From a bacterium (lineage in GTDB: Bacteria; SAR324; NAC60-12), in contig CBDDTI010000747.1 of assembly GCA_965233585.1 (NCBI GenBank), forward strand, positions 608,001 through 672,000: a stretch of 64,000 nucleotides of DNA, read 5' to 3'. The notes under the pieces are model-generated. The model saw nothing but the letters and a program-made list of their open reading frames with translations, did no database searches and was not told the origin of the DNA. This document shows, piece after piece, positions 1 to 64,000 of this stretch; position 1 is the first letter of the stretch, and each line of letters opens with the position of its first letter. A program made the translations under genes and the position numbers.

Positions 1-1068
1 ATTTTTGAGAAGTTGAGAACACGCATGCCACAGCTTTTCAAAAACAATTTGCGGCAGATGGACTTGGGAAAGAGAACATTCTGCCTGAAAACACACATCT
101 TTTTGCAAGGCAGTCGCAAGCTGTTGATTGAGGGATTCAAGACGTTCAAATAATTGCGTGATAGACACCATACCTGCATTAAGTAAGTCGTAGTGTAGGG
201 ACTCAACTTGCTGGGTCAGATGTCCTTTAGCAACATTGGGTTTGAGAGAATTTTGATGAAGTTGTGAACAGTTTTGCAACAACTGATGATAAGTTTTCAT
301 AGGGATTGTCATCAATTCACTATCTTTGTAGTCTGCAGAATGTTGTAGATTGATGCAAAACCCCTCTGCCAAATCAAATAACATCAAGACAGGTTCAATC
401 CACTCTTTCAATTCATTGACAGACTTTGAACAAAAATTTTGCAGCTGAGATTCAAGGTCGTGACATGCGTGACCCAAACAATCCAACTGGCAAAAGAACA
501 ATGTCCCTTTGGCGATGTGTAAATCTTTTTTGAGTTCGTTGATAGGATTTTGTTGTCTGTGAAAATGAGCTAATTTTTCACGCAAGACGGGTAGATATTC
601 CAAAACATTCTTAATTCGCTCTGAATCCATTTGTTGCACCTCTCGCATCAACTGCATGATTTTATTCACCTGTTGATATTCACTTTGGTCTATGTTCGGA
701 ATCAATGAGGCAATCACATAATCAAAGGCTTTTTCTCCCAAAATAGGTTTGAAAGTCACTTGATAAACCAAACCATCATGCCATTTGACAGACAAGTTAG
801 GGCAGAGTTTCATCAAATCCTCTTCTGTCATCAAATTGACATAAAGCTCATCACAAATCAGCTGAAGCCACTCTTCCAGTTGTGTTTTTTCTTTGGGATT
901 TAATGACTTTGAAAAGACTTGATGAATGGTTTGATGAGTAAAATTTTGAAAGGAATTTGTGTTGTCGTTTTCAGTTTCGTAAACCTCAATAATTGTTCCT
1001 TCTCGGGTTTGAAAAACAAGAGAAACTAGATTTGGGTCTTTCGGGATCAGTTCTGAAAAATCAGTCAT
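1..1068 (-). CDS. CheA-like Hpt-containing histidine kinase, N-terminal part (runs off window start)
   Basis: Hand-translated from ATG 1068; no stop in the stretches read. Hpt motif LKKDLHIAKG...LGHACHDLE, then CheA-like MVSITQLFERL...LATALQKDV...LWHACSQLLKN leading toward an HATPase N box. Confidence 0.65.
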   Translation of the reverse strand, partial: MTDFSELIPKDPNLVSLVFQTREGTIIEVYETENDNTNSFQNFTHQTIHQVFSKSLNPKEKTQLEEWLQLICDELYVNLMTEEDLMKLCPNLSVKWHDGLVYQVTFKPILGEKAFDYVIASLIPNIDQSEYQQVNKIMQLMREVQQMDSERIKNVLEYLPVLREKLAHFHRQQNPINELKKDLHIAKGTLFFCQLDCLGHACHDLESQLQNFCSKSVNELKEWIEPVLMLFDLAEGFCINLQHSADYKDSELMTIPMKTYHQLLQNCSQLHQNSLKPNVAKGHLTQQVESLHYDLLNAGMVSITQLFERLESLNQQLATALQKDVCFQAECSLSQVHLPQIVFEKLWHACSQLLKN

Positions 1069-1320
1069 TGATTCAATGTTTTTGGTTTGGAATGTCTTTT
1101 GAGCTTGGAATTTTTACGTCAGGATGCGAAAAATTTCAACCCCGTCAAAAAATAATAAAAACACTCAAGATGCCTTGAAATAAAAGGGATCTTAGAAACA
1201 TTTTTTGACTCAAAAAGACGTAAAGAAGCATCTTTGCATGTTTCACGCCTTAAAAAAAACTTGCATCATTTGAAAAACCAGTTATCCTAACCTGTCTTTA
1301 GTCTATTTATTAGGATAACT

Positions 1321-1431
1321 ATGACACAAGAATCAAGTTCAGAATCAGAAACTTTGACCAAGCAGGTTTGCATCCTTTTCAGTATTGGAATCCTGCTGTT
1401 TACTCTTCCAATCGTTTTTTTCATTTTATGA
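1321..1431 (+). CDS. 36-aa single-TM micro-protein upstream of oxidase operon
   Basis: MTQESSSESETLTKQVCILFSIGILLFTLPIVFFIL; AGGA just upstream; ends 37 nt before coxB. Confidence 0.5.
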   Translation: MTQESSSESETLTKQVCILFSIGILLFTLPIVFFIL

Positions 1432-1468
1432 CTCTTCACCCTAACTTTTTACTAGGAGCTATTCGGCT

Positions 1469-2203
1469 ATGATCTCTTACTTCGTGGAACAAGCATCGGC
1501 TGCTGCCTCAAAAATTGACTTCCTGTTTGACATGATCACTGTCATTGTTGGATTTTGGTTTATTCTGACACAGGGTTTGATTGTTTACTTACTGGTCAAA
1601 TTCAGACGTGGGAAATCTCCCAAAGCTCAGTATATTTCAGGAGAAAAGCATCGTGAGTCTCGTTGGGTACACATTCCTCACTATCTGGTCATTGTTTGTG
1701 ACATTGCAATTATTGCCGTCACCATTCCGCTATGGGGAGAGTTAAAAGTGAACCCAATCGTTCCAGATTTGAAAATCAGAGCAATCGGACAACAATGGTC
1801 TTGGATTTTTATCCACCCAGGAGCCGATGGCATTTTGGACACAGCAGATGACATCAAAACGGTCAATGACCTGAGACTTGTGGTGAACAAAAAGTACCAC
1901 GTTGAGATGCAGTCTCGCGATGTACTCCATGATTTGTCCATTCCAGCTTTCCGTTTCAAACAAGACACAATTCCCGGTCGCTCCGTTTTAGGCTGGTTTG
2001 AGCCAACAAAAACAGGAAATTTTTCAGTGCAGTGTGCTGAAATGTGCGGAATAGGTCATGGTTTAATGGCAGCAAGGGTTCAAGTTCAAACAGAAGAAGA
2101 ACACAAAAAATGGATTGTGTCTGTCCAAAACACACAAGAAGGTGTTGCCCAGACTGAACGAGTTGTAGAGCCGTTTACAGAAAAATTGACTGCAGGTTTC
2201 TAA
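1469..2203 (+). CDS. coxB: Cytochrome c oxidase subunit II (CuA, no fused cytochrome c)
   Basis: Two TM helices, GQQWSW, DVLH and CAEMCGIGHGLM CuA ligands. Confidence 0.95.
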   Translation: MISYFVEQASAAASKIDFLFDMITVIVGFWFILTQGLIVYLLVKFRRGKSPKAQYISGEKHRESRWVHIPHYLVIVCDIAIIAVTIPLWGELKVNPIVPDLKIRAIGQQWSWIFIHPGADGILDTADDIKTVNDLRLVVNKKYHVEMQSRDVLHDLSIPAFRFKQDTIPGRSVLGWFEPTKTGNFSVQCAEMCGIGHGLMAARVQVQTEEEHKKWIVSVQNTQEGVAQTERVVEPFTEKLTAGF

Positions 2204-2265
2204 CTGATTCAAATTTTACAATTCATTTTTAGAAAATCTATTTTATTTTTTTGAGGAGAAGAGTT

Positions 2266-3939
2266 ATGAGTGATCATCACAATCAGAGTTTTTGGAGCAA
2301 GTACGTTTTTTCAGTAGATCACAAAGTGATAGGCATGCAGTATCTGTTTACTGGAATGTTTATGGCTGTGATTGGTGGCTTAATGGCATACGTGTTTAGA
2401 ATGCAACTGGCTTTCCCTGGTGAAGCTGTACCGGGGTTTGGGGTGGTTTCGCCAGCCAACTATAATTCCCTGGTCACGAACCATGGAACCATCATGGTTT
2501 TCTGGGTTGCCATGCCCATTTTACTTGCTGCGCTTGGTAATTTCTTAATTCCGTTGATGATTGGTTGCGATGACATGGTTTTTCCACGGCTCAATCGTCT
2601 TTCCTACCAAATCTTTTTACTGAGTGCCATCGTGTTGATTTTCTCTTGGTTTGTTCCAGGGGGAGGTTTTGGCGGTGCGTGGACTTCTTATCCTCCTCTT
2701 TCTGCACGTGCAGAGTTTAACCATACAGATTGGGGAGCTAGCTTATGGCTTGTGGCAGTTGCATTAGAGATTGTTGCATTTTTAATAGGTGGCATTAACT
2801 TTCTGACAACGACGATGAACTCTAGGGCGCCCGGTATGACAATCTTCCGTTTACCCATCATCGTTTGGATGATCAACATTGCCACAGTGGTTTTTATGGC
2901 TTCCGTTGGACCTTTGGTAGCTGGTGCAATCATGCTTTTTATGGACCAACGTTTGGGAACATCGTTTTTTGTTCCTGACCAAGGCGGTGACCCTATTTTG
3001 TGGCAGCATCTATTTTGGTTTTTTGGACACCCTGAAGTGTACGTAGTCTTATTCCCGCCTATGGGCATTTGTGCAGAAATTTTTACAACTTTTTGCCGAA
3101 AAAAGATATTCGGCTACAAAATCATCATTTACACTGCCATTGCAACGGGTGGACTCAGTTTTATTGTCTGGGCGCACCATCAATTCATTGCAGGAATTGA
3201 CCCGCGGATGGGAACTGTTTTTGCCATCACGACTGTTTTAATTTCCATTCCTGTTGCAGAGATGATCTTTTCTTACATTGCCACACTTTATGGCGGTTCT
3301 ATTGAGTTTAAAACGCCTATGTTGTGGGCATTATCCTTTTTGTTCACTTTCATTCTTGGTGGTGTCACGGGTATTCACTTGGGAGCAAACGCATCTGATG
3401 CCTACCTGCATGATACCTATTTTGTTCTTGCACACTTTCACTATACGTTCTTTCCTATTGCCATCATTGGTTCGTTTGCCGCCTTTTACTATTGGTTTCC
3501 CAAAATGTTTGGAAAGATGCTTGACGAAACGTTAGGCAAAATTCATTGCCTTGGCACAGTTGCTACATTCAACCTTGTGTTCATTCCTCTTTTCTTTTTA
3601 GGACTAGCAGGTCAACATCGTAGAATTTGGGGGTTCACATCTGAGAATTATCCTGAACTTGCCAAATATCAAGATGTTCGTGTGTTTGCCACCGTCTCAT
3701 TGGTTTTCATGTTGCTCTTTCAAATCCCTTTCTTTATCAATCTAATCATCACGTTTCGTAAAAAGACTAAAGATGCGGGCGAAAATCCTTGGAAGGCAAA
3801 TAGCTTAGAATGGCTTACTCCTTCTCCTCCACCACATGGAAACTTCCCGGACGGCATGCCTGAAGTGTATAGAGGACCTTACGAATACAGTCTGCCAGAC
3901 CGTCAAGATGACTACTTTCCCCAATATGTTAAAGCATAA
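2266..3939 (+). CDS. coxA: Heme-copper oxidase subunit I, A1-like active site with atypical proton channels
   Basis: DHKVIG, NHG, WFFGHPEVY, WAHH, HDTYFVLAHFHY, RR; GAGGAG SD before ATG 2266. Confidence 0.95.
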   Translation: MSDHHNQSFWSKYVFSVDHKVIGMQYLFTGMFMAVIGGLMAYVFRMQLAFPGEAVPGFGVVSPANYNSLVTNHGTIMVFWVAMPILLAALGNFLIPLMIGCDDMVFPRLNRLSYQIFLLSAIVLIFSWFVPGGGFGGAWTSYPPLSARAEFNHTDWGASLWLVAVALEIVAFLIGGINFLTTTMNSRAPGMTIFRLPIIVWMINIATVVFMASVGPLVAGAIMLFMDQRLGTSFFVPDQGGDPILWQHLFWFFGHPEVYVVLFPPMGICAEIFTTFCRKKIFGYKIIIYTAIATGGLSFIVWAHHQFIAGIDPRMGTVFAITTVLISIPVAEMIFSYIATLYGGSIEFKTPMLWALSFLFTFILGGVTGIHLGANASDAYLHDTYFVLAHFHYTFFPIAIIGSFAAFYYWFPKMFGKMLDETLGKIHCLGTVATFNLVFIPLFFLGLAGQHRRIWGFTSENYPELAKYQDVRVFATVSLVFMLLFQIPFFINLIITFRKKTKDAGENPWKANSLEWLTPSPPPHGNFPDGMPEVYRGPYEYSLPDRQDDYFPQYVKA

Positions 3940-3959
3940 AATCAATTAGGAGCTGATTT

Positions 3960-4538
3960 ATGGCACATACTCAACCGATTGCAACAACTCGTTCCGCAAC
4001 TGGAGTTCCAACAGGAAGACTGGCGGTGTGGTGGGTGATTTCCTCTGAAATTTTTATTTTTGGGGGGCTCATTCTGACTTACCTACTCATGCGTTTGGGG
4101 CTGCCTGAATGGGGAGAAGATGCGGCACAGACACACACAGTTGCTGGGGCAATCAATACTTTTTTTCTGTTAACTTCCAGTTTAACGATTGTTCTAGCTC
4201 ACCATGCTGCAGAACATAAAGAATGTGATAAAGCGTTCAAATACATCTGGTTTACAATAGGTTTTGGATTATTGTTTTTGGTCGTCAAAAGCTATGAATA
4301 TACCACCAAAATTGTGCATGACATTGTGTTGACAACCAATGTGTTTTGGAGCTTTTACTACACTACAACGGCTCTTCACGCAACTCATGTGGTTGCTGGA
4401 ATGATCATTATGGGGGTCATCTCTTTTGAGGTCAAAAAGGGGAGAAATTTGCAACGTGTGGAACTCATCGGCATCTATTGGCATTTTGTTGATGTGGTTT
4501 GGATTTTCTTGTTTCCTCTGCTCTACATCGCTAAATAA
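3960..4538 (+). CDS. coxC: Cytochrome c oxidase subunit III (short form)
   Basis: SSEIFIFGG, NTFFLLTSS, LHATHV, YWHFVDVVW. Confidence 0.9.
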   Translation: MAHTQPIATTRSATGVPTGRLAVWWVISSEIFIFGGLILTYLLMRLGLPEWGEDAAQTHTVAGAINTFFLLTSSLTIVLAHHAAEHKECDKAFKYIWFTIGFGLLFLVVKSYEYTTKIVHDIVLTTNVFWSFYYTTTALHATHVVAGMIIMGVISFEVKKGRNLQRVELIGIYWHFVDVVWIFLFPLLYIAK

Positions 4539-4556
4539 TTTAAGAAGGAGGTTGTT

Positions 4557-4940
4557 ATGTCTGCTGAAGCATCTACAAAGCGTTATGTTAAAATTTATTT
4601 TATCTTGCTAGGACTTCTGGTTGTCAGCTTAATTGGTCCAGAAATAGGGATTCAATGGATTACATTAATCACAGCTTTTGGAATTGCCATTGTCAAAGCA
4701 TATATTGTTGTTGCAGAGTATATGCACCTGAAAATTGAGAAGAGAGTTGTAATTTACATGATGGCAGTGTCTCTTGTCATGGTTTTTGCGTTCTTTATTG
4801 GTTCTGCACCTGATGTTTTGTCACACAAAGCAGAGCCTTGGTCTCGTGATGGGACAGTTATCTCAGGCAACTGTATTGCATCAAAAAATGAACATTTCAC
4901 CTGCGTTAAGCAACGTCGTCAACTTTTGGAAGAAGAATAA
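4557..4940 (+). CDS. Cytochrome c oxidase subunit IV family protein
   Basis: 3 TM; AIVKAYIVVAEYMHLKIE COX4_pro-type motif; operon position. Confidence 0.85.
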   Translation: MSAEASTKRYVKIYFILLGLLVVSLIGPEIGIQWITLITAFGIAIVKAYIVVAEYMHLKIEKRVVIYMMAVSLVMVFAFFIGSAPDVLSHKAEPWSRDGTVISGNCIASKNEHFTCVKQRRQLLEEE

Positions 4941-4943
4941 AAG

Positions 4944-5513
4944 ATGCCAAATACAGTGCAAACTCACAATCCCCGTATTCCCAATGGTGTTCTGGGTATA
5001 GGAATGGCAATTATTGTAGAAATCGTTTACTTTGCGGCGCTTGTTAGCTCCTATCTTGTCTTGCGTGCCAACACCGTAGAATGGCCCCCTTGGGGGCAAC
5101 CCAGATTGCCAGTTGAAACCACTGCTTTAAACACTGTGGTCTTGCTTTTAAGCGGTTTCTTTCTTTTTCGTGCAAGGCAACAGTTTGTCAGCCAGCCTCA
5201 AACCTTCCCTGCCAGATTAGTCTTACTTTCCATACTTTGTGGAGCGTTCTTTCTTCTTTTTCAAGGTTATGAATGGGTACGGTTGATTAATTTTGGCTTA
5301 ACGGTTCAATCAGGGCAGTATGGCAGTATTTTCTATTTGCTGATTGGTTCACATGCTCTTCATGTTGCTGCGGGCTTATGTGGACTCTGCTATCTTCACT
5401 ACCAGGGACTCAAAAATTGCATGACAAACGAAATGTCGCTTGTGGGTGCAATGTTTTGGTATTTTGTTGTTGGATTGTGGCCGATTTTGTACGTTTTGGT
5501 GTATCTAATTTAG
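4944..5513 (+). CDS. Second cytochrome c oxidase subunit III paralog
   Basis: NTVVLLLS, QGYEW, YGSIFY, HALHV, FWYFVV. Confidence 0.85.
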   Translation: MPNTVQTHNPRIPNGVLGIGMAIIVEIVYFAALVSSYLVLRANTVEWPPWGQPRLPVETTALNTVVLLLSGFFLFRARQQFVSQPQTFPARLVLLSILCGAFFLLFQGYEWVRLINFGLTVQSGQYGSIFYLLIGSHALHVAAGLCGLCYLHYQGLKNCMTNEMSLVGAMFWYFVVGLWPILYVLVYLI

Positions 5514-5546
5514 TCATTCTTTTTCAAATTTTCAAAAAAAGTTTCT

Positions 5547-5759
5547 ATGCCCTACTTAGTGTCATCAGTGTTCTTTTTGTTTTTTTCTCCTGTTTCCCTT
5601 TTTGCATGTGCTGTTTGTGTTGCAGGAAATGAAGCGACCCGCATGACATACTATTGGGCAACGTGGATTATGGCGTTGCTTCCAATCTTGCTCATTGGAA
5701 GTGCAAGCTGGTTTCTTTACAGATTCTTTAAAAAACATTCGGTTGAAGCACAACCGTAA
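5547..5759 (+). CDS. Small membrane protein with CxxC (ACAVC)
   Basis: Signal-like N-terminus, ACAVC, one TM; lies within cox operon. Confidence 0.6.
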   Translation: MPYLVSSVFFLFFSPVSLFACAVCVAGNEATRMTYYWATWIMALLPILLIGSASWFLYRFFKKHSVEAQP

Positions 5760-5797
5760 ACAAATTTTGCCACCTATCAAGCATCATCAATTTCATT

Positions 5798-6706
5798 ATG
5801 AAAGCAAAAAGTGTCGCACTTGCTCTGGCATGCCCTTTGGTTAAAAAATCATTACTTTCGGTGTATTGGGAACTTTTGAAGGTGAGGCTTCTTTCCATGG
5901 CGCTCATCACCCTTGCCCTTGCCTTTTACATGGAGGCTTCTTCTGTCCATGATGTTGTGTTGCTTTTTCATGCTTTAGTTGGGGGGTTTCTTGTTGGAGG
6001 AGGAGGGCATGCCATGAACCAATGGCTGGAAAAAGATTTAGATGCTTTGATGGAGAGAACCCAATCCCGCCCCTTGCCTGCTGAAAAAATTGCTCCTTAT
6101 CATGCCATGTTCTATGGTCTTTCTCTTTCCATAGCAGGTTTTGTGTATCTGGGAATGGCAGTGAATTTGCTTGCCATGGTTTTTGGCATGTTGACATGGT
6201 TTTTGTATGTTTGGGTTTATACGCCGCTCAAGCAAAAAACAATTTGGAATACATGGATTGGTGCCATACCGGGTGCATTACCCACAGTGATTGGATATGT
6301 CTCTGCAACAAATTCGTTGTCGTGGGAAGCTATCAGTTTGTTTAGCCTGCTTTTCTTTTGGCAGATTCCTCATTTTTTTGCGATTGCTGTCATGTATCGT
6401 AAGGACTACCAAAGGGGAAATTATCAGATGCTACCATGCAAAGAAGAGATCCTTCAGAAAACAAGAAGGCATACTTTGGGACATACTTTGTTGACAGTGT
6501 TAGTCAGCTTTTTGCCTGTTTATTTTGGACAAGCAGGATTTGTCTATCTGGCAGGGGCATGTCTTTCAGGAGTAGGCTTTTTGTGGGTCGCATGGCAGTT
6601 TTATCAAAGTCCAAACGTGAACATTGCCCGCCGCTTGTGTATCTCTTCAATCATTTATCTACCTATCGTTTTGTTGGCTCTTGGCATTGACAAATTCATC
6701 TCATAG
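5798..6706 (+). CDS. ctaB: Protoheme IX farnesyltransferase (heme O synthase)
   Basis: NQWLEKDLDALMERTQSRPLP, YTPLKQ, FWQIPHF. Confidence 0.93.
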   Translation: MKAKSVALALACPLVKKSLLSVYWELLKVRLLSMALITLALAFYMEASSVHDVVLLFHALVGGFLVGGGGHAMNQWLEKDLDALMERTQSRPLPAEKIAPYHAMFYGLSLSIAGFVYLGMAVNLLAMVFGMLTWFLYVWVYTPLKQKTIWNTWIGAIPGALPTVIGYVSATNSLSWEAISLFSLLFFWQIPHFFAIAVMYRKDYQRGNYQMLPCKEEILQKTRRHTLGHTLLTVLVSFLPVYFGQAGFVYLAGACLSGVGFLWVAWQFYQSPNVNIARRLCISSIIYLPIVLLALGIDKFIS

Positions 6707-7628
6707 TTTCTTTTGGAGGCTTTCTTATTTTTGTAGCTTCCTGACATGGATATTGATTTCATTTGGCACGATTGTCCGTCTGAAGGGTGCAGGTCTGGCT
6801 TGCCCTGATTGGCCTCTTTGCTATGGTCAAATTGTCCCCCCGCCCGGACTACCGATTGCCTTAGAGGTTGGGCATCGCTTTGTTGCTACCATTCTTGGCA
6901 TTTTTTGCATTCTCCTTGTCACTTTAACTTACAAAAAAGTTTGGAGTGCGTTTAGGATTCACGCCTGGGGTTGTCTGATTTTAGTGACGGTGCAAGGCAT
7001 TTTTGGTGGACTGACTGTGACCATGAAGCTCAACCCGATGATTGTGACTTTTCACCTCATTGGTGGGAATTTAGTCCTTGCTTTGTTTATCTATATGAGT
7101 TACATCAGCAGGTTTGGAGCGGTTAGGAGTTACCAATGGAAGAAAGCGAAACCTCATCTTTTAGCATTGCTGGCATTGTTTGTTGTTTTATTTTCAGGGG
7201 GTTACAACAGCTCCACTTACTCCAGTTATTCATGTCAAGGCTTCCCCGGTTGCCATGCCACCAGTTCTTTTTCATTTGGGGTCAAAGACATTAACCCACA
7301 GATTCCCAAAGTTCATAACTTGTCTGAAGACTTCTTCCCCTTGAATCAATCTACTCTAATTCACATGGTGCATCGTCTTCTTGCTATCACTTTTGGTCTG
7401 GGTATGATGGTCTTTGCATGGAAGCAGCAAGGTCAAGTTCGTAGTATCATCATTCTCTTGTTACTGACTCAGATTGGGGTAGGGGTCGCCAACGCACTCT
7501 TGAGCATTCCTGTTCCTCTTTCTACTCTACATACAGCTATTGCAGCAACACTAGTTGGATTATTGACTTATCAATTCACTCATTCGCTTCATGCTCAGCC
7601 TCACAGTTCAAGACCTACCAGCACTTAA
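6687..7628 (+). CDS. ctaA: Heme A synthase (type 1, Cys-pair form); start uncertain
   Basis: AGLACPDWPLC, EVGHR, QGIFGG, HMVHR, TLH. Confidence 0.88.
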   Translation: MTNSSHSFFWRLSYFCSFLTWILISFGTIVRLKGAGLACPDWPLCYGQIVPPPGLPIALEVGHRFVATILGIFCILLVTLTYKKVWSAFRIHAWGCLILVTVQGIFGGLTVTMKLNPMIVTFHLIGGNLVLALFIYMSYISRFGAVRSYQWKKAKPHLLALLALFVVLFSGGYNSSTYSSYSCQGFPGCHATSSFSFGVKDINPQIPKVHNLSEDFFPLNQSTLIHMVHRLLAITFGLGMMVFAWKQQGQVRSIIILLLLTQIGVGVANALLSIPVPLSTLHTAIAATLVGLLTYQFTHSLHAQPHSSRPTST

Positions 7629-8016
7629 TGCAATCCTCAATACACTAGCATTCTGCTTCATTGTTTCGGCAATCATTGCTATCAAAAAAGGCAATATTCC
7701 ACTACATAAAAGATGTATGTTGACTGCGACATTCATATCCGCATTGTTTTTAACAAGTTACAGCATTTATCACTATTACGTGGGGTCTGTTGCCTTTACA
7801 GGGGTTGGTTTAATACGTGTCGTTTATTTTACTATCTTGATTCCTCACATCATTTTAGCGGCAGTTCAAGTTCCTTTGATTTTGTTCACGCTTTACTTTG
7901 CACTTTCTTCCAAAATTTCCAAACATCGTCGTCTTGCCAAGTGGACAACTCCAATCTGGTTGTTTGTTTCAGTGACTGGTGTCATTATTTATCTGATGCT
8001 TTATCACATGGTTTAG
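7591..8016 (+). CDS. DUF420 (CtaM-like) membrane protein
   Basis: LPALNAILN, HKRCML, FLTSY..YH, HIILA, HRRLAKW..PIWLFVSVTG. Confidence 0.85.
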   Translation: MLSLTVQDLPALNAILNTLAFCFIVSAIIAIKKGNIPLHKRCMLTATFISALFLTSYSIYHYYVGSVAFTGVGLIRVVYFTILIPHIILAAVQVPLILFTLYFALSSKISKHRRLAKWTTPIWLFVSVTGVIIYLMLYHMV

Positions 8017-8017
8017 A

Positions 8018-8764
8018 ATGTCTAAAATCATTGATGTCAAAAACTTGTACACCCATTATGGAAGTCATGCCATTCATACCAACATCAGTTTTCATGTCAA
8101 TCAAGGTGAAATTTTCATCATTCTTGGGGGCAGTGGTTGTGGTAAGAGTACGCTACTCAAACACATAGGCAGATTGCTGACTCCCACACATGGGCAAATC
8201 CTTATTGATCAGGTAGATGTTGCCAATTTGCATGAAGAAGCACTTGTCAAAGCGATGCAACCTGTTGGCTTTATGTTTCAGTCGGGTGCTTTGTTCGGTT
8301 CGCTGAATTTGCTGGAAAATGTCTGCGTGCCATTATACAAATATACTGATTTTCCATCACGATTGATTGAAAGCATTGCCTTTGCAAAACTGAAGTTGGT
8401 AGGTTTAAGCGGTTTTGAAAAGTATTATCCCCATGAGATTAGTGGAGGCATGAAAAAAAGAGCAGGCGTTGCAAGGGCAATGGCACTTGACCCTAAAATC
8501 TTATTGCTAGACGAACCTAGTGCGGGGCTTGACCCCATCAGTGCAGATGAACTGGACGAGCTGATTTTAGAACTCAATCGTGCATTACAAGTGACATTTG
8601 TGATTGTGACGCATGAATTACCCAGCATTTTCAAAATTGCACAACGCGTCATTATGCTGGGGCAATGCAGGATTCAGGCAGAAGGCAAGCCTGAAGATTT
8701 AAAACACTCTCCAAAACCTTGGATTTCTAATTTTTTTCAAAGACGTGGTAAGTTTAAGCAATGA
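8018..8764 (+). CDS. mlaF: MlaF/Mkl-family ABC ATPase
   Basis: GGSGCGKS, FQSGALF, ISGGMKKRAGVARA, DEPSAGLDP. Confidence 0.85.
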   Translation: MSKIIDVKNLYTHYGSHAIHTNISFHVNQGEIFIILGGSGCGKSTLLKHIGRLLTPTHGQILIDQVDVANLHEEALVKAMQPVGFMFQSGALFGSLNLLENVCVPLYKYTDFPSRLIESIAFAKLKLVGLSGFEKYYPHEISGGMKKRAGVARAMALDPKILLLDEPSAGLDPISADELDELILELNRALQVTFVIVTHELPSIFKIAQRVIMLGQCRIQAEGKPEDLKHSPKPWISNFFQRRGKFKQ

Positions 8765-10209
8765 ATCCTAATGCCAGATACACTCTTGTTGGCATTGCTT
8801 TTTCTGTTTTGGTGATTGCATTAGCCGCCATTATTTTATGGATGTCTAACCTTTCATCAAATCAAGAATTAAAACTCTACTCCTCCTTTTTGCAAGAGGC
8901 TGTCTCTGGATTGTCTCCTCAAGCGCCTGTGAAATATAATGGGGTAGATGTTGGCTTTGTGCAGGATATTCGTATCTCTCAAGAACGAAACAATCAGATT
9001 GAGCTAGTGCTGGCGATTGATTCCAAAGTGGTGATTCGTGAAAATGACCGAGTCATCTTAACCTCACAGGGCATTACAGGCTTGCAATATATTGAAATCA
9101 AAGGGAGTATAGCACCATCTGCTCCTGTTGAAGTAACAACAGGCAATGACCACCCTGTCATTCTCTCGCAACCTTCTACATTCCAAGAGATTCGCTCTTC
9201 CATTGACCCTGTCATCAAAAACATTGGGCAGACAACAGAAAAATTTAGTCAAATTTTAGAACAAACAGACTCGCAAAAAATAGATGAAATCATAGACAAT
9301 ATTCACGCCTTGACCTCCATGCTTGCAACTGAATCTAAGCCTATTGTGCAAAAGGTTAGTACTATCACTACCAATGCTGAACAAACTTCTGTTGACTTCA
9401 AACAAGTGATGAAAGATGTCAAGTTGTTGACAAAGGAGGTGTTGAAAACCAATAAAAATGTCAAAAACACCATTCAAACATTAGAAAAATCTGTCAAGAC
9501 ACTGACCAAACAAGTCAATCAATCCCTACAAACAACCGTTCCCAAATTAGAACAGTCTTTAGAGGAAGTAGATTCCTTACTGGTGGAAGTGAAGGCGACA
9601 TCGCAACAAGCCAAAGTTTTTATGAGTTCTTTGGAACAGACCAGAAACCAAGTCAATCAATTACTTCAAAAATCAAATTCCGCAATAGACCAAGTCCAGT
9701 TTGCCAGTATCAACCAAGAATTACAGAACACTCTGGCAGAAATTCAATCACTTTCCCAAACCATTCAAACTACTCTGACAGAAGTCAAACCTGCTCAAAC
9801 TAGCCAAGAATTACAGAACACTCTGGCAGAAATTCAATCGCTTTCCCAGACCATTCAAACTACTCTGACGGAAGTCAAACCTGCTCAAACTAGCCAAGAA
9901 TTACAGAACACTCTGGCAGAAATTCAATCACTTTCCCAGACCATTCAAACTACTCTGACAGAAGTTAAACCTGCTCAAACTAGCCAAGAATTACAGAACA
10001 CTCTGGCAGAAATTCAATCGCTTTCCCAAACCATTCAAACTGCTCTGACAGAAGTCAATGTTTCTGAAACAGGAGAAAACGTTCGTCAGACACTCAAAAA
10101 TTTACAACAGGCTACTCAATCCTTGATACAAACGGCAGAAACACTCAATCAAAGTCCCTCCTCTCTTATCTTTAGCGACCCAAAAAAAGAAGTCCAAATT
10201 CTGCCTTAA
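8761..10209 (+). CDS. MCE (MlaD/PqiB-like) protein with repeat-extended helical region
   Basis: N-terminal TM, VSGL...APVKYNGVDVG, QGITGLQYIEI, long amphipathic helix, C-terminal PSSLIF. Confidence 0.88.
   Translation: MNPNARYTLVGIAFSVLVIALAAIILWMSNLSSNQELKLYSSFLQEAVSGLSPQAPVKYNGVDVGFVQDIRISQERNNQIELVLAIDSKVVIRENDRVILTSQGITGLQYIEIKGSIAPSAPVEVTTGNDHPVILSQPSTFQEIRSSIDPVIKNIGQTTEKFSQILEQTDSQKIDEIIDNIHALTSMLATESKPIVQKVSTITTNAEQTSVDFKQVMKDVKLLTKEVLKTNKNVKNTIQTLEKSVKTLTKQVNQSLQTTVPKLEQSLEEVDSLLVEVKATSQQAKVFMSSLEQTRNQVNQLLQKSNSAIDQVQFASINQELQNTLAEIQSLSQTIQTTLTEVKPAQTSQELQNTLAEIQSLSQTIQTTLTEVKPAQTSQELQNTLAEIQSLSQTIQTTLTEVKPAQTSQELQNTLAEIQSLSQTIQTALTEVNVSETGENVRQTLKNLQQATQSLIQTAETLNQSPSSLIFSDPKKEVQILP
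9714..10058 (+). repeat. Intragenic tandem repeat, 90-bp unit x ~3.8
   Basis: ccaagaattacagaacactctggcagaaattcaatc at 9714, 9804, 9894, 9984; encodes SQELQNTLAEIQSLSQTIQTTLTEVKPAQT. Confidence 0.97.
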
Positions 10210-10332
10210 TCCAATGCACAATATTTGCATCTCACTTGTCGTCTTGTTCTAAATTTTTTCACATTTTTTGTTTTGCGTAAATTTTATGCAGAATTGAAAA
10301 ATAGGTTGAAGCCAGCTTCTTAACTCTCAAAC

Positions 10333-11100
10333 ATGGCTAAACGAATTTGCCTACAAATAGCTGTTTTGACGATCTGGTGCATACACGTCCATGCTCAGCA
10401 AGTTGAAAATGACCAACTTGAAATCACCTATCAAATTTTAGAACCATTTCTGATTAAAAATGTCGGGCTTTCTGAACAAGCAGATGAAAGAGTCCGTGAT
10501 AGCAAGGGGTATGGTCTTCTTTATGTGTTGGGATTAGGTGAAGTTTTAGGACTGACTGCCAGCACAACATCAGTCCGTTACAAAGCCCGCATCTACCATT
10601 CTGCCGACTTGAAGCTAGAAGGAGAACACCCCGAATATGACTACTTTATCCAAGAAGTCAAATATTTGGATTACAACATTGACCTTGAAGTCAACACCAT
10701 ACGTTATGGAATGAGGCTTTCAGGGGGACTTTATAGTTTAGTAGGTCTCACCGTGCGTTCAGAACCTAAAGTTTTTATAGAAGGAGGCATGACCTCTAGT
10801 GCGGTCAAAGGTACTGTTGATTTGGTTTTGGAAGACGAAGAAGAACCTGTTGCCAGTTTGAAAGCAGTGAAAAGTGACGACCAACACTATTGGCTTGCAG
10901 GCGTTGTCATCGCTGTGACCGAACATATTCATTTTTCTTTTTATTCCAAAAAAGAAGAAACTTATAGGCTACAAGTGGAAAGTTGCAACTCTGTGAAGTT
11001 AGGCATCACAGGTTGTGATGGCATCAAAAAGAAAGCAGATGAGAAAAAACAATATGACTTCATTTCTTCTATCAGTTTCAGTATCGGCACAAATTGGTAA
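10333..11100 (+). CDS. Exported hypothetical protein, possible outer-membrane beta-barrel
   Basis: Signal peptide (VHA/QQ), alternating beta pattern, C-terminal W. Confidence 0.55.
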   Translation: MAKRICLQIAVLTIWCIHVHAQQVENDQLEITYQILEPFLIKNVGLSEQADERVRDSKGYGLLYVLGLGEVLGLTASTTSVRYKARIYHSADLKLEGEHPEYDYFIQEVKYLDYNIDLEVNTIRYGMRLSGGLYSLVGLTVRSEPKVFIEGGMTSSAVKGTVDLVLEDEEEPVASLKAVKSDDQHYWLAGVVIAVTEHIHFSFYSKKEETYRLQVESCNSVKLGITGCDGIKKKADEKKQYDFISSISFSIGTNW

Positions 11101-11103
11101 AAG

Positions 11104-12477
11104 TTACCTTTGATAGGCAGTGTGTTGCTTTCTACGTCTGTTGGTAAAGTATTCGCTGGTGTCTTTAGAAACTAGCTCATAGAGAATTGCCCGTTTTTTA
11201 GGTGCGGCACGCAAGATTCTACCAAGCCTCTGCACATGCTCGCGGACACTTCCACTGCCTGACACAATGATCGCAATGCTTGCCTCTGGAACGTCAACTC
11301 CTTCATTTAAAACTTTGGAGGTCATCAGTACTGGGTAAGCTCCTGTGCGGAATTTGCTCAGCAAATCCTCTCTTTCTTTTGTCTTGGTGTGATGGGTGAG
11401 TATTGGAAGAAAAAATAAATTTCCAAGGCGATATGCCATGTCATTATCTTGTGTGAAAACAAGGATTCTTTCTCCATGATGTTTTTGAATGAGTGACCAA
11501 ACAGTGTCAAGTTTGGACTCTGACGCCTGACTGAGTTTCTTTTGCAGTAAATAGGCTTCAAAGGCTTCTCGTCCAAATTGAGAACGGCTACTTTTCCATA
11601 AAAATTGACTCCAACCGTTCTTGCTTCCAAAATTGATACGTTCTGCACGAATAAAATTGATGTAAACACTGCGTGCCTTGTCATATTCCAGACGCTCGGA
11701 CTCACTTAATTCTACTTCCATCGTGACAATGTCATAAGGTGCAAGTGTTCTGCCTTCTAACTCTGTGACATCAGTTTCATAGCAAAGTTGTCCGCAAATG
11801 TCATAAAGAATGGACTCCCGCCCATCTGCACGTTCAGGGGTTGCACTTAAACCCAGACGAAAAGGTGCAATGGAGGCAATGGCAATATGCTGAAACCTCT
11901 CACTTGGCAGATGGTGGCATTCATCAAAAACAACCATGCCAAAACGATTGCCAATGCGGTCAATGTGAATCAAAGCAGAGTCATAAGTTGTGACAGTCAA
12001 ATCTTCTATCTCGTGATAGCCTCCTCCAAGCAATCCAACAGGCACGTTGAAAAACTCTTGCATTGTGCTGTGCCACTGTCTCATCAAATCTATTGTAGGA
12101 ACATGCACCAATGTTGGACGCTGCGTTGCTTGAATGGCAAACATTGCCAAAATCGTCTTGCCTGCACCTGTTGGCAAAGAAATCACACCTTGCTGTCCTG
12201 ACTTTGTCCAACTAGCCAATGCTTCCGACTGATAAGGACGCAGTGGAATTTGCTGTTTAAAAGCGAGCGTCAAGGGTGAGAACTGCTTGGCTTGGTCTTC
12301 ATAAGGAATGCCTTGCTGATGCAAAGTCATTGCAATAGAGCGGTAAAAGTAGGCAGGAGAACGTAGCATTTGAGTGCGAACGTCCCATTGCACACCATGT
12401 AATCCCAATGGATTGTGCTTGGAGTAGTTTTGCAAAAGTAGTGTTCCTTTGTCAAACTCAAGTAAGATTTTGCTCAT
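11104..12477 (-). CDS. SF2 DEAH helicase, XPB/Rad25 (SSL2)-like
   Basis: LRPYQ, LPTGAGKT, DECHH, LSATPER, LNEGVDVP, QRLGRILR. Confidence 0.9.
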   Translation of the reverse strand: MSKILLEFDKGTLLLQNYSKHNPLGLHGVQWDVRTQMLRSPAYFYRSIAMTLHQQGIPYEDQAKQFSPLTLAFKQQIPLRPYQSEALASWTKSGQQGVISLPTGAGKTILAMFAIQATQRPTLVHVPTIDLMRQWHSTMQEFFNVPVGLLGGGYHEIEDLTVTTYDSALIHIDRIGNRFGMVVFDECHHLPSERFQHIAIASIAPFRLGLSATPERADGRESILYDICGQLCYETDVTELEGRTLAPYDIVTMEVELSESERLEYDKARSVYINFIRAERINFGSKNGWSQFLWKSSRSQFGREAFEAYLLQKKLSQASESKLDTVWSLIQKHHGERILVFTQDNDMAYRLGNLFFLPILTHHTKTKEREDLLSKFRTGAYPVLMTSKVLNEGVDVPEASIAIIVSGSGSVREHVQRLGRILRAAPKKRAILYELVSKDTSEYFTNRRRKQHTAYQR

Positions 12478-13648
12478 GGCAAGCAATTAAATTCATGGTT
12501 TGTTGGGCAATCTCATATTCTTCATTGGTTGGAATCACCAACACTTTGACAGGATTTTGCTGTTTTGAGATGCAACGGGCTTCTTTTGATGACTTTTGAT
12601 TGAAGTTTGAGTCAAGCTCAATTCCCAATGCTTGCAAGTTTTCACAGACTTTTTGACGCACTAGCACAGAATTTTCACCAACTCCTGCAGTAAAAATCAA
12701 GGCATCAAGACCACCCAAAACGGCAAAGTATGAGCCAATGTATTTTTGAATGCGATAAGCATAAAGGTTTAGTGCCAACTTGGCTTCATGGCGTCCCTCT
12801 TTTATCTGTTGTTCAATCGTTCTCAAATCATTTTCTCCGCAAATCCCTTTGAGACCACTTTGACGATTCAGCAAATGCTCTAACTCTTTGAACTCCACGA
12901 TTTGATTTTGTAGCAAATACATCAAAATTGCAGGGTCTAAATCACCACAACGGCTTCCCATCATCAAACCTTCTAGGGGCGTCATGCCCATTGAAGTATC
13001 TATGCTTTGACCTCCACGAATTGCACAGGCACTGCAACCGTTTCCAAGATGCAAAGAAATCAACTTCAATTCTTCAAGAGGTTGTTCTAAGAACTCTGCC
13101 GCTTTTTTGGCAACGTATCCATGAGACTGCCCATGAAAGCCATAACGTCTGACTTGATGTTGCAAATAAAGAGACTCTGGCAGCGCATAACGATAAGCAT
13201 GAGCAGGAATGCTTTGATGGAAGGCGGTGTCAAAGACTGCCACTTGAGGCACTTGAAACAATTCTTGAGTAATCTCAATGCCTGCCAGATTAGAAGGATT
13301 ATGCAATGGTGCAAGGCAAGCAGATTTTTGGATTTTGGCAAGAACACTTTCGTCCACCACCACTGCACTAGAAAAATCTTCTCCTCCATGCACCACACGA
13401 TGCCCAACCGCATCAATTCCTTCAAGCCCTTCTTTGCTCAACAACTCTGCCATCATTTGTAAACCCTTCCTGTGGGATTCAATTTGTCTCTTTTCCTGCA
13501 CCTGCACACGCTTGCTTTGGTAAACAAAATGAGACTCTGCTGTGCCAATTTCTTCAATCAAACCATGAATGAAACAATGGTCTTCCATCATGTCAAAGAG
13601 TTGAAACTTGATTGAAGAACTGCCCGTGTTAATCACTAAAATTTTCAT
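12458..13648 (-). CDS. ackA: Acetate kinase
   Basis: INTGSSSIK, GHRVVHGG, APLHNP, FDTAFH, FTAGVGENS, TNEE. Confidence 0.97.
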   Translation of the reverse strand: MKILVINTGSSSIKFQLFDMMEDHCFIHGLIEEIGTAESHFVYQSKRVQVQEKRQIESHRKGLQMMAELLSKEGLEGIDAVGHRVVHGGEDFSSAVVVDESVLAKIQKSACLAPLHNPSNLAGIEITQELFQVPQVAVFDTAFHQSIPAHAYRYALPESLYLQHQVRRYGFHGQSHGYVAKKAAEFLEQPLEELKLISLHLGNGCSACAIRGGQSIDTSMGMTPLEGLMMGSRCGDLDPAILMYLLQNQIVEFKELEHLLNRQSGLKGICGENDLRTIEQQIKEGRHEAKLALNLYAYRIQKYIGSYFAVLGGLDALIFTAGVGENSVLVRQKVCENLQALGIELDSNFNQKSSKEARCISKQQNPVKVLVIPTNEEYEIAQQTMNLIACHEQNLT

Positions 13649-13876
13649 AAAATGTCTTTCCTTTTTTAAAATCTTTTGAGGTGGTCAACTTGATTTTTTA
13701 CAAAATGAATGAACACCAAATCATCTAGTTTAGCAGACTTTTGAGAAAAAGCAGGGGAAGTCATCAAACGGAGATTGGAAGTTTCAAAAATAAATAACAA
13801 GTCTTTGGCGATTCTGTTAGACTGATTGGGTTGCAAGAACTACAAAATGATCCAAAATTTCAAAAGGAGGTGCAAA

Positions 13877-13975
13877 ATGCAAGGAGAAGAGTTAGTGATT
13901 ACTGTCATTTTGTCTGCAGGTTATATTGCCTTTGCCACATGGCTTTATTTTAAAACATCAAAAAACAAAGAGTGA
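13877..13975 (+). CDS. 32-aa single-TM micro-protein
   Basis: AAGGAGGT SD before ATG; MQGEELVITVILSAGYIAFATWLYFKTSKNKE. Confidence 0.6.
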   Translation: MQGEELVITVILSAGYIAFATWLYFKTSKNKE

Positions 13976-13987
13976 CAAAGAGTAACC

Positions 13988-14209
13988 ATGACTAATCCGT
14001 TGGCTCTGACTCTTCTTTCCATACTAGGATATTGGTTGATTATTATCCCTTTGTTTTTTATGTTACTTATCTGGGCATTAATCGCCGTAATCCGACTGCC
14101 ACGTCTCATCAAAAAACAATCTCAGCAAAACCGAGACTTCCAAAATGCTTTGCTAGAAAGATTGGAGAAATTGGAACAGACACAACTTAAACCCGAAGCC
14201 AGTGAGTGA
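13988..14209 (+). CDS. Small membrane protein with C-terminal coiled coil
   Basis: Hydrophobic N-half; overlaps start of CDF gene. Confidence 0.6.
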   Translation: MTNPLALTLLSILGYWLIIIPLFFMLLIWALIAVIRLPRLIKKQSQQNRDFQNALLERLEKLEQTQLKPEASE

Positions 14210-15095
14210 CCATCATCATCATTCCTGCCATTCTTACCAGACTCAACAAGGATTACTTGTTGTCTTCCTTCTGAACCTTACCTTTACCATCATTGAGTTT
14301 ACAGGCGGTGCGTACGTCAATAGCATTGCGATTTTATCTGATGCAATCCACGATTTAGGAGACACTTTTGCCATTGGTTCTGCATGGGCGATTAGTAAAA
14401 TCGCAGTCAAGCAGCGCGATGAGCAATTTTCTTATGGCTATGGTCGTATGACGTTGTTTTCATCTCTCATCAGTGCAGGGGTGATTATTTCAGGCAGCGC
14501 AGTTGTCATTTTCAATGCTATTCCTCGCCTCATAGAGCCTCAAGCAATTCAAACTGAAGGAATGATCTTGCTTGCGATTTTGGGAATTTTGTTTAATAGT
14601 GTTGCTTTTTTCAAAATGAAGTTTGGACACTCTATCAACGAGCGTCTAGTCATGTGGCATTTGTTAGAAGATGCACTGGGCTGGGGTGTGACGTTGATTG
14701 GTTCAATCGTCATTCATTTTTGGGGGATTTTATGGCTTGACTCCATTCTTGCGATTTTGTTGGCATTGTTTATTCTGCGTCATGTCATCTTGCACCTCAA
14801 ACATGCCCTTGCCCTACTGATGCAAGGAGTGCCTGAAAATGTCAACTGTCAAGAGTTAGAAGAAAGTCTCATGGACATCAAGCAAGTCTCCCAAATTCAC
14901 GATATGCACTTGTGGTCTCTTGATGGTTCATATCATATTTTAAGCCTGCATGTTGTCATGGAACAAAGGTTGTCCTTTGAAGAACAAATCATGCTGAAGC
15001 AAAACATACGGCAATGTGCTAAATCCTTTCAGATTCAGCATGCCACCATTGAACTAGAAACGGCACAAGAACAATGTGAATTAGAATCATGTTAA
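14202..15095 (+). CDS. Cation diffusion facilitator (CzcD-like Zn/Co/Cd exporter)
   Basis: His-rich N-terminus, SDAIHDLGD, HLLED, HDMHLW. Confidence 0.92.
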   Translation: MSDHHHHSCHSYQTQQGLLVVFLLNLTFTIIEFTGGAYVNSIAILSDAIHDLGDTFAIGSAWAISKIAVKQRDEQFSYGYGRMTLFSSLISAGVIISGSAVVIFNAIPRLIEPQAIQTEGMILLAILGILFNSVAFFKMKFGHSINERLVMWHLLEDALGWGVTLIGSIVIHFWGILWLDSILAILLALFILRHVILHLKHALALLMQGVPENVNCQELEESLMDIKQVSQIHDMHLWSLDGSYHILSLHVVMEQRLSFEEQIMLKQNIRQCAKSFQIQHATIELETAQEQCELESC

Positions 15096-15988
15096 ATTGG
15101 AATCAACACCACTTTTTGCTCACTGGAGTCACAGGCTTTTTGGGCAGGCATTTATCTAAACGACTCCTCCAACAAGGGGCAAAGGTCAGTGCTATTTGCC
15201 GTCCCTCATCTGATTTGTCCAAACTACCGCAAGGCGTGCAAAGCATCATAGATGATGGCTCACACTCCAAATTCATCACAAGTTGTGAACAACAATCTAT
15301 TTCAGCAGTGATTCATCTTGCCACAGAGTTTGTTGGCACACACACGCCAGACCATATCGCTTTGTTGATTGAGACCAACGTTAGTTTTGCAACTCGTGTG
15401 TTTGAAGTCGCATCTCGTTTAAAAGTCCCTATCATCAACACTGGAACTTATGCAGAACACTATGAAAACTCCCCATACTTTCCAATCAACCTTTACGCAG
15501 CCACGAAACATGCGGCACAAAACATTCTTGAGTATTACGCAAAAGTTGAGGAACTCCCTGCTCTCACTTTGAAACTCTTTGACATTTACGGACCTCAAGA
15601 CACAAGACCTAAAATTCTTAACCTGCTCAAAAAGATTGCAACAAGCGGTGAGGAATTGGAAATGACAGCAGGAGAACAGCTTTTTGACCTTGTGCATGTG
15701 AACGATGTTTGTAGGGCGTATGAAGTGGCTTTGCAAAAATTACTGTCTCAACAAACAACAAGCCATCAGATTTATGCAGTTTCTGGTGGCGATAGAAAAA
15801 CATTGAAAGAAGTTGTCAGGCTGTTTGAAAAAGTTTGCAATGTCTCATGCCGTATCAAATGGGGGGCAAAACCCTACAAAGCAAAAGAAGTCATGATTCC
15901 TTGGGACACTTTCCAACCATTAGAAAATTGGCACGCAGAGATTTCTTTAAAAGAAGGCTTTCAAACGTTGCTTGAAGAAAAGAGGTAA
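15089..15988 (+). CDS. NAD-dependent epimerase/dehydratase (RfbJ/CDP-sugar reductase-like)
   Basis: TGVTGFLG, YAATK, DLVHVNDV. Confidence 0.85.
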   Translation: MLNWNQHHFLLTGVTGFLGRHLSKRLLQQGAKVSAICRPSSDLSKLPQGVQSIIDDGSHSKFITSCEQQSISAVIHLATEFVGTHTPDHIALLIETNVSFATRVFEVASRLKVPIINTGTYAEHYENSPYFPINLYAATKHAAQNILEYYAKVEELPALTLKLFDIYGPQDTRPKILNLLKKIATSGEELEMTAGEQLFDLVHVNDVCRAYEVALQKLLSQQTTSHQIYAVSGGDRKTLKEVVRLFEKVCNVSCRIKWGAKPYKAKEVMIPWDTFQPLENWHAEISLKEGFQTLLEEKR

Positions 15989-16112
15989 CCTTGTTCGTTT
16001 TGGGGCATTGTTACCGGCAACTCTCCCAATCTGCTCATTTTTTCAACTTTTCACAGAAACAGATTTCAAACCCGTCCCCCTGCAAAACTCCAAATTACCA
16101 GAAGGTGAGTGT

Positions 16113-16350
16113 TCAGGATTCCAATGCCTCCAGCTGTAGCTGCAACGAAGCAGATGTGATGACCTGTAATTCTCCAGCTTGTTCTTGAAAAAGATAAATA
16201 CCTTCTTCTTCTGCTTCACTGATGAGTTCATCATAAAAGATTTCTCCTGCCAAACCGCAATGAATTGTATAGTCTTGATAACTTGGAAACAACTTGAGGG
16301 GTTTAACTTTATAAAAGTGGAAGTCAAAGAAAATGAATGATAATGAAATC
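16113..16350 (-). pseudogene. Possible gene remnant resembling DUF3782-type C-terminus
   Basis: Frame reads LKLFPSYQDYTIHCGLAGEIFYDELISEAEEEGIYLFQEQAGELQVI, bounded upstream by a stop, no ATG. Confidence 0.3.
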
Positions 16351-16480
16351 TATGAATTTATGTTTTGAGGTATAATTGAAATTTGGAACATAGAGCGATA
16401 AACAGTTTTAGCATTTGCCATAAATCCTGTAAAATATCCCATTCGTTCAAATGTTGAAGCCTTCAAAAAACAATTAGTAG

Positions 16481-17002
16481 ATGAGTCAGAATCTTCTTTT
16501 AATGGGACCTCCGGGTGCTGGAAAAACAGTCACTTCCCAAGCATTGTCTGCACTTTTGCAAATGCCTGTGATTGACATTGACGATGATCTTTTAGAGCCT
16601 TTGTGGGGGTGTTCAATAGAAGAAAAGTTAATGCAGGTTGGGACAAAGGAGTTTTTAGAGTTAGAAGGACAAGCCGCTTGTTCTCTTCATGCTGAAAAGA
16701 GCATCATTTCGCTGTCGGGGTCAAATCCTCTGCATGAAAAAGGAATGAGGCATCTTTGTTCATTAGGTCAAATCATTTATTTGAAGTCTAGTTTTAAGGT
16801 GGTGGAAGCGTTTCTTGCACGGATGAAAACAGGTCGGATTGTCAAGGAGCAGCATCAAAGTTTGGAAGAGGTCTTTGCCTATCGTGAAACCTTTTATGAA
16901 AAGTATGCTGATGAGACCATTTTGATTGATGGCTCCAAAACGCCTGAAGAGATCGCGTTGCAGGTCAGCCAGTTGGAGTGTGTTAGAAGTTTGAAAAGCT
17001 AG
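16481..17002 (+). CDS. Shikimate kinase-fold protein, THNSL1 N-terminal-domain-like
   Basis: LMGPPGAGKT, IDIDDD, ISLSGSNPLH; lacks AroK GGG motif. Confidence 0.8.
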   Translation: MSQNLLLMGPPGAGKTVTSQALSALLQMPVIDIDDDLLEPLWGCSIEEKLMQVGTKEFLELEGQAACSLHAEKSIISLSGSNPLHEKGMRHLCSLGQIIYLKSSFKVVEAFLARMKTGRIVKEQHQSLEEVFAYRETFYEKYADETILIDGSKTPEEIALQVSQLECVRSLKS

Positions 17003-17520
17003 CGGGCAACCAGCTTTTTGAATTTGACAACAGAATCTAAGGCAAGATGCGTGTACCAACCTGCAATGCAAGCAATGACTAGCCATACATGCGAAGATAG
17101 CACGTGAAGTGTTCCGTCCACTGACCATTGATACAACTCTGCTTGTCCTGCATAAAAGTATTCATATCCCACTGCAACAATAATCGGAAAGATGAAAGGA
17201 ATGATTGGGTGATGTGTCCACGAGCGATGATGGTCTAAAAGAGGCAAAATAGAAACAATGGCGATACTCGTCGCCAGAGAGTATTGTTTGGTAAAAAACA
17301 AAAAGGCAAGAATCACAAAAATCCCGCGAAAAAACCAACGTTGGGGAATAGAACTGGTGTCGGTGTCTGGGTATAGACTAAAAAAGAATCCTGTTGCCCA
17401 AATCATCATTGTATATTTCCACAAAATCGGCTCACTTCCCACAACTTGAGTTGCCACTGCACCCAATGTAATTGCTGTTGCTGTGACCGTTCCTCCAATC
17501 GCATGTGCTGAAAAGTTCAT
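16999..17520 (-). CDS. Membrane-bound metal-dependent hydrolase (YdjM-like)
   Basis: N-terminal H, YPDTD, HRSWTH, YTHLALD. Confidence 0.8.
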   Translation of the reverse strand: MNFSAHAIGGTVTATAITLGAVATQVVGSEPILWKYTMMIWATGFFFSLYPDTDTSSIPQRWFFRGIFVILAFLFFTKQYSLATSIAIVSILPLLDHHRSWTHHPIIPFIFPIIVAVGYEYFYAGQAELYQWSVDGTLHVLSSHVWLVIACIAGWYTHLALDSVVKFKKLVAR

Positions 17521-17671
17521 AATCTAATCCATCTAAAAGGTTGTATAAAGAATGTTTCTGGCTTCTACAACCAACAGCAAAAACTAGACCATCAACCTAT
17601 TTCATTGCAATTTTAGAAAAGAGAAGGCAAAGAAGTTTTGAAAATCTTAAAAAAAGAGATGTTTGAGCCAC

Positions 17672-18148
17672 TCACAGGAGTTGATGCAGATAAGCGGCAA
17701 TGCCAACAGCGCAATAGCCCCTAAAGGCAATACATTTGGCTTTGCCAAGCAATTTGCCCTCAGCTGAATAAGTGTAACTCCAAAAGGTGTGCCAGTCGTA
17801 AGTGCCAAGAAACAGTCCCGTTGCATCATACAATGTGCGATGCTTCGCCCAACCAACGAGCGACCTGTCCCCATCTTCTTTGACTACAAAAAGCTCAAAT
17901 CGCCCACCTAAATTGACAATTCCCACCTTCCCAAGCAGTTCTCCTGTCAATGACACAATTTCAACATAATCAATATAAATCAAAACCCTTGCCAGTGCTT
18001 TTTCGTCTGCAGATAGAATTTCTGTTTTCAGTGGTCTTCCAAGAGGTTTGCCTAATTGCAAAGAATGACCTGTTTGCAACATGACCAAAAAAGTCACCCC
18101 AATTAACACAATGACAATGATGATGGCTTTGATTATGATGTGAAACAT
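17672..18148 (-). CDS. Hypothetical membrane-anchored protein
   Basis: N-terminal TM, repeated G-x-L-x-G beta hairpins; overlaps upstream esterase. Confidence 0.6.
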   Translation of the reverse strand: MFHIIIKAIIIVIVLIGVTFLVMLQTGHSLQLGKPLGRPLKTEILSADEKALARVLIYIDYVEIVSLTGELLGKVGIVNLGGRFELFVVKEDGDRSLVGWAKHRTLYDATGLFLGTYDWHTFWSYTYSAEGKLLGKAKCIAFRGYCAVGIAAYLHQLL

Positions 18149-18798
18149 GATTGAACCCAGTTTTGAATGTCTTGTATTTCTTCAGAGCAGACTTCGTGTG
18201 CCATGGCATACTCACGCCACTGTAATTTTGCCCCCAAGCCTTCTAAGACCTGCCTTGATTCGTCAGCAATGTCATAGGGAATGACTGTGTCTTGTGTGCC
18301 ATGAGTCATCAAGATAGGCGTTTCAAGACCTTGTTTTTCAGGCATTTGTTTAGGTTTGGGAAAGTAGGTTGAAAGTGCCAGCACCCCTCCAAGTTTGACA
18401 GGATAAAACAACGAGGTATAGAGTGCGATTAATCCACCTTGTGAAAACCCACCAATGATGATGTTCTCAGACTTGATTCCTGATTCCAGCTCTTGTTGAA
18501 TGAACTTTTGAATGTGCTGACTTGATTTTTGGATTCCCTCAGCATCCACACGACTTGAACGTTCCAGAGAGACAATGTTAAACCAAGAAGGAACGGTTGC
18601 ACCACCACAGATGGTCACAGGTTGCTTGGGGGCATGTGGAAAGATAAAACGAATGGCAAGGTTGGGAATCTGCAAGTATTGAGGAAAGTCCTGAAAATCA
18701 TGCCCACTTGCACCTAAACCGTGCATGAAAATGAGGCTGACTTGAGCAGGTTCTTTAGGTTCGTACTTCAGACAATCTAAAGTTTGGGAGTCGTTCAT
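18133..18798 (-). CDS. Phospholipase/carboxylesterase (abhydrolase_2)
   Basis: HGLGASG, PHAP, GFSQGG, HGTQD, AHEV; ATG 18798 preferred because upstream extension is repeat DNA. Confidence 0.9.
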   Translation of the reverse strand: MNDSQTLDCLKYEPKEPAQVSLIFMHGLGASGHDFQDFPQYLQIPNLAIRFIFPHAPKQPVTICGGATVPSWFNIVSLERSSRVDAEGIQKSSQHIQKFIQQELESGIKSENIIIGGFSQGGLIALYTSLFYPVKLGGVLALSTYFPKPKQMPEKQGLETPILMTHGTQDTVIPYDIADESRQVLEGLGAKLQWREYAMAHEVCSEEIQDIQNWVQSCFTS

Positions 18799-18810
18799 CG
18801 TTTTTTTAAG

Positions 18811-18966
18811 GTGATGTGATGTGTTGAAATTCAGAAAAGAAGCATAAAACTTTATTTTCATCAAAAAGTTGAAATTCAGAAAAGAAGTATAACGTTTCAT
18901 TTTTATCAAAATAGTGATGTGATGAGATTCAGAAAAGAAGTCTAACGTTTTATTTTAATAAAAATA
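18811..18966. repeat. Three degenerate ~45-bp intergenic direct repeats
   Basis: attcagaaaagaag core three times, each followed by an AT-rich tail; gtgatgtgatg twice. Confidence 0.8.
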
Positions 18967-18989
18967 AAGATTGATTGAAACAAAAAGAG

Positions 18990-20768
18990 TTATTGATTTG
19001 AATCGTTTCGCCAGTCTATACGTTCTGCAATTTCTTTTTGAATCTGTTTTAAAAAGAGGTCAGCAGAAATTAATTGTTGTTCTTTTGAACCATAACGTTT
19101 CCATGAGACGTTCTGCAATTTTTGTTCTTCTTCTCCCACGATTAAAAGATTGGGAGTTTTAGACATGGCACCATTGCGGATTTTTTTGCCAAATGAATCA
19201 TTGGAGTCATCAACTTCTACACGAATGAATTGGGACATCAGCATCTTTTTGAGGTTGAAGGCATAGTCGTGAAAAGATGGGGCAACAGGAATAATCAACA
19301 CTTGTGTTGGAGCAAGCCAAGTCGGGAACGCCCCCCCGTAATGTTCAATTAAAAAAGAGCAAAACCTTTCATGCGTGCCAAGAGGGGCGCGGTGGATAAT
19401 AAAGGGCTGATGCGGTTCACCATCTTCTCCGACATAAGAAAGCCCAAAACGTTCGGACATGATGAGGTCAAGTTGATTGGTAGATGCAGTTTCTTCACGC
19501 CCTACGACATTACGCACTTGGAAGTCAATTTTTGGTCCATAAAACGCAGCTTCTCCTCGTTCTGCCTGATACGGCAGTCCGCATTCTTCCATTGCCTCAA
19601 TGACCACTTGTTCTGCTTGTTTCCAAAGTTCAGGCTGGTTGACATATTTTGCAGAGTCTTCCTCGCTCAACGAAAGTCTCATCCAAAAATCAGAAAGTCC
19701 AAAAACTTGATAATATTCAATGTGCATATTGATCACATCAATAAATTCCTGCTTCACTTGTTCTGGGGTGCAATAGATATGGGCATCATTCATGGTCATA
19801 CCACGCACTCGCAACAGCCCTGCCAATTCTCCTGATTTTTCGTAGCGGTAGCATCTGCCATACTCTGCAAATCTGACAGGTAAATCGCGATAGCTATGAG
19901 GTTGGGACTTGAACAATAGATGATGATGCGGGCAATTCATTGGTGTTAAATAAAAAGACTCGCCTTCTTCTGTTTGCATGGGTGGGAACATGCTGTCTGC
20001 ATAATATGGCAAATGTCCTGAACGCAAGTAAAGCTCTTCTTTTGTAATTTCAGGAGTGACGACTCTTTGGTAACCTGCTATAAATTCTTTTTCTTTGGCA
20101 AGTTTTTCAATTTCTTCGCGGATAACTGTTCCGTTAGGCGCCCACATGGGCAATCCTTTTCCAGCAGTTTCATCAATGACAAAAAAGTGCATGGTTTTAT
20201 TGAGCTTGCGGTGGTCTCGCTCCATAGCCAGCTTGCGGTTGCGTTTGAACTGGACTAATTCCTCATTGGTTTGGAACGCCAGCCCATAAACTCGCTGAAG
20301 CATCTTATTTTTCTCTGACCCTCGCCAATACGCCCCTGCAAGAGAATCCAACGCAAACGCATCAATGGGAATCTTGCCCGTATGTTCCACATGTCCCCCA
20401 CGACACATGTCCCAAAATTCATCATTCCAGTATAGCGTCCAATTTGTCTCCCCTTGTTCTTTTAGACTTTCAGCATACTCTGACTTATAAATCTGCCCTG
20501 AACTTTTCAGCTTGTCTTGCAAGGTTTCATAAGACATCTGTTCACATTCAAAAGTTTGCTTAGCACGAATAATCCTTTTCATGCGTTTTTCAAGGTCTTT
20601 TAAATCTTCCGGGACTAGTGGCGTCTCTTCATCAAAATCAAAATCGTAATAAAAGCCTGTTTCAATGGCAGGACCAAATGCCAACTTGGCTTTGGGTCTA
20701 ATTTGTAAAACGGCTTGAGCCAAAACATGAGCGAGTGAGTGACGAATATATTGAAGTTGTTGGTTCAT
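18990..20768 (-). CDS. thrS: Threonyl-tRNA synthetase (lacks N-terminal TGS domain)
   Basis: RHSLAHVLAQAV, DMCRGGH, AGAYWRG, RDHRKL, PMNCPHH, FYGPKID. Confidence 0.97.
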   Translation of the reverse strand: MNQQLQYIRHSLAHVLAQAVLQIRPKAKLAFGPAIETGFYYDFDFDEETPLVPEDLKDLEKRMKRIIRAKQTFECEQMSYETLQDKLKSSGQIYKSEYAESLKEQGETNWTLYWNDEFWDMCRGGHVEHTGKIPIDAFALDSLAGAYWRGSEKNKMLQRVYGLAFQTNEELVQFKRNRKLAMERDHRKLNKTMHFFVIDETAGKGLPMWAPNGTVIREEIEKLAKEKEFIAGYQRVVTPEITKEELYLRSGHLPYYADSMFPPMQTEEGESFYLTPMNCPHHHLLFKSQPHSYRDLPVRFAEYGRCYRYEKSGELAGLLRVRGMTMNDAHIYCTPEQVKQEFIDVINMHIEYYQVFGLSDFWMRLSLSEEDSAKYVNQPELWKQAEQVVIEAMEECGLPYQAERGEAAFYGPKIDFQVRNVVGREETASTNQLDLIMSERFGLSYVGEDGEPHQPFIIHRAPLGTHERFCSFLIEHYGGAFPTWLAPTQVLIIPVAPSFHDYAFNLKKMLMSQFIRVEVDDSNDSFGKKIRNGAMSKTPNLLIVGEEEQKLQNVSWKRYGSKEQQLISADLFLKQIQKEIAERIDWRNDSNQ

Positions 20769-20801
20769 AGCTGAAATTGATTGAAGTTGATTGAAATTGA
20801 C

Positions 20802-22112
20802 TTAAAAAGAGTTTTCTGAAAAAAGGTTTACTGTTCCTATTGTTTGGAGCAAGTTTTGATAAAAACGGAGCATCGCCTCATACTCTTCAAGTGTGATGTA
20901 TTCGTCAACCCCGTGAAGCTGTGCCAGACGTTTTTGATGAAAAGTGATGGGAATGAAACGATAAATTGCATCGCTGATGTCCATGTAGTGCCTTGAATCT
21001 GTTGAGGCAGGAGTGATCCAGGGAACAAGAATCATTTTTTGATGAAAAGTATTTTGAATGACTTGACCCAATTTGGCAAGTACACCTTGCTTCGTGACTT
21101 GAGCCAGTTGCGTTGTAAAATCAGGAGTCTGCTGAAAATTTTCAAAACTATCATTCCATACAACATGATGATGTTTCAGATATTTGGCAATTTGTGTCCT
21201 GATTTGTTTTTTGGGAGTTGCAGGATAGCCCCTGATTTGCAATGTAATCTGTGCTTGTGATGGATTCATGGAGTGAATGGATTGAATCTTGATAGAGCTG
21301 GTGAGTATGGTCTTCATCAAATCATCATAACGAGCCAAAGGGGCGATTATTTTAGATAAGACTTGAGGGATTCCTTGTTGAGTTAAAAATGTTTCAACCA
21401 CTTCAAAATGAAAGGGGAATTTGACACGTTGCAATTCATTTAAGACCTGCAAGGTTTGTGAATGTTGTGATAATGCGGAATGTCCTTGTTGCTTGAAATG
21501 AAGTTTGAGGTTGATTTGCCAGATGTTTCGTTCTGTGATTCCAATCAAGGCAAATTGTTTGACCCCCAAAGGCAGAGGATTGTTGACAAATCCGCCACCT
21601 TCATCAAAAACTGCATCAAGGCGAATGCCCTGTAACTTCAAAAAATTTGCCATTTGTCTAGCACCATTGAAACCCCCTGACTCTTCATCAGCACCAAAAG
21701 CAAAGAATAAAGTATTTTGAGGTTGGAAGTTTTTTTGTAGAAGTGCCTCAATGCCTTCTAAAATGGCAAGCATGGCAGATTTGTTGTCAATCGCTCCCCT
21801 TCCAAAAATCTTTCCTTGCTTGATGACTCCACCAAAAGGGGGGTCGTTCCAATCGTCAGCATTGGCAGGAAAAATATCTTGATGGGTACTCAAAAGAAAC
21901 CGATGAGGTTCTGACAACTGACCTTGCCAAGTCAGTAAAAAACTCTTGCCAAATTGCTTGAACGTTAAACTTTTGAAAGTTTGTGGAAATTCATTTTGTA
22001 AAAAACGGAAAGAATCAACAAAAGCAGGACTGTTGAAGGTGGTTGGGAATTGTAAAAAACGAGACAAACGTTGGGCTTCTTCAAAAGGCTTTGCTTGGCA
22101 GAGAGAGGACAA
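20802..22112 (-). CDS. M20-family peptidase/amidohydrolase; start uncertain
   Basis: THQD, GRGAIDNK, DEE, DEGG, TDSRHY, HGVDE. Confidence 0.85.
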   Translation of the reverse strand: MSSLCQAKPFEEAQRLSRFLQFPTTFNSPAFVDSFRFLQNEFPQTFKSLTFKQFGKSFLLTWQGQLSEPHRFLLSTHQDIFPANADDWNDPPFGGVIKQGKIFGRGAIDNKSAMLAILEGIEALLQKNFQPQNTLFFAFGADEESGGFNGARQMANFLKLQGIRLDAVFDEGGGFVNNPLPLGVKQFALIGITERNIWQINLKLHFKQQGHSALSQHSQTLQVLNELQRVKFPFHFEVVETFLTQQGIPQVLSKIIAPLARYDDLMKTILTSSIKIQSIHSMNPSQAQITLQIRGYPATPKKQIRTQIAKYLKHHHVVWNDSFENFQQTPDFTTQLAQVTKQGVLAKLGQVIQNTFHQKMILVPWITPASTDSRHYMDISDAIYRFIPITFHQKRLAQLHGVDEYITLEEYEAMLRFYQNLLQTIGTVNLFSENSF

Positions 22113-22299
22113 GATGAAGAAAGAGAGTAGGCTGTACTTTGCAACTACGAAAGAAAGTGAAAACCCAAATAAATGATTGAAGGATTGATGAACTTGGGTC
22201 AGAGTCAGTGAGGATTGTTGAGGAGTGAAGGAAGTTTTTGAGAGACAACTTGCGACAAAGTAGTCTTCTTCAAAATGAACATCTACAATTTCAAAATTG

Positions 22300-22869
22300 C
22301 TAGATTGTCAGAATTTCTTGTTCTTTTTCAGCAATCAAGTCAGACACTTTTTCAATAGCTTGGTCTGTCATTTTTTGGATTTCGTTGCGTGCTTGCTTCA
22401 AGTCATCTTCAGAGATGGCTTTGTTCTTTTCTAACTGCTTTGCCTCGTCATTGGCATCGCGTCTGATATTCCTGATGGCGACTTTATGTTCTTCGCCTAT
22501 CTGACGCACTTGTTTTGCTAGTTCTTGACGTCTTTCTTCAGTTAAAGAAGGAATGGTTAGTCTGACGACATTGCCATCATTAGAGACAGCACCGCCCAAG
22601 TTTAGCTTTTGGATGCTTCTTTCAATTTCTTTGATCGCTCCCTTGTCCCAAGGATTGACGACTAACAGCTGAGCCTCGGGTGCTGTAATTGCCCCAACTT
22701 GTAGCATGGGAGTCATTTGTCCGTAATATGAAACTTTGACATTTTCCATCATGGCAGGAGAGGCTTGACCTCCTCTGACACCAATTAAATGTTTAGTGAG
22801 ACTTTGCAAAGCCCCGTCCATCTTGCTTGAGGCACTTTCGTAAACGTCTTGTAATGTTGCGCTAGTCAT
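22300..22869 (-). CDS. frr: Ribosome recycling factor
   Basis: VRGGQASP, PWDK, LTEERRQEL, VAIRNIRRDAN. Confidence 0.97.
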   Translation of the reverse strand: MTSATLQDVYESASSKMDGALQSLTKHLIGVRGGQASPAMMENVKVSYYGQMTPMLQVGAITAPEAQLLVVNPWDKGAIKEIERSIQKLNLGGAVSNDGNVVRLTIPSLTEERRQELAKQVRQIGEEHKVAIRNIRRDANDEAKQLEKNKAISEDDLKQARNEIQKMTDQAIEKVSDLIAEKEQEILTI

Positions 22870-23600
22870 AATTTGTTTTGGGAACTGATGAGCGTGCCGA
22901 CATTTTCCCCACAAACTGCTTTGACGAGGGTGTCAGGGGAATTGATATTGACAACCATAATTGGAACATCATTGTCTTGACCAAAGCCGATAGAAGTAGA
23001 ATCCATCACACGCAAATTTTGTGTTAACATTTGGTTATAAGAAAGGCAAGAATACCTCAGGGCGTTTTCATGCACCATTGGGTCTTTGTCATACACACCA
23101 TCAATTTTAGTGGCTTTGATGACGATGTCTGCACCAACTTCTCTAGCACGAAACAATGCGGCAGAGTCTGTTGTAATGCCTGTTTGACCACAACCTGCAG
23201 CAAAGATGACCACACGTCCTTTTTCTAAATGACGAATAGCTCTGCGTTGGATGTAAGGCTCTGCCACTGCATTTGCCTCTATTCCAGACATGACACGTGT
23301 TTTAATCCCGTTGTTTTCCAAAAACTGTTGGAGTAAAAGGCTGTTCATCATTGTTGCCAGCATGCCAATATGGTCTCCTGCAACCCCTTGAATCCCGTAA
23401 TAGTCTATGAATTTTTGACTTCCACGAAAAACATTGCCTCCACCTACAACGATGCCGACTTCCATTGCCTCAAGCTGATAAACAGAGATGATGGCATGTG
23501 TTACAGAATCAAAAGCCTCTTTGTCAAAACCAAACCCTCCGTCACCACTCAGCATCTCCCCACTTAGTTTGAGTATAATCCTTTTGTATTGAGCCTTCAT
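22866..23600 (-). CDS. pyrH: UMP kinase
   Basis: KLSGE, VGGGNVFRG, GMLATMMN, TTDSAA, DGVYDKDP. Confidence 0.97.
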   Translation of the reverse strand: MKAQYKRIILKLSGEMLSGDGGFGFDKEAFDSVTHAIISVYQLEAMEVGIVVGGGNVFRGSQKFIDYYGIQGVAGDHIGMLATMMNSLLLQQFLENNGIKTRVMSGIEANAVAEPYIQRRAIRHLEKGRVVIFAAGCGQTGITTDSAALFRAREVGADIVIKATKIDGVYDKDPMVHENALRYSCLSYNQMLTQNLRVMDSTSIGFGQDNDVPIMVVNINSPDTLVKAVCGENVGTLISSQNKL

Positions 23601-23627
23601 AGCAAAGAATTTGTGTCAAAAACTGGA

Positions 23628-25583
23628 TTAGAATTGTAACTTTGCAAATTGTTGAAGTGTGATTTGAGTGCCAAGTTCTTTGGAAGTGTCTTTGAGAAGT
23701 TGCTCAATCGTTTGGTCTGGGTTTTTGACAAATGGTTGTTTCAAAACACAAACTTCGTTCAGGAATTTTTTAAGACGTCCTGCGACCATTTTCTCAATGA
23801 TTTCGGGAGGCTTACCAGATTCTTGAGCTTGGGCAATAAAGATTTCTTTCTCTTTTTCAATCAATGCGGGATTGATTTCGTCAGGAGAGATAGATTCTGC
23901 AGGAGTCGCAGCAACGTGCATGGCAATATCTTTGGCAACTGCAGAAAGACGGGCTTGGTCGCATTCCCCCTTTGTTGCAAGGGCAATCAGTACACCAATT
24001 TTGCCAGTTGTATGCAGATACCCACCAATGACCCCTTGTTCTACTGAGACTTGCTTGGCGTCTAAAAATTGAACATTCTCACCAAGAGTGGCAATAGAAT
24101 CATTCAAAATCTCTTGGACTGTTTTGTCTGTGCTGACTTTTTGGTCTGCGAAGTCAGCAACCCCGTTGATTTGAGCATGCTTGCTGAGAGTTTGAAGTAA
24201 TTCTAAAAATTGCTCGTTCTTTGCTACAAAATCAGTTTCGCATGCAATTTGAACAAGTGCGGCACTAGTTTGTGAGTCATTGAAAGAAAGACCTATTCCT
24301 CCATCTTTGGTTTCTCGGTCAGATTTTTTGAGGGCTTTTGCCTGCCCCGTTTTTCTCAGATGCTCTTTGGCAGCCTCTAAATCACCCCCAACTTCTTGCA
24401 ATGCTTTTTTACACTCCATCATGCCAGCACCGCTGGCCTCCCTGAGTTCTTTGACTAATTTAGCATTGATCTTTCCGTCTGATTGATTTTCCATTGGTTT
24501 GGTAGTTTTTTCGGGTTCAGGGGTTGTGTCTGCTGGAGCGGCGGCTTTGCTAGCTTCTTTCTTATCTTTTTGGGAAGTAGCTTTGTCGGTCTCCTTAGTT
24601 GTGTTTGCTTGAGCATCGGCTTTGCCAGTTTCTTTCTTACTTTTCTCTGTCTTCTTTTTGGTGTCTGCTTTTTTTGCTTGTTCAGGAACGTTTTCTACTG
24701 AAGGCGAATCAGGGGCGTTGACCTGAACGTTTTCTTTTTGAGACTTGGCTTGAGATGCCTTTTTTTCTTCAATCTGTAAACGTTCTTCTCTCAATGCCTT
24801 ACCTTCTGAAGGCGAATCAGGGGCGTTGACCTGAACGTTTTCTTTTTGAGACTTGGCTTGAGATGCCTTTTTTTCTTCAATCTGTAAACGTTCTTCTCTC
24901 AGCGCCTTACCTTCTTTCACTGCAAGGCACAGAGTTTCTACAAAAAGCCTAATAGAGCGAATAGAATCATCATTGCCCGGTATCATCATAAAAAGGTCAT
25001 CAGGGTCAGAGTTAGTGTCAGCAATTCCAAGCACAGGAATTGAAAGTTTTTGGGCTTCACTAATAGCAAGATGTTCATGGTTACAATCAATGACAAAAAT
25101 GGCAGAAGGGAATTTTGTCATGTTGCGAATCCCCCCAAGCGATTGTTCTAACTTTTGACGTTTGCGATGGATTTGAAGAGCTTCTTTCTTCAGCAAAGAA
25201 GGGTAGCTTTCATCATCTCCTGCAAGGCTTTCATATTCCTCCAGCCTTGAGATAGATTGCCTAATCGTTGCAAAGTTAGTCAGCATGCCCCCCAGCCAAC
25301 GATGGCTGACATAGAAAGAGCCACATTCTGTTGCGTATTGTTTGATGATGTCTGACGCTTGCAACTTAGTACCGATGAACAGAACTTCCTTGCCTTCTTC
25401 ACTCAGTTGGCGAATGTATTCATACGCAGATTTGAGTTTTTGTAGGGTGTGTTGGAGATTGATGATGTGAATCCCCTGTTTTTCCCCATAGATGTAAGGA
25501 GCCATTTTAGGATTCCACCTTTGAGTTTGATGCCCGAAGTGGACACTTGCTTCCACGAAGCTCTGAAGAGAAATATTTGTCAT
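23628..25583 (-). CDS. rpsB: Fused 30S ribosomal protein S2 / elongation factor Ts (rpsB-tsf)
   Basis: S2 motifs HFGH..RWNPKM, RWLGGMLTN, PGNDD; charged linker; EF-Ts motifs VKELREASGAGMMECKKAL, CETDFVAKN, DIAMHVAA; no stop between. Confidence 0.93.
   Translation of the reverse strand: MTNISLQSFVEASVHFGHQTQRWNPKMAPYIYGEKQGIHIINLQHTLQKLKSAYEYIRQLSEEGKEVLFIGTKLQASDIIKQYATECGSFYVSHRWLGGMLTNFATIRQSISRLEEYESLAGDDESYPSLLKKEALQIHRKRQKLEQSLGGIRNMTKFPSAIFVIDCNHEHLAISEAQKLSIPVLGIADTNSDPDDLFMMIPGNDDSIRSIRLFVETLCLAVKEGKALREERLQIEEKKASQAKSQKENVQVNAPDSPSEGKALREERLQIEEKKASQAKSQKENVQVNAPDSPSVENVPEQAKKADTKKKTEKSKKETGKADAQANTTKETDKATSQKDKKEASKAAAPADTTPEPEKTTKPMENQSDGKINAKLVKELREASGAGMMECKKALQEVGGDLEAAKEHLRKTGQAKALKKSDRETKDGGIGLSFNDSQTSAALVQIACETDFVAKNEQFLELLQTLSKHAQINGVADFADQKVSTDKTVQEILNDSIATLGENVQFLDAKQVSVEQGVIGGYLHTTGKIGVLIALATKGECDQARLSAVAKDIAMHVAATPAESISPDEINPALIEKEKEIFIAQAQESGKPPEIIEKMVAGRLKKFLNEVCVLKQPFVKNPDQTIEQLLKDTSKELGTQITLQQFAKLQF
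24698..24914 (-). repeat. 108-bp tandem duplication in S2-Ts linker
   Basis: ctgaaggcgaatcaggggcgttgacc at 24698 and 24806; encodes EGKALREERLQIEEKKASQAKSQKENVQVNAPDSPS twice. Confidence 0.95.
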
Positions 25584-25859
25584 GTTCGCTTAAAATGCAG
25601 TGAAACGATTGATTAAAAAATTGAAGGTTTGTCAAAAAGCACCATTCTTCTTGAATAAGAAAACGATACGGTTTCAAACGCAAAACCCGTCATTCTAAAT
25701 GGAAATAAAAACAAAAGCAACTACTTCCTTGTTAAGACAACTTAATGTGAGCATGCTGAGAATAGAATAAAAAAGTATTGATATTCTCTAAAAATTCTTG
25801 CAAGATGCTATGTTTGCAACAAATTTTCAACACTTTTATTTAATGAAGGCAGATTGATA

Positions 25860-26882
25860 ATGAACAATCAGAGTAAAAAAGACAATCAAGACGTTGCTGA
25901 AAAGAAAACGACTTTGCAAGAAATTGAAAAAAAACAGGCTTTGAGCATGTTAGAGCAAATCTTGCTGATTCGTAGATTTGAAGAACGCGCCCAAGAGATG
26001 TACCAACAGCGAAAGATTGGCGGGTTTTGTCATCTTTGCATTGGGCAAGAGGCTACAGTCGTTGGCGTAGCCGCTGCGATTCGTGAAGATGATTTTTTAG
26101 TCACTTCTTATCGCGATCATGGATACGGGCTTTTGCTGGGATTATCACCAGAGCAATGTATGGCAGAGTTATTTGGCAAAGTTGATGGATGCGTGAAAGG
26201 GAGAGGTGGCTCCATGCACTTTTTCAACAAGGACAGAAACTTTTTAGGGGGGCATGGAATCGTTGGCGGGCAAATTCCTGTCGGCACAGGTGCAGGATTT
26301 TATGCAAAATATAAGCAGACTGAACAAGTCAGTCTTGTGTTATTTGGTGATGGTGCAGTGGCAGAGGGGACATTCCATGAATCCCTCAATCTTGCATCTA
26401 TCTGGAATTTACCTTGCGTTTACATCATTGAGAACAATAAGTATGGTATGGGAACAGACATTAGCAGGGTTTCATCAGGGGGGCGATTGTTCCAAAAGGC
26501 TCAAGCATACGGAATGGAAGGTTATGAAATAGATGGAATGGACGTCTTTGAGGTGTACCGAAGGATGTCCCAAATTGTGAAAACATGCCGCGAGACTTCC
26601 CGACCTGTGCTTGTAGAAATTCACACGTATCGTTTTAGAGGACATTCAGTTTCTGATGCCGCAACTTACCGCTCCAAAGAGGAACTAGCCAAATACAAAC
26701 AATCAGACCCTGTTTTATTAACCAGAAGTGCTTTGGAAGAGGCAAAATGGTTGACCGAGGCAGAATTTAAAGCGATGGATAAAAAAGTCAGAGAACAAGT
26801 GATGCGTGCCATTGAATTTTCAGAGGCAAGCCCTTTGCCTGACCTTTCTACTTTGCAAGATCAAGTTTATTGTGAGGGATAA
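25860..26882 (+). CDS. pdhA: Pyruvate dehydrogenase E1 alpha
   Basis: GFCHLCIGQEA, YRDHG, GRGGSMH, FGDGA..EG, TYRFRGHS. Confidence 0.95.
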   Translation: MNNQSKKDNQDVAEKKTTLQEIEKKQALSMLEQILLIRRFEERAQEMYQQRKIGGFCHLCIGQEATVVGVAAAIREDDFLVTSYRDHGYGLLLGLSPEQCMAELFGKVDGCVKGRGGSMHFFNKDRNFLGGHGIVGGQIPVGTGAGFYAKYKQTEQVSLVLFGDGAVAEGTFHESLNLASIWNLPCVYIIENNKYGMGTDISRVSSGGRLFQKAQAYGMEGYEIDGMDVFEVYRRMSQIVKTCRETSRPVLVEIHTYRFRGHSVSDAATYRSKEELAKYKQSDPVLLTRSALEEAKWLTEAEFKAMDKKVREQVMRAIEFSEASPLPDLSTLQDQVYCEG

Positions 26883-26886
26883 GTCA

Positions 26887-27870
26887 ATGATGAAAAAAAT
26901 AACAGTGCGCGATGCCATTCGCGAAGCCATGATTGAGGAAATGGAACGAGATGACAATGTCTTTCTTATTGGTGAAGAAGTGGCAGAGTATGATGGGGCT
27001 TACAAAGTTTCAAAGGGAATGCTTGAGCAATTTGGAAGCAGACGTGTTGTGGATACACCCATTGCAGAAAGCGGATTTACGGGGCTTGCAATAGGTGCTG
27101 CGATGGTTGGTCTTAAACCCATCGTTGAGTTTATGAGCTTCAATTTTAGCTTTGTTGCCATGGACCAAATCATCTCTAATGCCGCAAAAATGTATTACAT
27201 GACAGCAGGTCAATACAATGTGCCAATGGTGATGAGAGGGTGCAATGGTTCTGCTGCTCAAGTGTCTTCTCAACACTCTCATTGCCTTGCCGCAAATTTT
27301 TCATATTTCCCGGGCTTGATTGTGATTTCTCCTTCTTCTGCTGAAGACCACAAAGGTTTGCTTAAATCTGCCATTCGCAATCTGAATCCTGTGATTTTTC
27401 TTGAAAATGAAATGCTTTATGGCGTGACTGAAGAAATTCCCAGTGATGAATACCTCATTCCGATTGGCGTTGCAAAAGTGGTGAAGCAGGGGCAAGACGT
27501 CACCGTCATCTCACACAGCAGAATGGTACACGTGGCATCTGATGCTGTGAATCTCTTGGCTCAAGAAGGCATTGATGCCGAATTGATTGATTTGCGGACT
27601 ATCAGACCACTAGACATCAATACCATTGCACAATCTGTCAAGAAGACGAATCGTGTTGTGATTGTTGAGGAGGGATGGCGTTTTTGTGGCATTGGGTCAG
27701 AAATCAGTGACCAAATTTGTAACACATGCTTTGACTATCTTGATGCACCAGTGGCACGAGTCACTTCTACCGATAACCCGATGCCTTATGCAAAAAACTT
27801 AGAACAAGCAACACTTCCTTCTCCAGAAAGAGTGATTCAAGCAGTCAAAGGTATTTGCTACAAAAATTAA
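26887..27870 (+). CDS. pdhB: Pyruvate dehydrogenase E1 beta
   Basis: GEEVAEYDGAYKVS, DTPIAE, QHS, IDLRTIRPLD. Confidence 0.95.
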   Translation: MMKKITVRDAIREAMIEEMERDDNVFLIGEEVAEYDGAYKVSKGMLEQFGSRRVVDTPIAESGFTGLAIGAAMVGLKPIVEFMSFNFSFVAMDQIISNAAKMYYMTAGQYNVPMVMRGCNGSAAQVSSQHSHCLAANFSYFPGLIVISPSSAEDHKGLLKSAIRNLNPVIFLENEMLYGVTEEIPSDEYLIPIGVAKVVKQGQDVTVISHSRMVHVASDAVNLLAQEGIDAELIDLRTIRPLDINTIAQSVKKTNRVVIVEEGWRFCGIGSEISDQICNTCFDYLDAPVARVTSTDNPMPYAKNLEQATLPSPERVIQAVKGICYKN

Positions 27871-27908
27871 ATCCATCTGCTCAAATTTTAAAATAAAAGG
27901 AAGACTTT

Positions 27909-29153
27909 ATGGTAAACATTTTAAACATGCCCTCTCTCAGTCCAAGTATGGAGCAAGGGGTGATTGTGTCTTGGGAAAAGCAGGAAGGCGATTTTGTCAA
28001 CAGTGGTGATTTACTGGCACAAGTAGAAACAGACAAGGCTGTTGTGGAATATGAAGCACTTGATGAAGGTTTTTTGAGAAAAATTTTAAAGCCCACAGGC
28101 GAGGTGATTCAGGTTGGAGAACCCATTGCCATCTTTTCTGAAACACAAGATGAGGACATTTCTCAGGTGTCTCTTCCTGATGCCTCAAATGGCAAGCCCC
28201 CTTCTGCTGAATTTGCTCACAATACTGCACCACCTGCAGCCACTCAACTAGACAAACCAGAACCAACAGACACAAGAATTAAAGCCTCACCTTTGGCACG
28301 TAAAATTGCTAAAGAACAAGGTCTTGATTTAGCAACTATCACAGGTTCAGGACCAAATGGCAGGATCGTGAAAGCAGACTTGCAAAATCTCAATACACCA
28401 CAAGCTGTTAGTTCTTCAACTCCTGCACCGAAGCCTCAAACTCAGACTCAAAGTGATTGGGCTAAAGAAGGCAATTATGAAGTTTTGCCTTTGACAATGG
28501 TTCGCAAAACGATTGCAGGCAGACTCCAAGAATCCACGCGAGAAATTCCTCACTTTTATCTCACCGTGAAAGTTTGTGTTGATGAGTTGGTGGCACTGCG
28601 CAAGCAAATCAATTCTTTGAGTGAGGTCAAAGTGTCTCTTAATGACATGATTATCAAGGCATCTTCGGTCGCATTAGCAAATCACCCCGTCGTCAATTCC
28701 CGCTACACTGAAGAAGGCATCGTCCAATTTGAAGATGCAAACATTGCATTTGCAGTGGCAACAGATGACGCTTTGTTTACGCCCATCGTACGTGCTGTTA
28801 ACAAAAAAGGTCTCGGTCAAATCGCAAAAGAAACCAAAGACTTTGCCTTGCGTGCCAGAGAAAAACGGCTTGCGATTGAGGAATTTACAGGAGGCACTTT
28901 TGGAACTTCTAATTTAGGTATGTTTCAAATAGAGCAATTCACTGCCATCATCAATCCACCTCAATCTGCAAATCTTGCCATTGCACAAGCATTGACTGAA
29001 CTGCAATTAGATTCCAATGGAGAGGTGTATCAAAGTAAGCAGATGAAGCTGACGCTTTCTTGCGACCATCGCATCATTGACGGGGCAACAGGTGCAAAAT
29101 TCCTTAAAGAACTTAAAAAAATTCTTGAAAATCCACTCTTTTTGACGCTTTAG
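27909..29153 (+). CDS. pdhC: Pyruvate dehydrogenase E2 dihydrolipoamide acetyltransferase
   Basis: Lipoyl ETDKA, ASPLARK E3-binding region, SCDHRIIDG. Confidence 0.95.
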   Translation: MVNILNMPSLSPSMEQGVIVSWEKQEGDFVNSGDLLAQVETDKAVVEYEALDEGFLRKILKPTGEVIQVGEPIAIFSETQDEDISQVSLPDASNGKPPSAEFAHNTAPPAATQLDKPEPTDTRIKASPLARKIAKEQGLDLATITGSGPNGRIVKADLQNLNTPQAVSSSTPAPKPQTQTQSDWAKEGNYEVLPLTMVRKTIAGRLQESTREIPHFYLTVKVCVDELVALRKQINSLSEVKVSLNDMIIKASSVALANHPVVNSRYTEEGIVQFEDANIAFAVATDDALFTPIVRAVNKKGLGQIAKETKDFALRAREKRLAIEEFTGGTFGTSNLGMFQIEQFTAIINPPQSANLAIAQALTELQLDSNGEVYQSKQMKLTLSCDHRIIDGATGAKFLKELKKILENPLFLTL

Positions 29154-29202
29154 ATTGTTGATACAATCTATTGTTACATGAAATGAGTTTATCAGGAGTG
29201 AA

Positions 29203-30018
29203 ATGATGGAAAGAACACAAGAAGCGATTTTGTATCATTACGAGCTTGAAAAAAGGCTTGCAAGTCAGCTTCTGAGTGCAAATAAGCAAGAGAGAAAAGT
29301 TTTATACACAGAACTTTATGAAGAGTTGCTTCAATCTGTCCCCTATCTCACTGCCCCAAGTGACTCTGCATACAAACAGAAACAGGCAGAAAGGCAGGTA
29401 CAAAATATTCAACCGTTTTTAAGTAAACAAACTTCTTTTCTTGAGCTGGGTCCAGGAGACTGCAGTGTTTCGCTAAGGGTGGCTCGTTTGGTGAAGCAAG
29501 TCTATGCAGTGGACGTTAGCCCAACTATCACTCAAAATCAAAAGACTCCCGATAACTTTCACTTGATCATCTCTGATGGAACAAACATTCCTGTTCCTCC
29601 TCATAGTATTGATTTTGTTTATTCAAATCAACTTATGGAGCATTTACATCCAGATGATGCTTATGAACAGATGCAGAATGTTCTGTCTGCACTTGTTCCT
29701 AATGGCATTTATCTTTGTATGACTCCCAGTCGGCTCAATGGCCCACATGACGTCTCCAAATATTTTGACGATGTTGCCACAGGCTTTCACCTCAAAGAAT
29801 ATACAATCACTGATTTAAATAGACTTTTCAAAGAGGTCGGTTTTTCTAAAGTCAAAATATTGATTGGAGCAAGGGGAAGGTATATCAAGGCTTCTGTAAC
29901 CCCTTCTATTCTGCTAGAAAAAATGCTAAGTTTGCTACCTGCTTCAGTGCGTAAAAAAATCATGAGTTATCGCATAGTGAATGCTTTAGTTTATGTTCGT
30001 CTCATTGGCATCAAATGA
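29203..30018 (+). CDS. Class I SAM-dependent methyltransferase
   Basis: LELGPG, AVDVS, SNQLMEHL. Confidence 0.85.
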   Translation: MMERTQEAILYHYELEKRLASQLLSANKQERKVLYTELYEELLQSVPYLTAPSDSAYKQKQAERQVQNIQPFLSKQTSFLELGPGDCSVSLRVARLVKQVYAVDVSPTITQNQKTPDNFHLIISDGTNIPVPPHSIDFVYSNQLMEHLHPDDAYEQMQNVLSALVPNGIYLCMTPSRLNGPHDVSKYFDDVATGFHLKEYTITDLNRLFKEVGFSKVKILIGARGRYIKASVTPSILLEKMLSLLPASVRKKIMSYRIVNALVYVRLIGIK

Positions 30019-30107
30019 TCTCATTCAGGTCAATTTGATTGATTTTTAGGGTTCTCTGGTAAGTTCTGACAGACAGGCTGTTTCAATTCAATACAATGTA
30101 GGAGATA

Positions 30108-30509
30108 ATGATTCAGTTTATCAATTTTGATCATGTGGGCTACCAAAAGAAACGTTCTAAGCAAAAAAGACGTATTTGGATTTTTGGAGGACTTGCTACG
30201 TTTTTTCTCGTTGGAGGTTTAAGGTCTGCGAGTATAACGTCTTTAATTTTTGGTGGGCTGTTTGCTTACTTTTCATGGAGCAACTACCAAGCCTATTCCT
30301 TACCTTTACATGATGCTATTCACTTTATTCGTGCTTTACAGGCACCATTTAGCCGTGCTGAACTTTTTTCTGCTCTTGAACTCTCACTTAAACAAGTTGA
30401 CGAATTGTTGAATGAACTGATCCGCTTGGGTTTTATTGAGCCGCATGAGTCTGACATTTCAGAAACTGGTGAAGTGCTTTATAGGCTGGTGTCTCATCGT
30501 TCATCATGA
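30108..30509 (+). CDS. Hypothetical protein, 2 TM plus possible winged helix
   Basis: Two hydrophobic segments, then SRAELF...LNELIRLGFI; AGGAG SD. Confidence 0.65.
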   Translation: MIQFINFDHVGYQKKRSKQKRRIWIFGGLATFFLVGGLRSASITSLIFGGLFAYFSWSNYQAYSLPLHDAIHFIRALQAPFSRAELFSALELSLKQVDELLNELIRLGFIEPHESDISETGEVLYRLVSHRSS

Positions 30510-31522
30510 GTCTTCGTAAGATTCTTGCGACAATTTACCTCTGCCTGATTCAATTTAGATTATGGCTTTATCAAAAAAACATTTTAAAGTCATACCGACC
30601 TGATGCCTTCGTCATTTCTGTTGGGAATTTAACCGTTGGTGGGACAGGTAAAACTCCCATTGTCAATCATCTCACTCAATATCTTTTACAAGAAGGAAAA
30701 AAAGTTGTCATCTTGACCAGAGGCTATGGGAGCAAAAACCCTAAATTGATGAAACGGTCAAAAGGTGCGGTTGAGTTTCCCCCCCAAGAGTTTGGAGATG
30801 AACCCTATTTTTTGGCTATGCAAAATCCTGATGCCGTCGTTTATTCATGCAAGAATCGCAAGAAGTCCGCAAAGTTTTCTTGTCAAAATGATGATGTTGA
30901 TGTTTTCATTCTTGATGATGGCTATCAACATCTTGCATTGCAAAGAGATTTGAATCTGCTATTGGTTGACTCGCAAAAAAAATTTGGGAACAAGCAGGTC
31001 TTGCCATTAGGTGAATTAAGAGAACCGATTGAGCAATGTTCACGTGCTGATACCGTGATTTTGACAAAAGCTAGCTTAGGCAATGTTGACAAGACCATTG
31101 GTTGCCTTCCTTATGAAATACGCAAGGCAAAACCTCTTTTTATTTTTGACTACCAACCCACTTATCTCCTTCATCAGCAAGTCAAAATTCCATTGCATGA
31201 GTTAAAAGGTCAAAGGATTGTAGCAAGTTGTGGCATTGCTCATGCTAAGCAGTTTGAAGCAGTTCTTGTCAAATTTGGTATGAACGTCCTGTATTTTTGG
31301 GAATTTCAAGACCATGTTGTTTATGACTCCAGTATGTTACATCTGATTCACCAAAAGAAAGAGGAACTGGATGCAAAGTTTTGGGTTACCACTGAAAAAG
31401 ATGCTGTCAAACTGCAAACTTTTCCCAAATTTGCAAATCATTACAGTACGCTTGTGATGCAAGTGATTCCAGACCACGATTGGGAGAGATTCCTTAAAAT
31501 GAAAATAAGTAGTTTCAAATAA
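30506..31522 (+). CDS. lpxK: Tetraacyldisaccharide 4'-kinase
   Basis: VGNLTVGGTGKTP, TRGYG, GDEP, LDDGYQH, PLGELRE, TEKDAVK. Confidence 0.95.
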   Translation: MSLRKILATIYLCLIQFRLWLYQKNILKSYRPDAFVISVGNLTVGGTGKTPIVNHLTQYLLQEGKKVVILTRGYGSKNPKLMKRSKGAVEFPPQEFGDEPYFLAMQNPDAVVYSCKNRKKSAKFSCQNDDVDVFILDDGYQHLALQRDLNLLLVDSQKKFGNKQVLPLGELREPIEQCSRADTVILTKASLGNVDKTIGCLPYEIRKAKPLFIFDYQPTYLLHQQVKIPLHELKGQRIVASCGIAHAKQFEAVLVKFGMNVLYFWEFQDHVVYDSSMLHLIHQKKEELDAKFWVTTEKDAVKLQTFPKFANHYSTLVMQVIPDHDWERFLKMKISSFK

Positions 31523-31593
31523 TCAATAAATTTTGTAGAATGTCATTTTGAGACGTTTAAATGTTTGATGAATTTTATTAGCAATAACTGACT

Positions 31594-32115
31594 ATGGCAC
31601 TTCTCAATGTTTATCAATTTCCTGCCGAGGTCTTGAGTCAAGTTTCTGAATCGGTGGATGTTTTTGACGAGGATTTAAGAAAGCTCATTGAAGACATGAA
31701 AGAGACCATGTATGCAGAATCTGGAATTGGCTTGGCGGCACCACAGGTTGGGGTTTCAAAGCGTATTTTGGTCATGGATACAAAATATCCAACTTTAGAA
31801 GAGCATCATCCACGTGCAATCATCAATCCTGAAATCACTTTTGCAAGTGAGGAAAAGGTTATGTCAATGGAAGGCTGTCTAAGTATTCCAGAGTTTCGTG
31901 CAGAAGTTTCGCGTGCAAGCAGTGTGGAAATCACTTATCAAGATGAGGAAGGCAATTCATTGGAAGACAAGCTGGAAGGACTTGAGGCGATTTGTCTTCA
32001 GCATGAGCTAGACCACCTCAATGGCATCTTGTTTATTGACCACCTACCTCCTTTGCGTCGTTCTATGGTCAAGAAAAAGCTCATCAAGTATGCGAAGCAA
32101 AATAGTGCAGCGTAA
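31594..32115 (+). CDS. def: Peptide deformylase
   Basis: GIGLAAPQVG, EGCLS, QHELDHL. Confidence 0.97.
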   Translation: MALLNVYQFPAEVLSQVSESVDVFDEDLRKLIEDMKETMYAESGIGLAAPQVGVSKRILVMDTKYPTLEEHHPRAIINPEITFASEEKVMSMEGCLSIPEFRAEVSRASSVEITYQDEEGNSLEDKLEGLEAICLQHELDHLNGILFIDHLPPLRRSMVKKKLIKYAKQNSAA

Positions 32116-32551
32116 ACTGCTTGTTCTTCTTGTCTTTTATGCGACGGCGTTGTTTGGGAAAGAACAGCATTTTAAGTATATTCATGCCCAAATCACGTCT
32201 CCCAATGGTGAAGTCGTTCAAGTAGAAGTAGCAGACACTGAGGCAAAACGGACTCAAGGTTTAGGATTTAGAGAGGCATTGCCTGTTGGAAAGGGAATGT
32301 TGTTTGTGTTTGACAAAAAAGCACGTTATGGATTTTGGATGAAAAATATGAAGATTGCCATTGACATCATTTGGTTGAATAATCATCAAGTGGTTGACGT
32401 CTTGCACAATGTCCAGCCTCCAGAAACCCCTCAAACGACTCTCAAACCTTTTTATCCTAAAACAGATGCTAATTTTGTTCTTGAACTTTCTGCAGGAGAG
32501 GCAAGGCGTCTTGGCTTCCAAACAGGCAGTGTGGTCGGTTATCAATTTTAG
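32105..32551 (+). CDS. DUF192 family exported protein
   Basis: VEVADT...GL.FR, GMLFVF, FWMKN, VLEL.AG. Confidence 0.85.
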   Translation: MQRKLLVLLVFYATALFGKEQHFKYIHAQITSPNGEVVQVEVADTEAKRTQGLGFREALPVGKGMLFVFDKKARYGFWMKNMKIAIDIIWLNNHQVVDVLHNVQPPETPQTTLKPFYPKTDANFVLELSAGEARRLGFQTGSVVGYQF

Positions 32552-32666
32552 ATTTTTAGACACTGGCTTTAGATTTTTAGACATTGACAAACCTTTGCAT
32601 TCCAAATGGCACAGAATTTGACATGTCTCTGTTTATTTTTTAGATGTTATTTTTTCAAAGCTCATT

Positions 32667-33479
32667 ATGTCAGATGAACGCAGGAAGTATTTAAGAGTTT
32701 TTTTTGAAGAGACCATTCAAGTTGAAGCACAAAGTTGGTCAGACCCGATGGCAACAGGTCTTGATATTTCTCTCAATGGTGTCAGATTCCATTGTGAACG
32801 TTCTCTGGAAGTGGCTGAAGAAGTCGCCATCGTTTTTCCCCCAACGTTAAAACTGGTTGGTCAAGTGCGTTGGTGCTGGCCTATTGAATGGTATTATCAA
32901 GCCGCTGTTGAATTTAACACTGCAGATGTGGATCAAAGCCTTTTTCGTCAGTACATTATGGACGCAACAGGTGAGCCATACCCCGAATATATTGATGAAG
33001 GAGATGATGAGTTTGAAGAGGAAAATCTTAGTGAGACAGAAGGCGATGTTTTTCTGCCAGAGGTAGAAAAGTTTGAGGAGTTACCTACTGAAAATCTGAG
33101 TCCTTTTTCATTCATTGATAAAAGAGTGCTTTTGATTGAACCGCATTATGCAAGACAAGACAAAATCCGTGAATACTTAACCGAACGTTGTCAATTTTTT
33201 GTAGAAGTTTGTGAAGATTATTCGGTGGGTTTAGACTCTTTCCATTTCTCCCCTCCCGATGCAGTGGTTTTAAGCTGGACAGACGAAAATGCCACCATTG
33301 CTCAAATCCAAAAATTCAAAGACTATGACCCAGAATCAAAGATTATTGTGTTAGCAGGATTAATTTCTTTGGAATCTCGTTTGCGGTTGCTCCATTTAGG
33401 GGCATCTGATGTCCTGACCTTCCCTTTGCAAATTGCCTCTGTTGCACAAAGCATACTGGTTCATCTTGATCGGACATAA
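32667..33479 (+). CDS. PilZ domain plus degenerate receiver domain protein
   Basis: RRKYLR and DISLNG PilZ motifs; acidic linker; REC-like C-terminus. Confidence 0.75.
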   Translation: MSDERRKYLRVFFEETIQVEAQSWSDPMATGLDISLNGVRFHCERSLEVAEEVAIVFPPTLKLVGQVRWCWPIEWYYQAAVEFNTADVDQSLFRQYIMDATGEPYPEYIDEGDDEFEEENLSETEGDVFLPEVEKFEELPTENLSPFSFIDKRVLLIEPHYARQDKIREYLTERCQFFVEVCEDYSVGLDSFHFSPPDAVVLSWTDENATIAQIQKFKDYDPESKIIVLAGLISLESRLRLLHLGASDVLTFPLQIASVAQSILVHLDRT

Positions 33480-33482
33480 ACC

Positions 33483-33812
33483 TTATTCTCGCCTGTCTCC
33501 AATCCTTTCATCAGGTCTTGTCACCTCACTAATACGAATGCCGTAACGTTCGTTGACAACCACAATTTCACCACGTGCCATGAGGCGGTCGCTGATGATG
33601 ACATCCATAGGCTCTCCCACAATCTTTGTGAAGGCAATGACAGAACCCTCTTTTAAATTCATCACGTCACGAATGGACATTTCTGTGCGACCAATTTCTA
33701 CACTCATCAGCATTGGTATATCTCCAAGAAACGTAATACTATGAAGGGCTTCATCTTCAACATCTTTGTTCAAAAAACGGATTTTTCCGCCTAATACATC
33801 AGTTTTTGCCAT
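33483..33812 (-). CDS. fliN: Flagellar motor switch protein FliN (SpoA domain)
   Basis: DIPM..SVEIGRT, GEPMDV, ARGEIVVVNERYGIRI. Confidence 0.9.
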   Translation of the reverse strand: MAKTDVLGGKIRFLNKDVEDEALHSITFLGDIPMLMSVEIGRTEMSIRDVMNLKEGSVIAFTKIVGEPMDVIISDRLMARGEIVVVNERYGIRISEVTRPDERIGDRRE

Positions 33813-33907
33813 TGTCTGACTCCATCTGTGAGTTGTTCAAAAAATAAAAGAGATTATAGGCAAAGTCTGTGATTGTCAAGAGCATCACACATTGTTTAAA
33901 TTAGAAT

Positions 33908-34423
33908 ATGCCTACTCACGCTTGTCAGTCGGTTGCTGTTTATCCTATCAGTGCGAACCCGCCAACATGGGGGCATGCAGAAATCATGCTTCGTGCCTCT
34001 ACTTTGTTTGACTGTGTGTATTGGGCAGCTGCCATCAATCCCAGTAAAGATTATCTTTTCACACCTACACAACGTGTTGCCATGATGCAAGAATATGTGA
34101 ATCATTATCAGCTCAGTCATGTCAAGGTGGAGTACTACACAGGCGGAACAATCCGCTATGCTCAATCTAAAGGGGCAAGGTGCATCATTAAAGGATTGAG
34201 AACTGTGTCAGACTTTCAAGAGGAGCTAGAACAATCTGTTGGAAATCGGGGCATTGACAGCTCCATTGAAACGATTTGCATGTTTGCACAACCTGCTTTG
34301 TCTGTCATCAGCTCAGGGTTGGTGAGGGAGCTTGCCATGCTCGGGGAGTCTATTGACCGCTATGTACTGGATTCTGTTGCAAAAATGGTCATTCGCAGCG
34401 TCAAAAATACTAAAACAGAATGA
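33908..34423 (+). CDS. coaD: Phosphopantetheine adenylyltransferase (divergent)
   Basis: PPTWGH, NPSK, KGLRTVSDF..E, ISSGLVRELA. Confidence 0.85.
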   Translation: MPTHACQSVAVYPISANPPTWGHAEIMLRASTLFDCVYWAAAINPSKDYLFTPTQRVAMMQEYVNHYQLSHVKVEYYTGGTIRYAQSKGARCIIKGLRTVSDFQEELEQSVGNRGIDSSIETICMFAQPALSVISSGLVRELAMLGESIDRYVLDSVAKMVIRSVKNTKTE

Positions 34424-34613
34424 AGGTGTTTAATGAAAATGTTTAATGAACAAGCCTCTTTCATTATTGCTGTCGCTTTTCAAGGGAACTGGAAAGACTC
34501 TAATTTTCATTTCGTTTTAAAAGTTGCTATGTTATTGTCCAGCGCTTGACCAAAAAGATTTTGAAAAATGTCAGCAGCCAACATTGTTTAACTATTATTT
34601 CTAGGAGTAAGTT

Positions 34614-34868
34614 ATGAAAGCAAAAATTTTAGCAGAAGATAAGAAGATAGAACTATCAGAGGAGTTAACCAACTATTTAGAATTTCACGCTAAACATCAA
34701 GGAATTAGTTTGAGTCATTTAATTTTAAATGCTCTTCAGGAAAAATTAGAAGATATGGAAGACGAAATTTTAGGACAACAGGCTTATGAGGAATACGAAT
34801 CCTCTAAAAAAGCGGGAACACTTGAATTAGTGAGTTGGGAGGAAGTCCAAAAAAGTATAAAAGACTAA
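34614..34868 (+). CDS. Putative antitoxin (RHH-type, RelB-like)
   Basis: Acidic 84 aa, GISLSHLI..ALQEKLEDMED, WEEV; directly upstream of RelE. Confidence 0.75.
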   Translation: MKAKILAEDKKIELSEELTNYLEFHAKHQGISLSHLILNALQEKLEDMEDEILGQQAYEEYESSKKAGTLELVSWEEVQKSIKD

Positions 34869-34878
34869 ATAACTTTTT

Positions 34879-35148
34879 ATGTATAAAATAAGTTTTACTA
34901 AACAGGCTCAAAAGCAATTTGAGAAATTAGACAATCAAATTAGAAATCAAATTGTGAAAGATGTAGAAGCAAAACTAATTCAAGATATAGAGACCTATTT
35001 ATTACCTTTGAAAGAAGTAGCTTTACATAAATTTAGGTCAGGAAATTATAGACTTATTTGTAAAAAACAAGATAAAGAATTGATAGTTTTAGTTGTAAAA
35101 GTGGGACATAGAAAGAATGTTTATGAGAATTTAAATAGACTTGTATGA
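34879..35148 (+). CDS. RelE/ParE-family toxin
   Basis: MYKISFTKQAQKQFEKLD, FRSGNYRLI, VVKVGHRKNVY. Confidence 0.9.
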   Translation: MYKISFTKQAQKQFEKLDNQIRNQIVKDVEAKLIQDIETYLLPLKEVALHKFRSGNYRLICKKQDKELIVLVVKVGHRKNVYENLNRLV

Positions 35149-35185
35149 AGACACAGGAGGTTTGAGAAGGTCCAAACAAGAAAGA

Positions 35186-35214
35186 TTTGTGATGACAAGT
35201 CAAGTCATCACAAA
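35186..35214. repeat. 29-bp palindrome, copy 1 (TTTGTGATGAC-N7-GTCATCACAAA)
   Basis: Perfect 11-bp inverted repeat just downstream of lipoprotein A. Confidence 0.9.
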
Positions 35215-35237
35215 AAAAAGATGAAGCAAGGAAAGGA

Positions 35238-35828
35238 TTATCTGGAGAAGTGGAGTTTTGTTGTGATTCCTGCCCGAGAGATCAGTCTAACATCATCTTC
35301 AAAATAGAGGATATCTGGGGTTGCTCCATTTTTAACTTCTACAAGGAAGCCATCATCAATGCCTTCGGTGATAATTTTGATTGACGCAAATTTTTGATGA
35401 GTAAACATATCAGCAAACCCCACAGGGCATTCTTCCCTCAGAAAAACCTTTGTCAGCTTTTTTACAAAGCCATTATCATTGATTCCTTGCCACTGAAATG
35501 CAGGATTGTTTGAATCACAGGACATTTTGTACGTGTCTCCATTGAAATCAACTGATCCTTTGCCTACATACTTGACGTTAAATGTAGAATCCAGTACCCA
35601 TTCCACTTCAACACCAAAAGTGCTACCTTCGTTCAACTCCAAAGTAACACTATTGCCCTCTATCTTGGTCAGTTTGAACGTTCCGTCCCCCAAGTCAAAG
35701 TCTCTGGTCTCCTCGTCATCTTCTTCTTTTGCACATGATGCAAGAGCAAGAGGAATAGCAATGAATCCAATCATGCAAGATTGCTTGAGCCATTTTTCAA
35801 CACCAAATTTTTTTAGCAAGTTTTTCAT
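35238..35828 (-). CDS. Lipoprotein paralog A
   Basis: Lipobox LASC; conserved TRDFDLGDGTFKLTK; two mature Cys. Confidence 0.85.
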   Translation of the reverse strand: MKNLLKKFGVEKWLKQSCMIGFIAIPLALASCAKEEDDEETRDFDLGDGTFKLTKIEGNSVTLELNEGSTFGVEVEWVLDSTFNVKYVGKGSVDFNGDTYKMSCDSNNPAFQWQGINDNGFVKKLTKVFLREECPVGFADMFTHQKFASIKIITEGIDDGFLVEVKNGATPDILYFEDDVRLISRAGITTKLHFSR

Positions 35829-35889
35829 TTATAACCTTTTTATGATAACAGTTTAAGATTCAGCACCAAACTAATGATGATGAATCAGG

Positions 35890-35918
35890 TTTGTGATGAC
35901 AAATCAAGTCATCACAAA
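35890..35918. repeat. 29-bp palindrome, copy 2
   Basis: tttgtgatgacaaatcaagtcatcacaaa. Confidence 0.9.
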
Positions 35919-35938
35919 AAGATGAAGCAAGGAAAGGA

Positions 35939-36538
35939 TTATCTAAAGAAGTGGAGTTTGATTGTGTCGTTTGCTGCAAAAGGTCGCAAAGTCCCATTCT
36001 CAAAATAGAGAACGTTTTGTTCTCCATCATTTTTGATTTCTACAAGGAATCCATCGTCAATGTCTTTGGTGATGATCTTGATTGATTCTTGTTTCTCAGG
36101 TCGGAACACATCAGCAGGACCCACAGGGCAATCTCGTAAGAAAAAAGTTTTTTCTGTAGCGGCTTCTTCTACGATGCCATCACTATTGATTTTTTTCCAC
36201 TGTAGCTTGCCAGTGACATCAGTGCTACAAGACATGGACAGAGTCGTGCCATTTGCAGCATTAAATCCTCCCTTGCCGACATACTTGAAGTTAAAGGCAG
36301 ATTCTGTTTCCCAATCTACCTCAATGCCAAAAGTGCTACCAGCGTTCATTTCAAAAGGACGACCACCGGTTTCTATCTTGGTGAGTTTGAACGTTCCATC
36401 TCCCAAGTCAAAGTCTCTGGTCTTCTCATCATCATCTGTGGCACATGCTGACAAAGCGAGAGGCATGGCGACAAAGCCAATCGTGCAGGATTGTTTGACC
36501 CATTTTTTCAACACCGAATTTCTCAAAAAATTTTTCAT
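35939..36538 (-). CDS. Lipoprotein paralog B
   Basis: Lipobox LSAC; same conserved framework. Confidence 0.85.
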   Translation of the reverse strand: MKNFLRNSVLKKWVKQSCTIGFVAMPLALSACATDDDEKTRDFDLGDGTFKLTKIETGGRPFEMNAGSTFGIEVDWETESAFNFKYVGKGGFNAANGTTLSMSCSTDVTGKLQWKKINSDGIVEEAATEKTFFLRDCPVGPADVFRPEKQESIKIITKDIDDGFLVEIKNDGEQNVLYFENGTLRPFAANDTIKLHFFR

Positions 36539-36595
36539 TGATGACCTTTTTATAATAATGGTTAAAGTTAAAACAAAGATTAATTAAAAAATTAA

Positions 36596-37213
36596 TTATG
36601 GACGCAAAAAGTAAAGCTTGGCAGAAGCATTTGGTTGAAAACCTTCACTATCTACCAGTGTTTGACCATTGACTCCCTTAAAAACAATCGTGTTCGCTAC
36701 TGCATTATTTTTAAGTTCCACATGGAAGCCATCTTCAATGTCTTTGGTGATAATCTTGATTGACGCAAAGTCTTCAAGGCTAAACATATCGGCAAACCCA
36801 ACAGGGCAGTCTGTAGCTAGAAAAGCATTTTCTCTTCCAATTTCTTCTACGATGCCATCACCATTGATTTTCTTCCACTGTAGCTTGCCAGTCTTGTCTG
36901 AATCACAAGACATTTTAAGTGTGTTACTACCGACGTTGATAGACCCTTCGCCAACATACTTGAAGTTAAATGCAGAATCTTTGACCCAATCCACTTCAAC
37001 GCCAAAAGTACTCCCCTCGTTCAATTCAAAAGTACTACTACTGCCCTCTATCTTGGTCAGTCTGAACGTTCCGTCTCCCAAGTCAAAGTCTCTAGTGTCG
37101 TCATCATCATCTGTTGCACATGCTGCTAGAGCGAGAGGCATAGCGACAAAGCCAACCGCACAGGATTGCTTGACCCATTTTTTCAACACCGAATTTTTTA
37201 GCAATTTTTTCAT
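36596..37213 (-). CDS. Lipoprotein paralog C
   Basis: Lipobox LAAC; same conserved framework. Confidence 0.85.
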   Translation of the reverse strand: MKKLLKNSVLKKWVKQSCAVGFVAMPLALAACATDDDDDTRDFDLGDGTFRLTKIEGSSSTFELNEGSTFGVEVDWVKDSAFNFKYVGEGSINVGSNTLKMSCDSDKTGKLQWKKINGDGIVEEIGRENAFLATDCPVGFADMFSLEDFASIKIITKDIEDGFHVELKNNAVANTIVFKGVNGQTLVDSEGFQPNASAKLYFLRP

Positions 37214-37274
37214 TTATATCCTTTTTTATGATAATAGTTAAAGATTCAACACCAACTAATGATGATGAATCAGG

Positions 37275-37303
37275 TTTGTGATGACAAATCAAGTCATCAC
37301 AAA
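37275..37303. repeat. 29-bp palindrome, copy 3
   Basis: tttgtgatgacaaatcaagtcatcacaaa. Confidence 0.9.
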
Positions 37304-37324
37304 AAAGATGAGGCAAGGAAAGGG

Positions 37325-37924
37325 CTACCTAGAAAAGTAAAGCTTAGCAGAAGCATTTGGCTCAAAGGTACCTCTAACACCATTCTCAAAATAGGTTGTG
37401 TTTTGAACTGCATTATTTTTGAGTTCTACATGGAAGCCATCTTCAATGTCTTTGGTGATAATCTTGATTGACGCCAAGTCTTCAAGGCTAAACATATCAG
37501 CAATCCCCACAGGGCAGTCTGTAGCTAGAAAAGCATTTTCTCTTCCAATTTCTTCTACAATGCCATCACCATTGATTTTCTTCCACTGTAGCTTGCCAGT
37601 CTTGTCTGAATTACAAGACATTCCTACTACATTGCCGTTAATATCTATTGACCCTCTGCCGACATACTTGAAGTTAAAGGCAGACTCTGTTTCCCAATCT
37701 ATCTCAACACCAAAGTCACTGCCGCTGGTTAGTTCCACACTAACACCATCCGCTTCCACCTTGGTGAGTTTGAACGTTCCGTCTCCCAAGTCAAAGTCTC
37801 TGGTCTCCTCATCATCGTAATCTGAGGAACATGCTGCGAGAGCGAGAGGCATGGCAACGAAGCCGACCGTCCAAGATTGTTTGATCCATTTTTTCAAGAC
37901 CGAGTTTTTCAGTAATTTTTTCAT
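37325..37924 (-). CDS. Lipoprotein paralog D
   Basis: Lipobox LAAC; same conserved framework. Confidence 0.85.
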   Translation of the reverse strand: MKKLLKNSVLKKWIKQSWTVGFVAMPLALAACSSDYDDEETRDFDLGDGTFKLTKVEADGVSVELTSGSDFGVEIDWETESAFNFKYVGRGSIDINGNVVGMSCNSDKTGKLQWKKINGDGIVEEIGRENAFLATDCPVGIADMFSLEDLASIKIITKDIEDGFHVELKNNAVQNTTYFENGVRGTFEPNASAKLYFSR

Positions 37925-38075
37925 TTATACCTTTTTTATGATAACATTTTAAGATTCAACACCGAGTCATCAAACAATTCTACCATGCCACAAAACATAT
38001 TCCAATCATACGAAACTTGGCGCAAAAAGTGTGGCGGATCCGTCGTCTTTCAAGACATAGTGCCAGCCACTAAGA

Positions 38076-38201
38076 TTATTTGTTTCCTTGAATGACTTTG
38101 TTTTTTCCTTTTTTTCTTTGGATTTCTTGCCATGCACCATAGCAAGTAATACTGACACCAATAATTGCAACGCTTGATACAAAAATGGTAGCTATTGTCA
38201 T
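38076..38201 (-). CDS. 41-aa single-TM micro-protein (module 1 partner)
   Basis: MTIATIFVSSVAIIGVSITCYGAWQEIQRKKGKNKVIQGNK; ATGA overlap with upstream ORF. Confidence 0.55.
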   Translation of the reverse strand: MTIATIFVSSVAIIGVSITCYGAWQEIQRKKGKNKVIQGNK

Positions 38202-38383
38202 TGACTTTCTTTCTTTTCCAAGAGGTAATAAAAAGCGGTACATAGAATCATACTCACACCACCAATCATTAGCAAAATATATGCTTCATTCAAGAATTTA
38301 GATTTTTCAGAGGCAATGTAGTTCATTGATCCACCAGTTAAACCTGCCATGATTCCAATATAAACCAAGACTAAACTCTTCAT
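38198..38383 (-). CDS. 61-aa two-TM protein (module 1)
   Basis: GAGG SD; TM-ASEKSKFLNEA-TM. Confidence 0.65.
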   Translation of the reverse strand: MKSLVLVYIGIMAGLTGGSMNYIASEKSKFLNEAYILLMIGGVSMILCTAFYYLLEKKESQ

Positions 38384-38501
38384 TTCCTCAAATCATTCAA
38401 CTTTAGTTCTTAACAGATCTCTTCCAAACAGTGTCAATGAATGTCTTTCTTTTTTTCTCTGGATTTCTTGCCGTTGGTTCAGAAAATCAAATCAGACGTT
38501 T

Positions 38502-38603
38502 CTAAGACTTAGGTTTTTGATTTTTCTTGTTTTCTATTCTTGCGGCTTGTATCACAAATCCAGCCATCAGTAATCCGATGCCTATGATGATGATGCTATT
38601 CAC
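38502..38603 (-). CDS. 33-aa single-TM micro-protein (module 2 partner)
   Basis: GTG start with GGAGAGG SD; MNSIIIIGIGLLMAGFVIQAARIENKKNQKPKS. Confidence 0.55.
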   Translation of the reverse strand: MNSIIIIGIGLLMAGFVIQAARIENKKNQKPKS

Positions 38604-38774
38604 TTTCCTCTCCTTTTGTGTATGCAATGGTACAGATGGTATATGGGATGATTCCTACAATGAGCAATACCCATGCTTCATTGTAGAATCTATTTTTTCA
38701 GAAGCAACGTAGCTAATTGCTCCGCTGATCATTGCGAACGAAAACACGATGTGTGTCAGTATGAAAGTTCTCAA
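38596..38774 (-). pseudogene. Frameshifted two-TM paralog (module 2)
   Basis: One extra A in A6 tract (38693-38698) gives ...ISYVASEKNRFYNEAWVLLIVG..., collinear with module 1. Confidence 0.65.
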
Positions 38775-38920
38775 AACAAAATCCCAAAAAAGAAAAAACC
38801 AAAGTTTTTGCATGTGTTATTAGTTTGTCAAGGGTGACATCTGTGTCACTCGTGTAACCTTGACAGCACTCATTACATGCTATCATTGATGGTTTTCCTT
38901 GTTTATAAGCGTAAACAAGA

Positions 38921-39010
38921 TTACTTGCTGGGCAAGTCTTTTTTCTTTGCCAACCAAAGGCAAGAAAACAGCAATATTGTCACTCCTATCGCACTAATTG
39001 TTAGTATCAT
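38921..39010 (-). CDS. 29-aa single-TM micro-protein (module 3 partner)
   Basis: GGAG SD; MILTISAIGVTILLFSCLWLAKKKDLPSK; overlaps upstream ORF. Confidence 0.5.
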   Translation of the reverse strand: MILTISAIGVTILLFSCLWLAKKKDLPSK

Positions 39011-39185
39011 TTTTATACTCCAAAATAAAACAGACATTCACAACGACAAAGTTAATTGCACAGAAAACTAATGCGACAAAACCATGTTCAACAAATCTTC
39101 CATCAGGATTAGAAATAATCCAGCCCAGTATTGCTCCAAAGGCTGAACCCAGCATGCCAATCCAAAGTAATAACCATGCTTTCAC
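38994..39185 (-). CDS. 63-aa two-TM protein (module 3)
   Basis: TM-SNPDGRFVEH-TM, same layout as module 1. Confidence 0.6.
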   Translation of the reverse strand: MKAWLLLWIGMLGSAFGAILGWIISNPDGRFVEHGFVALVFCAINFVVVNVCFILEYKNDTNN

Positions 39186-39330
39186 AAATGCAACATTCTA
39201 AACCTTAACATAAAACAAGACTAAACTCTTCATCTCCTCAAATCACTCACCGCCAGTCTCTTCTTAACAGGGCTTCTTCAAAGGCACAAAAAACTAAAGC
39301 AAAGCCATTCTAGCAGTTAAAAAAGTCTTG

Positions 39331-42300
39331 TCAAGTCCAATTTTCAAGGTTTTTCAGATGCCATGCAGTCTGAGTCTTAGTTTGTATTAATTCTTCAGGA
39401 GAGCCAGATGCGATGACCTGCCCCCCGAGTTCACCACCTTGGGGACCTAAATCAATGATGTAGTCTGAAATTTTCATCATGTCCAAATGATGTTCTACCA
39501 TAATCACAGTATGTCCTTGTTCTGTGAGTTTATGCAAAATCAAGACCAGCCTAGCGACATCGTCAATGTGCAGTCCTGTGGTAGGTTCGTCAAAAAGATA
39601 AAGAGAGCGTCCGTGAGTTTTTTTAGAAAGTTCTACTGCCAGTTTAAGCCGTTGGGCTTCACCCCCTGAAAGAGTGTTGCCGGGCTGTCCTAATTTAAGA
39701 TACCCAAGACCCACATCACACAATGCTTGAAACGACTTTTGAAGCTGGGGGTGTTTGTCAAAAATTTTTAATGCTTGTTGAACTTCCAGTTTGAGGACAT
39801 CAGCAATGGTATAACCACGATAAGACACGGCAAGAGTTTCCCTATTGTACCGAAGACCTTGACATGTTTGACACTCCACAGTTACATCAGAAAGAAAGTG
39901 CATCTCAATATTTTGGATTCCAAGTCCCTCGCAAGTCGGACATCTTCCAGAAATAGAATTAAAGGAGAAGCGGCTTTTGCTAAACCCCCTTTCTTTTGAG
40001 GCAGGCAAAGAAGCAAACACCTCCGCAACGAGCGGAAGCCCTTTTGTGTAGGTCAATGGAGTAGAGCGTGGAGTGTGTCCGATGGGGTCTTGGTTGACAA
40101 GCAAGAGCTTGCTGACATGTTCCATGCCCTGTATTTTGGGGGAGTTTTTAAGTCGCTTCTTTTTGGGAAGTCCAAGATTGTTCTGAATCAACTTGGCTAA
40201 GACATCAAACACCAATGTTGACTTCCCTGCTCCTGACACTCCTGTGACTGTGGTGATAGCACCAATAGGAAAGGACACAGAGATATTTTTTAAATTGTGT
40301 TCTGTGACATTTTGAAGAATGAGTTTGGGGGCGTCTTGCCAGCATTTTCTCACCTGAGGAATGTCTATTTTGAGCTTATTTGCTAAATACTTGCCAGTGA
40401 GGGATTGAGTATTTTTCATCACTTGTTTAGGCGTCCCTTGTGCCACGACTTCTCCGCCATACTGACCTGCACCCGGTCCGAAATCTACCAGATGGTCTGC
40501 ACCACGAATCATCTCCAAATCATGTTCAACAATGATGAGTGTGTTGCCTAAATCTCGTAAATGTGTGAGTGCTTCAAATAATTGTCCAGAATCTTTGGGG
40601 TGTAAACCGATAGTTGGTTCATCAAGCACGTACAACGCACCAGTCAAGCCTGCCCCGATTTGAGAGGCTAGCCTAATTCTTTGGGATTCTCCCCCTGAAA
40701 GTGTAGCAGATGGCTGGTTCAGCTTCAGGTAGCCTACTCCCATTTGTTCCAGAAAAAGGAGTCTGCTGCGGATTTCCTGTAAAGGTTGTTCAGCAATTTG
40801 TGCTTGATTGGCGGTAAACTTCCAACTCTTCACCTTGATTAACGCATCAGACACTGTTGCCTCACAAAACTCCATGATGTTTTGATGACCTATCTTAACG
40901 GCTAAGTATTCAGGCTTCAGCCTCTGCCCCAGACACTCTGGACAATCGCTGTTCCACTGACTCATCTTTCCCAATCCCTCACACTCTGGACATGCTCCAA
41001 CATGTGCATTGAAGGAAAACATGCGTGGGTTCAATGGTTCATGTTGTGCGTAATAACACTTGGGACAGGCGTATTTTTCAGAAAAATCTAGCTGTTTTTT
41101 GTCTTCATCAAGCCAGACTTGAGCCAACTGGTTGCCCTGTTGATAAGCCATTTCAAAAGCTTCTATGAGCCTTGAGCTTTCCTTTGGGTTTGGCACAAGT
41201 CGGTCAATGACAAGCCAGATTCCTTTTTTGCCAAGTGAGTTGAGATTTTTGGGAAGTTCTTCATCAAGCCTAAAATGTTGCTGATTCATGTAAATTCTGA
41301 TGAAGCCTTGTTCTTGTAAATGACTTTGCAATTTGAGCAGTTGCTCAGGTTTTTGCAAGACGCAACGTGAGAAGGCATGAGGCAAATAAAGTGGTGCAGC
41401 AATCACAATCCGTTGCGATGCTTGGGTCAGTAATGCCTGCGCGGCACGACTTGGAGAGTGTTGCTCAAGGGGGATTTTAGAATTTTGAGCCTTTTGACAG
41501 TGAGGACAATGAGCCTGACCAATCCTTGCATAAAGCAAACGAAGGTAGTCATAAACCTCTGTTGCAGTTGCCACATTAGAGCGTGGATTCCGACTTCCTG
41601 ATTTTTGAGTAATGGCAATGGCAGGGGCAAGTCCTTCAATAGACTCTGCTTGAATCTTCTCTGCCTTACCCAAAAAACGTCTGGCATAAGTAGAAAGGGA
41701 TTCTACGTAACGTGCTTGCCCTTGTGAAAAAATTGTTCCAATGGCAAGCGTGGATTTCCCTGAACCTGAAACACCAGTAAACACAGTGATTTTTCCATGC
41801 GGAATGGTCAGGTCAATATGTTTTAAATTGTTCTTGAATGCACCATGAATCACTAGATTTCTATTTTGAACTTTGGGCAGGCGTGTTGTTGTCTGGGGGA
41901 CTTGATAGGTTTGTTGCAGTGCATGAATCAAAAAACCCCCTGTCAGCGATTGCTTGTGTTGTGCCACTGCCTCTGGTGTTCCTTGTGCTACAATTTCTCC
42001 ACCATCATCGCCACCACCCGGACCCATCTCAAGCAAATAATCTACACTCTTGAGAACATCTAAATTATGCTCTACAACTAAAACACTATGCCCAAGCCCC
42101 ACCAGTTTTTGTAAAAGCTCAAGGAGCAATTTCACATCGTAAGCATGCAGTCCCGTCGTCGGTTCATCAAGCAAATAAAAAGTGTTTTGTTGGGATTGTT
42201 TACGAAACTCTGATGCCAGCTTCACCCGCTGCGCCTCACCCCCTGAAAGTGTTGTTGAGGGCTGACCAAGTTTGACATACCCCAAACCTACTTGACACAT

Positions 42301-44736
42301 TGCCCCTAAAATCCGCTCTAAATGAGGAGAGGATTTAAAAAAATGGTAGGCTTCCTCAACGCTCATGTCCAAAACATCAGCAATGCTTTTGCCACGATAC
42401 ACAATTTCTAATGTCTGTGCATTGAAACGTCTGCCATGACATGCCTCGCAAATGACTTGCACGTCACTAAAAAACTGCATTTCAATCGTTTTGACGCCTG
42501 CCCCTTGACACTCTTCACAACGTCCACCTTTGACGTTAAATGAAAAACGTCCCACTGCATAGCCTCTGGCACGTGACTCTGGCAATTTGGCAAACAAACT
42601 TCTGATTTCATCAAAGGCTTTGACGTAAGTGGCAGGGTTGCTTCTTGGCGTCCTACCAATCGGGGCTTGGTTAATTTCTACAACACGTTTGATGTTTTCA
42701 AATCCTTTGACTTTTTGGTAAGAAGGTTTGCCTGACTTCTTCCTTGCCACATGTTCTGAAAGTGCAGGTTTCAAAACTCCATCTAGTAAAGTTGATTTGC
42801 CTGACCCTGAAACACCTGCGACTCCTACAAACACACCCAGTGGAATTTGAAAGTCTATATTTTTCAGATTGTTCAAAGATGCTCCAAAAATTTCTAGCAT
42901 TCCAGACTGAAGAGGGCGTCTTGTTGTTGGAATGGGAATAGTCTCCTTTCCTGAAAGAAACTTTCCAGTCAGTGATTTTTGTGATTTCAAAAGTTGGCTG
43001 AGCTTGCCACTGACGACAATCTCACCGCCTTGTTCTCCTGCACCTACTCCCACATCAACCACGTAGTCTGCTGACAAGATGGTTTCTTCATCGTGTTCTA
43101 CGACCAAGACGGTGTTGCCTCTGTCCCTTAAAGTTTTTAATGCACCAATCAGCCTTTGATTGTCTCTTGGGTGTAATCCGATAGAAGGCTCATCTAAAAC
43201 ATAAAGCACGCCTTGCAGTCCTGACCCGATATGCGTGGCAAGCCTGATGCGTTGGGCTTCTCCCCCTGAAAGTGTGCCTGCAGACCGCTCAAGTGTCAGA
43301 TAACCGACTCCGACTTCATCAAGAAACTTGAGCCGTGAGTTGATTTCTTGAAAAATGGTATGACCCACCAGCTTTTCAAATTCTGAAAGGTTGAGACTCT
43401 GAAAAAATTGATAAGATTTGGAGATGGAAAGAGCTGTGAGAGATTGAATGTGATGCTGATGAAATTTGACAGCCAGAGCAGTTGGATTGAGCCTTGCCCC
43501 TTGACAAGCCCCGCAAATGATATGACGACCAAACTGTTCAATGATACGTTTGACAAACTTTGCAACAAATTTAAAAATTGGCTCAACTCCAACCCACTCC
43601 CCTTTTTCCAAAAGCTTTCTGAGCTGCTTGCCTCCGTGAAAGACACGGAAGCTATTCAAACCAATTTGGGCGTTGCCATGTAGAAAAATCTGACGAGCCT
43701 CATCAGAAAGGTCTTGCCATGAGGCTTGAGGTTTGATGTGAAGCAGTTTGAAAAGTAATTGAAAATGTTCTAATCCAATGGCGGTGTAGAGTATCTTGCC
43801 TTGTGGATTGACAAATCGCATGCCTCCATCTAGCAATGGCTTGCTTGCATCAAAAAGTTTAGTCTCATCAAGTTCATACAATTCACCAAGTCCCTGACAT
43901 TCTGGGCAAGCTCCTTGCGGTGAATTGAACGAAAAAAGTCGGGGTTCCATCTCTGGAATGGCAATTTGACAACGAGGGCATGCCATCAGACTGCTAAACA
44001 AATGTTCTTGCTCTGCATACAACGCAATCACTAAACCTTTGGAAAGATGAAGAGACCGCTCAATGCCTTCCGTAAAACGGCTTTTTTCATCAGGTGTTAA
44101 TTTAAGGCGGTCTATCACCAAATCAATAGAGTGCATCTCATATCGCTCAAGGACAATGTCTTCATCAAGCCTGCGGATCGCACCGTCAATTCTTGCTCTC
44201 ACAAACCCGTCTGCTTGCCATTGTTCAAGCTCTTTGCGGTATTCACCTTTTCGTTTTTGCACCATTGGGGCAAGGAGCATACAGTGTTCACCTGCACCTT
44301 CGGCAAAAACTTGGTCAGTGATTTGGTCAGGTGTTTGCCCCTGAATCGGTTCTTGGCACTGCGGGCAGTAAGGTGTTCCTAGTCTTGAAAAGAGCAAGCG
44401 GTAGTGGTCGTAAAGCTCGGTGATAGTTCCCACAGTGGAACGTGGATTACGGTTGACGGTTTTCTGGTCAACGCAAATCGTGGGGCTTAGCCCTTCTAAT
44501 GACTCTACATGAGGTCTTTCATGCACTCCGAGAAACTGCCTTGCATAAGGTGAAAGTGATTCAATAAAACGTCTTTGTCCTTCTTGAAAAATCGTGTCAA
44601 ATGCCAAAGACGATTTGCCTGAACCTGACACCCCACTCAATACAGAAAATTGGAGTTGTGGAATTTTAACATCAACATTTTTCAAGTTGTGTTCTGATGC
44701 CCCACGCACAACAATCCAGTCTTGCTTCACTTTCAT
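39331..44736 (-). CDS. uvrA: Excinuclease ABC subunit A, double-length (two tandem UvrA units)
   Basis: Four Walker A (GVSGSGKS x3, GVSGAGKS), four LSGGE signatures, two sets of FSFN-CxxC zinc modules. Confidence 0.95.
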   Translation of the reverse strand: MKVKQDWIVVRGASEHNLKNVDVKIPQLQFSVLSGVSGSGKSSLAFDTIFQEGQRRFIESLSPYARQFLGVHERPHVESLEGLSPTICVDQKTVNRNPRSTVGTITELYDHYRLLFSRLGTPYCPQCQEPIQGQTPDQITDQVFAEGAGEHCMLLAPMVQKRKGEYRKELEQWQADGFVRARIDGAIRRLDEDIVLERYEMHSIDLVIDRLKLTPDEKSRFTEGIERSLHLSKGLVIALYAEQEHLFSSLMACPRCQIAIPEMEPRLFSFNSPQGACPECQGLGELYELDETKLFDASKPLLDGGMRFVNPQGKILYTAIGLEHFQLLFKLLHIKPQASWQDLSDEARQIFLHGNAQIGLNSFRVFHGGKQLRKLLEKGEWVGVEPIFKFVAKFVKRIIEQFGRHIICGACQGARLNPTALAVKFHQHHIQSLTALSISKSYQFFQSLNLSEFEKLVGHTIFQEINSRLKFLDEVGVGYLTLERSAGTLSGGEAQRIRLATHIGSGLQGVLYVLDEPSIGLHPRDNQRLIGALKTLRDRGNTVLVVEHDEETILSADYVVDVGVGAGEQGGEIVVSGKLSQLLKSQKSLTGKFLSGKETIPIPTTRRPLQSGMLEIFGASLNNLKNIDFQIPLGVFVGVAGVSGSGKSTLLDGVLKPALSEHVARKKSGKPSYQKVKGFENIKRVVEINQAPIGRTPRSNPATYVKAFDEIRSLFAKLPESRARGYAVGRFSFNVKGGRCEECQGAGVKTIEMQFFSDVQVICEACHGRRFNAQTLEIVYRGKSIADVLDMSVEEAYHFFKSSPHLERILGAMCQVGLGYVKLGQPSTTLSGGEAQRVKLASEFRKQSQQNTFYLLDEPTTGLHAYDVKLLLELLQKLVGLGHSVLVVEHNLDVLKSVDYLLEMGPGGGDDGGEIVAQGTPEAVAQHKQSLTGGFLIHALQQTYQVPQTTTRLPKVQNRNLVIHGAFKNNLKHIDLTIPHGKITVFTGVSGSGKSTLAIGTIFSQGQARYVESLSTYARRFLGKAEKIQAESIEGLAPAIAITQKSGSRNPRSNVATATEVYDYLRLLYARIGQAHCPHCQKAQNSKIPLEQHSPSRAAQALLTQASQRIVIAAPLYLPHAFSRCVLQKPEQLLKLQSHLQEQGFIRIYMNQQHFRLDEELPKNLNSLGKKGIWLVIDRLVPNPKESSRLIEAFEMAYQQGNQLAQVWLDEDKKQLDFSEKYACPKCYYAQHEPLNPRMFSFNAHVGACPECEGLGKMSQWNSDCPECLGQRLKPEYLAVKIGHQNIMEFCEATVSDALIKVKSWKFTANQAQIAEQPLQEIRSRLLFLEQMGVGYLKLNQPSATLSGGESQRIRLASQIGAGLTGALYVLDEPTIGLHPKDSGQLFEALTHLRDLGNTLIIVEHDLEMIRGADHLVDFGPGAGQYGGEVVAQGTPKQVMKNTQSLTGKYLANKLKIDIPQVRKCWQDAPKLILQNVTEHNLKNISVSFPIGAITTVTGVSGAGKSTLVFDVLAKLIQNNLGLPKKKRLKNSPKIQGMEHVSKLLLVNQDPIGHTPRSTPLTYTKGLPLVAEVFASLPASKERGFSKSRFSFNSISGRCPTCEGLGIQNIEMHFLSDVTVECQTCQGLRYNRETLAVSYRGYTIADVLKLEVQQALKIFDKHPQLQKSFQALCDVGLGYLKLGQPGNTLSGGEAQRLKLAVELSKKTHGRSLYLFDEPTTGLHIDDVARLVLILHKLTEQGHTVIMVEHHLDMMKISDYIIDLGPQGGELGGQVIASGSPEELIQTKTQTAWHLKNLENWT

Positions 44737-44781
44737 ATCAGCCAAATCAAAGAAATGATTTTGAATTTCAAACGGAAGGGG

Positions 44782-45261
44782 TTAGCCAAACAATTTGCCA
44801 AATTGCTGTTGTCTGAATTGGAAAATCTTTGTCAGTTCCTTTTGAATCAGGAGAGCATTGAGAGCAGGAGAAAACAAACTAAACACGGGCAAAAGATAGG
44901 TGATTTTGTCTTTCATCAAGACATGGTCGCCTTTTTCTTCAAGAGTGTGTTGATGATGCCAGAATTTGTAAGGACCAAAACGTTGTTCATCAGTAAATTG
45001 ACGATGTGGCTCAACTTGTTTGATTTCTGTGATCCAGTATTGTTTGCCAATCCACGGAATTTGGATGCGATATTTCAGCAAAAGCCCTGTGTAGATTTGT
45101 TCAGGCAGATTTTGAGAAAGGATTTCAAAGTTGAGAGAGGCAGGAGTGATTTGGTTCAAATTATTTGGATTGGAAATAAACGTCCAAAGGGTTTGAAGGT
45201 CGGCATTAAGAATTTGTTCTTGTGAAAGAGTGTGAATTGGACCATCTGATTGAAATTGCAT
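44782..45261 (-). CDS. SRPBCC-family protein
   Basis: W.FIS.P.NL..ITP, WITEI, FTDEQRFGPYKFWHHQH. Confidence 0.85.
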   Translation of the reverse strand: MQFQSDGPIHTLSQEQILNADLQTLWTFISNPNNLNQITPASLNFEILSQNLPEQIYTGLLLKYRIQIPWIGKQYWITEIKQVEPHRQFTDEQRFGPYKFWHHQHTLEEKGDHVLMKDKITYLLPVFSLFSPALNALLIQKELTKIFQFRQQQFGKLFG

Positions 45262-45863
45262 AAAATGATAAATGGATGAGAATGAATAAGAATGAACGAC
45301 AAAAAGACAAATGTTAAATGAGACAAAGACTTGACCTGATGCTCAAAAAAGCCTGAACCTCTCCCCTCTATTCTAATGTGATGTCTCATAGTTTGTCTAT
45401 CTTTCAATCAAAGCATCGGCTATCCATTGGCTGTTCATCTAGTTGTTTGTCTTTTGAACAAATGGATTGAATACTTCCATTTGAACTGCCAACAACTTTG
45501 AAACCTTAAAAGTACTGAATGGAAATTTTCATGGAAAGTATTTTGCATGATTTTTGAACAATTTTTGTAAATTTTGTGTGATTTTGATGAAAGAATTGCT
45601 AGCATCAAAAATGAAATCACATCAAAAAAACATCATTTAGGTCTTGACATAAAATGACCCTATATTATAATTGACATCTAGCTTTATGACTTAGAGTTTT
45701 ATCCAGAGAAAATAGTTTGAATTGAAGGTTTTACCAGTTTAAAACGAGGATTTTCTGCGATAAAAATCTTTAAGATATAAAGTTATGTCTTCAGGTGTTT
45801 AGAATCGTTTTTGATTCTAACTATTTTAATCTATTTGAATTGTTTTATTTTATGGAGAATCTT

Positions 45864-46886
45864 ATGCAAATTGGACAAAGAATTTGGCTCAAGTCATTGA
45901 TGGCTTTGGGGCTGACAATCGTTGTAGCATCGTGTGGTGACCTTGAAATCATCACTTCTGATGACCAAAACACAGAGGCTACTTCAGACAAAAAATTGAT
46001 GGAGTTTGATTTGGCTTCTAGCGAAGAGGAGGAAGTCGTCAAGTCTTCATCAGTGAAAATCAGTGGAACTGATGTTGCTGTCACCTTCTCAAAAAACATA
46101 GCACTGACTAATCTTGTAGCTACTTTCAAACTTTCTGACAAAGCGATTGCTCAAGTTGGAGATGTCATTCAGGAAAGTGGAAAAACAGAAAATGACTTCA
46201 CTGAACCTGTGACCTATACCATCGTTGCAGAAGACAAAAGCCAGCAAAAGTACCAAATCACAGTAACCAGCGAGCCAGTATCTGAACAAGAACTTGACCC
46301 TGCTGCACCCTCTCAAGACGTTCAACCTTCATCTTCTCCTGACCAAGACGTTCAGCCATCTGCACCCTCTCAAAACGCTGGGATTTCAGATTCCTTTGTT
46401 GACCCAAGAGACGGCAAGGTCTATCCCATCGCGGAATTAGACGGCAAGATTTGGATGCTGAAAAATTTTGAATATGAACATGAAGACGGAGTGAAGTCAG
46501 TGAAGCCTGTGGTTCCTCGTATGGACTATGATGAAGGTGGAAATCTGGTCATTCTCAATGAAGAGCCTGCTGTTGGAAGAGCTTACACCTTTGAAGGGGC
46601 AGAAGAAGCGGCACCAGAGGGCTGGCGTTTGCCTTCAAGAGCAGAATGGGAGTCTCTCTTCAATCGTTACGGGCAGGATTTGCTTAAAAAAGATGGAGAG
46701 ACCAAATTCAATATCATTCATGGTCCTTTCGCAAGCTGTAATCAAGTCTGTACTGCTGGAGATGCGTTTTATTGGGCTGATGGTCAACACAACGTGGCAT
46801 TGACTAAAGACAGGCTCATTGCTGGGCGATTTCAATTATCTGATAATTGGTTTTTTGTAGTGCGTTATGTTCGGGATTCTTTGTAG
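45864..46886 (+). CDS. Lipoprotein with Ig-like (DUF5018-like) and FISUMP/Fib_succ_major domains
   Basis: Lipobox VASC; NDFTEPVTYTIVAED; FVDPRDGKVY, WMLKN, PEGWRLPS..EW, VRYVRD. Confidence 0.75.
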   Translation: MQIGQRIWLKSLMALGLTIVVASCGDLEIITSDDQNTEATSDKKLMEFDLASSEEEEVVKSSSVKISGTDVAVTFSKNIALTNLVATFKLSDKAIAQVGDVIQESGKTENDFTEPVTYTIVAEDKSQQKYQITVTSEPVSEQELDPAAPSQDVQPSSSPDQDVQPSAPSQNAGISDSFVDPRDGKVYPIAELDGKIWMLKNFEYEHEDGVKSVKPVVPRMDYDEGGNLVILNEEPAVGRAYTFEGAEEAAPEGWRLPSRAEWESLFNRYGQDLLKKDGETKFNIIHGPFASCNQVCTAGDAFYWADGQHNVALTKDRLIAGRFQLSDNWFFVVRYVRDSL

Positions 46887-46956
46887 GTCTTTCAAGTCAA
46901 CCCCGAATAAATTTGATGTTTTGCTGAATTAAAAAATTAACTTGATGAGGTCTCAA

Positions 46957-48738
46957 ATGAAAATCAAACAAAATCACTACTTTTGTTGTACCGTCTTGCT
47001 AGGGTTATTCCTCAATGCCTGTGGAATTGAGGGGGCTGGTGACTCTTCCGTTGCATCAAAGTCAGAGGAACAGCCGACTATTTCACCTGTGACTCCAGCA
47101 ACAACCAATAGTCCTGTTCAGCCTCCCGTTCAACTTCCAGCCCAGCAACAGCCGATTGTCCCATCTGTGACTCCTGCAACAACCAATAGTCCTACTCAAC
47201 CGGGAGTAGTGGCTAGTCTCAACATTCAAGACCCGCTTTACAAAGAGCAGTGGTATTTGAAGAATACAGGGCAGTCTGGGGGAACGGCTGGTATTGACAT
47301 TAACATTGAGCCTGTCTGGAGGCAAGGTTACACAGGAAAAGGTGTGAAAATTGGGGTTTTAGATGACCCCCTTCAAAGCAATCACCCTGATTTGAGAGTC
47401 TCATCAGTCAACATCACTGATTACTCTCCTGACGACCCCATTTGTGCTTCTGATCCTAATAAACGTAGGGGGCATGGAATGAATGTAGCGGGTTTGATTG
47501 CGGCAAGAGACAACAACATCGGCTTGCGTGGGGTGGCTTTCCGTTCCACGTTGTATGGCTATGGAGTGATTGACGGTGATAATATTCCAAATTTTCTTAA
47601 CAACGTCAGAGACGCTTTGAACAGAGCAGAACATCGGCAAATTGCTGTTTACAATGGAAGCATAGGAAATAAGGCATCTGAATATGATCCAATCACACCT
47701 GACATGTATCAAGCTGTTGAGAAAGTGACGCATCAAGGGTTTTATGGCAAAGGGTCTGTGTTAGTTTTTGCAGCAGGAAATGGCAGTGTGATAAGGCTGG
47801 GCAATTCTTCTTTAGAAGCCCTCTGGTCTAATCACTATGCCACAATCACAGTCAATACAGTCACTCGCGAAGGTTACTCTGTTGAAAACTTTGGAGGAAG
47901 TGGCGGGGTCAATCTATGGTTAGGTTCTCCTAGTCGTATGGGGTTTTCTGGAGGTAGAATGCCAACGACCAATGTCATTTGTTCAGGAGTGTCCCAATAT
48001 GATGAGATGAATGCGACTTCAGGTGCAACTCCGTTAGTTTCAGGAGTGGTGGCTTTGTTGCGTGAGGCGTATCCCCAACTCACGTGGCGTGATGTGAAGT
48101 TGATTTTGGCAGAAAGTGCCAGAAAAATCACAGATCAAGGTCAACAGTATCAAAAAACAGGTCAAATGTACTCTGACCCGACTCAAGACCAAAAGCATCA
48201 TCGTTACACAGGGTTTGGGTTGGTCAATGCTGGTGCGGCTTTGGAGTTAGCCAAAAGCTGGAAATCATTGCCCCCAATGAAAACTGCTGAGCAGAGCCAA
48301 AACACAAGTTTAGATGTGAGAACCCGCAACAGGTGGCATGAAAGCACCTTAAACTTCCGTAACATTCCACGAATCACTTTTATTGAATCAGTCACTTTGC
48401 AAATGGAGATGATGGCGGAAGAAGAGGTAGATGATGCTAACAATCGGGCATGTGTGGGTCAATGGGATTTAGAGCTGGTTTCGCCTGACCAAAAAAAGTC
48501 TGCCCTCTTTAAAGCCAATGGTGAGACAAAAATTTCTCATGCTTGGCAAGATGGGATTTGTTTGCAAGCAGGGGCAAATCAAGTGCGTTTCGTTTCTAAC
48601 TCCTTTTTAGGAAGTTCTTCTATCACAGGAGATTGGAAGTTAAGAATCAAACAAACTGATCCAGAACCTACAGCAGTTCATTATGCTGATTTGATGACTG
48701 AAATCAAAAACTGGAAAATCACTGTCAGAGGACATTAA
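46957..48738 (+). CDS. S8 (kexin/furin-like) serine protease lipoprotein with P-domain-like C-terminus
   Basis: Lipobox LNAC; DPLY..QWYL; triad GVLDD / GHGMNVAG / ATSGATP; AAGN; LTWRDV; GFGLVNA. Confidence 0.9.
   Translation: MKIKQNHYFCCTVLLGLFLNACGIEGAGDSSVASKSEEQPTISPVTPATTNSPVQPPVQLPAQQQPIVPSVTPATTNSPTQPGVVASLNIQDPLYKEQWYLKNTGQSGGTAGIDINIEPVWRQGYTGKGVKIGVLDDPLQSNHPDLRVSSVNITDYSPDDPICASDPNKRRGHGMNVAGLIAARDNNIGLRGVAFRSTLYGYGVIDGDNIPNFLNNVRDALNRAEHRQIAVYNGSIGNKASEYDPITPDMYQAVEKVTHQGFYGKGSVLVFAAGNGSVIRLGNSSLEALWSNHYATITVNTVTREGYSVENFGGSGGVNLWLGSPSRMGFSGGRMPTTNVICSGVSQYDEMNATSGATPLVSGVVALLREAYPQLTWRDVKLILAESARKITDQGQQYQKTGQMYSDPTQDQKHHRYTGFGLVNAGAALELAKSWKSLPPMKTAEQSQNTSLDVRTRNRWHESTLNFRNIPRITFIESVTLQMEMMAEEEVDDANNRACVGQWDLELVSPDQKKSALFKANGETKISHAWQDGICLQAGANQVRFVSNSFLGSSSITGDWKLRIKQTDPEPTAVHYADLMTEIKNWKITVRGH
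47087..47193 (+). repeat. Duplicated VTPATTNSP linker segment (78-bp period)
   Basis: ctgtgactcc(a/t)gcaacaaccaatagtcct twice. Confidence 0.8.
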
Positions 48739-48762
48739 ATTTTAAAAAAAACTTCAACAAAC

Positions 48763-49929
48763 TCACGTAGAGTATTCGGAGTTAATGCGGACGTATTCAG
48801 CAGTCAAATCACCTCCCCAGACAGTCTCTTGAAATGTCCCTTGACCAAGTGAGATTTCAATGTGAATCTCTGCTTGTTTCAAGGATTGTGCAATGCGTTC
48901 CAGAAACTCTGGTTGTTGTTGCACAATTTGGGCATTGATTGTCAAAGTTTTGTCAAATGTGATTTGAATGTGTTCTATTGGCACAACGTAGTCTGAAACA
49001 TTTCCTATTGCCATGATAAACCTACCCCAATTCGGGTCTGCACCATGAATGGCAGTTTGAACCAACGGTGAATTAATGATTTGATGAGCTGTCAAACGTG
49101 CTTGCCTTTGATCAACTGCACCCGAAACAACCAATTCCACAACCTTTGAAACACCCTCGCCATCTTTCACAAGTTCCTTAGACAGCCACCTAGACATCTC
49201 TAAAAATTTTTGTTCAAACTCTTCTTTTTTGACTCTTCCAGCAAGTCCATTAGATAAAATCACAGCAGTATCACTGGTTGAGGTGTCCCCATCAATGGAG
49301 ACACGATTCAACGTTTTTTCTACAACCTGATGAAGCATCGTTTTTAATTCTGCGGCAGAAAAATCAGCATCTGTTGCAAAATATGCCAACATCGTCGCCA
49401 TGTTTGGTGCAATCATTCCCGAACCTTTGACGACTCCAACAAGTGTTGCATCACCAATCTGACAAGAGGCAAATTTAGGTTGAGTATCGGTTGTCATAAT
49501 GGCACATGCAAAATTTTTAAAGGCTTGAGGTGTGCTTTGAAAATCTTTTTCAAGATTGACACAACCTTGCTTGATGCAGTCCATTGGCAGGAGTTTCCCG
49601 ATGATTCCAGTGGAAGAAGGCAAAACATCTTCAGGCTTGATACCAAGCTCTTTGGCAACCCACCTGCAAATCATCTGAGAATCTTCAATCCCCTTTGTTC
49701 CTGTTGCCACATTGGCATTTTTAGAGTTGACAATCACCGCTTGTAAAATGCCATTTTCAAGATGTTGACGCCCCACAACGACAGGCGCCCCGCATTGTGT
49801 GTTTTGTGTGAACATGCCAGAGGCTTGACAAGGAACTTGTGAGGCAATGCCTCCAAAATCAAGAGACTCATCTTTAATGCCAATGTTCTTACCAAACCAA
49901 GAAAAACCTTGAGGCAGTTTTATAACCAT
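48763..49929 (-). CDS. argJ: Ornithine acetyltransferase / glutamate N-acetyltransferase
   Basis: NANVATG, SSTGIIG, AIMTTDT, KGSGMIAPNMATML, DGDTSTSD, DGEG, DPNWGR. Confidence 0.95.
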   Translation of the reverse strand: MVIKLPQGFSWFGKNIGIKDESLDFGGIASQVPCQASGMFTQNTQCGAPVVVGRQHLENGILQAVIVNSKNANVATGTKGIEDSQMICRWVAKELGIKPEDVLPSSTGIIGKLLPMDCIKQGCVNLEKDFQSTPQAFKNFACAIMTTDTQPKFASCQIGDATLVGVVKGSGMIAPNMATMLAYFATDADFSAAELKTMLHQVVEKTLNRVSIDGDTSTSDTAVILSNGLAGRVKKEEFEQKFLEMSRWLSKELVKDGEGVSKVVELVVSGAVDQRQARLTAHQIINSPLVQTAIHGADPNWGRFIMAIGNVSDYVVPIEHIQITFDKTLTINAQIVQQQPEFLERIAQSLKQAEIHIEISLGQGTFQETVWGGDLTAEYVRINSEYST

Positions 49930-50037
49930 GACAAATTGAGTAATAGATGACGAGAGGGTGATGTTTGAAAGTTGGAAGGAGAAAAGACTTGATGACAAGT
50001 TTTGACAAAAAATCTTGATTTCTAAAAAGCAATATCT

Positions 50038-50065
50038 TGTTGATGCACCAAATTGTGCATCAACA
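50038..50065 (-). terminator. Hairpin downstream of pstS
   Basis: tgttgatgcac-caaatt-gtgcatcaaca, 11-bp stem. Confidence 0.55.
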
Positions 50066-50070
50066 GTAGC

Positions 50071-51114
50071 TTACTTCAATAAGCCTAGTTGTCTTTGTTG
50101 AAGTTTAGAGGGCAGAGGTAAGTAGCCATCTTTTTCAACAATCTTTTGTCCTTCTCGGGAGAGAATGAATGTTAAGAATTGTTTGACGACAGGAGAAAGC
50201 GGCTTGCCCGGTTCTTTGACAATATAAACTAACAGCATGCGAGAAAGGGGATATTTTTGGCTAACGACATTTTGATATGTCCCCTGATATGACGTCTGAC
50301 CATGTTTTTTAGAAAGAGGCACAACACGCACTCCTGACGTTTGATACCCCATTCCAGAATAACCAATGCCTCCTAAATCTTTAGCAATAGATTGCACCAC
50401 AGAAGCAGAACCCGGTTGCTCTTTCACAGAGTTTTTATAATCTCCTTTAAATAAGGCTTTGGACTTAAAATAACCATAAGTTCCAGAGGCAGAGTTTCTC
50501 CCATACAAACTGATTGCCCTATTTTTCCATGCTCCTTTCAGTCCAAGGTCTCCCCAAGTTTCAATGTTCTTGGAAAAGCCCCCCCTTCGTGTGCTGGAAA
50601 AGATGGCATCAATCTGAGGAAAGGACAGCTCTTGCAATGGATTGTCCTTGTGTACAAAAATGGCTAAGGCATCAAGGGCAACACCAATAGCAGTTGGGGG
50701 GAATCCATATTTTTTCTCAAAACTTTCCATCTCCTTTTTTTTCATAGGGCGGGACATCGGACCAAATTGTGCAGTCCCTTCAATCAAAGCAGGTGGTGCG
50801 GTGCTAGACCCCTTGCCTTCAATCTGGATTCGGACATTTGGATAAACTTTGCGAAAGGACTCGCTCCATAATGTCATCAAATTATTGAGAGTGTCTGACC
50901 CAATACTGTCAATCCGACCATCGGTTCCAGGAACCTTTTCATACTTTTTTATTTTGGGGTCAATGAAGGAAGTTTGTGCTGAAACCGCTGTCCCAACACC
51001 GACACAGAAAATCGTGCCTAACATTTTTTTTGTATAAAACATATATTTTAGTTTTAAATTTAAGATTAAGAACATAGCTAAACCAATTTGAAATAGCCGA
51101 TTTTTTCCATTCAT
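50071..51114 (-). CDS. pstS: Phosphate ABC substrate-binding protein (start uncertain)
   Basis: GSDTL, EGKGSSTAPPAL, GRNSASGTY, YPLSR. Confidence 0.9.
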   Translation of the reverse strand: MNGKNRLFQIGLAMFLILNLKLKYMFYTKKMLGTIFCVGVGTAVSAQTSFIDPKIKKYEKVPGTDGRIDSIGSDTLNNLMTLWSESFRKVYPNVRIQIEGKGSSTAPPALIEGTAQFGPMSRPMKKKEMESFEKKYGFPPTAIGVALDALAIFVHKDNPLQELSFPQIDAIFSSTRRGGFSKNIETWGDLGLKGAWKNRAISLYGRNSASGTYGYFKSKALFKGDYKNSVKEQPGSASVVQSIAKDLGGIGYSGMGYQTSGVRVVPLSKKHGQTSYQGTYQNVVSQKYPLSRMLLVYIVKEPGKPLSPVVKQFLTFILSREGQKIVEKDGYLPLPSKLQQRQLGLLK

Positions 51115-51555
51115 TCAAGAGAGGCTTGACAAAGTCTCGTGTCCTTTGATGAACAAGTGATTTTTTGCCGAATACTACAATGACAAGGAATTTTTCTACT
51201 ATCATTTTTTAAAGGATTTAGCTATGGACATATTTTTGTATGAGACCAATTTCGTGTCAAGTTTTTTTAAAAAAATAGTTATATCCCTTGATTATTGGTC
51301 TTTTGTCCCACCATTGAAGACTTTGAGTGTGAAGAATACTTTGAGAGACTGATTAGATGACGTTCATTGTAGAATGCTCACCAGATGGCAAGGCAGACTA
51401 TGAAGTAAGGCTATTTGAAGAGGTAGTGAATGTGCCATGAATCATTCACAGCACATCTTGAGGATTTTTCAAAAAAATTTGATGGAATTGAACAGAATTT
51501 GTGTTGCCAAGTTTGATAAAGTTTGACGTGGGAAAGGCACGATGCAGTTGACGCC

Positions 51556-52113
51556 TTAAAAGACGATTCCCAAACCAACTGAAACCAATGACCCTCCGAC
51601 TGACACTTTGTCAGAACCTATTTCTACTTTTGACTCCAGCAGTTGATGCACACCTACCCTGAATTGAACCAATGGAAAAATGGGAAGACCTAAATTTGCA
51701 AAAACACGTCCAGTGTTTTTTTTCTCTTCTTTACTGACGGAGCTAATACTTCTGGTTACTTTTGCTTCTCCAACACCAACGCCTAGTGAAAGTTTGACGA
51801 ATACATCAAGCGAATAAAACACATCAAACATGGTGGCTTCATATTTGGTTTCAACACCTGACACATTTTTGTCTTTAAATTTTTGCTGAATCTGGCTGAC
51901 ACCAAGCCCAAGTAAAAAAGGCAACTCTACATTTGCACTGCCCCCAGTCAAATTTCCATCAGTCTCAAGCTCCCTTTTTCCATCGTCATGTTCCAACTCT
52001 GCATCAAAACTTCCAGCGACAAAGGCATCAACTGCAACAGAACCGATTAGGTCTGCAAAAACGGCATGAGACGAACCCAAAACTAACGCACAAATGACAA
52101 GCAACTTTTTCAT
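51556..52113 (-). CDS. Putative small outer-membrane beta-barrel protein
   Basis: Signal peptide (VFA), amphipathic strands, C-terminal GLGIVF. Confidence 0.7.
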   Translation of the reverse strand: MKKLLVICALVLGSSHAVFADLIGSVAVDAFVAGSFDAELEHDDGKRELETDGNLTGGSANVELPFLLGLGVSQIQQKFKDKNVSGVETKYEATMFDVFYSLDVFVKLSLGVGVGEAKVTRSISSVSKEEKKNTGRVFANLGLPIFPLVQFRVGVHQLLESKVEIGSDKVSVGGSLVSVGLGIVF

Positions 52114-52192
52114 CTGATTTTCCTTTGTTAAAATTGATTATTTATTATGAAGGTCATGCAACGAATAGTCCAAAATCAAGCCAAAACTCATA

Positions 52193-53785
52193 TTAAAATT
52201 GATAAACAATTCTTCCCACGCCTTGCACGATGACCTGAGGTGAAAGGTCTTTGGGAATTTCATTTTGTTCTGTTGTGAAGGCATCACCTGTATAAAACAA
52301 GTTGACGTCAACTTCACCCCTTAAATTTCTTGCCAAACTAAATGAAAGGGAGTTGTCCAACTCAGTTCCAATCTGTTTCACTTCCTCTTTTTCAATGTTG
52401 AGAACAGGTTTGTTGCGAGCTAAATGAAACAACCCTATGTCGTAATACAACCAATCATCTGGCGAGGCATAGCGATAGGCAAACCCGAGCATTGAGAGAT
52501 TTGACACAGAATGCCCCAGCCCTGTCCCAGAGCGAATGTCATTGCTCCGACCATTAAAATAAAGTTTTGTGCCTTGATAAGTCCCCGGCGTGATTTCATG
52601 GTATGCCTGAGAGGTTCGGAAAATATTCTTGCCCTCATTTTCTTCATCAGTTAACTGCTCATCTCCTGTGGCATATAAAGCATGAAATTTAAAAACAGAT
52701 GCCAAAGAAGCCACGTCCCATGTCCATTCTGTTTCTATTGCAAACCCGCTGACTCCTTCTTCAGGATTATTATCTGCGGCAAGTCGTTCTTCATGTTCTT
52801 CACCAAAGTCTGGAGTGACACGTGATTCAGTGTTGTCAGAATGATAAGCTCTTTTGCCCTGCAATGCTGTTGCATCTAAATCCAAAAGAAATAAGCCATA
52901 CTGCCACAGAATTTGAAAACCAAAATACTTTTGACGGTGGGCATTGTATTCTATGGGGTTTCCGTTCCTATCCGTGACTTGTCTTGAAGTTTTTTGAATG
53001 TTGTCTTCATCGTCCACTTCCTCACCGCTTCGGAGAAACTCTTTGACTTCTTCAATGCGTTGGTTGTTGCGAGTGGTTGCTGCGCCAGAAATGCCAAGCG
53101 GGATGTTTTTTTCGTTATAATCAATGCGGAACACTTCTATTGTGAAGGAATGAGACTTCCCCCCCCCTAAATCTGTCTCAAAAAAAGGATAACGAAGCGA
53201 GCCATAGTAAGTCCAGTCAGCAATACTATCAGCCATTTTCACTGCTCCCAGTGTGTAGCACCATGTGCCAAGCCGACACGAATGCGTTGCTCCTTTCAAA
53301 ATGCCTGAAAAGATTTTTCCTTTTCTTGCCCCAAGCTCCACCTCTTGCTTGCCTATCTTGACACTGTTGTTTGGATTTGTTCGGTATTCTAAAAAAACTT
53401 GTCTGGCAAGTAGTGTGTTGTTTTGTGATTCGGGGTCAGGTTCATTGCGTAAATTCTGGTCTTGTACATCTTGCTGGTCTATGCCAATCTCCAAATGTAA
53501 AAACACATCACGATTGACAATGGATTTAATATAAAGGCGTGGGTCGTGTTCAAACTTGGTATCTGCTGGGTGACGTTCATCGGAGTAACGTCTTTCAAAA
53601 TGACTGCCTTTTATTTGAGAAGCGTATGCGTTATATTGAAGGGAAAACTCTAGCCCCGGCGAGAATGCTAACTTTTCCTCTTGTTCTTCAATGTCATCAA
53701 CAGAAACAGGAACAAAGTTGGATTGAGCAAATAAGGCATTGGCAAAACAAATGGAAGCAAAGCAAAGAACTAGACGATTCATCAT
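52193..53785 (-). CDS. Putative outer-membrane porin (alginate-export-like)
   Basis: Signal peptide, IGKQ, YATGD, IGTELD, C-terminal YQF. Confidence 0.65.
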   Translation of the reverse strand: MMNRLVLCFASICFANALFAQSNFVPVSVDDIEEQEEKLAFSPGLEFSLQYNAYASQIKGSHFERRYSDERHPADTKFEHDPRLYIKSIVNRDVFLHLEIGIDQQDVQDQNLRNEPDPESQNNTLLARQVFLEYRTNPNNSVKIGKQEVELGARKGKIFSGILKGATHSCRLGTWCYTLGAVKMADSIADWTYYGSLRYPFFETDLGGGKSHSFTIEVFRIDYNEKNIPLGISGAATTRNNQRIEEVKEFLRSGEEVDDEDNIQKTSRQVTDRNGNPIEYNAHRQKYFGFQILWQYGLFLLDLDATALQGKRAYHSDNTESRVTPDFGEEHEERLAADNNPEEGVSGFAIETEWTWDVASLASVFKFHALYATGDEQLTDEENEGKNIFRTSQAYHEITPGTYQGTKLYFNGRSNDIRSGTGLGHSVSNLSMLGFAYRYASPDDWLYYDIGLFHLARNKPVLNIEKEEVKQIGTELDNSLSFSLARNLRGEVDVNLFYTGDAFTTEQNEIPKDLSPQVIVQGVGRIVYQF

Positions 53786-53869
53786 GTAGTTTTAAAAATT
53801 AAAAGTTAAAAATTGACCAAATCAACAAACTATGACCCTTTAATCTATTAAAAAATCAACCTTTTTTTC

Positions 53870-55579
53870 ATGTCTTTTCAAAAAAAATGGACACGACACC
53901 AAAAATTCCCAATCGTGGAACAAGCCTTAATCCATGAGTTCCAAATCCCTTGGCTAGCCGCTTCTTTCCTTGCTTCTTGTCATCATGGCAATTTAGAAAA
54001 AGCAAGACTCTTTCTCAATACAAGCCTGCACAATTTACACGAACCTTATTTGATGAAAGACATGGAAGAGGCAACTTTGCGTCTGACTGAAGCCATTGTC
54101 AAGGATGAGAACATTCTCATTGTTGGTGATTATGATGTTGATGGCATCACAGCTTCATCATGTCTGCTGATTTTCTTAGCAACGTGTCATTGTAGCAACT
54201 TTGAGGTCTTTATTCCAAATCGTTTTAAACATGGGTACGGATTAACCTCTGCAAGTGTGGAAGAAATTCTTTCAAAACAACCTCAACTTGTGGTGACTGT
54301 GGATCATGGAATCACTGCAGTTGACGAAATTGCAACACTCAAACGACATGGCATTGAGACCATTGTTACAGACCATCACCTGCCAAACTCTCAAAACTCC
54401 ATGCCCGATTGCTTGGTTGTCAATCCCAACCGAAAAGATTGTACTTATCCTTTCAAAGGTGTGACAGGTTGTGGCGTTGCCTTTAAATTACTGGTTGCAT
54501 TAAGAAGGCATTTAAGACAACAAGGTTTTTGGTCTTGCCAGAAGCCAGAACCTAACCTTAAAAATTATTTAGATTTGGTCGCTCTTGGGACACTCGCAGA
54601 CATGGCACCGCTGGTTGATGAAAACAGGGTGTTGGTGCATCATGGACTCAAGCAGATGAACCAGACAACACGTTGTGGATTGCAGGCGTTGTTGCAAAAA
54701 ATGAATGTTCAAAAAGTGGATACACAGGCGATTGCATTCAAGATCTGCCCCATGTTGAATGCCGCAGGAAGAATGGAAGATGCGACGCTCGCCGTGAATG
54801 TCTTGACTGAAGAAAATACAGAGCGTGCAAAGGAGCTTGTCGCTTCTTTGTATCGGCTGAATGAAAAGAGAAAACGCAAGGCAAGCCAAATGCTAAAAAT
54901 TGCAAATTTGGAGGCACAACGTCAACAAAAAGAATCTGCTTTTGTGATGAGTTCCCCTCAATTCCACGAAGGCATCATCGGCATCACAGCAGCACAGATT
55001 GTGGAAAAATACCAAAAACCGACAGTTGTATTTGCCCAAGCAGGTCAGTTTTTAAAGGGGTCAGGTCGTTCTGGGGGAATAGTGCATCTGCGAAGTGCTT
55101 TTGATGCGTGTTCAGAGTATTTGGAAAGGTTTGGAGGTCACCGTAATGCCGCAGGTTGTTCCCTACATCAGCAAAATTTTGCCAGCTTCAAATCTGCATT
55201 TTATGAAACTTGTCACCAAATGTCTGATTCACAAATGCAAGAACCTCTTAAAATTTTTGCTACTCTAAAACTTTCTCAACTTTCTGCATCGCTCATTGAA
55301 AGTTTCAACTTGCTTGAGCCTTTTGGGGTAGCAAACCCTGAACCAATCTTTGCCATTGAAAAACCATCTATGCCTCTTAAAAGTTTTGGGAAGCATCTTT
55401 GCTGGAAGTACAGAGACATCACCATCATTGGTTGGAACATGCTGGAGTTTCATTTGCAATCGGGGCTATATCAGCCTCACCAAATGCTTGCAGTTGTTCC
55501 CAAACGTTCCACTTCGTTTCAAAGCCTTATGGAGTTGAGAATCATTGGATATTTAGAGCCTTCTCCCATTCCACGCTAG
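53870..55579 (+). CDS. recJ: ssDNA exonuclease RecJ
   Basis: GDYDVDG, TVDHG, TDHH, GTLAD, NAAGR, GGH..AAG. Confidence 0.95.
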   Translation: MSFQKKWTRHQKFPIVEQALIHEFQIPWLAASFLASCHHGNLEKARLFLNTSLHNLHEPYLMKDMEEATLRLTEAIVKDENILIVGDYDVDGITASSCLLIFLATCHCSNFEVFIPNRFKHGYGLTSASVEEILSKQPQLVVTVDHGITAVDEIATLKRHGIETIVTDHHLPNSQNSMPDCLVVNPNRKDCTYPFKGVTGCGVAFKLLVALRRHLRQQGFWSCQKPEPNLKNYLDLVALGTLADMAPLVDENRVLVHHGLKQMNQTTRCGLQALLQKMNVQKVDTQAIAFKICPMLNAAGRMEDATLAVNVLTEENTERAKELVASLYRLNEKRKRKASQMLKIANLEAQRQQKESAFVMSSPQFHEGIIGITAAQIVEKYQKPTVVFAQAGQFLKGSGRSGGIVHLRSAFDACSEYLERFGGHRNAAGCSLHQQNFASFKSAFYETCHQMSDSQMQEPLKIFATLKLSQLSASLIESFNLLEPFGVANPEPIFAIEKPSMPLKSFGKHLCWKYRDITIIGWNMLEFHLQSGLYQPHQMLAVVPKRSTSFQSLMELRIIGYLEPSPIPR

Positions 55580-55614
55580 AACGTTGCCAAAACATTTAGC
55601 TTTTTTGAGACTGC

Positions 55615-56619
55615 CTAAATCTCTCCCTTAGCATCTTGAATCATTTGCCACAGAGCATAAATCAATTTGTCTTTTCCTAAACCTGTTGCACCCGAGATGA
55701 AAAAGGTTTTGGGGTCTCCAAAAGAGTCTTGAAGTTGAAACAAGTCATTTTCGCTGACTAAATCAACCTTATTGAATGCGATTAAATAAGGTTTTTTTGC
55801 TAATTTTGGTGCAAATGACTGTAATTCATTCATCAGAATTTGCAAGGCTTTGTCAGGTTGATAGTCGGCATGTTCAGAACAGTCAATGACAAACAAAAGA
55901 CAAGAGGCTCTTTCAATATGCCTCAAAAAGCGGTCTCCAAGACCTGCCCCTTGATGAGCATTTTCAATCAAGCCCGGTATGTCTGCCATCACAAACGATT
56001 GATAAGAATCAGGCACTTGCACGACACCCAGATTAGGAACAAGAGTTGTAAAAGGGTAATCTGCGACTTTAGGCTTGGCTCTTGAAACTTGGCGAATCCA
56101 TGTGGACTTTCCTGCATTAGGGAATCCAACCAACCCCACGTCAGCAATCAACTTCAATTCAAGCCTGACCCACATTTCAAAACCTTGTGTTCCATTCTGT
56201 GCAAAGTCTGGGCTTCTTCTCACAGAGCTTTTAAAACGTGCGTTCCCTTTGCCTCCTTTGCCTCCTTTTAGAAAAACATAGTCTTGAGTATCCAAAACTT
56301 CCAAATAACATTCACCCGTCTCTACATCTCGGATTTCTGAACCACAAGGCACATGAATCACCAAATCATCGGCACTTTTCCCCTGTTTGTGCTGACTGCC
56401 CCCTGCAGACCCAGAACCTGCGATGTGATGTTGCCGAAAAGACAAATCAAGCAAAGTTTGCAAGTTGCGGTCACCACGAAAGATAATGCTACCGCCATCT
56501 CCGCCATCTCCGCCATCGGGTCCACCTTTGGGAATACCACGCTCACGCCTGAAGGAGACACACCCCTTGCCTCCATCTCCTGAACGAACATAAATTTTGA
56601 CAGAGTCAATGAACTTCAT
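55615..56619 (-). CDS. obgE: GTPase ObgE
   Basis: Gly-rich Obg domain, GFPNAGKS, DYPFTT, DIPG, NKVD. Confidence 0.97.
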   Translation of the reverse strand: MKFIDSVKIYVRSGDGGKGCVSFRRERGIPKGGPDGGDGGDGGSIIFRGDRNLQTLLDLSFRQHHIAGSGSAGGSQHKQGKSADDLVIHVPCGSEIRDVETGECYLEVLDTQDYVFLKGGKGGKGNARFKSSVRRSPDFAQNGTQGFEMWVRLELKLIADVGLVGFPNAGKSTWIRQVSRAKPKVADYPFTTLVPNLGVVQVPDSYQSFVMADIPGLIENAHQGAGLGDRFLRHIERASCLLFVIDCSEHADYQPDKALQILMNELQSFAPKLAKKPYLIAFNKVDLVSENDLFQLQDSFGDPKTFFISGATGLGKDKLIYALWQMIQDAKGEI

Positions 56620-56820
56620 GGGAATCTTTCAAAAAGAGTTTTTCAGCAAATCGTTATAATGATACACTTTCGCTTAAAAAGTTTTGTTGATTGCTAGAGG
56701 GAAGAAAAAACAAGGAGACAAATGAGGGAATTAATGCAAGTTAGAAATTGCTGAAGATGAGACTGAAAGAGTCAATTTAAGGCAGTGTGAATTGAAGCAA
56801 GGTTTGAAAAAGGCTAGGTC

Positions 56821-56861
56821 GGACAAAAAACTTAATTTAAAAAAATTTAAGTTTGATGTCC
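56821..56861 (-). terminator. Possible hairpin downstream of PEBP gene
   Basis: ggaca..aaacttaa / ttaagttt..tgtcc imperfect inverted repeat. Confidence 0.35.
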
Positions 56862-56878
56862 GCAAGCGACAAGTGCCT

Positions 56879-57664
56879 TTAAGGTCTCTTGAAAGTGAAA
56901 GGAAGAACAGCTGTTCCCAGAATTTTAGCTTCTAAAAAACCTCTACCTTTTCCAGTTATATACTTTTCTATCTCAGTCTGATAATTCCCACTAGCGACCG
57001 CAATGACTCCTGATCCAAAAAAGGCTGCGACCACGTCTTCTGTTGTTTTGATTGCGTAAAGGCGAAATTCGTAATTATGAGCTTTACCTGTAGGAGGGTA
57101 AGGACCGTGATAATAAGGGTTAGAATTCCTTTCGGCATCTATCCTAATCTTTTGTCCTGTTGTCAAGGTGACCTCTGGGGTGGTTTTGACATCAAGACCT
57201 TCTGGGAGTGATTTCAAATCTTTAGGCATTGCAACGTACCAGTGCATTGTTGCTGGAGAGTCTTTGTCAAACAGAATGAGAATAAAATGAGTTGTGCCAG
57301 CAGGTGCATTGGTCCAACTCAAAGGAGGAGTGGTATTACTAGCGCCAGCAACGCCATCAGTTCTGCAACCAGTGCCATCCGTGGCTCTACTACAAGCATA
57401 TTTCAAGGGCAAAGCTCCCCCTGAAGCCACAGCAGAAGAAGTCAGAGTGAATTGAGGAGTTGCGGGTGCTTCGGGCTTGTCTTCTGGTTTAGAAGAGTCA
57501 TCGCTGTCGCTATCGCTGTTTTTCTTACCCTCACAAGAAGCAAAAACAACGCCCAACAAGAGTAAAAATAATCCAAATTTCAAGTTTTTGAAACGAAGCA
57601 TTTTTCTAGTCATAGATTTCATAACCATTACCTTATTAGAAGATTGAAAAAGTACGGTAGTCAT
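56879..57664 (-). CDS. YbhB/YbcL (PEBP) family lipoprotein; start uncertain
   Basis: Lipobox FASC; PPLSW..AP.GT, DKDSP, HW, YHGPYPP.G..HNYEF.LYA. Confidence 0.85.
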   Translation of the reverse strand: MTTVLFQSSNKVMVMKSMTRKMLRFKNLKFGLFLLLLGVVFASCEGKKNSDSDSDDSSKPEDKPEAPATPQFTLTSSAVASGGALPLKYACSRATDGTGCRTDGVAGASNTTPPLSWTNAPAGTTHFILILFDKDSPATMHWYVAMPKDLKSLPEGLDVKTTPEVTLTTGQKIRIDAERNSNPYYHGPYPPTGKAHNYEFRLYAIKTTEDVVAAFFGSGVIAVASGNYQTEIEKYITGKGRGFLEAKILGTAVLPFTFKRP

Positions 57665-57758
57665 TGTGATTTGAAACCAGTTTTATTGCAAATCTTTTTT
57701 TGCAAAAAATTATTTTTTAATTCCAAATTTCATCAAACTCACTGACTCTCAATTTGTT

Positions 57759-58484
57759 TCAAGAAGTTGTTTCAAAAAACTGATTTTTTCTGTGGGCAAC
57801 AAGTTTCTGTTTGGAAGTTCTTAAAAAGTAGTAGCCTATGATGATAGCAATCAGCATTGAAAATGCTAAATTGAGGTATGCTAATTTTTCATAGCCAAAT
57901 GAGATAAAGATGTCATACAAGGCATGAAGACAAGCCGCCATCAACCAGCCTAGCCACAAATAAAAAATTCTCCTCGTGTATCCTGAAGCATGAGGACGCA
58001 TTAAATGAACTTTCCCCAATGCCATAGCAATGGGCATGCTGACAAAAATATGCACAGGCACGGTCAACACACTGCGCAAGGCAAGCACTGCCTCGCCATA
58101 GCGTCCCCAATAGACTATGTTTTCTACAAATGAGAATCCTAATGCGATGAGCATTGTGTAAACTAGGGCGTCAAAAGGGTCTTGAAATTCGTTTTGTGGA
58201 TAGGCAAACCATAGCAAAATCAATAGCTTAGCAAATTCTTCATTCAAACCAACCATTGCCCAAAAGCCAATTTGTTCGTACAAGTTTGGGGATTCCATCC
58301 AAAATGCTGTGTATTTTTCAGTCCAATGATTGAGCAACAGTGCAATTCCTGCTGAGACACAACCTCCGATAAACAAACGAACCAACAATGAAACGCTGGT
58401 GATTTTGTACTTGCTGACGAAGTAAAAAATCCAAGTCCAAAAGCCAATGGGGACAAAAAGCATTAAGGCGACATTTAACGTCAA
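57759..58484 (-). CDS. PrsW-family intramembrane metalloprotease
   Basis: EEFAK, GFSFVEN, PVH, HALYD. Confidence 0.88.
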   Translation of the reverse strand: MTLNVALMLFVPIGFWTWIFYFVSKYKITSVSLLVRLFIGGCVSAGIALLLNHWTEKYTAFWMESPNLYEQIGFWAMVGLNEEFAKLLILLWFAYPQNEFQDPFDALVYTMLIALGFSFVENIVYWGRYGEAVLALRSVLTVPVHIFVSMPIAMALGKVHLMRPHASGYTRRIFYLWLGWLMAACLHALYDIFISFGYEKLAYLNLAFSMLIAIIIGYYFLRTSKQKLVAHRKNQFFETTS

Positions 58485-58706
58485 AGTTTCCTCATCTAAT
58501 CAAAATGATTTTCAAAAAATATTTAAATTTACAGTAAAACCTTGCTGATGCCAATCAAAATCAAATTTACAAGATTGATTTTCATCATTGGAACTCCCTT
58601 TTATTATAAGTGGCAATCACACATATTAAAATCATTTTATTAAAACTTGTTTTTTTGATAGAATGATAGGCTTTTTTATTAATGAAGAATTTTAGAGGAA
58701 TTTTAA

Positions 58707-60245
58707 ATGAAAAAATGCTTTTTTCAATCATTTTTGGTTCACTTAGTTCAAATGACTTTGGGTGTAACATTACTTTGGGCAAAGCCTTCTGACAGTGTTG
58801 AGGAGCTTTTAGAAAATTTGGCAGAACCTTCTTTTAAAAGTGTTGTAGAGCTTTTGGAAGATTATGTTCCCAAGATGTGGTCGCGTACAGGAGAAATCTG
58901 GCAAGGAACAGACTGGAGTCATCACGTTTTCATTATCACTGACCATCAGAAAGCATACGCCATTAGCACTTCAGGCAAAAAGGAGATTAATCTTTCGTTC
59001 ATTCCTGAAAGAATGGTCACGAATGCAAAGAATGGATTTGGGAGTTTTGAAAAGATTGAATTTGAGGGGAACAATGCCATCGTTGTTGACTATGTTCCAC
59101 CTCCTCAAATCACAAAAGAACAGCTCAAAGAAAGTTTTCCTGATTTAGATGAAGAACAGTTGAAAGAAATGCTTGCGACTGCATTGCCCCAACAAATTGA
59201 TGCTTTAGACCGTTATGCCAGCTTTGGAAGCCATGAATTGTTTCATCTGCTAGAACAAGAGGTCAACACGGCTTCAAAGGCGGAACAAAGTAGTAGAGCC
59301 ACCCTTTATCCTCCCCAGACTCAACCCAGAGTTTTAAGACGAATTTTGTTTGATACCTTAATGCAAGCGTATCAGTCTCCTGAACAACGTGAGCAACATT
59401 TGGCAACTGCCAAATCCCTTTTGAACCAATGGAAAAATCTCTATCCTGATGAATACAGGCAAACACGTCTGAATGAGAACATAGAAGGTGTTGCAAGTTA
59501 TTTTGAGCTATCACTTGCCGTACTTTATGAAACGCAAAGCCCTCTTCAATCCCAAAAGTTTCGTCAAGGTGTGGTCAAACGACTCAATTCAAAAAACTGG
59601 CAGTATCTGATTGGGGCAGAACTTTATCCCATCGGCACGATTGCGACATTTTTACTTCGTGAGGAATCCCAGAACTGGCAGGACTTGTTAACAAATTTAG
59701 ATAGCCCCTTAGATCTCTTATTGCAAAATGTTCAACCAACTCCTGAACCTGAAAAAACGAGAAACTATGACAACTATTCTGCACAAATGGAGGAAAGCTT
59801 TGCACCTTTTAAAGCAGAATTAGAAGACACGTGGGACACCTTGAAAAACAAAGAAGACTTTGTCAAAGTGTTTCTGCCTCCGAACAACCTGATGTCAATG
59901 AGTGGAGTCTTTAAAATCAAAGGCTATGAAGATTTGGAAGTCTTGTTGTATTACTCAGGGAGTGGAACTTCGGGTCAAAATTCTTTTGAAATCACAAACA
60001 AAACGGTGTTTGCTACCAAACAACTGACTTGTGGAATGCAAGGAGCAATCCCCGTTAATTTATTCCTCTATGTCCCTAAAAATCAAATCCAAAAAAAGGA
60101 CAACCAGCTCACTATTCATTGGCAAAATAGCTACTCTTACCATGACCCGAATCAAGGATTTTGGACTCCAGAGAACTTTTTAGCCAAAATTCAATATGAG
60201 ATTGGTCAAGAAGGAGATGATTGGATTTGCCCAAATGTGAATTGA
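58707..60245 (+). CDS. Secreted hypothetical protein with gluzincin-like HEXXH...E motif
   Basis: Signal-like N-terminus; HELFH and downstream EGVASY. Confidence 0.65.
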   Translation: MKKCFFQSFLVHLVQMTLGVTLLWAKPSDSVEELLENLAEPSFKSVVELLEDYVPKMWSRTGEIWQGTDWSHHVFIITDHQKAYAISTSGKKEINLSFIPERMVTNAKNGFGSFEKIEFEGNNAIVVDYVPPPQITKEQLKESFPDLDEEQLKEMLATALPQQIDALDRYASFGSHELFHLLEQEVNTASKAEQSSRATLYPPQTQPRVLRRILFDTLMQAYQSPEQREQHLATAKSLLNQWKNLYPDEYRQTRLNENIEGVASYFELSLAVLYETQSPLQSQKFRQGVVKRLNSKNWQYLIGAELYPIGTIATFLLREESQNWQDLLTNLDSPLDLLLQNVQPTPEPEKTRNYDNYSAQMEESFAPFKAELEDTWDTLKNKEDFVKVFLPPNNLMSMSGVFKIKGYEDLEVLLYYSGSGTSGQNSFEITNKTVFATKQLTCGMQGAIPVNLFLYVPKNQIQKKDNQLTIHWQNSYSYHDPNQGFWTPENFLAKIQYEIGQEGDDWICPNVN

Positions 60246-60424
60246 CCACGTTCAAAGTTTTTAGCCTTTAGACGTTGTCATTCAGCTATAACTGCTTTGT
60301 GAACATTCTGGCTGTTTCAACTCATTCTTGATACACTACTGGGCATGGCATGTCTCTAATTCTACTCTTTGTCTTCCTTATTCTTATTTTTTAATCAGTT
60401 TCACTCTTTCTTTAATTCATAACC

Positions 60425-62500
60425 ATGAAATCTCTCTACATTGTTCCAACAGAACCACGTAGCGGCAAATCTGTTGTCGCTTTAGGTATGATGGAACTGC
60501 TTTTGCGAAATTACAAACGTGTCTGTTGTTTCCGCCCCATTGTCAAAAGTGCCAGCGATGACAATGATTTTAATCTCATCAACACCTATTTTAAATTAGA
60601 ACAAGCGAGGCAAGATAGTTATGCTTACACACTGGAGGAGGCTTGGGATTTGATCAATCTGGGTCAACACGATGCCTTGCTTGAGGGGATTTTCAACAAG
60701 TTCAAACGAATTGAATCAGAATATGATTTTGTGCTTTGTTTAGGAACAGATTTTGAGGATTTAATTCAATCGTTTGAGGTAGATCTGAATGCGGACATTG
60801 CCAAATTTATTGGCGTCTCTTTGATGATTGTCTCCAATGGTAAAAATAAAAATTTACATGAAGCCACTAATTCAGCATTGATGTCACTGGAGTCTTTGCA
60901 AGAAAAAGACACAGATGTTTTTGCTTTGATTGTGAACCAATTTGCTGGAGATGACCCACGTGCATTGGTCTATGAAATCAAGAAAAAAGTCGCAGACCAA
61001 ACGCTTTTGGTTTATTGCTTACCTGACGCACCTGAATTGGGACTGCCAACTATCAGTGATGTTGTGGAATGTCTTGATGCCCAGCTTCTTTATGGTCAGT
61101 CCAAAATTGACCGCCACGTCAAAAACTACATCATTGCTGCTATGCAACTCCCCGGCGTTTTAAAGTACATGGACGAAGGCACGTTGATTATTACACCAAG
61201 CGACCGTCCTGATGTTTTAATTGGGGGGCTGTTGACTTCTGTCTCCAATTCATACCCTCACATTGCAGGAATTTTGCTGACAGGTAGTGAACCACTTGAT
61301 GAGAGAGTTGCCACGTTGATTGAAGGCTGGAGTAACACACCTGCACCAGTCCTTTGGAAAAAAGACTCTACTTCAAAGGTTGCAGAAGAGTTTCAACAGA
61401 TATACGTCAGAATCCGACCCGATGACCGACGTAAAATCTCCTCTGCCTTCAAACTCTTTGATGATTCTATTGATATTCCTGAAGTCAGAGAAGGCTTGCG
61501 TGCAGAAGTACAAGAAACTGTTACCCCAAAAATGTTTGAATATCGTTTAATCCAAAATGCCAAAAATCATAAACAGCATATTGTCTTGCCAGAAGGAGAA
61601 GATGAACGAATTTTAAAGGCGACAGATATTTTGGTCAGGCGAGATGTGGTCAAGATTACACTTTTGGGAGTGAGGGAACAAATCCAAAAATGTGCAACAC
61701 GTCTGGGAATCTCGCTGAACAATGTGTCTATCATTGAGCCAAGTCAGTCAGAACGTTTTGAAGAATACGCAGAAACCTATGCCAAGTTAAGACAACACAA
61801 AGGGATTGGCATTGACCAAGCAAGGGACATCATGCAAGACGTCAACTATTTTGGTTCTATGATGGTTTATTTAGGTCATGCAGACGGCATGGTTTCAGGG
61901 GCGATTCATACCACACAACACACCATTAGACCTGCATTTGAGATCATTAAAACACAAGAGCAATGTTCGTTAGTGTCCAGTGTCTTCTTTATGTGCCTGC
62001 AAGACAAAGTGTTGGTTTATGGAGATTGTGCCATCAATCCAGACCCTGATTCACAAGCATTGGCAGAAATTGCCATCCAGTCTGCAGAGACTGCCTCTAC
62101 TTTTGGGATTGTTCCCCGTGTGGCGATGCTTTCCTATTCTACTGGCACATCAGGTCAAGGAGAAGAAGTGGAAAAAGTCAGGCAAGCCACCCAAATTGCC
62201 AAAGACAAACGACCAGACCTTGCCATTGAGGGACCTATCCAATACGATGCCGCCATTGACCCAGATGTTGCAAAACTCAAAATGCCAAATTCCCCCGTTG
62301 CAGGGCAAGCCACCGTGTTCATCTTTCCAGACCTCAACACAGGCAACAACACTTACAAAGCTGTCCAACGAAGCGCTCATGCTGTGGCTGTCGGACCTGT
62401 CTTGCAAGGACTTCGTAAACCAGTCAATGATTTAAGTCGTGGCTGTGAAGTCCCAGACATTGTTAACACCGTTGCCATCACTGCATTGCAAGCTCAGTGA
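60425..62500 (+). CDS. pta: Phosphate acetyltransferase (long form with DRTGG domain)
   Basis: SGKS, IVLPEGEDER, DCAINPDP, GPIQYDAA, FPDLNTGN, VNDLSRG. Confidence 0.97.
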   Translation: MKSLYIVPTEPRSGKSVVALGMMELLLRNYKRVCCFRPIVKSASDDNDFNLINTYFKLEQARQDSYAYTLEEAWDLINLGQHDALLEGIFNKFKRIESEYDFVLCLGTDFEDLIQSFEVDLNADIAKFIGVSLMIVSNGKNKNLHEATNSALMSLESLQEKDTDVFALIVNQFAGDDPRALVYEIKKKVADQTLLVYCLPDAPELGLPTISDVVECLDAQLLYGQSKIDRHVKNYIIAAMQLPGVLKYMDEGTLIITPSDRPDVLIGGLLTSVSNSYPHIAGILLTGSEPLDERVATLIEGWSNTPAPVLWKKDSTSKVAEEFQQIYVRIRPDDRRKISSAFKLFDDSIDIPEVREGLRAEVQETVTPKMFEYRLIQNAKNHKQHIVLPEGEDERILKATDILVRRDVVKITLLGVREQIQKCATRLGISLNNVSIIEPSQSERFEEYAETYAKLRQHKGIGIDQARDIMQDVNYFGSMMVYLGHADGMVSGAIHTTQHTIRPAFEIIKTQEQCSLVSSVFFMCLQDKVLVYGDCAINPDPDSQALAEIAIQSAETASTFGIVPRVAMLSYSTGTSGQGEEVEKVRQATQIAKDKRPDLAIEGPIQYDAAIDPDVAKLKMPNSPVAGQATVFIFPDLNTGNNTYKAVQRSAHAVAVGPVLQGLRKPVNDLSRGCEVPDIVNTVAITALQAQ

Positions 62501-63294
62501 ATGAGTTTGAAAAAGTTTCTTTGAGACCTATGAACTTACAGCAGGCGGACGCAACCAACCTCCAGTTATTTGAGGCTCCTTTTATTGACTTAACAGTGAC
62601 GTCTCCCCCCTACAATGTGGGTATGTCATATCACTCCAACAATGATGAATTAGCTTATGAGGACTATCTGGATTTTACTAAAAAGTGGCTAGCCAATCTT
62701 TTTCATTGGACAAAAGACTCTGGAAGGTTGTGCTTGAACATTCCATTAGATAAAAACAAGGGTGGACAGCAAAGCGTTGGTGCAGACATCACAACTCTTG
62801 CCAAACAAATAGGCTGGCAATATCACAGCACAATCATTTGGAATGAACAAAACATCAGCCGCAGGACAGCATGGGGAAGTTGGCTTTCTGCTTCTGCTCC
62901 CTATGTAATTGCTCCTGTAGAATTGATTTTAGTTTTGTACAAAAAACAATGGAAAAAAATGTACAAAGGGGAAAGTGATGTGACCAAAAATGATTTTATT
63001 ACATGGACAAATGGCGTGTGGACTTTCAACGGTGAAAGTGCCAAGCGAATCGGACACCCTGCTCCCTTTCCTGAAGAACTTCCACATCGTTGTATCAAAT
63101 TGTTTTCATATTTGGGCGATATGGTTTTTGACCCTTTTCTCGGGAGTGGCACGACAGGTTTAGTGGCGCAAGCTCTGCATCGTCAATTCACCGGCATTGA
63201 AATTGATGCAGACTACCTTGAACTGGCTAAAAAACGTATTGACCATGCTAGAAGCCTCTTTCAACAAAATTCATTTGTACAAGCAACACTGTGA
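62497..63294 (+). CDS. Site-specific DNA methyltransferase, beta class (probably m4C)
   Basis: TSPPY N-terminal to HPAPFP and DPFLGSGTT. Confidence 0.92.
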   Translation: MNEFEKVSLRPMNLQQADATNLQLFEAPFIDLTVTSPPYNVGMSYHSNNDELAYEDYLDFTKKWLANLFHWTKDSGRLCLNIPLDKNKGGQQSVGADITTLAKQIGWQYHSTIIWNEQNISRRTAWGSWLSASAPYVIAPVELILVLYKKQWKKMYKGESDVTKNDFITWTNGVWTFNGESAKRIGHPAPFPEELPHRCIKLFSYLGDMVFDPFLGSGTTGLVAQALHRQFTGIEIDADYLELAKKRIDHARSLFQQNSFVQATL

Positions 63295-63878
63295 AGTCCC
63301 CCCAAATCACGCAACAGGCTTTAATTCAGGAATTTTTTGAGGCAAATCCTCATCGTGATATATCGCATGCAGAGGCTGTGGATTGGCTTGTCGCAGAATA
63401 TAAAAAAAGAGCAAACAAGGTTTTTAGAGACCCAGATAGAGGAATCAGAAAACTTGCACAAATTGGTTTTCTCATCAAAGTTAAAAAGGGTGTTTATAGA
63501 TACGACCCTCATCTTACACATCAGAGAAGTTTAGAAGATTTTACAGAATCTCAAAAAGAACAAATTAAAAAGAGAGATGAATATAGATGCGTCATTTGTG
63601 GAGCAGGTGAAAAAGATGGAATAGAGTTACATGTTGATCATATCAAGCCCAAAGAATTAGGAGGCGAAGCAACAATAGAAAATGGGCAAGTTCTTTGTGC
63701 CAAGCATAACTTTCAAAAGAAAACATTCAAGCAGACTGAAACCGGTAAAAAGATGTTCATTCGTTTGTATGAATTGGCAAAAGTATCTGGAGATCATCAG
63801 TTGCTTCAATTCTGCAAAGATATTTTAGAATTATTTGAAAAACATGGCATCAATGGACATATCAAATGGGAAAAATAA
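63291..63878 (+). CDS. HNH endonuclease, probable cognate restriction enzyme
   Basis: RD.YRCVIC, HVDHIKP...GG....NGQVLC..HN; GTGA overlap with MTase. Confidence 0.85.
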   Translation: MKSPQITQQALIQEFFEANPHRDISHAEAVDWLVAEYKKRANKVFRDPDRGIRKLAQIGFLIKVKKGVYRYDPHLTHQRSLEDFTESQKEQIKKRDEYRCVICGAGEKDGIELHVDHIKPKELGGEATIENGQVLCAKHNFQKKTFKQTETGKKMFIRLYELAKVSGDHQLLQFCKDILELFEKHGINGHIKWEK

Positions 63879-63928
63879 AAATGATTTTTGGCAATTTTTA
63901 AAAAACTACACCAATCAAACAACAGACA

Positions 63929-64000
63929 ATGACAACAGAAGCAGAAGGAATTAGGATTCAAAAAGTGCTGGCTCAGCAAGGGGTTGGCTCAAGGCGTGAG
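63929..64000 (+). CDS. Pseudouridine synthase (RsuA/RluB-like) S4 domain start, truncated by window end
   Basis: MTTEAEGIRIQKVLAQQGVGSRRE. Confidence 0.75.
   Translation, partial: MTTEAEGIRIQKVLAQQGVGSRRE

Follow-up and report, generated by a model that had tools for sequence, protein, structure and literature searches.

The lysine of the K channel is among the most studied residues in bioenergetics, and the oxidase engineered to carry methionine in its place (K362M, R. sphaeroides (Rs) numbering) is almost inactive. For type A (A1) enzymes, Table 2 of PMC3084760 gives K354, T351, S291 and Y280 as the K channel and D124, N199, N113, N131, Y35, S134, S193 and E278 as the D channel (P. denitrificans (Pd) numbering). 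Family-A oxidases that naturally lack the lysine are already on record: in Degli Esposti et al. 2021 (PMC8239418) they are classed as 'KC-channel', 'hybrid' or 'modified', and natural replacements of Lys by Met include those of Thioclava A2, Acidihalobacter and the Sulfuritalea CyoCAB type. In the same paper, the KC-channel class comprises K-less family-A enzymes with protonable residues at the KC positions, and Rs A319 and G327 are among the residues lining the KC channel of C-family oxidases. This channel, the single input channel of the cbb3 enzymes, is built largely of Ser, His and Tyr on helix VII, and was mapped onto family A in that paper.

The window (the whole 64,000-nt stretch of DNA analysed here) carries an oxidase operon. 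The genes of this region are:

1321..1431, + strand: short ORF (36 aa) just ahead of coxII, whose translation shows a single hydrophobic stretch
1469..2203, + strand: CoxII, the CuA subunit, 244 aa (Pfam COX2 and COX2_TM; cytochrome c domain absent)
2251..3939, + strand: CoxI, family-A1 heme-copper oxidase subunit I, 562 aa from TTG 2251
3960..4538, + strand: first COX3 homologue, 192 aa (Pfam COX3)
4557..4940, + strand: COX4_pro, caa3-type subunit IV, 127 aa (PF03626; TIGR02229 at 37.5 bits, cut-off 37.25)
4944..5513, + strand: second COX3 homologue, 189 aa (Pfam COX3)
5798-6706, + strand: CtaB, heme O synthase (TIGR01473 at 271.5 bits, above the cut-off of 210.3)
6624-7628, + strand: ORF of CtaA, heme A synthase (PF02628), whose true start is probably further in
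7591-8016, + strand: DUF420 protein (PF04238)

As the earlier note had held, the operon is intact, with the heme O/A machinery (CtaB and CtaA) alongside the CuA subunit II, both COX3 homologues, COX4_pro and the DUF420 protein. A doublet of COX3 genes is the layout of coxMNOP. The two COX3-family genes after COX2 and COX1 likewise recall the COX operon subtype a-III, defined by a doublet of COX3 homologs and described as coxMNOP-like (PMC6431628; PMC8239418 Table S1), but in the window COX4_pro stands between the two; the entry for that subtype in Table S1 reads 'K-channel: yes'.

CoxI (database copy P0002, 557 aa from a start at ATG 2266) matched Pfam COX1 (PF00115) at 436 bits, and there is good support for predicting that it forms the catalytic core of an O2 reductase of family A1 that is complete, of the heme A type and equipped with CuA. 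In phmmer searches of the PDB it matched A-type COX1 chains (E about 1e-118), with about 36-40% identity to canonical A1-type aa3 enzymes; 3OM3, among the structure matches, is a structure of the K362M mutant itself. The AF2 model (pLDDT 90.9) has the 12-TM fold of COX1, with Foldseek TM scores of 0.86-0.89 to A-type COX1 chains, which, together with those matches and the CuA subunit II, bears out the type A assignment made previously. We considered and rejected membership in the B family (Tyr, Thr or Ser as K analogue, no D channel), the C family (Tyr-II, cytochrome c subunits) and the NOR families (Tyr cofactor absent, FeB Glu): Tyr-I, CuA and a D-channel entrance are present, ba3 chains matched CoxI only at E about 1e-8, and cbb3 and NOR chains gave no match at E<=0.001 in the PDB search.

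Residues were mapped by phmmer alignment of CoxI (P0001) to R. sphaeroides subunit I (1M56_A), which runs without a gap across helices VI-VIII, where the Rs residue equals the query number plus 24. The segments of interest are:

2569..2595, + strand: D-channel entrance, with the double Asp D107-D108 (D108 = Rs D132), N115 (= N139) and R116 in place of Rs N140
2767..2781, + strand: upper D channel, remodelled, with E173 (= Rs S197), A176 (= S200) and F177 (= S201)
3028..3042, + strand: HPEVY motif, with H260 (CuB ligand), E262 (= E286) and Y264 (= cross-linked Tyr288)
3073..3078, + strand: helix VI, with A275 (= S299, the K-channel Ser lost) and E276 (= H300)
3103..3159, + strand: helix VI-VII loop and helix VII, with K285 (= P309), I291 (= P315), T295 (= A319), T299 (= I323) and S303 (= G327)
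3244..3264, + strand: helix VIII, with S332 (= A356), P334, V335 (= T359), A336 (= G360), E337 (= I361) and M338 (= K362)

The three substitutions reported earlier, S299 to A275 (GCA 3073-3075), T359 to V335 (GTT 3253-3255) and K362 to M338 (ATG 3262-3264), were confirmed codon by codon in this ungapped alignment, as was the Glu directly before the K362 position, E337 (GAG 3259-3261). A second Glu on helix VI, E276 (GAA 3076-3078), is not new, as Glu or Asp is common at the Rs H300 position in K-bearing relatives (41 Glu and 13 Asp in the 108 comparison rows defined below), and we dropped the reading of two new Glu residues. All six His ligands (H78, H260, H309, H310, H395 and H397), Y264 and E262 are in place, again as described before. 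Of the A1 K-channel set, Y280 alone is thus kept (K354, T351 and S291 being M338, V335 and A275), and of the A1 D-channel set, seven of eight residues are kept (D108, N183, N97, N115, Y31, S118 and E262), S193 having become Phe177.

These changes are shared by a large group of relatives. With identity as the only criterion (at least 60% over at least 450 aligned columns), 138 of 257 aligned rows formed a clade, and 108 more distant rows served as the comparison set for clade-specific columns. Clade members, 64-76% identical across several phyla, come from Myxococcota, Bdellovibrionota, Gemmatimonadota, Verrucomicrobiota and others. No clade row has Lys at the K362 column (125 Met, 9 Ile, 4 Leu), so that neither a Lys at this position nor a retained PTGxK in close homologs speaks against the earlier reading; the S299 column is Ala in 132/138, and the T359 column is Ile in 130, Val in 7 and Leu in 1. 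The same holds for the query with its 120 best database matches, in which the K362 column has Lys in 0/121 and the residue before it is Glu in 117/121. Without exception (138/138 each), clade rows keep the metal ligands, Y288 and E286, the Y288 count referring to the residue and not to its cross-link.

The Glu before K362 was called new, and among the rows sampled it is indeed unique to the clade, occurring in none of the 108 more distant ones; within the clade, the I361 column reads Glu in 133, Ile in 2, Gln in 2 and Val in 1. Five of the 138 members, L005 included, are without it, so it cannot be indispensable. The clade was monophyletic in FastTree (131 rows) and in a quick IQ-TREE run (50 rows), at 100* in both, which sustains the claim of a distinct clade, and it was nested within a K-bearing group of Gemmatimonadota, Binatia and Acidobacteria. 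The lineages that branch off next to it in succession (L020, P0123 and L019) have neither the Lys nor the Glu, so loss of the Lys preceded gain of the Glu. The alignments and trees give good support for a subfamily that is widespread, monophyletic and strongly conserved and whose S299, T359 and K362 have all turned non-polar. That the changes are a private decay or a pseudogene of this one genome, a reading favoured by the missing Lys and nothing more, deserves practically no credence, as the frame is open, the ligands are intact, and 138 of 138 relatives, which belong to several phyla and share 60-94% identity, are altered likewise.

Compared with the canonical A1 aa3 enzymes of R. sphaeroides, P. 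denitrificans and mitochondria, the clade shares the fold, the six His, Tyr288, Glu286 in HPEVY, D132/N121/N139/N207/S142/Y33, R481/R482 and the CuA subunit II. It differs in S299A, T359V/I, K362M, S201F, S200A and S197E and in that E101 of subunit II is not conserved throughout; E361, S356, T319/T323/S327, K309, Q335, H480 and an Asp-bearing insertion in TM2 of subunit II are new in the clade. The K-less variants of Degli Esposti et al. share family-A COX1, Tyr-I and the absence of Lys at K354 (Pd)/K362 (Rs). At the KC positions (Pd G304, M308, A311 and G319, equal to Rs 312, 316, 319 and 327, a mapping that we took from residue spacing in the table of PMC8239418 and that is not the authors' own assignment), the window's enzyme has G288, I292, T295 and S303 and the clade G/A, F/V/I, T and S; protonable residues stand at two of the four, as they do in table entries classed KC-channel, such as 'G I S S'. 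The Thr and Ser were found in 134 and 134 of 135 motif-defined rows and in 134 and 137 of the 138 identity-defined ones.

The pattern of the clade (Y, A, M, I/V, x, E) matches no row of the PMC8239418 supplementary table for Fig. S7, and none of the paper's five supplementary files contains the string 'Myxococc'. Neither the I361 position nor the CoxII TM2 Asp nor S201F/S197E is covered by a column of the table, and most of the variants it lists have lost the CoxII Glu, unlike the window's enzyme. Our literature search, whose scope did not extend to Degli Esposti 2020 (BBA), found no characterisation of this clade, as an ordinary oxidase or otherwise. The claim of a distinct K-less clade is thereby narrowed: the clade is distinct, but loss of the Lys in family A, replacement by Met included, had been published (PMC8239418), and it is the residue pattern, as read from the alignment, that appears to be missing from that table.

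The clade carries several polar residues of its own. Near-invariant among them are, in Rs numbering, T319 (134), T323 (133), S327 (137), S356 (138), K309 (133) and Q335 (138 of 138 rows), at positions where the other rows mostly have Ala (319), Ile (323), Gly (327), Ala or Gly (356), Pro (309) and Met (335). On helix VII they make up a polar ladder, specific to the clade and spaced i+4, in the direction of the CuB ligands H309 and H310. The ladder is in part shared with K-bearing enzymes, which also have Ser at Rs 319 (23/108) and Rs 327 (32/108), and its lowest rung (Rs P315) is Thr in 108/138 clade rows and Ile (I291) in the window's own protein. By AF2 secondary structure, helix VII starts on the N side about 10 residues away from T299, and helix VIII ends on the N side about 9 residues away from E337. 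A Lys nearby was named in the earlier note as something that might compensate for the loss; a clade-specific one does exist, K285 (133/138), though its place is the N-side loop between helices VI and VII and not the middle of the membrane. The likeness to the K(C) channel of cbb3 oxidases would be an input based on helix VII without Lys; helix VI Tyr-I, CuA, the heme A machinery, the D-channel entrance and Glu286 set the window's enzyme apart from the C family.

In subunit II, two segments are of interest:

1655..1657, + strand: CoxII E63, which aligns (1M56_B, 1QLE_B) with R. sphaeroides E101(II), the Glu at the entrance of the classic K channel
1679..1702, + strand: CoxII TM2 segment H71...C77-D78, with a 4-residue insertion bearing D78 that K-bearing relatives lack

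The CuA ligand columns (H154, C189, E191, C193, H197 and M200) are kept in 120-121/121 CoxII rows. D78, an Asp embedded in the membrane, is present in 20/20 rows from GTDB loci and in 121/121 rows of the wider CoxII search, and H71 in 19/20 and 120/121. The E63 column has Glu in 3/20 clade rows versus 37/37 K-bearing rows at the GTDB loci; a loss of the entrance Glu as a rule of the clade was nevertheless discarded, since 80/121 close CoxII matches have it and the position is merely non-invariant.

The predicted CoxI-CoxII complex scored 0.91, against 0.01 for the best control, on a scale whose mark is reached by 116/157 solved complexes and 2/215 mismatched pairs; the runs agreed in at least 96% of contacts, with partner pLDDT of at least 82. 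This model leans on solved homologues, so its pass may be memory, and it may mishandle the TM2 insertion; we drew on it for its list of interface residues only. The predicted interface names K285, I291, S332 and E337 of CoxI and E63/S64, H71 and D78 of CoxII, and does not include V335 or M338. Together with a helical-wheel estimate, this list, which names residues rather than pairs, puts E337 on the side of helix VIII that faces subunit II and not on the T359/K362 face. The model thus tells against the idea, raised in the earlier note, of a Glu-based channel in which this residue would be a simple in-channel stand-in for the Lys.

From these observations, we suggest that the enzyme still reduces O2 and that the protons which a K channel supplies while the heme a3-CuB site is being reduced come in through the same sector of the protein, by a rebuilt route, a reading that draws on alignments and models and for which we put the chances at about even. 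Protons would enter at the cytoplasmic side of the subunit I/II interface, by way of K285 and I291 (Thr in most members) of CoxI and H71 of CoxII, with E63 where present. They would then move up the new polar ladder T295, T299 and S303 on helix VII, and/or across a buried carboxylate pair formed by D78 of CoxII and E337 on helix VIII of CoxI and then S332, ending at Tyr264. Such a path would be akin to the helix VII K(C) channel of cbb3 oxidases and to the 'KC/hybrid' variants catalogued in family A. The D channel keeps its entrance and Glu286, with its upper part rebuilt as well (S201F, S197E). The Phe at S201 might be a sign of impairment in the D channel also, something for which re-routing of the K path offers no explanation.

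The more specific version, in which a carboxylate relay between the subunits (the Asp of the CoxII insertion paired with the Glu that helix VIII of CoxI carries on its outer side) feeds the helix VII ladder in place of the Lys K channel, and the rebuilt upper D channel (Phe for Ser201, a second Glu next to Glu286) goes with altered gating or a changed H+/e- stoichiometry, is tentative, and we would sooner expect it to fail than to hold. Were it true, protons would enter by a path without precedent among the solved heme-copper oxidases.

The strongest rival to the rebuilt route is that the K route is gone and that chemical and any pumped protons all pass through a modified D channel. The three classic K residues of subunit I are all non-polar, and the D-channel entrance seems reinforced, with the double Asp D107-D108, R116 and Q120 (D131', R140' and Q144' in Rs positions) each 138/138 in the clade; D132, N121, N139, N207, S142 and E286 are kept, and a second Glu, E173 (E197'), likewise in 138/138, sits one turn below Glu262 in sequence. 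But the Ser that defines this channel, S201 (Pd S193), which is Ser in 86 and Thr in 9 of the 108 other rows, is Phe in 138/138, and S200 is Ala in as many, which looks like a narrowing rather than a widening, and neither the CoxII Asp nor the new, invariant polar positions of helices VII and VIII would be explained. The B and C families have a K-type channel only, and we know of no heme-copper oxidase with a D channel alone, which also counts against this explanation; we consider it unlikely.

Less probable still is a slow or poorly coupled oxidase in which the K function was never replaced and turnover is slow or pumping absent, serving O2 scavenging or a special electron donor, and in which E337 and D78 are structural, for instance by hydrogen-bonding to each other and so fixing the lengthened TM2 against helix VIII. 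Both residues do lie at the modelled subunit interface, a few members lack the Glu, and clade CoxI and CoxII fall under the NCBI equivalog cut-offs (571.1 bits against 670.75 for CoxI in TIGR02891, CtaD_CoxA; 136.5 against 147.7 for CoxII in TIGR02866, CoxB). Such an enzyme would, however, hardly be expected to hold so many polar intramembrane residues under very strong purifying conservation across phyla, or to come with a full heme A and assembly set, and a buried Asp at 121/121 would be unusual in a purely structural role.

We regard as very unlikely that the clade serves another chemistry or coupling ion, be it NO reduction, another substrate or Na+ translocation via the buried carboxylates. 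Two membrane-embedded carboxylates at one depth could be cited for it, as could the repeated evolution of NO reductases from heme-copper oxidases (PMC11214002), but in the same source O2 reductases are recognised by their Tyr cofactor and three CuB His, and these are invariant here. CuA is intact, no Na+-site motif was seen, and with the active-site Tyr and the CuB and heme ligands unchanged, nothing pointed to the Na+ coupling or the other substrate that the earlier note had entertained.

The clade offers a natural counterpart to the engineered mutant: a large multi-phylum group with Met at K362, its catalytic ligands intact and a full assembly operon, in which a small, sharply defined set of apparently compensating changes is spread over two subunits. 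It would serve as a natural test of what the K path essentially provides (charge, a water wire or a dielectric effect) and of whether a pump of the A type can work on an input channel resembling that of the C type, and its list of residues is ready for mutagenesis. The clade also matters for annotation: its proteins fall under the equivalog cut-offs, and public records name them 'cbb3-type cytochrome c oxidase subunit I', a label that is misleading.

Turning to the neighbourhood, no cytochrome c gene was found beside the window's operon, and CxxCH occurs in the window in one long ORF only (inside UvrA), with three more in short frames of 55-132 aa. A scan of the ORFs upstream of coxII gave no family match at L018 and L019, and a cytochrome c gene directly upstream of coxII at six of the eight clade loci scanned (L001, L003, L005, L008, L012 and L016). 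The gene order of the window's operon, II-I-III-IV-III, recurs in L003, L005, L008 and L016. L005, which is without the Glu, is the only clade locus sampled whose record lacks a MAG label.

The oxidase subunit I of the window (CoxI) is encoded by an ORF of 562 codons on the + strand (2251-3939) and carries the Pfam assignment COX1 (436 bits); in a phmmer search of all PDB chains it matched A-type subunit I chains with E values of about 1e-118 to 1e-100. The phmmer alignment with the R. sphaeroides chain 1M56_A (numbering marked Rs) was gap-free from helix VI through helix VIII, CoxI residue n corresponding to Rs n+24:

CoxI residues and their Rs counterparts in the alignment to 1M56_A
A275: Rs S299
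E276: Rs H300
V335: Rs T359
A336: Rs G360
E337: Rs I361
M338: Rs K362
E262: Rs E286
Y264: Rs Y288

An earlier note had proposed that S299 is replaced by Ala, T359 by Val and K362 by Met, with a Glu before the K362 site, and these changes were borne out by the gap-free alignment. The codon positions given for these residues were exact, and the six His ligands, described as intact, were all found in CoxI, as were R481/R482 (Rs). Together, these observations confirm that the classic K-channel residues (S299/T359/K362) have been replaced. The Glu at Rs H300, which is part of the helix VI motif quoted in that note, is not unusual: among 108 more distant rows, most of them K-bearing, 54 have E or D at this site.

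In a word-indexed protein search in which 8000 candidates were scored, all 120 matches listed were 70-100% identical to CoxI; when these were aligned with the query (MAFFT), Lys was found at the K362 column in 0/121 rows and Glu at the preceding column in 117/121. A scan of GTDB species genomes yielded 80 loci, 78 of them with a CoxI frame (L028 and L029 were left out). The K-less motif occurred in L001-L018 (64-73% identity), labelled as Myxococcota, Bdellovibrionaceae, Gemmatimonadota/Longimicrobiales, Puniceicoccaceae, Bradymonadia, Eisenbacteria, one unclassified bacterium and one Klebsiella MAG; L019 and L020 had neither Lys nor Glu, 55 loci kept VP[ST][AG][IV]K, and two acidobacterial loci (L064 and L080) had lost the Lys separately. 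The CoxI of these last two (about 10001-11700) shows K to L and K to V inside a K-bearing group, with Ser299 kept. At L075, a clade-type operon, the CoxI frame (about 10290-11429) breaks before helix VIII, through a frameshift or an assembly error. In the MAG titled Klebsiella pneumoniae (L014), the cox operon is K-less, of clade type, and falls among Myxococcota and Gemmatimonadota sequences; the label or binning of this MAG looks wrong.

An exhaustive search of representatives placed the K-less CoxI clade in essentially one 50%-identity cluster: the top representative was 68% identical, the second 63% (matching query residues 8-406 only), shorter fragments 60-72%, and the next full-length ones at most 45%. 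An initial, motif-defined clade was circular for its three defining columns, and counts were taken from a recount in which membership was set by identity alone (at least 60% over at least 450 columns; 138 of 257 aligned rows). Lys was found in 0/138 of these rows, the columns reading M125/I9/L4 at K362, E133/I2/Q2/V1 at I361, A132 at S299 and I130/V7/L1 at T359, supporting that the K-less pattern with its Glu is shared by homologues and is not private decay.

The clade was monophyletic with support 100* both in FastTree (131 rows, 32 of the clade) and in a quick IQ-TREE run under a site-mixture model (50 rows, 16 of the clade), upholding the suggestion of a distinct oxidase clade. It is nested in a larger, starred group otherwise made up of K-bearing enzymes from Gemmatimonadota, Binatia and Acidobacteriota. 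The sisters that branch successively next to the clade, L020 with the protein P0123 and then L019, lack the Lys and have Ile or Val at the Glu site, and with the clade they form a starred K-less group of 19 rows (IQ-TREE, 50 rows); loss of the Lys therefore preceded gain of the Glu. A further K-less pair (P0127 and P0212; K to I, both Ser kept) took no settled position in the tree. Since the Lys state changed at least 3 times on the 50-row tree, and 16 of 108 rows below 50% identity are without Lys, its loss is recurrent in family A. One representative, P0261, carries a Glu at the Lys position itself.

A column-wise comparison of clade and non-clade rows revealed additional replacements, counted in the identity-defined rows except where stated:

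Clade-specific replacements in CoxI
Rs A356 to Ser, 138/138; window S332
Rs P309 to Lys, 133/138; window K285
Rs P315 to Thr, 108/138; window I291
Rs A319 to Thr, 134/138; window T295
Rs I323 to Thr, 133/138; window T299
Rs G327 to Ser, 137/138; window S303
Rs M335 to Gln, 138/138; window Q311
Rs W366 to Tyr, 123/135 motif-defined rows; window Y342

On helix VII, positions 315, 319, 323 and 327 (Rs) are spaced i+4 and make a ladder leading up to the CuB ligands H333/H334, where it stops. Rs P480, adjoining the heme-propionate arginines, is His in 138/138 rows. The D-channel entrance (D132, N121, N139, N207, S142 and Y33) is kept in the clade, as is E286, and P131 to Asp (138/138) makes a double Asp at that entrance; the upper D channel has changed, with S201 to Phe, S200 to Ala and S197 to Glu (window E173), all in 138/138 rows. 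N140 to Arg and W144 to Gln are each found in 138/138.

The CuA ligands of subunit II (CoxII) are intact. At the Rs E101(II) column, the classic K-channel entrance, Glu is present in 37/37 K-bearing loci and in 3/20 clade-type rows from the GTDB loci, and the window protein with its 120 closest database matches reads E80/Q23/H13/L3/Y2, the window retaining the Glu as E63; judged by these sequences, the entrance Glu is relaxed across the clade, not abolished. CoxII TM2 is four residues longer in the clade than in K-bearing relatives, and the insertion bears an Asp (D78, 'VCD' motif) in 20/20 GTDB-locus rows and 121/121 database rows; H71 is His in 19/20 and 120/121. In L020 and L005 this Asp is already there, yet the CoxI Glu is absent.

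The AlphaFold2 model of CoxI (pLDDT 90.9, pTM 0.92; 50-row alignment) superposed on A-type COX1 chains with TM 0.86-0.89. Ideal-helix arithmetic puts E337 about 160 degrees off the T352/T359/K362 face of helix VIII, a helix that is actually kinked at P334. The predicted CoxI-CoxII complex scored 0.91 (best control, 0.01), a mark attained by 116/157 solved complexes and 2/215 mismatched pairs, with at least 96% contact agreement between runs and partner pLDDT of at least 82; because like complexes are already solved, this score may reflect those structures and adds nothing on binding, and the model was used for its interface list alone. The list names K285, I291, S332 and E337 of CoxI and T34/Q35, E63/S64, H71 and D78 of CoxII; V335, M338, T328, T295, T299 and S303 are absent from it, which leaves their place uncertain. 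Residue counts from the membrane ends of the models place D78(II), E337(I) and T299(I) at comparable depths, suggesting that E337 most likely faces subunit II beside D78 and not the classic channel lumen.

The O2-reductase active site is intact and strongly constrained, the classic K residues are gone, and the new invariant polar residues form a compact set in the K-channel sector of the complex and the upper D channel. We consider it very probable that the clade is a distinct functional subfamily without a canonical K channel; that it has a re-routed K-type proton path specifically is, in our judgement, an evenly balanced proposition. Protons of the reductive half-cycle are supplied by the K channel (PMC7196763); in the clade we infer a rebuilt route, which would enter at the subunit I/II interface on the N side, continue along the helix VII ladder, through the D78-E337 pair plus S332, or by both, and end at Tyr264. 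The main rival to such a path is a D-channel-only enzyme; less likely are a slow, uncoupled scavenger whose carboxylates are purely structural and an enzyme for another substrate or ion. Decay is excluded as an explanation.

Natural family-A COX1 proteins without the Lys are already known, and many are tabulated in which it is replaced by V, I, M, L, F, T or A (PMC8239418, Fig. S7 table). They comprise enzymes that iron oxidisers encode in rus operons, those of the CyoCAB subtype, and enzymes of Elusimicrobia, Calescamantes, Methylacidiphilum, Halobacteriovorax, Bacteriovorax and several archaea. In that study they are classed as 'KC-channel', 'hybrid' or 'modified', and repeated loss is inferred (Degli Esposti et al. 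2021, PMC8239418). From the spacing in the table we equate its KC positions, four in number, with Rs G312, M316, A319 and G327; as the clade has Thr at A319 and Ser at G327, it would be 'KC-channel'-like in those terms. The clade's residue pattern is in no row of the Fig. S7 table, whose columns do not include I361, S201/S197 or the TM2 Asp of CoxII; 'Myxococc-' was not found in the paper's five supplementary files, and full-text literature searches found no description or assay of the clade. Under the type A definition in Table 2 of PMC3084760, the window enzyme has 7/8 D-channel residues and 1/4 K-channel residues. CoxI and CoxII fall under the NCBI equivalog cut-offs for CtaD and CoxB, and public records of relatives are named generically 'cbb3-type cytochrome c oxidase subunit I'. 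Absence of the Lys is in itself not new; the particular two-subunit solution appears to be undescribed and is directly testable.

The window operon resembles subtype a-III, which has a doublet of COX3 (PMC6431628), except that COX4_pro lies between the two COX3 genes of the window. The full gene order, II-I-III-IV-III, is shared by the window with L003, L005, L008 and L016; K-bearing Gemmatimonadota relatives (L021 and L027) have II-I-III-IV and an acidobacterial one (L033) II-I-III-III. Directly 5' of coxII lies an ORF of 36 codons that contains a single hydrophobic stretch (1321-1431, +). In 6/8 clade loci scanned, a cytochrome c gene occupies this place and gives two Cytochrom_C matches; no c-type cytochrome gene adjoins the window operon.

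Elsewhere in the window we observed:

8761-10209 (+): MCE/MlaD-family protein adjoining an MlaF-like ATPase; repeat at 9714-10058 (+), 3.8 tandem copies of 90 bp (30 aa), 96% matches
23628-25583 (-): ribosomal protein S2 (TIGR01011, residues 4-227) and elongation factor Ts (TIGR00116, residues 371-647) as one 651-codon ORF, no intervening stop
35238-37924 (-): four tandem paralogues of ~200 aa (identity to the first, 55-58%), each with a lipoprotein-like N-terminal signal, an invariant Cys at position 32 and no NCBIfam match
39331-44745 (-): UvrA of double length (1804 aa), matched by standard UvrA models; 1360 bits to PRK00635 (1809 positions; cut-off 3054)
62497-63878 (+): adenine DNA methyltransferase-like ORF, then a 195-aa ORF weakly matching the model of IscB, an RNA-guided endonuclease (36 bits; cut-off 175)

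The S2 and Ts Pfam domains occur together in many database proteins of 550-700 aa (nearest match, 54% identity), so S2-Ts fusions recur.

Follow-up and report, generated by a model that had tools for sequence, protein, structure and literature searches.

The window, by which is meant the whole stretch of 64,000 nucleotides that was analysed, carries an open reading frame in which the gene for ribosomal protein uS2 (rpsB) continues without a stop into the gene for elongation factor Ts (tsf). The fused gene is genuine and supplies both proteins on its own: a domain search together with tblastn found no other rpsB or tsf locus in the 12-Mb assembly. The comparisons below suggest that it is probably a tolerated stop-loss fusion, by which EF-Ts would be made as part of one 651-aa chain and be tethered to the 30S subunit. 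No published description of S2-EF-Ts fusions was found in the searchable literature.

Domain content of the fused frame

As stated in the original prediction, a complete S2 and a complete EF-Ts lie in one frame, which begins with ATG and has no internal stops under translation table 11, and both families score above their curated cut-offs (Table 1). The NCBIfam model rpsB_bact (TIGR01011) matches residues 4–227 with 306.5 bits against a cut-off of 76.3 and is covered from position 2 to 224 of 225, which makes this part a full-length uS2, and the model tsf (TIGR00116) matches residues 371–647 with 251.5 bits against 104.05, as expected for a full-length EF-Ts. The corresponding Pfam matches are Ribosomal_S2 (PF00318, residues 10–225, E 5e-88, 294.4 bits with a cut-off of 26.1) and EF_TS (PF00889, residues 441–639, E 2e-60, 204.2 bits with a cut-off of 27), while EF-Ts_N (PF25025) on residues 373–415 reaches 21.7 bits and stays under its own cut-off of 33.2. 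Besides these three no Pfam domain was found above the threshold, Asp_Glu_race being below it. NF051451, the "sunset domain variant" of S2, matches residues 1–352 with 268.9 bits, far under its cut-off of 710, and past the S2 core this match covers the low-complexity tail only. The top PDB sequence matches of the uS2 part are uS2 chains (E 9e-74), with chain 4toi_A of the S2-S1NTD chimera (PDB 4toi) among the PDB matches, and the EF-Ts part matches 1efu_B (E 6e-47). The EF-Ts part contains GAGMMECKKAL at residue 385 and TDFV at residue 450, which we take to be the conserved EF-Tu-contacting motifs (TDFV and the GAGMM-CKKAL helix), and E449, T450, D451, F452 and V453 are invariant across 36 fused homologues. 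AlphaFold predicts two confident domains, with pLDDT above 90 over residues 11–240 and about 90 or more over EF-Ts, joined by a disordered stretch with values below 50 over residues 254–368.

Table 1. Features of the fused rpsB-tsf locus, in positions of the window.
Feature	Position	Strand	Remarks
frr	22300-22914	-	after pyrH
pyrH (UMP kinase)	22866..23600	-	directly downstream of the fused ORF
Fused rpsB-tsf ORF	23628..25583	-	651 aa; low end is the stop codon
EF-Ts, residues 371-647	23643..24473	-	TIGR00116, PF00889, PF25025, PDB, pLDDT
EF-Ts subdomains			N-terminal UBA-like, residues 373-415; core/dimerisation, residues 441-639
Linker, residues 228-370	24474..24902	-	S2 charged tail and putative former spacer; 254-368 predicted disordered
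Internal ATG, Met364 (MENQSDGK)	24492..24494	-	presumed remnant close to the original tsf start
In-frame tandem duplication, 108 bp x 2.0	24698..24915	-	TRF, 98% matches
uS2 core, residues 4-227	24903..25574	-	TIGR01011, PF00318, pLDDT, PDB matches

The linker had been described as about 140 aa, charged and rich in Lys, Glu and Ala, and the counts agree with this: residues 231–370 contain 26 K, 19 E and 18 A, and no aromatic residues. Read in the coding frame, its 420 nucleotides have no stop, against 2 and 11 in the two alternative frames, and an open frame remains in only 0.085% of mononucleotide shuffles. Like this linker, the one of the second fused genome described below is open in the coding frame only, with less than 0.1% of shuffles open, so that the open frame of the linker exceeds chance. 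The tandem duplication, which the original prediction does not mention, starts within the last S2 helix and gives a perfect repeat of 36 aa x 2 (residues 224–259 and 260–295); the two copies differ at two DNA positions, both synonymous.

Confirmation of the sequence in public runs

Contigs from public runs are identical to the window over 23400–24727 and 24872–25800, with 0 differences and 0 gaps. The matching runs are three, from one study and at least two samples, with a depth of 2–5, and they may be the very samples behind the assembly. The contigs break at the 108-bp repeat and nowhere else; no single contig spans 24727–24872, which is covered by overlapping pieces of 72–138 nt only, and the copy number is thus that of the assembly. 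Read mapping across the linker had been proposed as a check; in these contigs the region of the former stop and spacer is exact in three runs, and the repeat is spanned by short pieces only. A search for sequencing runs of any kind gave no RNA run. Since the repeat of 108 bp corresponds to 36 codons, any copy number leaves the frame intact.

That the consensus has lost a stop or a frameshift between rpsB and tsf, the genes being truly separate, is highly improbable. The genome was binned from a metagenome, only the short pieces at low depth bridge the repeat, and fused calls elsewhere are sporadic, some of which may be errors or code 4 calls (14 of 119 catalogue fusions have a Trp in the linker). 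However, the former stop and spacer next to Met364 fall inside the exactly matching contigs of all three runs, the copy number of the repeat cannot break the frame, and both fused genomes have a linker that is open in the coding frame only. The second fused genome is moreover an independent assembly with the same architecture, and two sources record an identical 626-aa protein.

Relatives and origin of the fusion

A search of genomes for the Ribosomal_S2 + EF_TS architecture, suggested along with the original prediction, revealed a second fused genus. Among 85 genomes of the phylum with a match (88 searched), two are fused, namely the genome of this window (G000) and G008, which belongs to another genus of the same family. 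Equal open-frame lengths among the loci of the genome search were at one point read as many fusions, but a check of the ORFs left only L001 and L002 as fused. The fusion in G008 has 54–57% identity to that of G000, a linker that can barely be aligned, and no second copy. At the DNA level none of 227 other loci holding both genes is fused. A scan of genome contigs with P0001 gave only distant, split loci, and in a scan of metagenome contigs the nearest full-length match had 38% identity and none of 73 loci with both genes was fused; the scans thus provide no relatives within the genus for dating the fusion.

The split relatives have a short rpsB-tsf spacer, with tsf often in the reading frame of rpsB. 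All 16 that were inspected show the same succession of S2 tail, one or more stops, spacer and tsf ATG, with spans from the S2 core to EF-Ts, tail and spacer included, of 159–684 nt, and split relatives of the same family differ from the fused gene by the stop codon and the spacer only. Judged from these relatives, the linker is a pre-existing charged C-terminal tail of S2 plus the former intergenic spacer and not purpose-built, and the fusion event appears to be a simple loss of a stop.

In the tree of S2 and EF-Ts, G008 groups with split genera, and the AU test of a clade of G000 and G008 gives p = 0.075. In the PyrH tree the two form a pair with weak support (88/71), and a three-protein tree ends in a trichotomy with p = 0.30 in the AU test for G000 and G008 together. 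The sister genera g6 and g7 have split genes. The branches of G000 are long in PyrH too, and there is thus no acceleration or constraint specific to the fusion.

Public catalogues contain 119 proteins, predicted as gene calls, with a complete S2 and a complete EF-Ts and a median linker of 88 aa. They are scattered over many lineages, with at least 20 state changes in a FastTree of 208 rows, in which split members could not show because the catalogue search yielded only proteins of 358–1140 aa; three of them (P0003, P0004 and P0019) branch within this phylum. A clade of 30 rows, all fused, was considered as an ancient fusion retained in spirochaetes and rejected, both on account of this size range and since in the reference genomes near this largest group of catalogue fusions all 78 loci with both genes are split (0/78 fused).

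Translation and fate of the product

With the fusion real, the only copy and recurrent in a second genus, either a tethered factor or a polyprotein or internal start must apply. The original prediction had proposed just this alternative, which stands to that extent; on the other side, the linker seems to be an inherited S2 tail and spacer. A device designed for local recycling seems less likely, because rare and scattered fusions fit a tolerated accident better.

The stop-loss fusion that we favour would have started from a long, charged and disordered S2 tail with a short spacer before tsf, and loss of the rpsB stop would have turned the two into the linker of about 140 aa. The S2 part should be built into the 30S subunit in the ordinary way. 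The EF-Ts part would be attached on the solvent side by a flexible tether, long enough for it to move about over the surface of the ribosome, and should still swap GDP for GTP on EF-Tu. The fused state would probably be near-neutral and self-locking: as the ribosome-binding site of tsf appears to have decayed, no EF-Ts could be made once a new stop arose in the linker, and the frame would thus stay open. The missing Shine-Dalgarno (SD) sequence, the lack of a promoter-like site in the region and the open frame in two diverged lineages make us lean towards translation as a single chain. Fused forms may be mildly deleterious and short-lived and not stable. According to the available text of PMC4081057, the rpsB gene of E. 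coli has been extended at its 3' end by an in-frame mCherry knock-in, and that of PMC5770553 has S2-mEos2 as a label of 30S subunits, from which it would follow that a globular domain of 27 kDa on the C-terminus of S2 is tolerated in E. coli.

It is possible, if somewhat doubtful, that the frame is fused and free EF-Ts is nevertheless made, by internal initiation at Met364 or by proteolysis of the linker, in which case the fusion would be mostly cosmetic. The absence of an evident SD before this Met, already part of the original prediction, is borne out, as GGAG, GAGG and AGGA are all absent from the DNA upstream of it; split relatives carry AAGGAG, GAGGAG or CAGGAG ahead of the tsf ATG, whereas these are gone in G000, and in G008 a remnant lies only 2 nt from its ATG. 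This would speak against an internal start, but in a crude count over this genome GGAG precedes only 14% of 562 first-ATG starts, with 6% in the control, and by eye the fused gene's own start and the pyrH start lack an SD motif as well. Initiation without an SD should therefore be normal for most genes here, and the missing SD at Met364 is compatible with internal initiation; the upstream sequence is A-rich and probably unstructured. Both fused genera retain a Met close to where tsf once began, and in 67 of the 119 catalogue fusions a Met lies at most 12 aa from the EF-Ts core; in the remaining 52, however, there is no Met at that place. Were internal starts enough, a stop or frameshift in the linker should cost nothing; the two lineages nevertheless have an open frame along 342–420 nt, in linkers that are now almost too different to align. 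As to proteolysis, the linker is predicted to be disordered and should be accessible to proteases, but a conserved cleavage motif is not visible between the linkers of G000 and G008. A precedent is found in chloroplasts, where the available parts of PMC1939882 and of bioRxiv 10.64898/2026.08.28.747797 describe EF-Ts in a polyprotein with PSRP-7.

The opposite possibility, no free EF-Ts at all, with EF-Tu recycled on the ribosome surface and the arrangement kept by selection in a clade of the two genera, seems unlikely. That selection itself tethered EF-Ts, which would let EF-Tu-GDP be recharged at the site of its release and fix S2 to EF-Ts at 1:1, appears quite unlikely. The fused gene is the only copy in two genera with the frame maintained open, E. 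coli has roughly as many EF-Ts molecules as ribosomes, and by a rough estimate a coil of 140 aa reaches about 10 nm and would put EF-Ts at a local concentration on the order of 0.1 mM. Against such selection, fusions are rare and scattered (2/85 and 0/227), g6 and g7, the sister genera, manage well with separate genes, no conserved feature is seen between the two linkers, and the long branches of G000 are found in PyrH too, so that no acceleration or constraint is specific to the fusion.

Comparison with known systems

In bacteria rpsB and tsf are usually adjacent and co-transcribed but separate genes, with pyrH and frr next. The locus in the window has the same two proteins in the same order with pyrH-frr downstream, and differs in that there is no stop between them, no SD for tsf and one product of 651 aa.

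In the chloroplast PETs, PSRP-7 with its S1 domains is fused to EF-Ts (Beligni et al. 2004, as cited in the available text of PMC1939882), and EF-Ts would thus likewise be translated as a fusion behind a protein of the small ribosomal subunit. The partner here is uS2 and not an S1-domain protein, the gene is bacterial and not nuclear-encoded for a plastid, and the origin is independent; by Pfam there is no S1 RNA-binding domain N-terminal to EF-Ts, and the fused protein is therefore not of the PETs type. In engineered E. coli, S2-mCherry, S2-mEos2 and the S2-S1NTD chimera also have a folded domain on the C-terminus of S2, and in the available text of PMC4081057, PMC5770553 and PMC4288201 such fusions serve as a ribosome label or as a crystallisation chimera. 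These are artificial constructs whose linkers are short and whose cargo is not essential, whereas here the only EF-Ts sits on a natural tail of 140 aa.

EF-Ts is commonly regarded as a factor that diffuses freely. If it is present only within the S2 chain, the organism would be a natural test of EF-Tu recycling wholly from a ribosome-tethered exchange factor, and of whether a 1:1 stoichiometry of S2 and EF-Ts is sufficient in a free-living bacterium; it would also provide a parallel, in a bacterium, to the chloroplast PSRP-7-EF-Ts polyprotein. In many genomes rpsB and tsf are in frame with a single stop between them, and the fusion should thus arise easily; that it is rarely kept bears on the fixation of gene fusions. 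In annotation, such ORFs should not be automatically split or discarded as errors.

Rfam gave no match at E up to 1 within 22000–27000, and thus neither a known rpsB leader nor another RNA family was found in this region. The gene order at the locus is the usual rpsB-tsf-pyrH-frr, pyrH and frr being presumptive names from recognition of the protein sequences, and the loci of the relatives also hold PyrH homologues.

The fused gene and its domains

In the genome of the window (G000) the Pfam models place Ribosomal_S2 at residues 10–225 of the fused protein (E 5e-88), the EF-Ts N-terminal domain at residues 373–415 and EF_TS at residues 441–639 (E 2e-60). The NCBIfam equivalog models match near full length, bacterial S2 at residues 4–227 with 306.5 bits (cut-off 76.3) and EF-Ts at residues 371–647 with 251.5 bits (cut-off 104). 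With both NCBIfam equivalog models above their cut-offs, the original observation that one stop-free ORF encodes S2 and EF-Ts, each of them complete, is upheld. Against the NCBIfam model "S2 sunset domain variant" the protein scores 268.9 bits, short of the 710 bits required. Residues E449, T450, D451, F452 and V453 of the EF-Ts part are invariant among 36 fused homologues. The genes downstream, named from their translations, are pyrH and frr, in the usual order.

Positions of the fused gene and neighbouring features in the window
Feature	Position	Strand	Remarks
rpsB-tsf fused ORF	23628–25583	-	651 codons, ATG start, no internal stop
Met364 (Met of MENQSDGK)	24494–24492		residue 364 of the fused protein
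pyrH	22866–23600		

The linker had been described as rich in Lys, Glu and Ala, and the 140 residues 231–370 indeed contain 26 K, 19 E and 18 A (K+R 29, D+E 27), with zero aromatics and 12 hydrophobic residues. Residues 224–259 are followed by a perfect copy at residues 260–295, a 36-aa tandem duplication that was overlooked in the first reading; at the DNA level it amounts to 108 bp x 2.0 with 98% identity, and both nucleotide differences are synonymous. The coding frame of the linker is free of stops while the other two contain 2 and 11, and it was open in 0.085% of shuffles. In G008, a second genome with the fusion, from the same family but a different genus, the linker is 114 aa long and hardly alignable with that of G000, with no stop in the coding frame, 3 and 9 in the others, and 0.065% of shuffles open.

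Support for the fusion and copy number

Positions 23400–25800 were compared with contigs from four public runs, which all belong to one study and cover at least two samples. In three of the four, long contigs correspond to 23400–24727 and 24872–25800 with 0 differences and 0 gaps, at a depth of 2–5 only and from runs that may themselves be the source of the assembly. These contigs are interrupted at no place other than the 108-bp repeat, across which shorter pieces of 72–138 nt overlap one another. The repeat unit is 36 codons, so the frame stays intact at any copy number, and the expected site of the ancestral stop and spacer, adjoining Met364, falls within a cleanly matched stretch. The T-rich positions 24669–24702 are matched in three runs by records of 39–45 nt at a depth of 127–391 with 3 mismatches, which probably represent an unrelated abundant sequence of the samples and not the fused gene.

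The G008 ORF encodes 626 aa from an ATG behind AAGGAG, has the same architecture with 54–57% identity to the G000 protein, and is recorded identically by two sources. The rpsB-tsf fusion of G000 is real, as seen from the run contigs, the linker open in the coding frame only and the same architecture in G008. A genome search with the fused protein gave one match each in G000 and G008, and tblastn of both parts against the whole 12-Mb assembly of G000 (E <= 1e-3) gave no second S2 or EF-Ts locus; a missed copy is unlikely because the bin is 92% complete. The start of the G000 gene has no SD motif (window 25584–25620), and no Rfam leader was found within 22000–27000, whereas a strong AAGGAG precedes the fused gene of G008; operon regulation may differ between the two genera.

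Origin by loss of a stop codon

The region from the S2 core to the EF-Ts core was taken from 16 relatives of the phylum with separate rpsB and tsf. In all 16, S2 ends in a tail that is long and charged and in many cases repetitive. At least one stop, a spacer and the tsf ATG come next, and this ATG opens the motif M-x-x-ITA-x-x-VKEL; the span, tail and spacer included, is 159–684 nt. A clear SD precedes tsf in several of them, namely AAGGAG (loci L011 and L014), GAGGAG (L003) and CAGGAG (L101). The layout in G000 and G008 is the same minus the stop, indicating that the linker consists of the native S2 tail and the former spacer, and that Met364, close to where tsf used to start, is a relic. 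The fusion of G000 and G008 arose through stop loss, is the sole copy and is common to two genera.

Both genes are in the same frame in 19/27 split loci of the phylum and 74/155 elsewhere, and in frame with one stop between them in 9/27 and 30/155, fractions that are biased upwards, since ranking the loci by a fused query gives preference to in-frame layouts and leaves an excess unproven. For such loci (among them L004, L005, L011–L014, L021–L023, L111–L113 and L115) one point mutation suffices for fusion. The S2 tails are charged or rich in Ala, Pro and Glu in every S2 examined in the phylum (L003–L020, L101–L110) and often contain tandem repeats, such as the KAEEKxEP motif in L102 and PAMPAQAAPVPPA in L004, with L019 as another example.

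Phylogeny of the two fused genera

In the S2+EF-Ts tree G008 groups with g7, g4 and g6, genera in which the genes are separate (93–99% support), and G000 takes a basal, long-branched position within the family; a G000+G008 clade is not rejected by the AU test (p = 0.075). In the PyrH tree G000 and G008 are paired with weak support (88/71). The branch of G000 is very long for S2+EF-Ts (0.6–0.8) and also for PyrH (1.09 against 0.086 for G008), indicating that fast evolution is a trait of the lineage and not of the fusion. With S2, EF-Ts and PyrH combined (747 columns), G000, G008 and the split g6+g7 form a trichotomy, with a clade support of 94/95 and an AU p = 0.30 for G000+G008. A similar small insert follows the relic Met in both, M-E-N-Q-S-D-G-K-I in G000 and M-G-N-S-T-K-I in G008, which as a sequence likeness might weakly hint at common descent. 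The GC content of G000 is 0.404 on a 1.07-Mb contig.

Occurrence in other genomes

The S2 + EF-Ts architecture was met again in G008, so that 2 of 85 phylum genomes are fused; in the stop-to-stop ORF check the fused loci are L001 and L002, the latter in G008.

Separate and fused rpsB and tsf in the sets searched
Set	Size	Partial	Both genes	Fused
Phylum genomes	88 searched, 85 with match		85	2 (G000, G008)
Stop-to-stop ORF check	110 loci	4	106	2 (L001, L002)
Genome contigs around the spirochaete-like fused group	80 loci	2	78	0
Metagenome contigs	80 loci	7	73	0

S2 and EF-Ts, each complete, occur together in 119 predicted proteins of public catalogues (108/119 of one listing and 11 more), which are gene calls known from protein records. 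Their linkers range from -26 to 225 aa with a median of 88, and in a 208-row FastTree their distribution requires at least 20 changes of state; P0003, P0004 and P0019 branch inside the phylum, next to split genomes. After clustering at 50%, about 20 representatives of fused length are among the best 150 of 30,093 matches. The architecture recurs, yet it is rare and mainly at the tips of the tree. Linkers are lengthened by in-frame tandem repeats, as in P0004 with seven copies of a PSVNPSM-type heptad and in the 36-aa duplication of G000. Trp occurs in the linker of 14/119 catalogue proteins, in some near the EF-Ts start, and might represent TGA decoded under code 4. Two more unusual arrangements of EF-Ts are P0091 (593 aa), which combines it with S2 and stems from a eukaryote protein set, and P0027 (1068 aa), which has it along with several other domains.

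Predicted structure and mode of working

AlphaFold, run with a 36-row alignment, predicts two confident domains, with pLDDT >90 in S2 as far as residue 240 or so, and around 90 or higher over residues 369–651; the last S2 helix extends to residue 252, and residues 254–368 have pLDDT <50 and no secondary structure. The S2 part would lie on the solvent side of the 30S subunit with a C-terminus able to bear cargo. E. coli is viable with an in-frame mCherry knock-in at rpsB (PMC4081057), 30S subunits have been labelled by S2-mEos2 (PMC5770553), and an S2-S1 chimera has been crystallised (PMC4288201; PDB 4toi); the use of S2-mCherry and S2-mEos2 in E. coli indicates that the S2 C-terminus tolerates cargo. 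By rough estimate, a coil of 115–140 aa should reach about 10 nm on average and at most about 50 nm, long enough to roam the 25-nm ribosome, and local EF-Ts would be in the region of 0.1 mM. In E. coli the amounts of EF-Ts and of ribosomes are roughly equal, and a 1:1 fusion therefore need not disturb dosage. We think from this model that the main product would be a 72-kDa S2-EF-Ts chain doing the work of both proteins.

Free EF-Ts might also be made by internal initiation at Met364, since both genera retain the relic Met and SD motifs are a minority in G000, where a crude count over 562 first-ATG starts gave AGGAG in 9.4% (control 1.8%) and GGAG in 14% (control 6%), and by eye the starts of the fused gene and pyrH also have none. 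The canonical anti-SD, CCUCC, is present at the 3' ends of 16S in the assembly. However, the SD-like sequence of the relatives is lost in G000, with no GGAG, GAGG or AGGA upstream of Met364, in agreement with the internal Met having been noted as without an evident SD; the remnant AAGG in G008 is just 2 nt from the ATG, 52/119 fused catalogue proteins have no Met at that place, and no promoter-like site was found within 23300–25900. Proteolytic cutting of the disordered linker is another possible source of free EF-Ts, but no conserved motif was seen between the linkers of G000 and G008.

An adaptive role in local recycling is possible too, and is not favoured by the rare and scattered occurrence of the fusion and by split sister genera that thrive. 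Most likely the fusion is an accident, tolerated and self-locking, by which EF-Ts is tethered to the 30S subunit. The state is probably self-locked, as with the tsf SD lost a stop in the linker would abolish EF-Ts, and the frame would thus stay open although the linker drifts in sequence and has even undergone a duplication.

Relation to known fusions

The nearest described case is the chloroplast polyprotein PETs, with EF-Ts fused behind the S1-domain protein PSRP-7 (PMC1939882), and this EF-Ts is described as covalently joined to the ribosome in many chloroplasts (PMC1939882; bioRxiv 10.64898/2026.08.28.747797). In contrast to PETs, the G000 protein has no S1 domain by Pfam and is therefore not in the PETs family; by analogy, the resemblance is only in the mode of working. 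No description of a bacterial S2-EF-Ts fusion was found in full-text literature, a coverage that leaves subscription journals largely outside, and as far as searched the fusion of G000 and G008 is a new bacterial form of EF-Ts joined to a small-subunit protein, seen in catalogues and apparently undescribed. No natural S2-EF-Ts chain is present among the PDB sequence matches, which consist of S2 alone, EF-Ts alone, and engineered EF-Ts-EF-Tu and S2-S1 chimeras.
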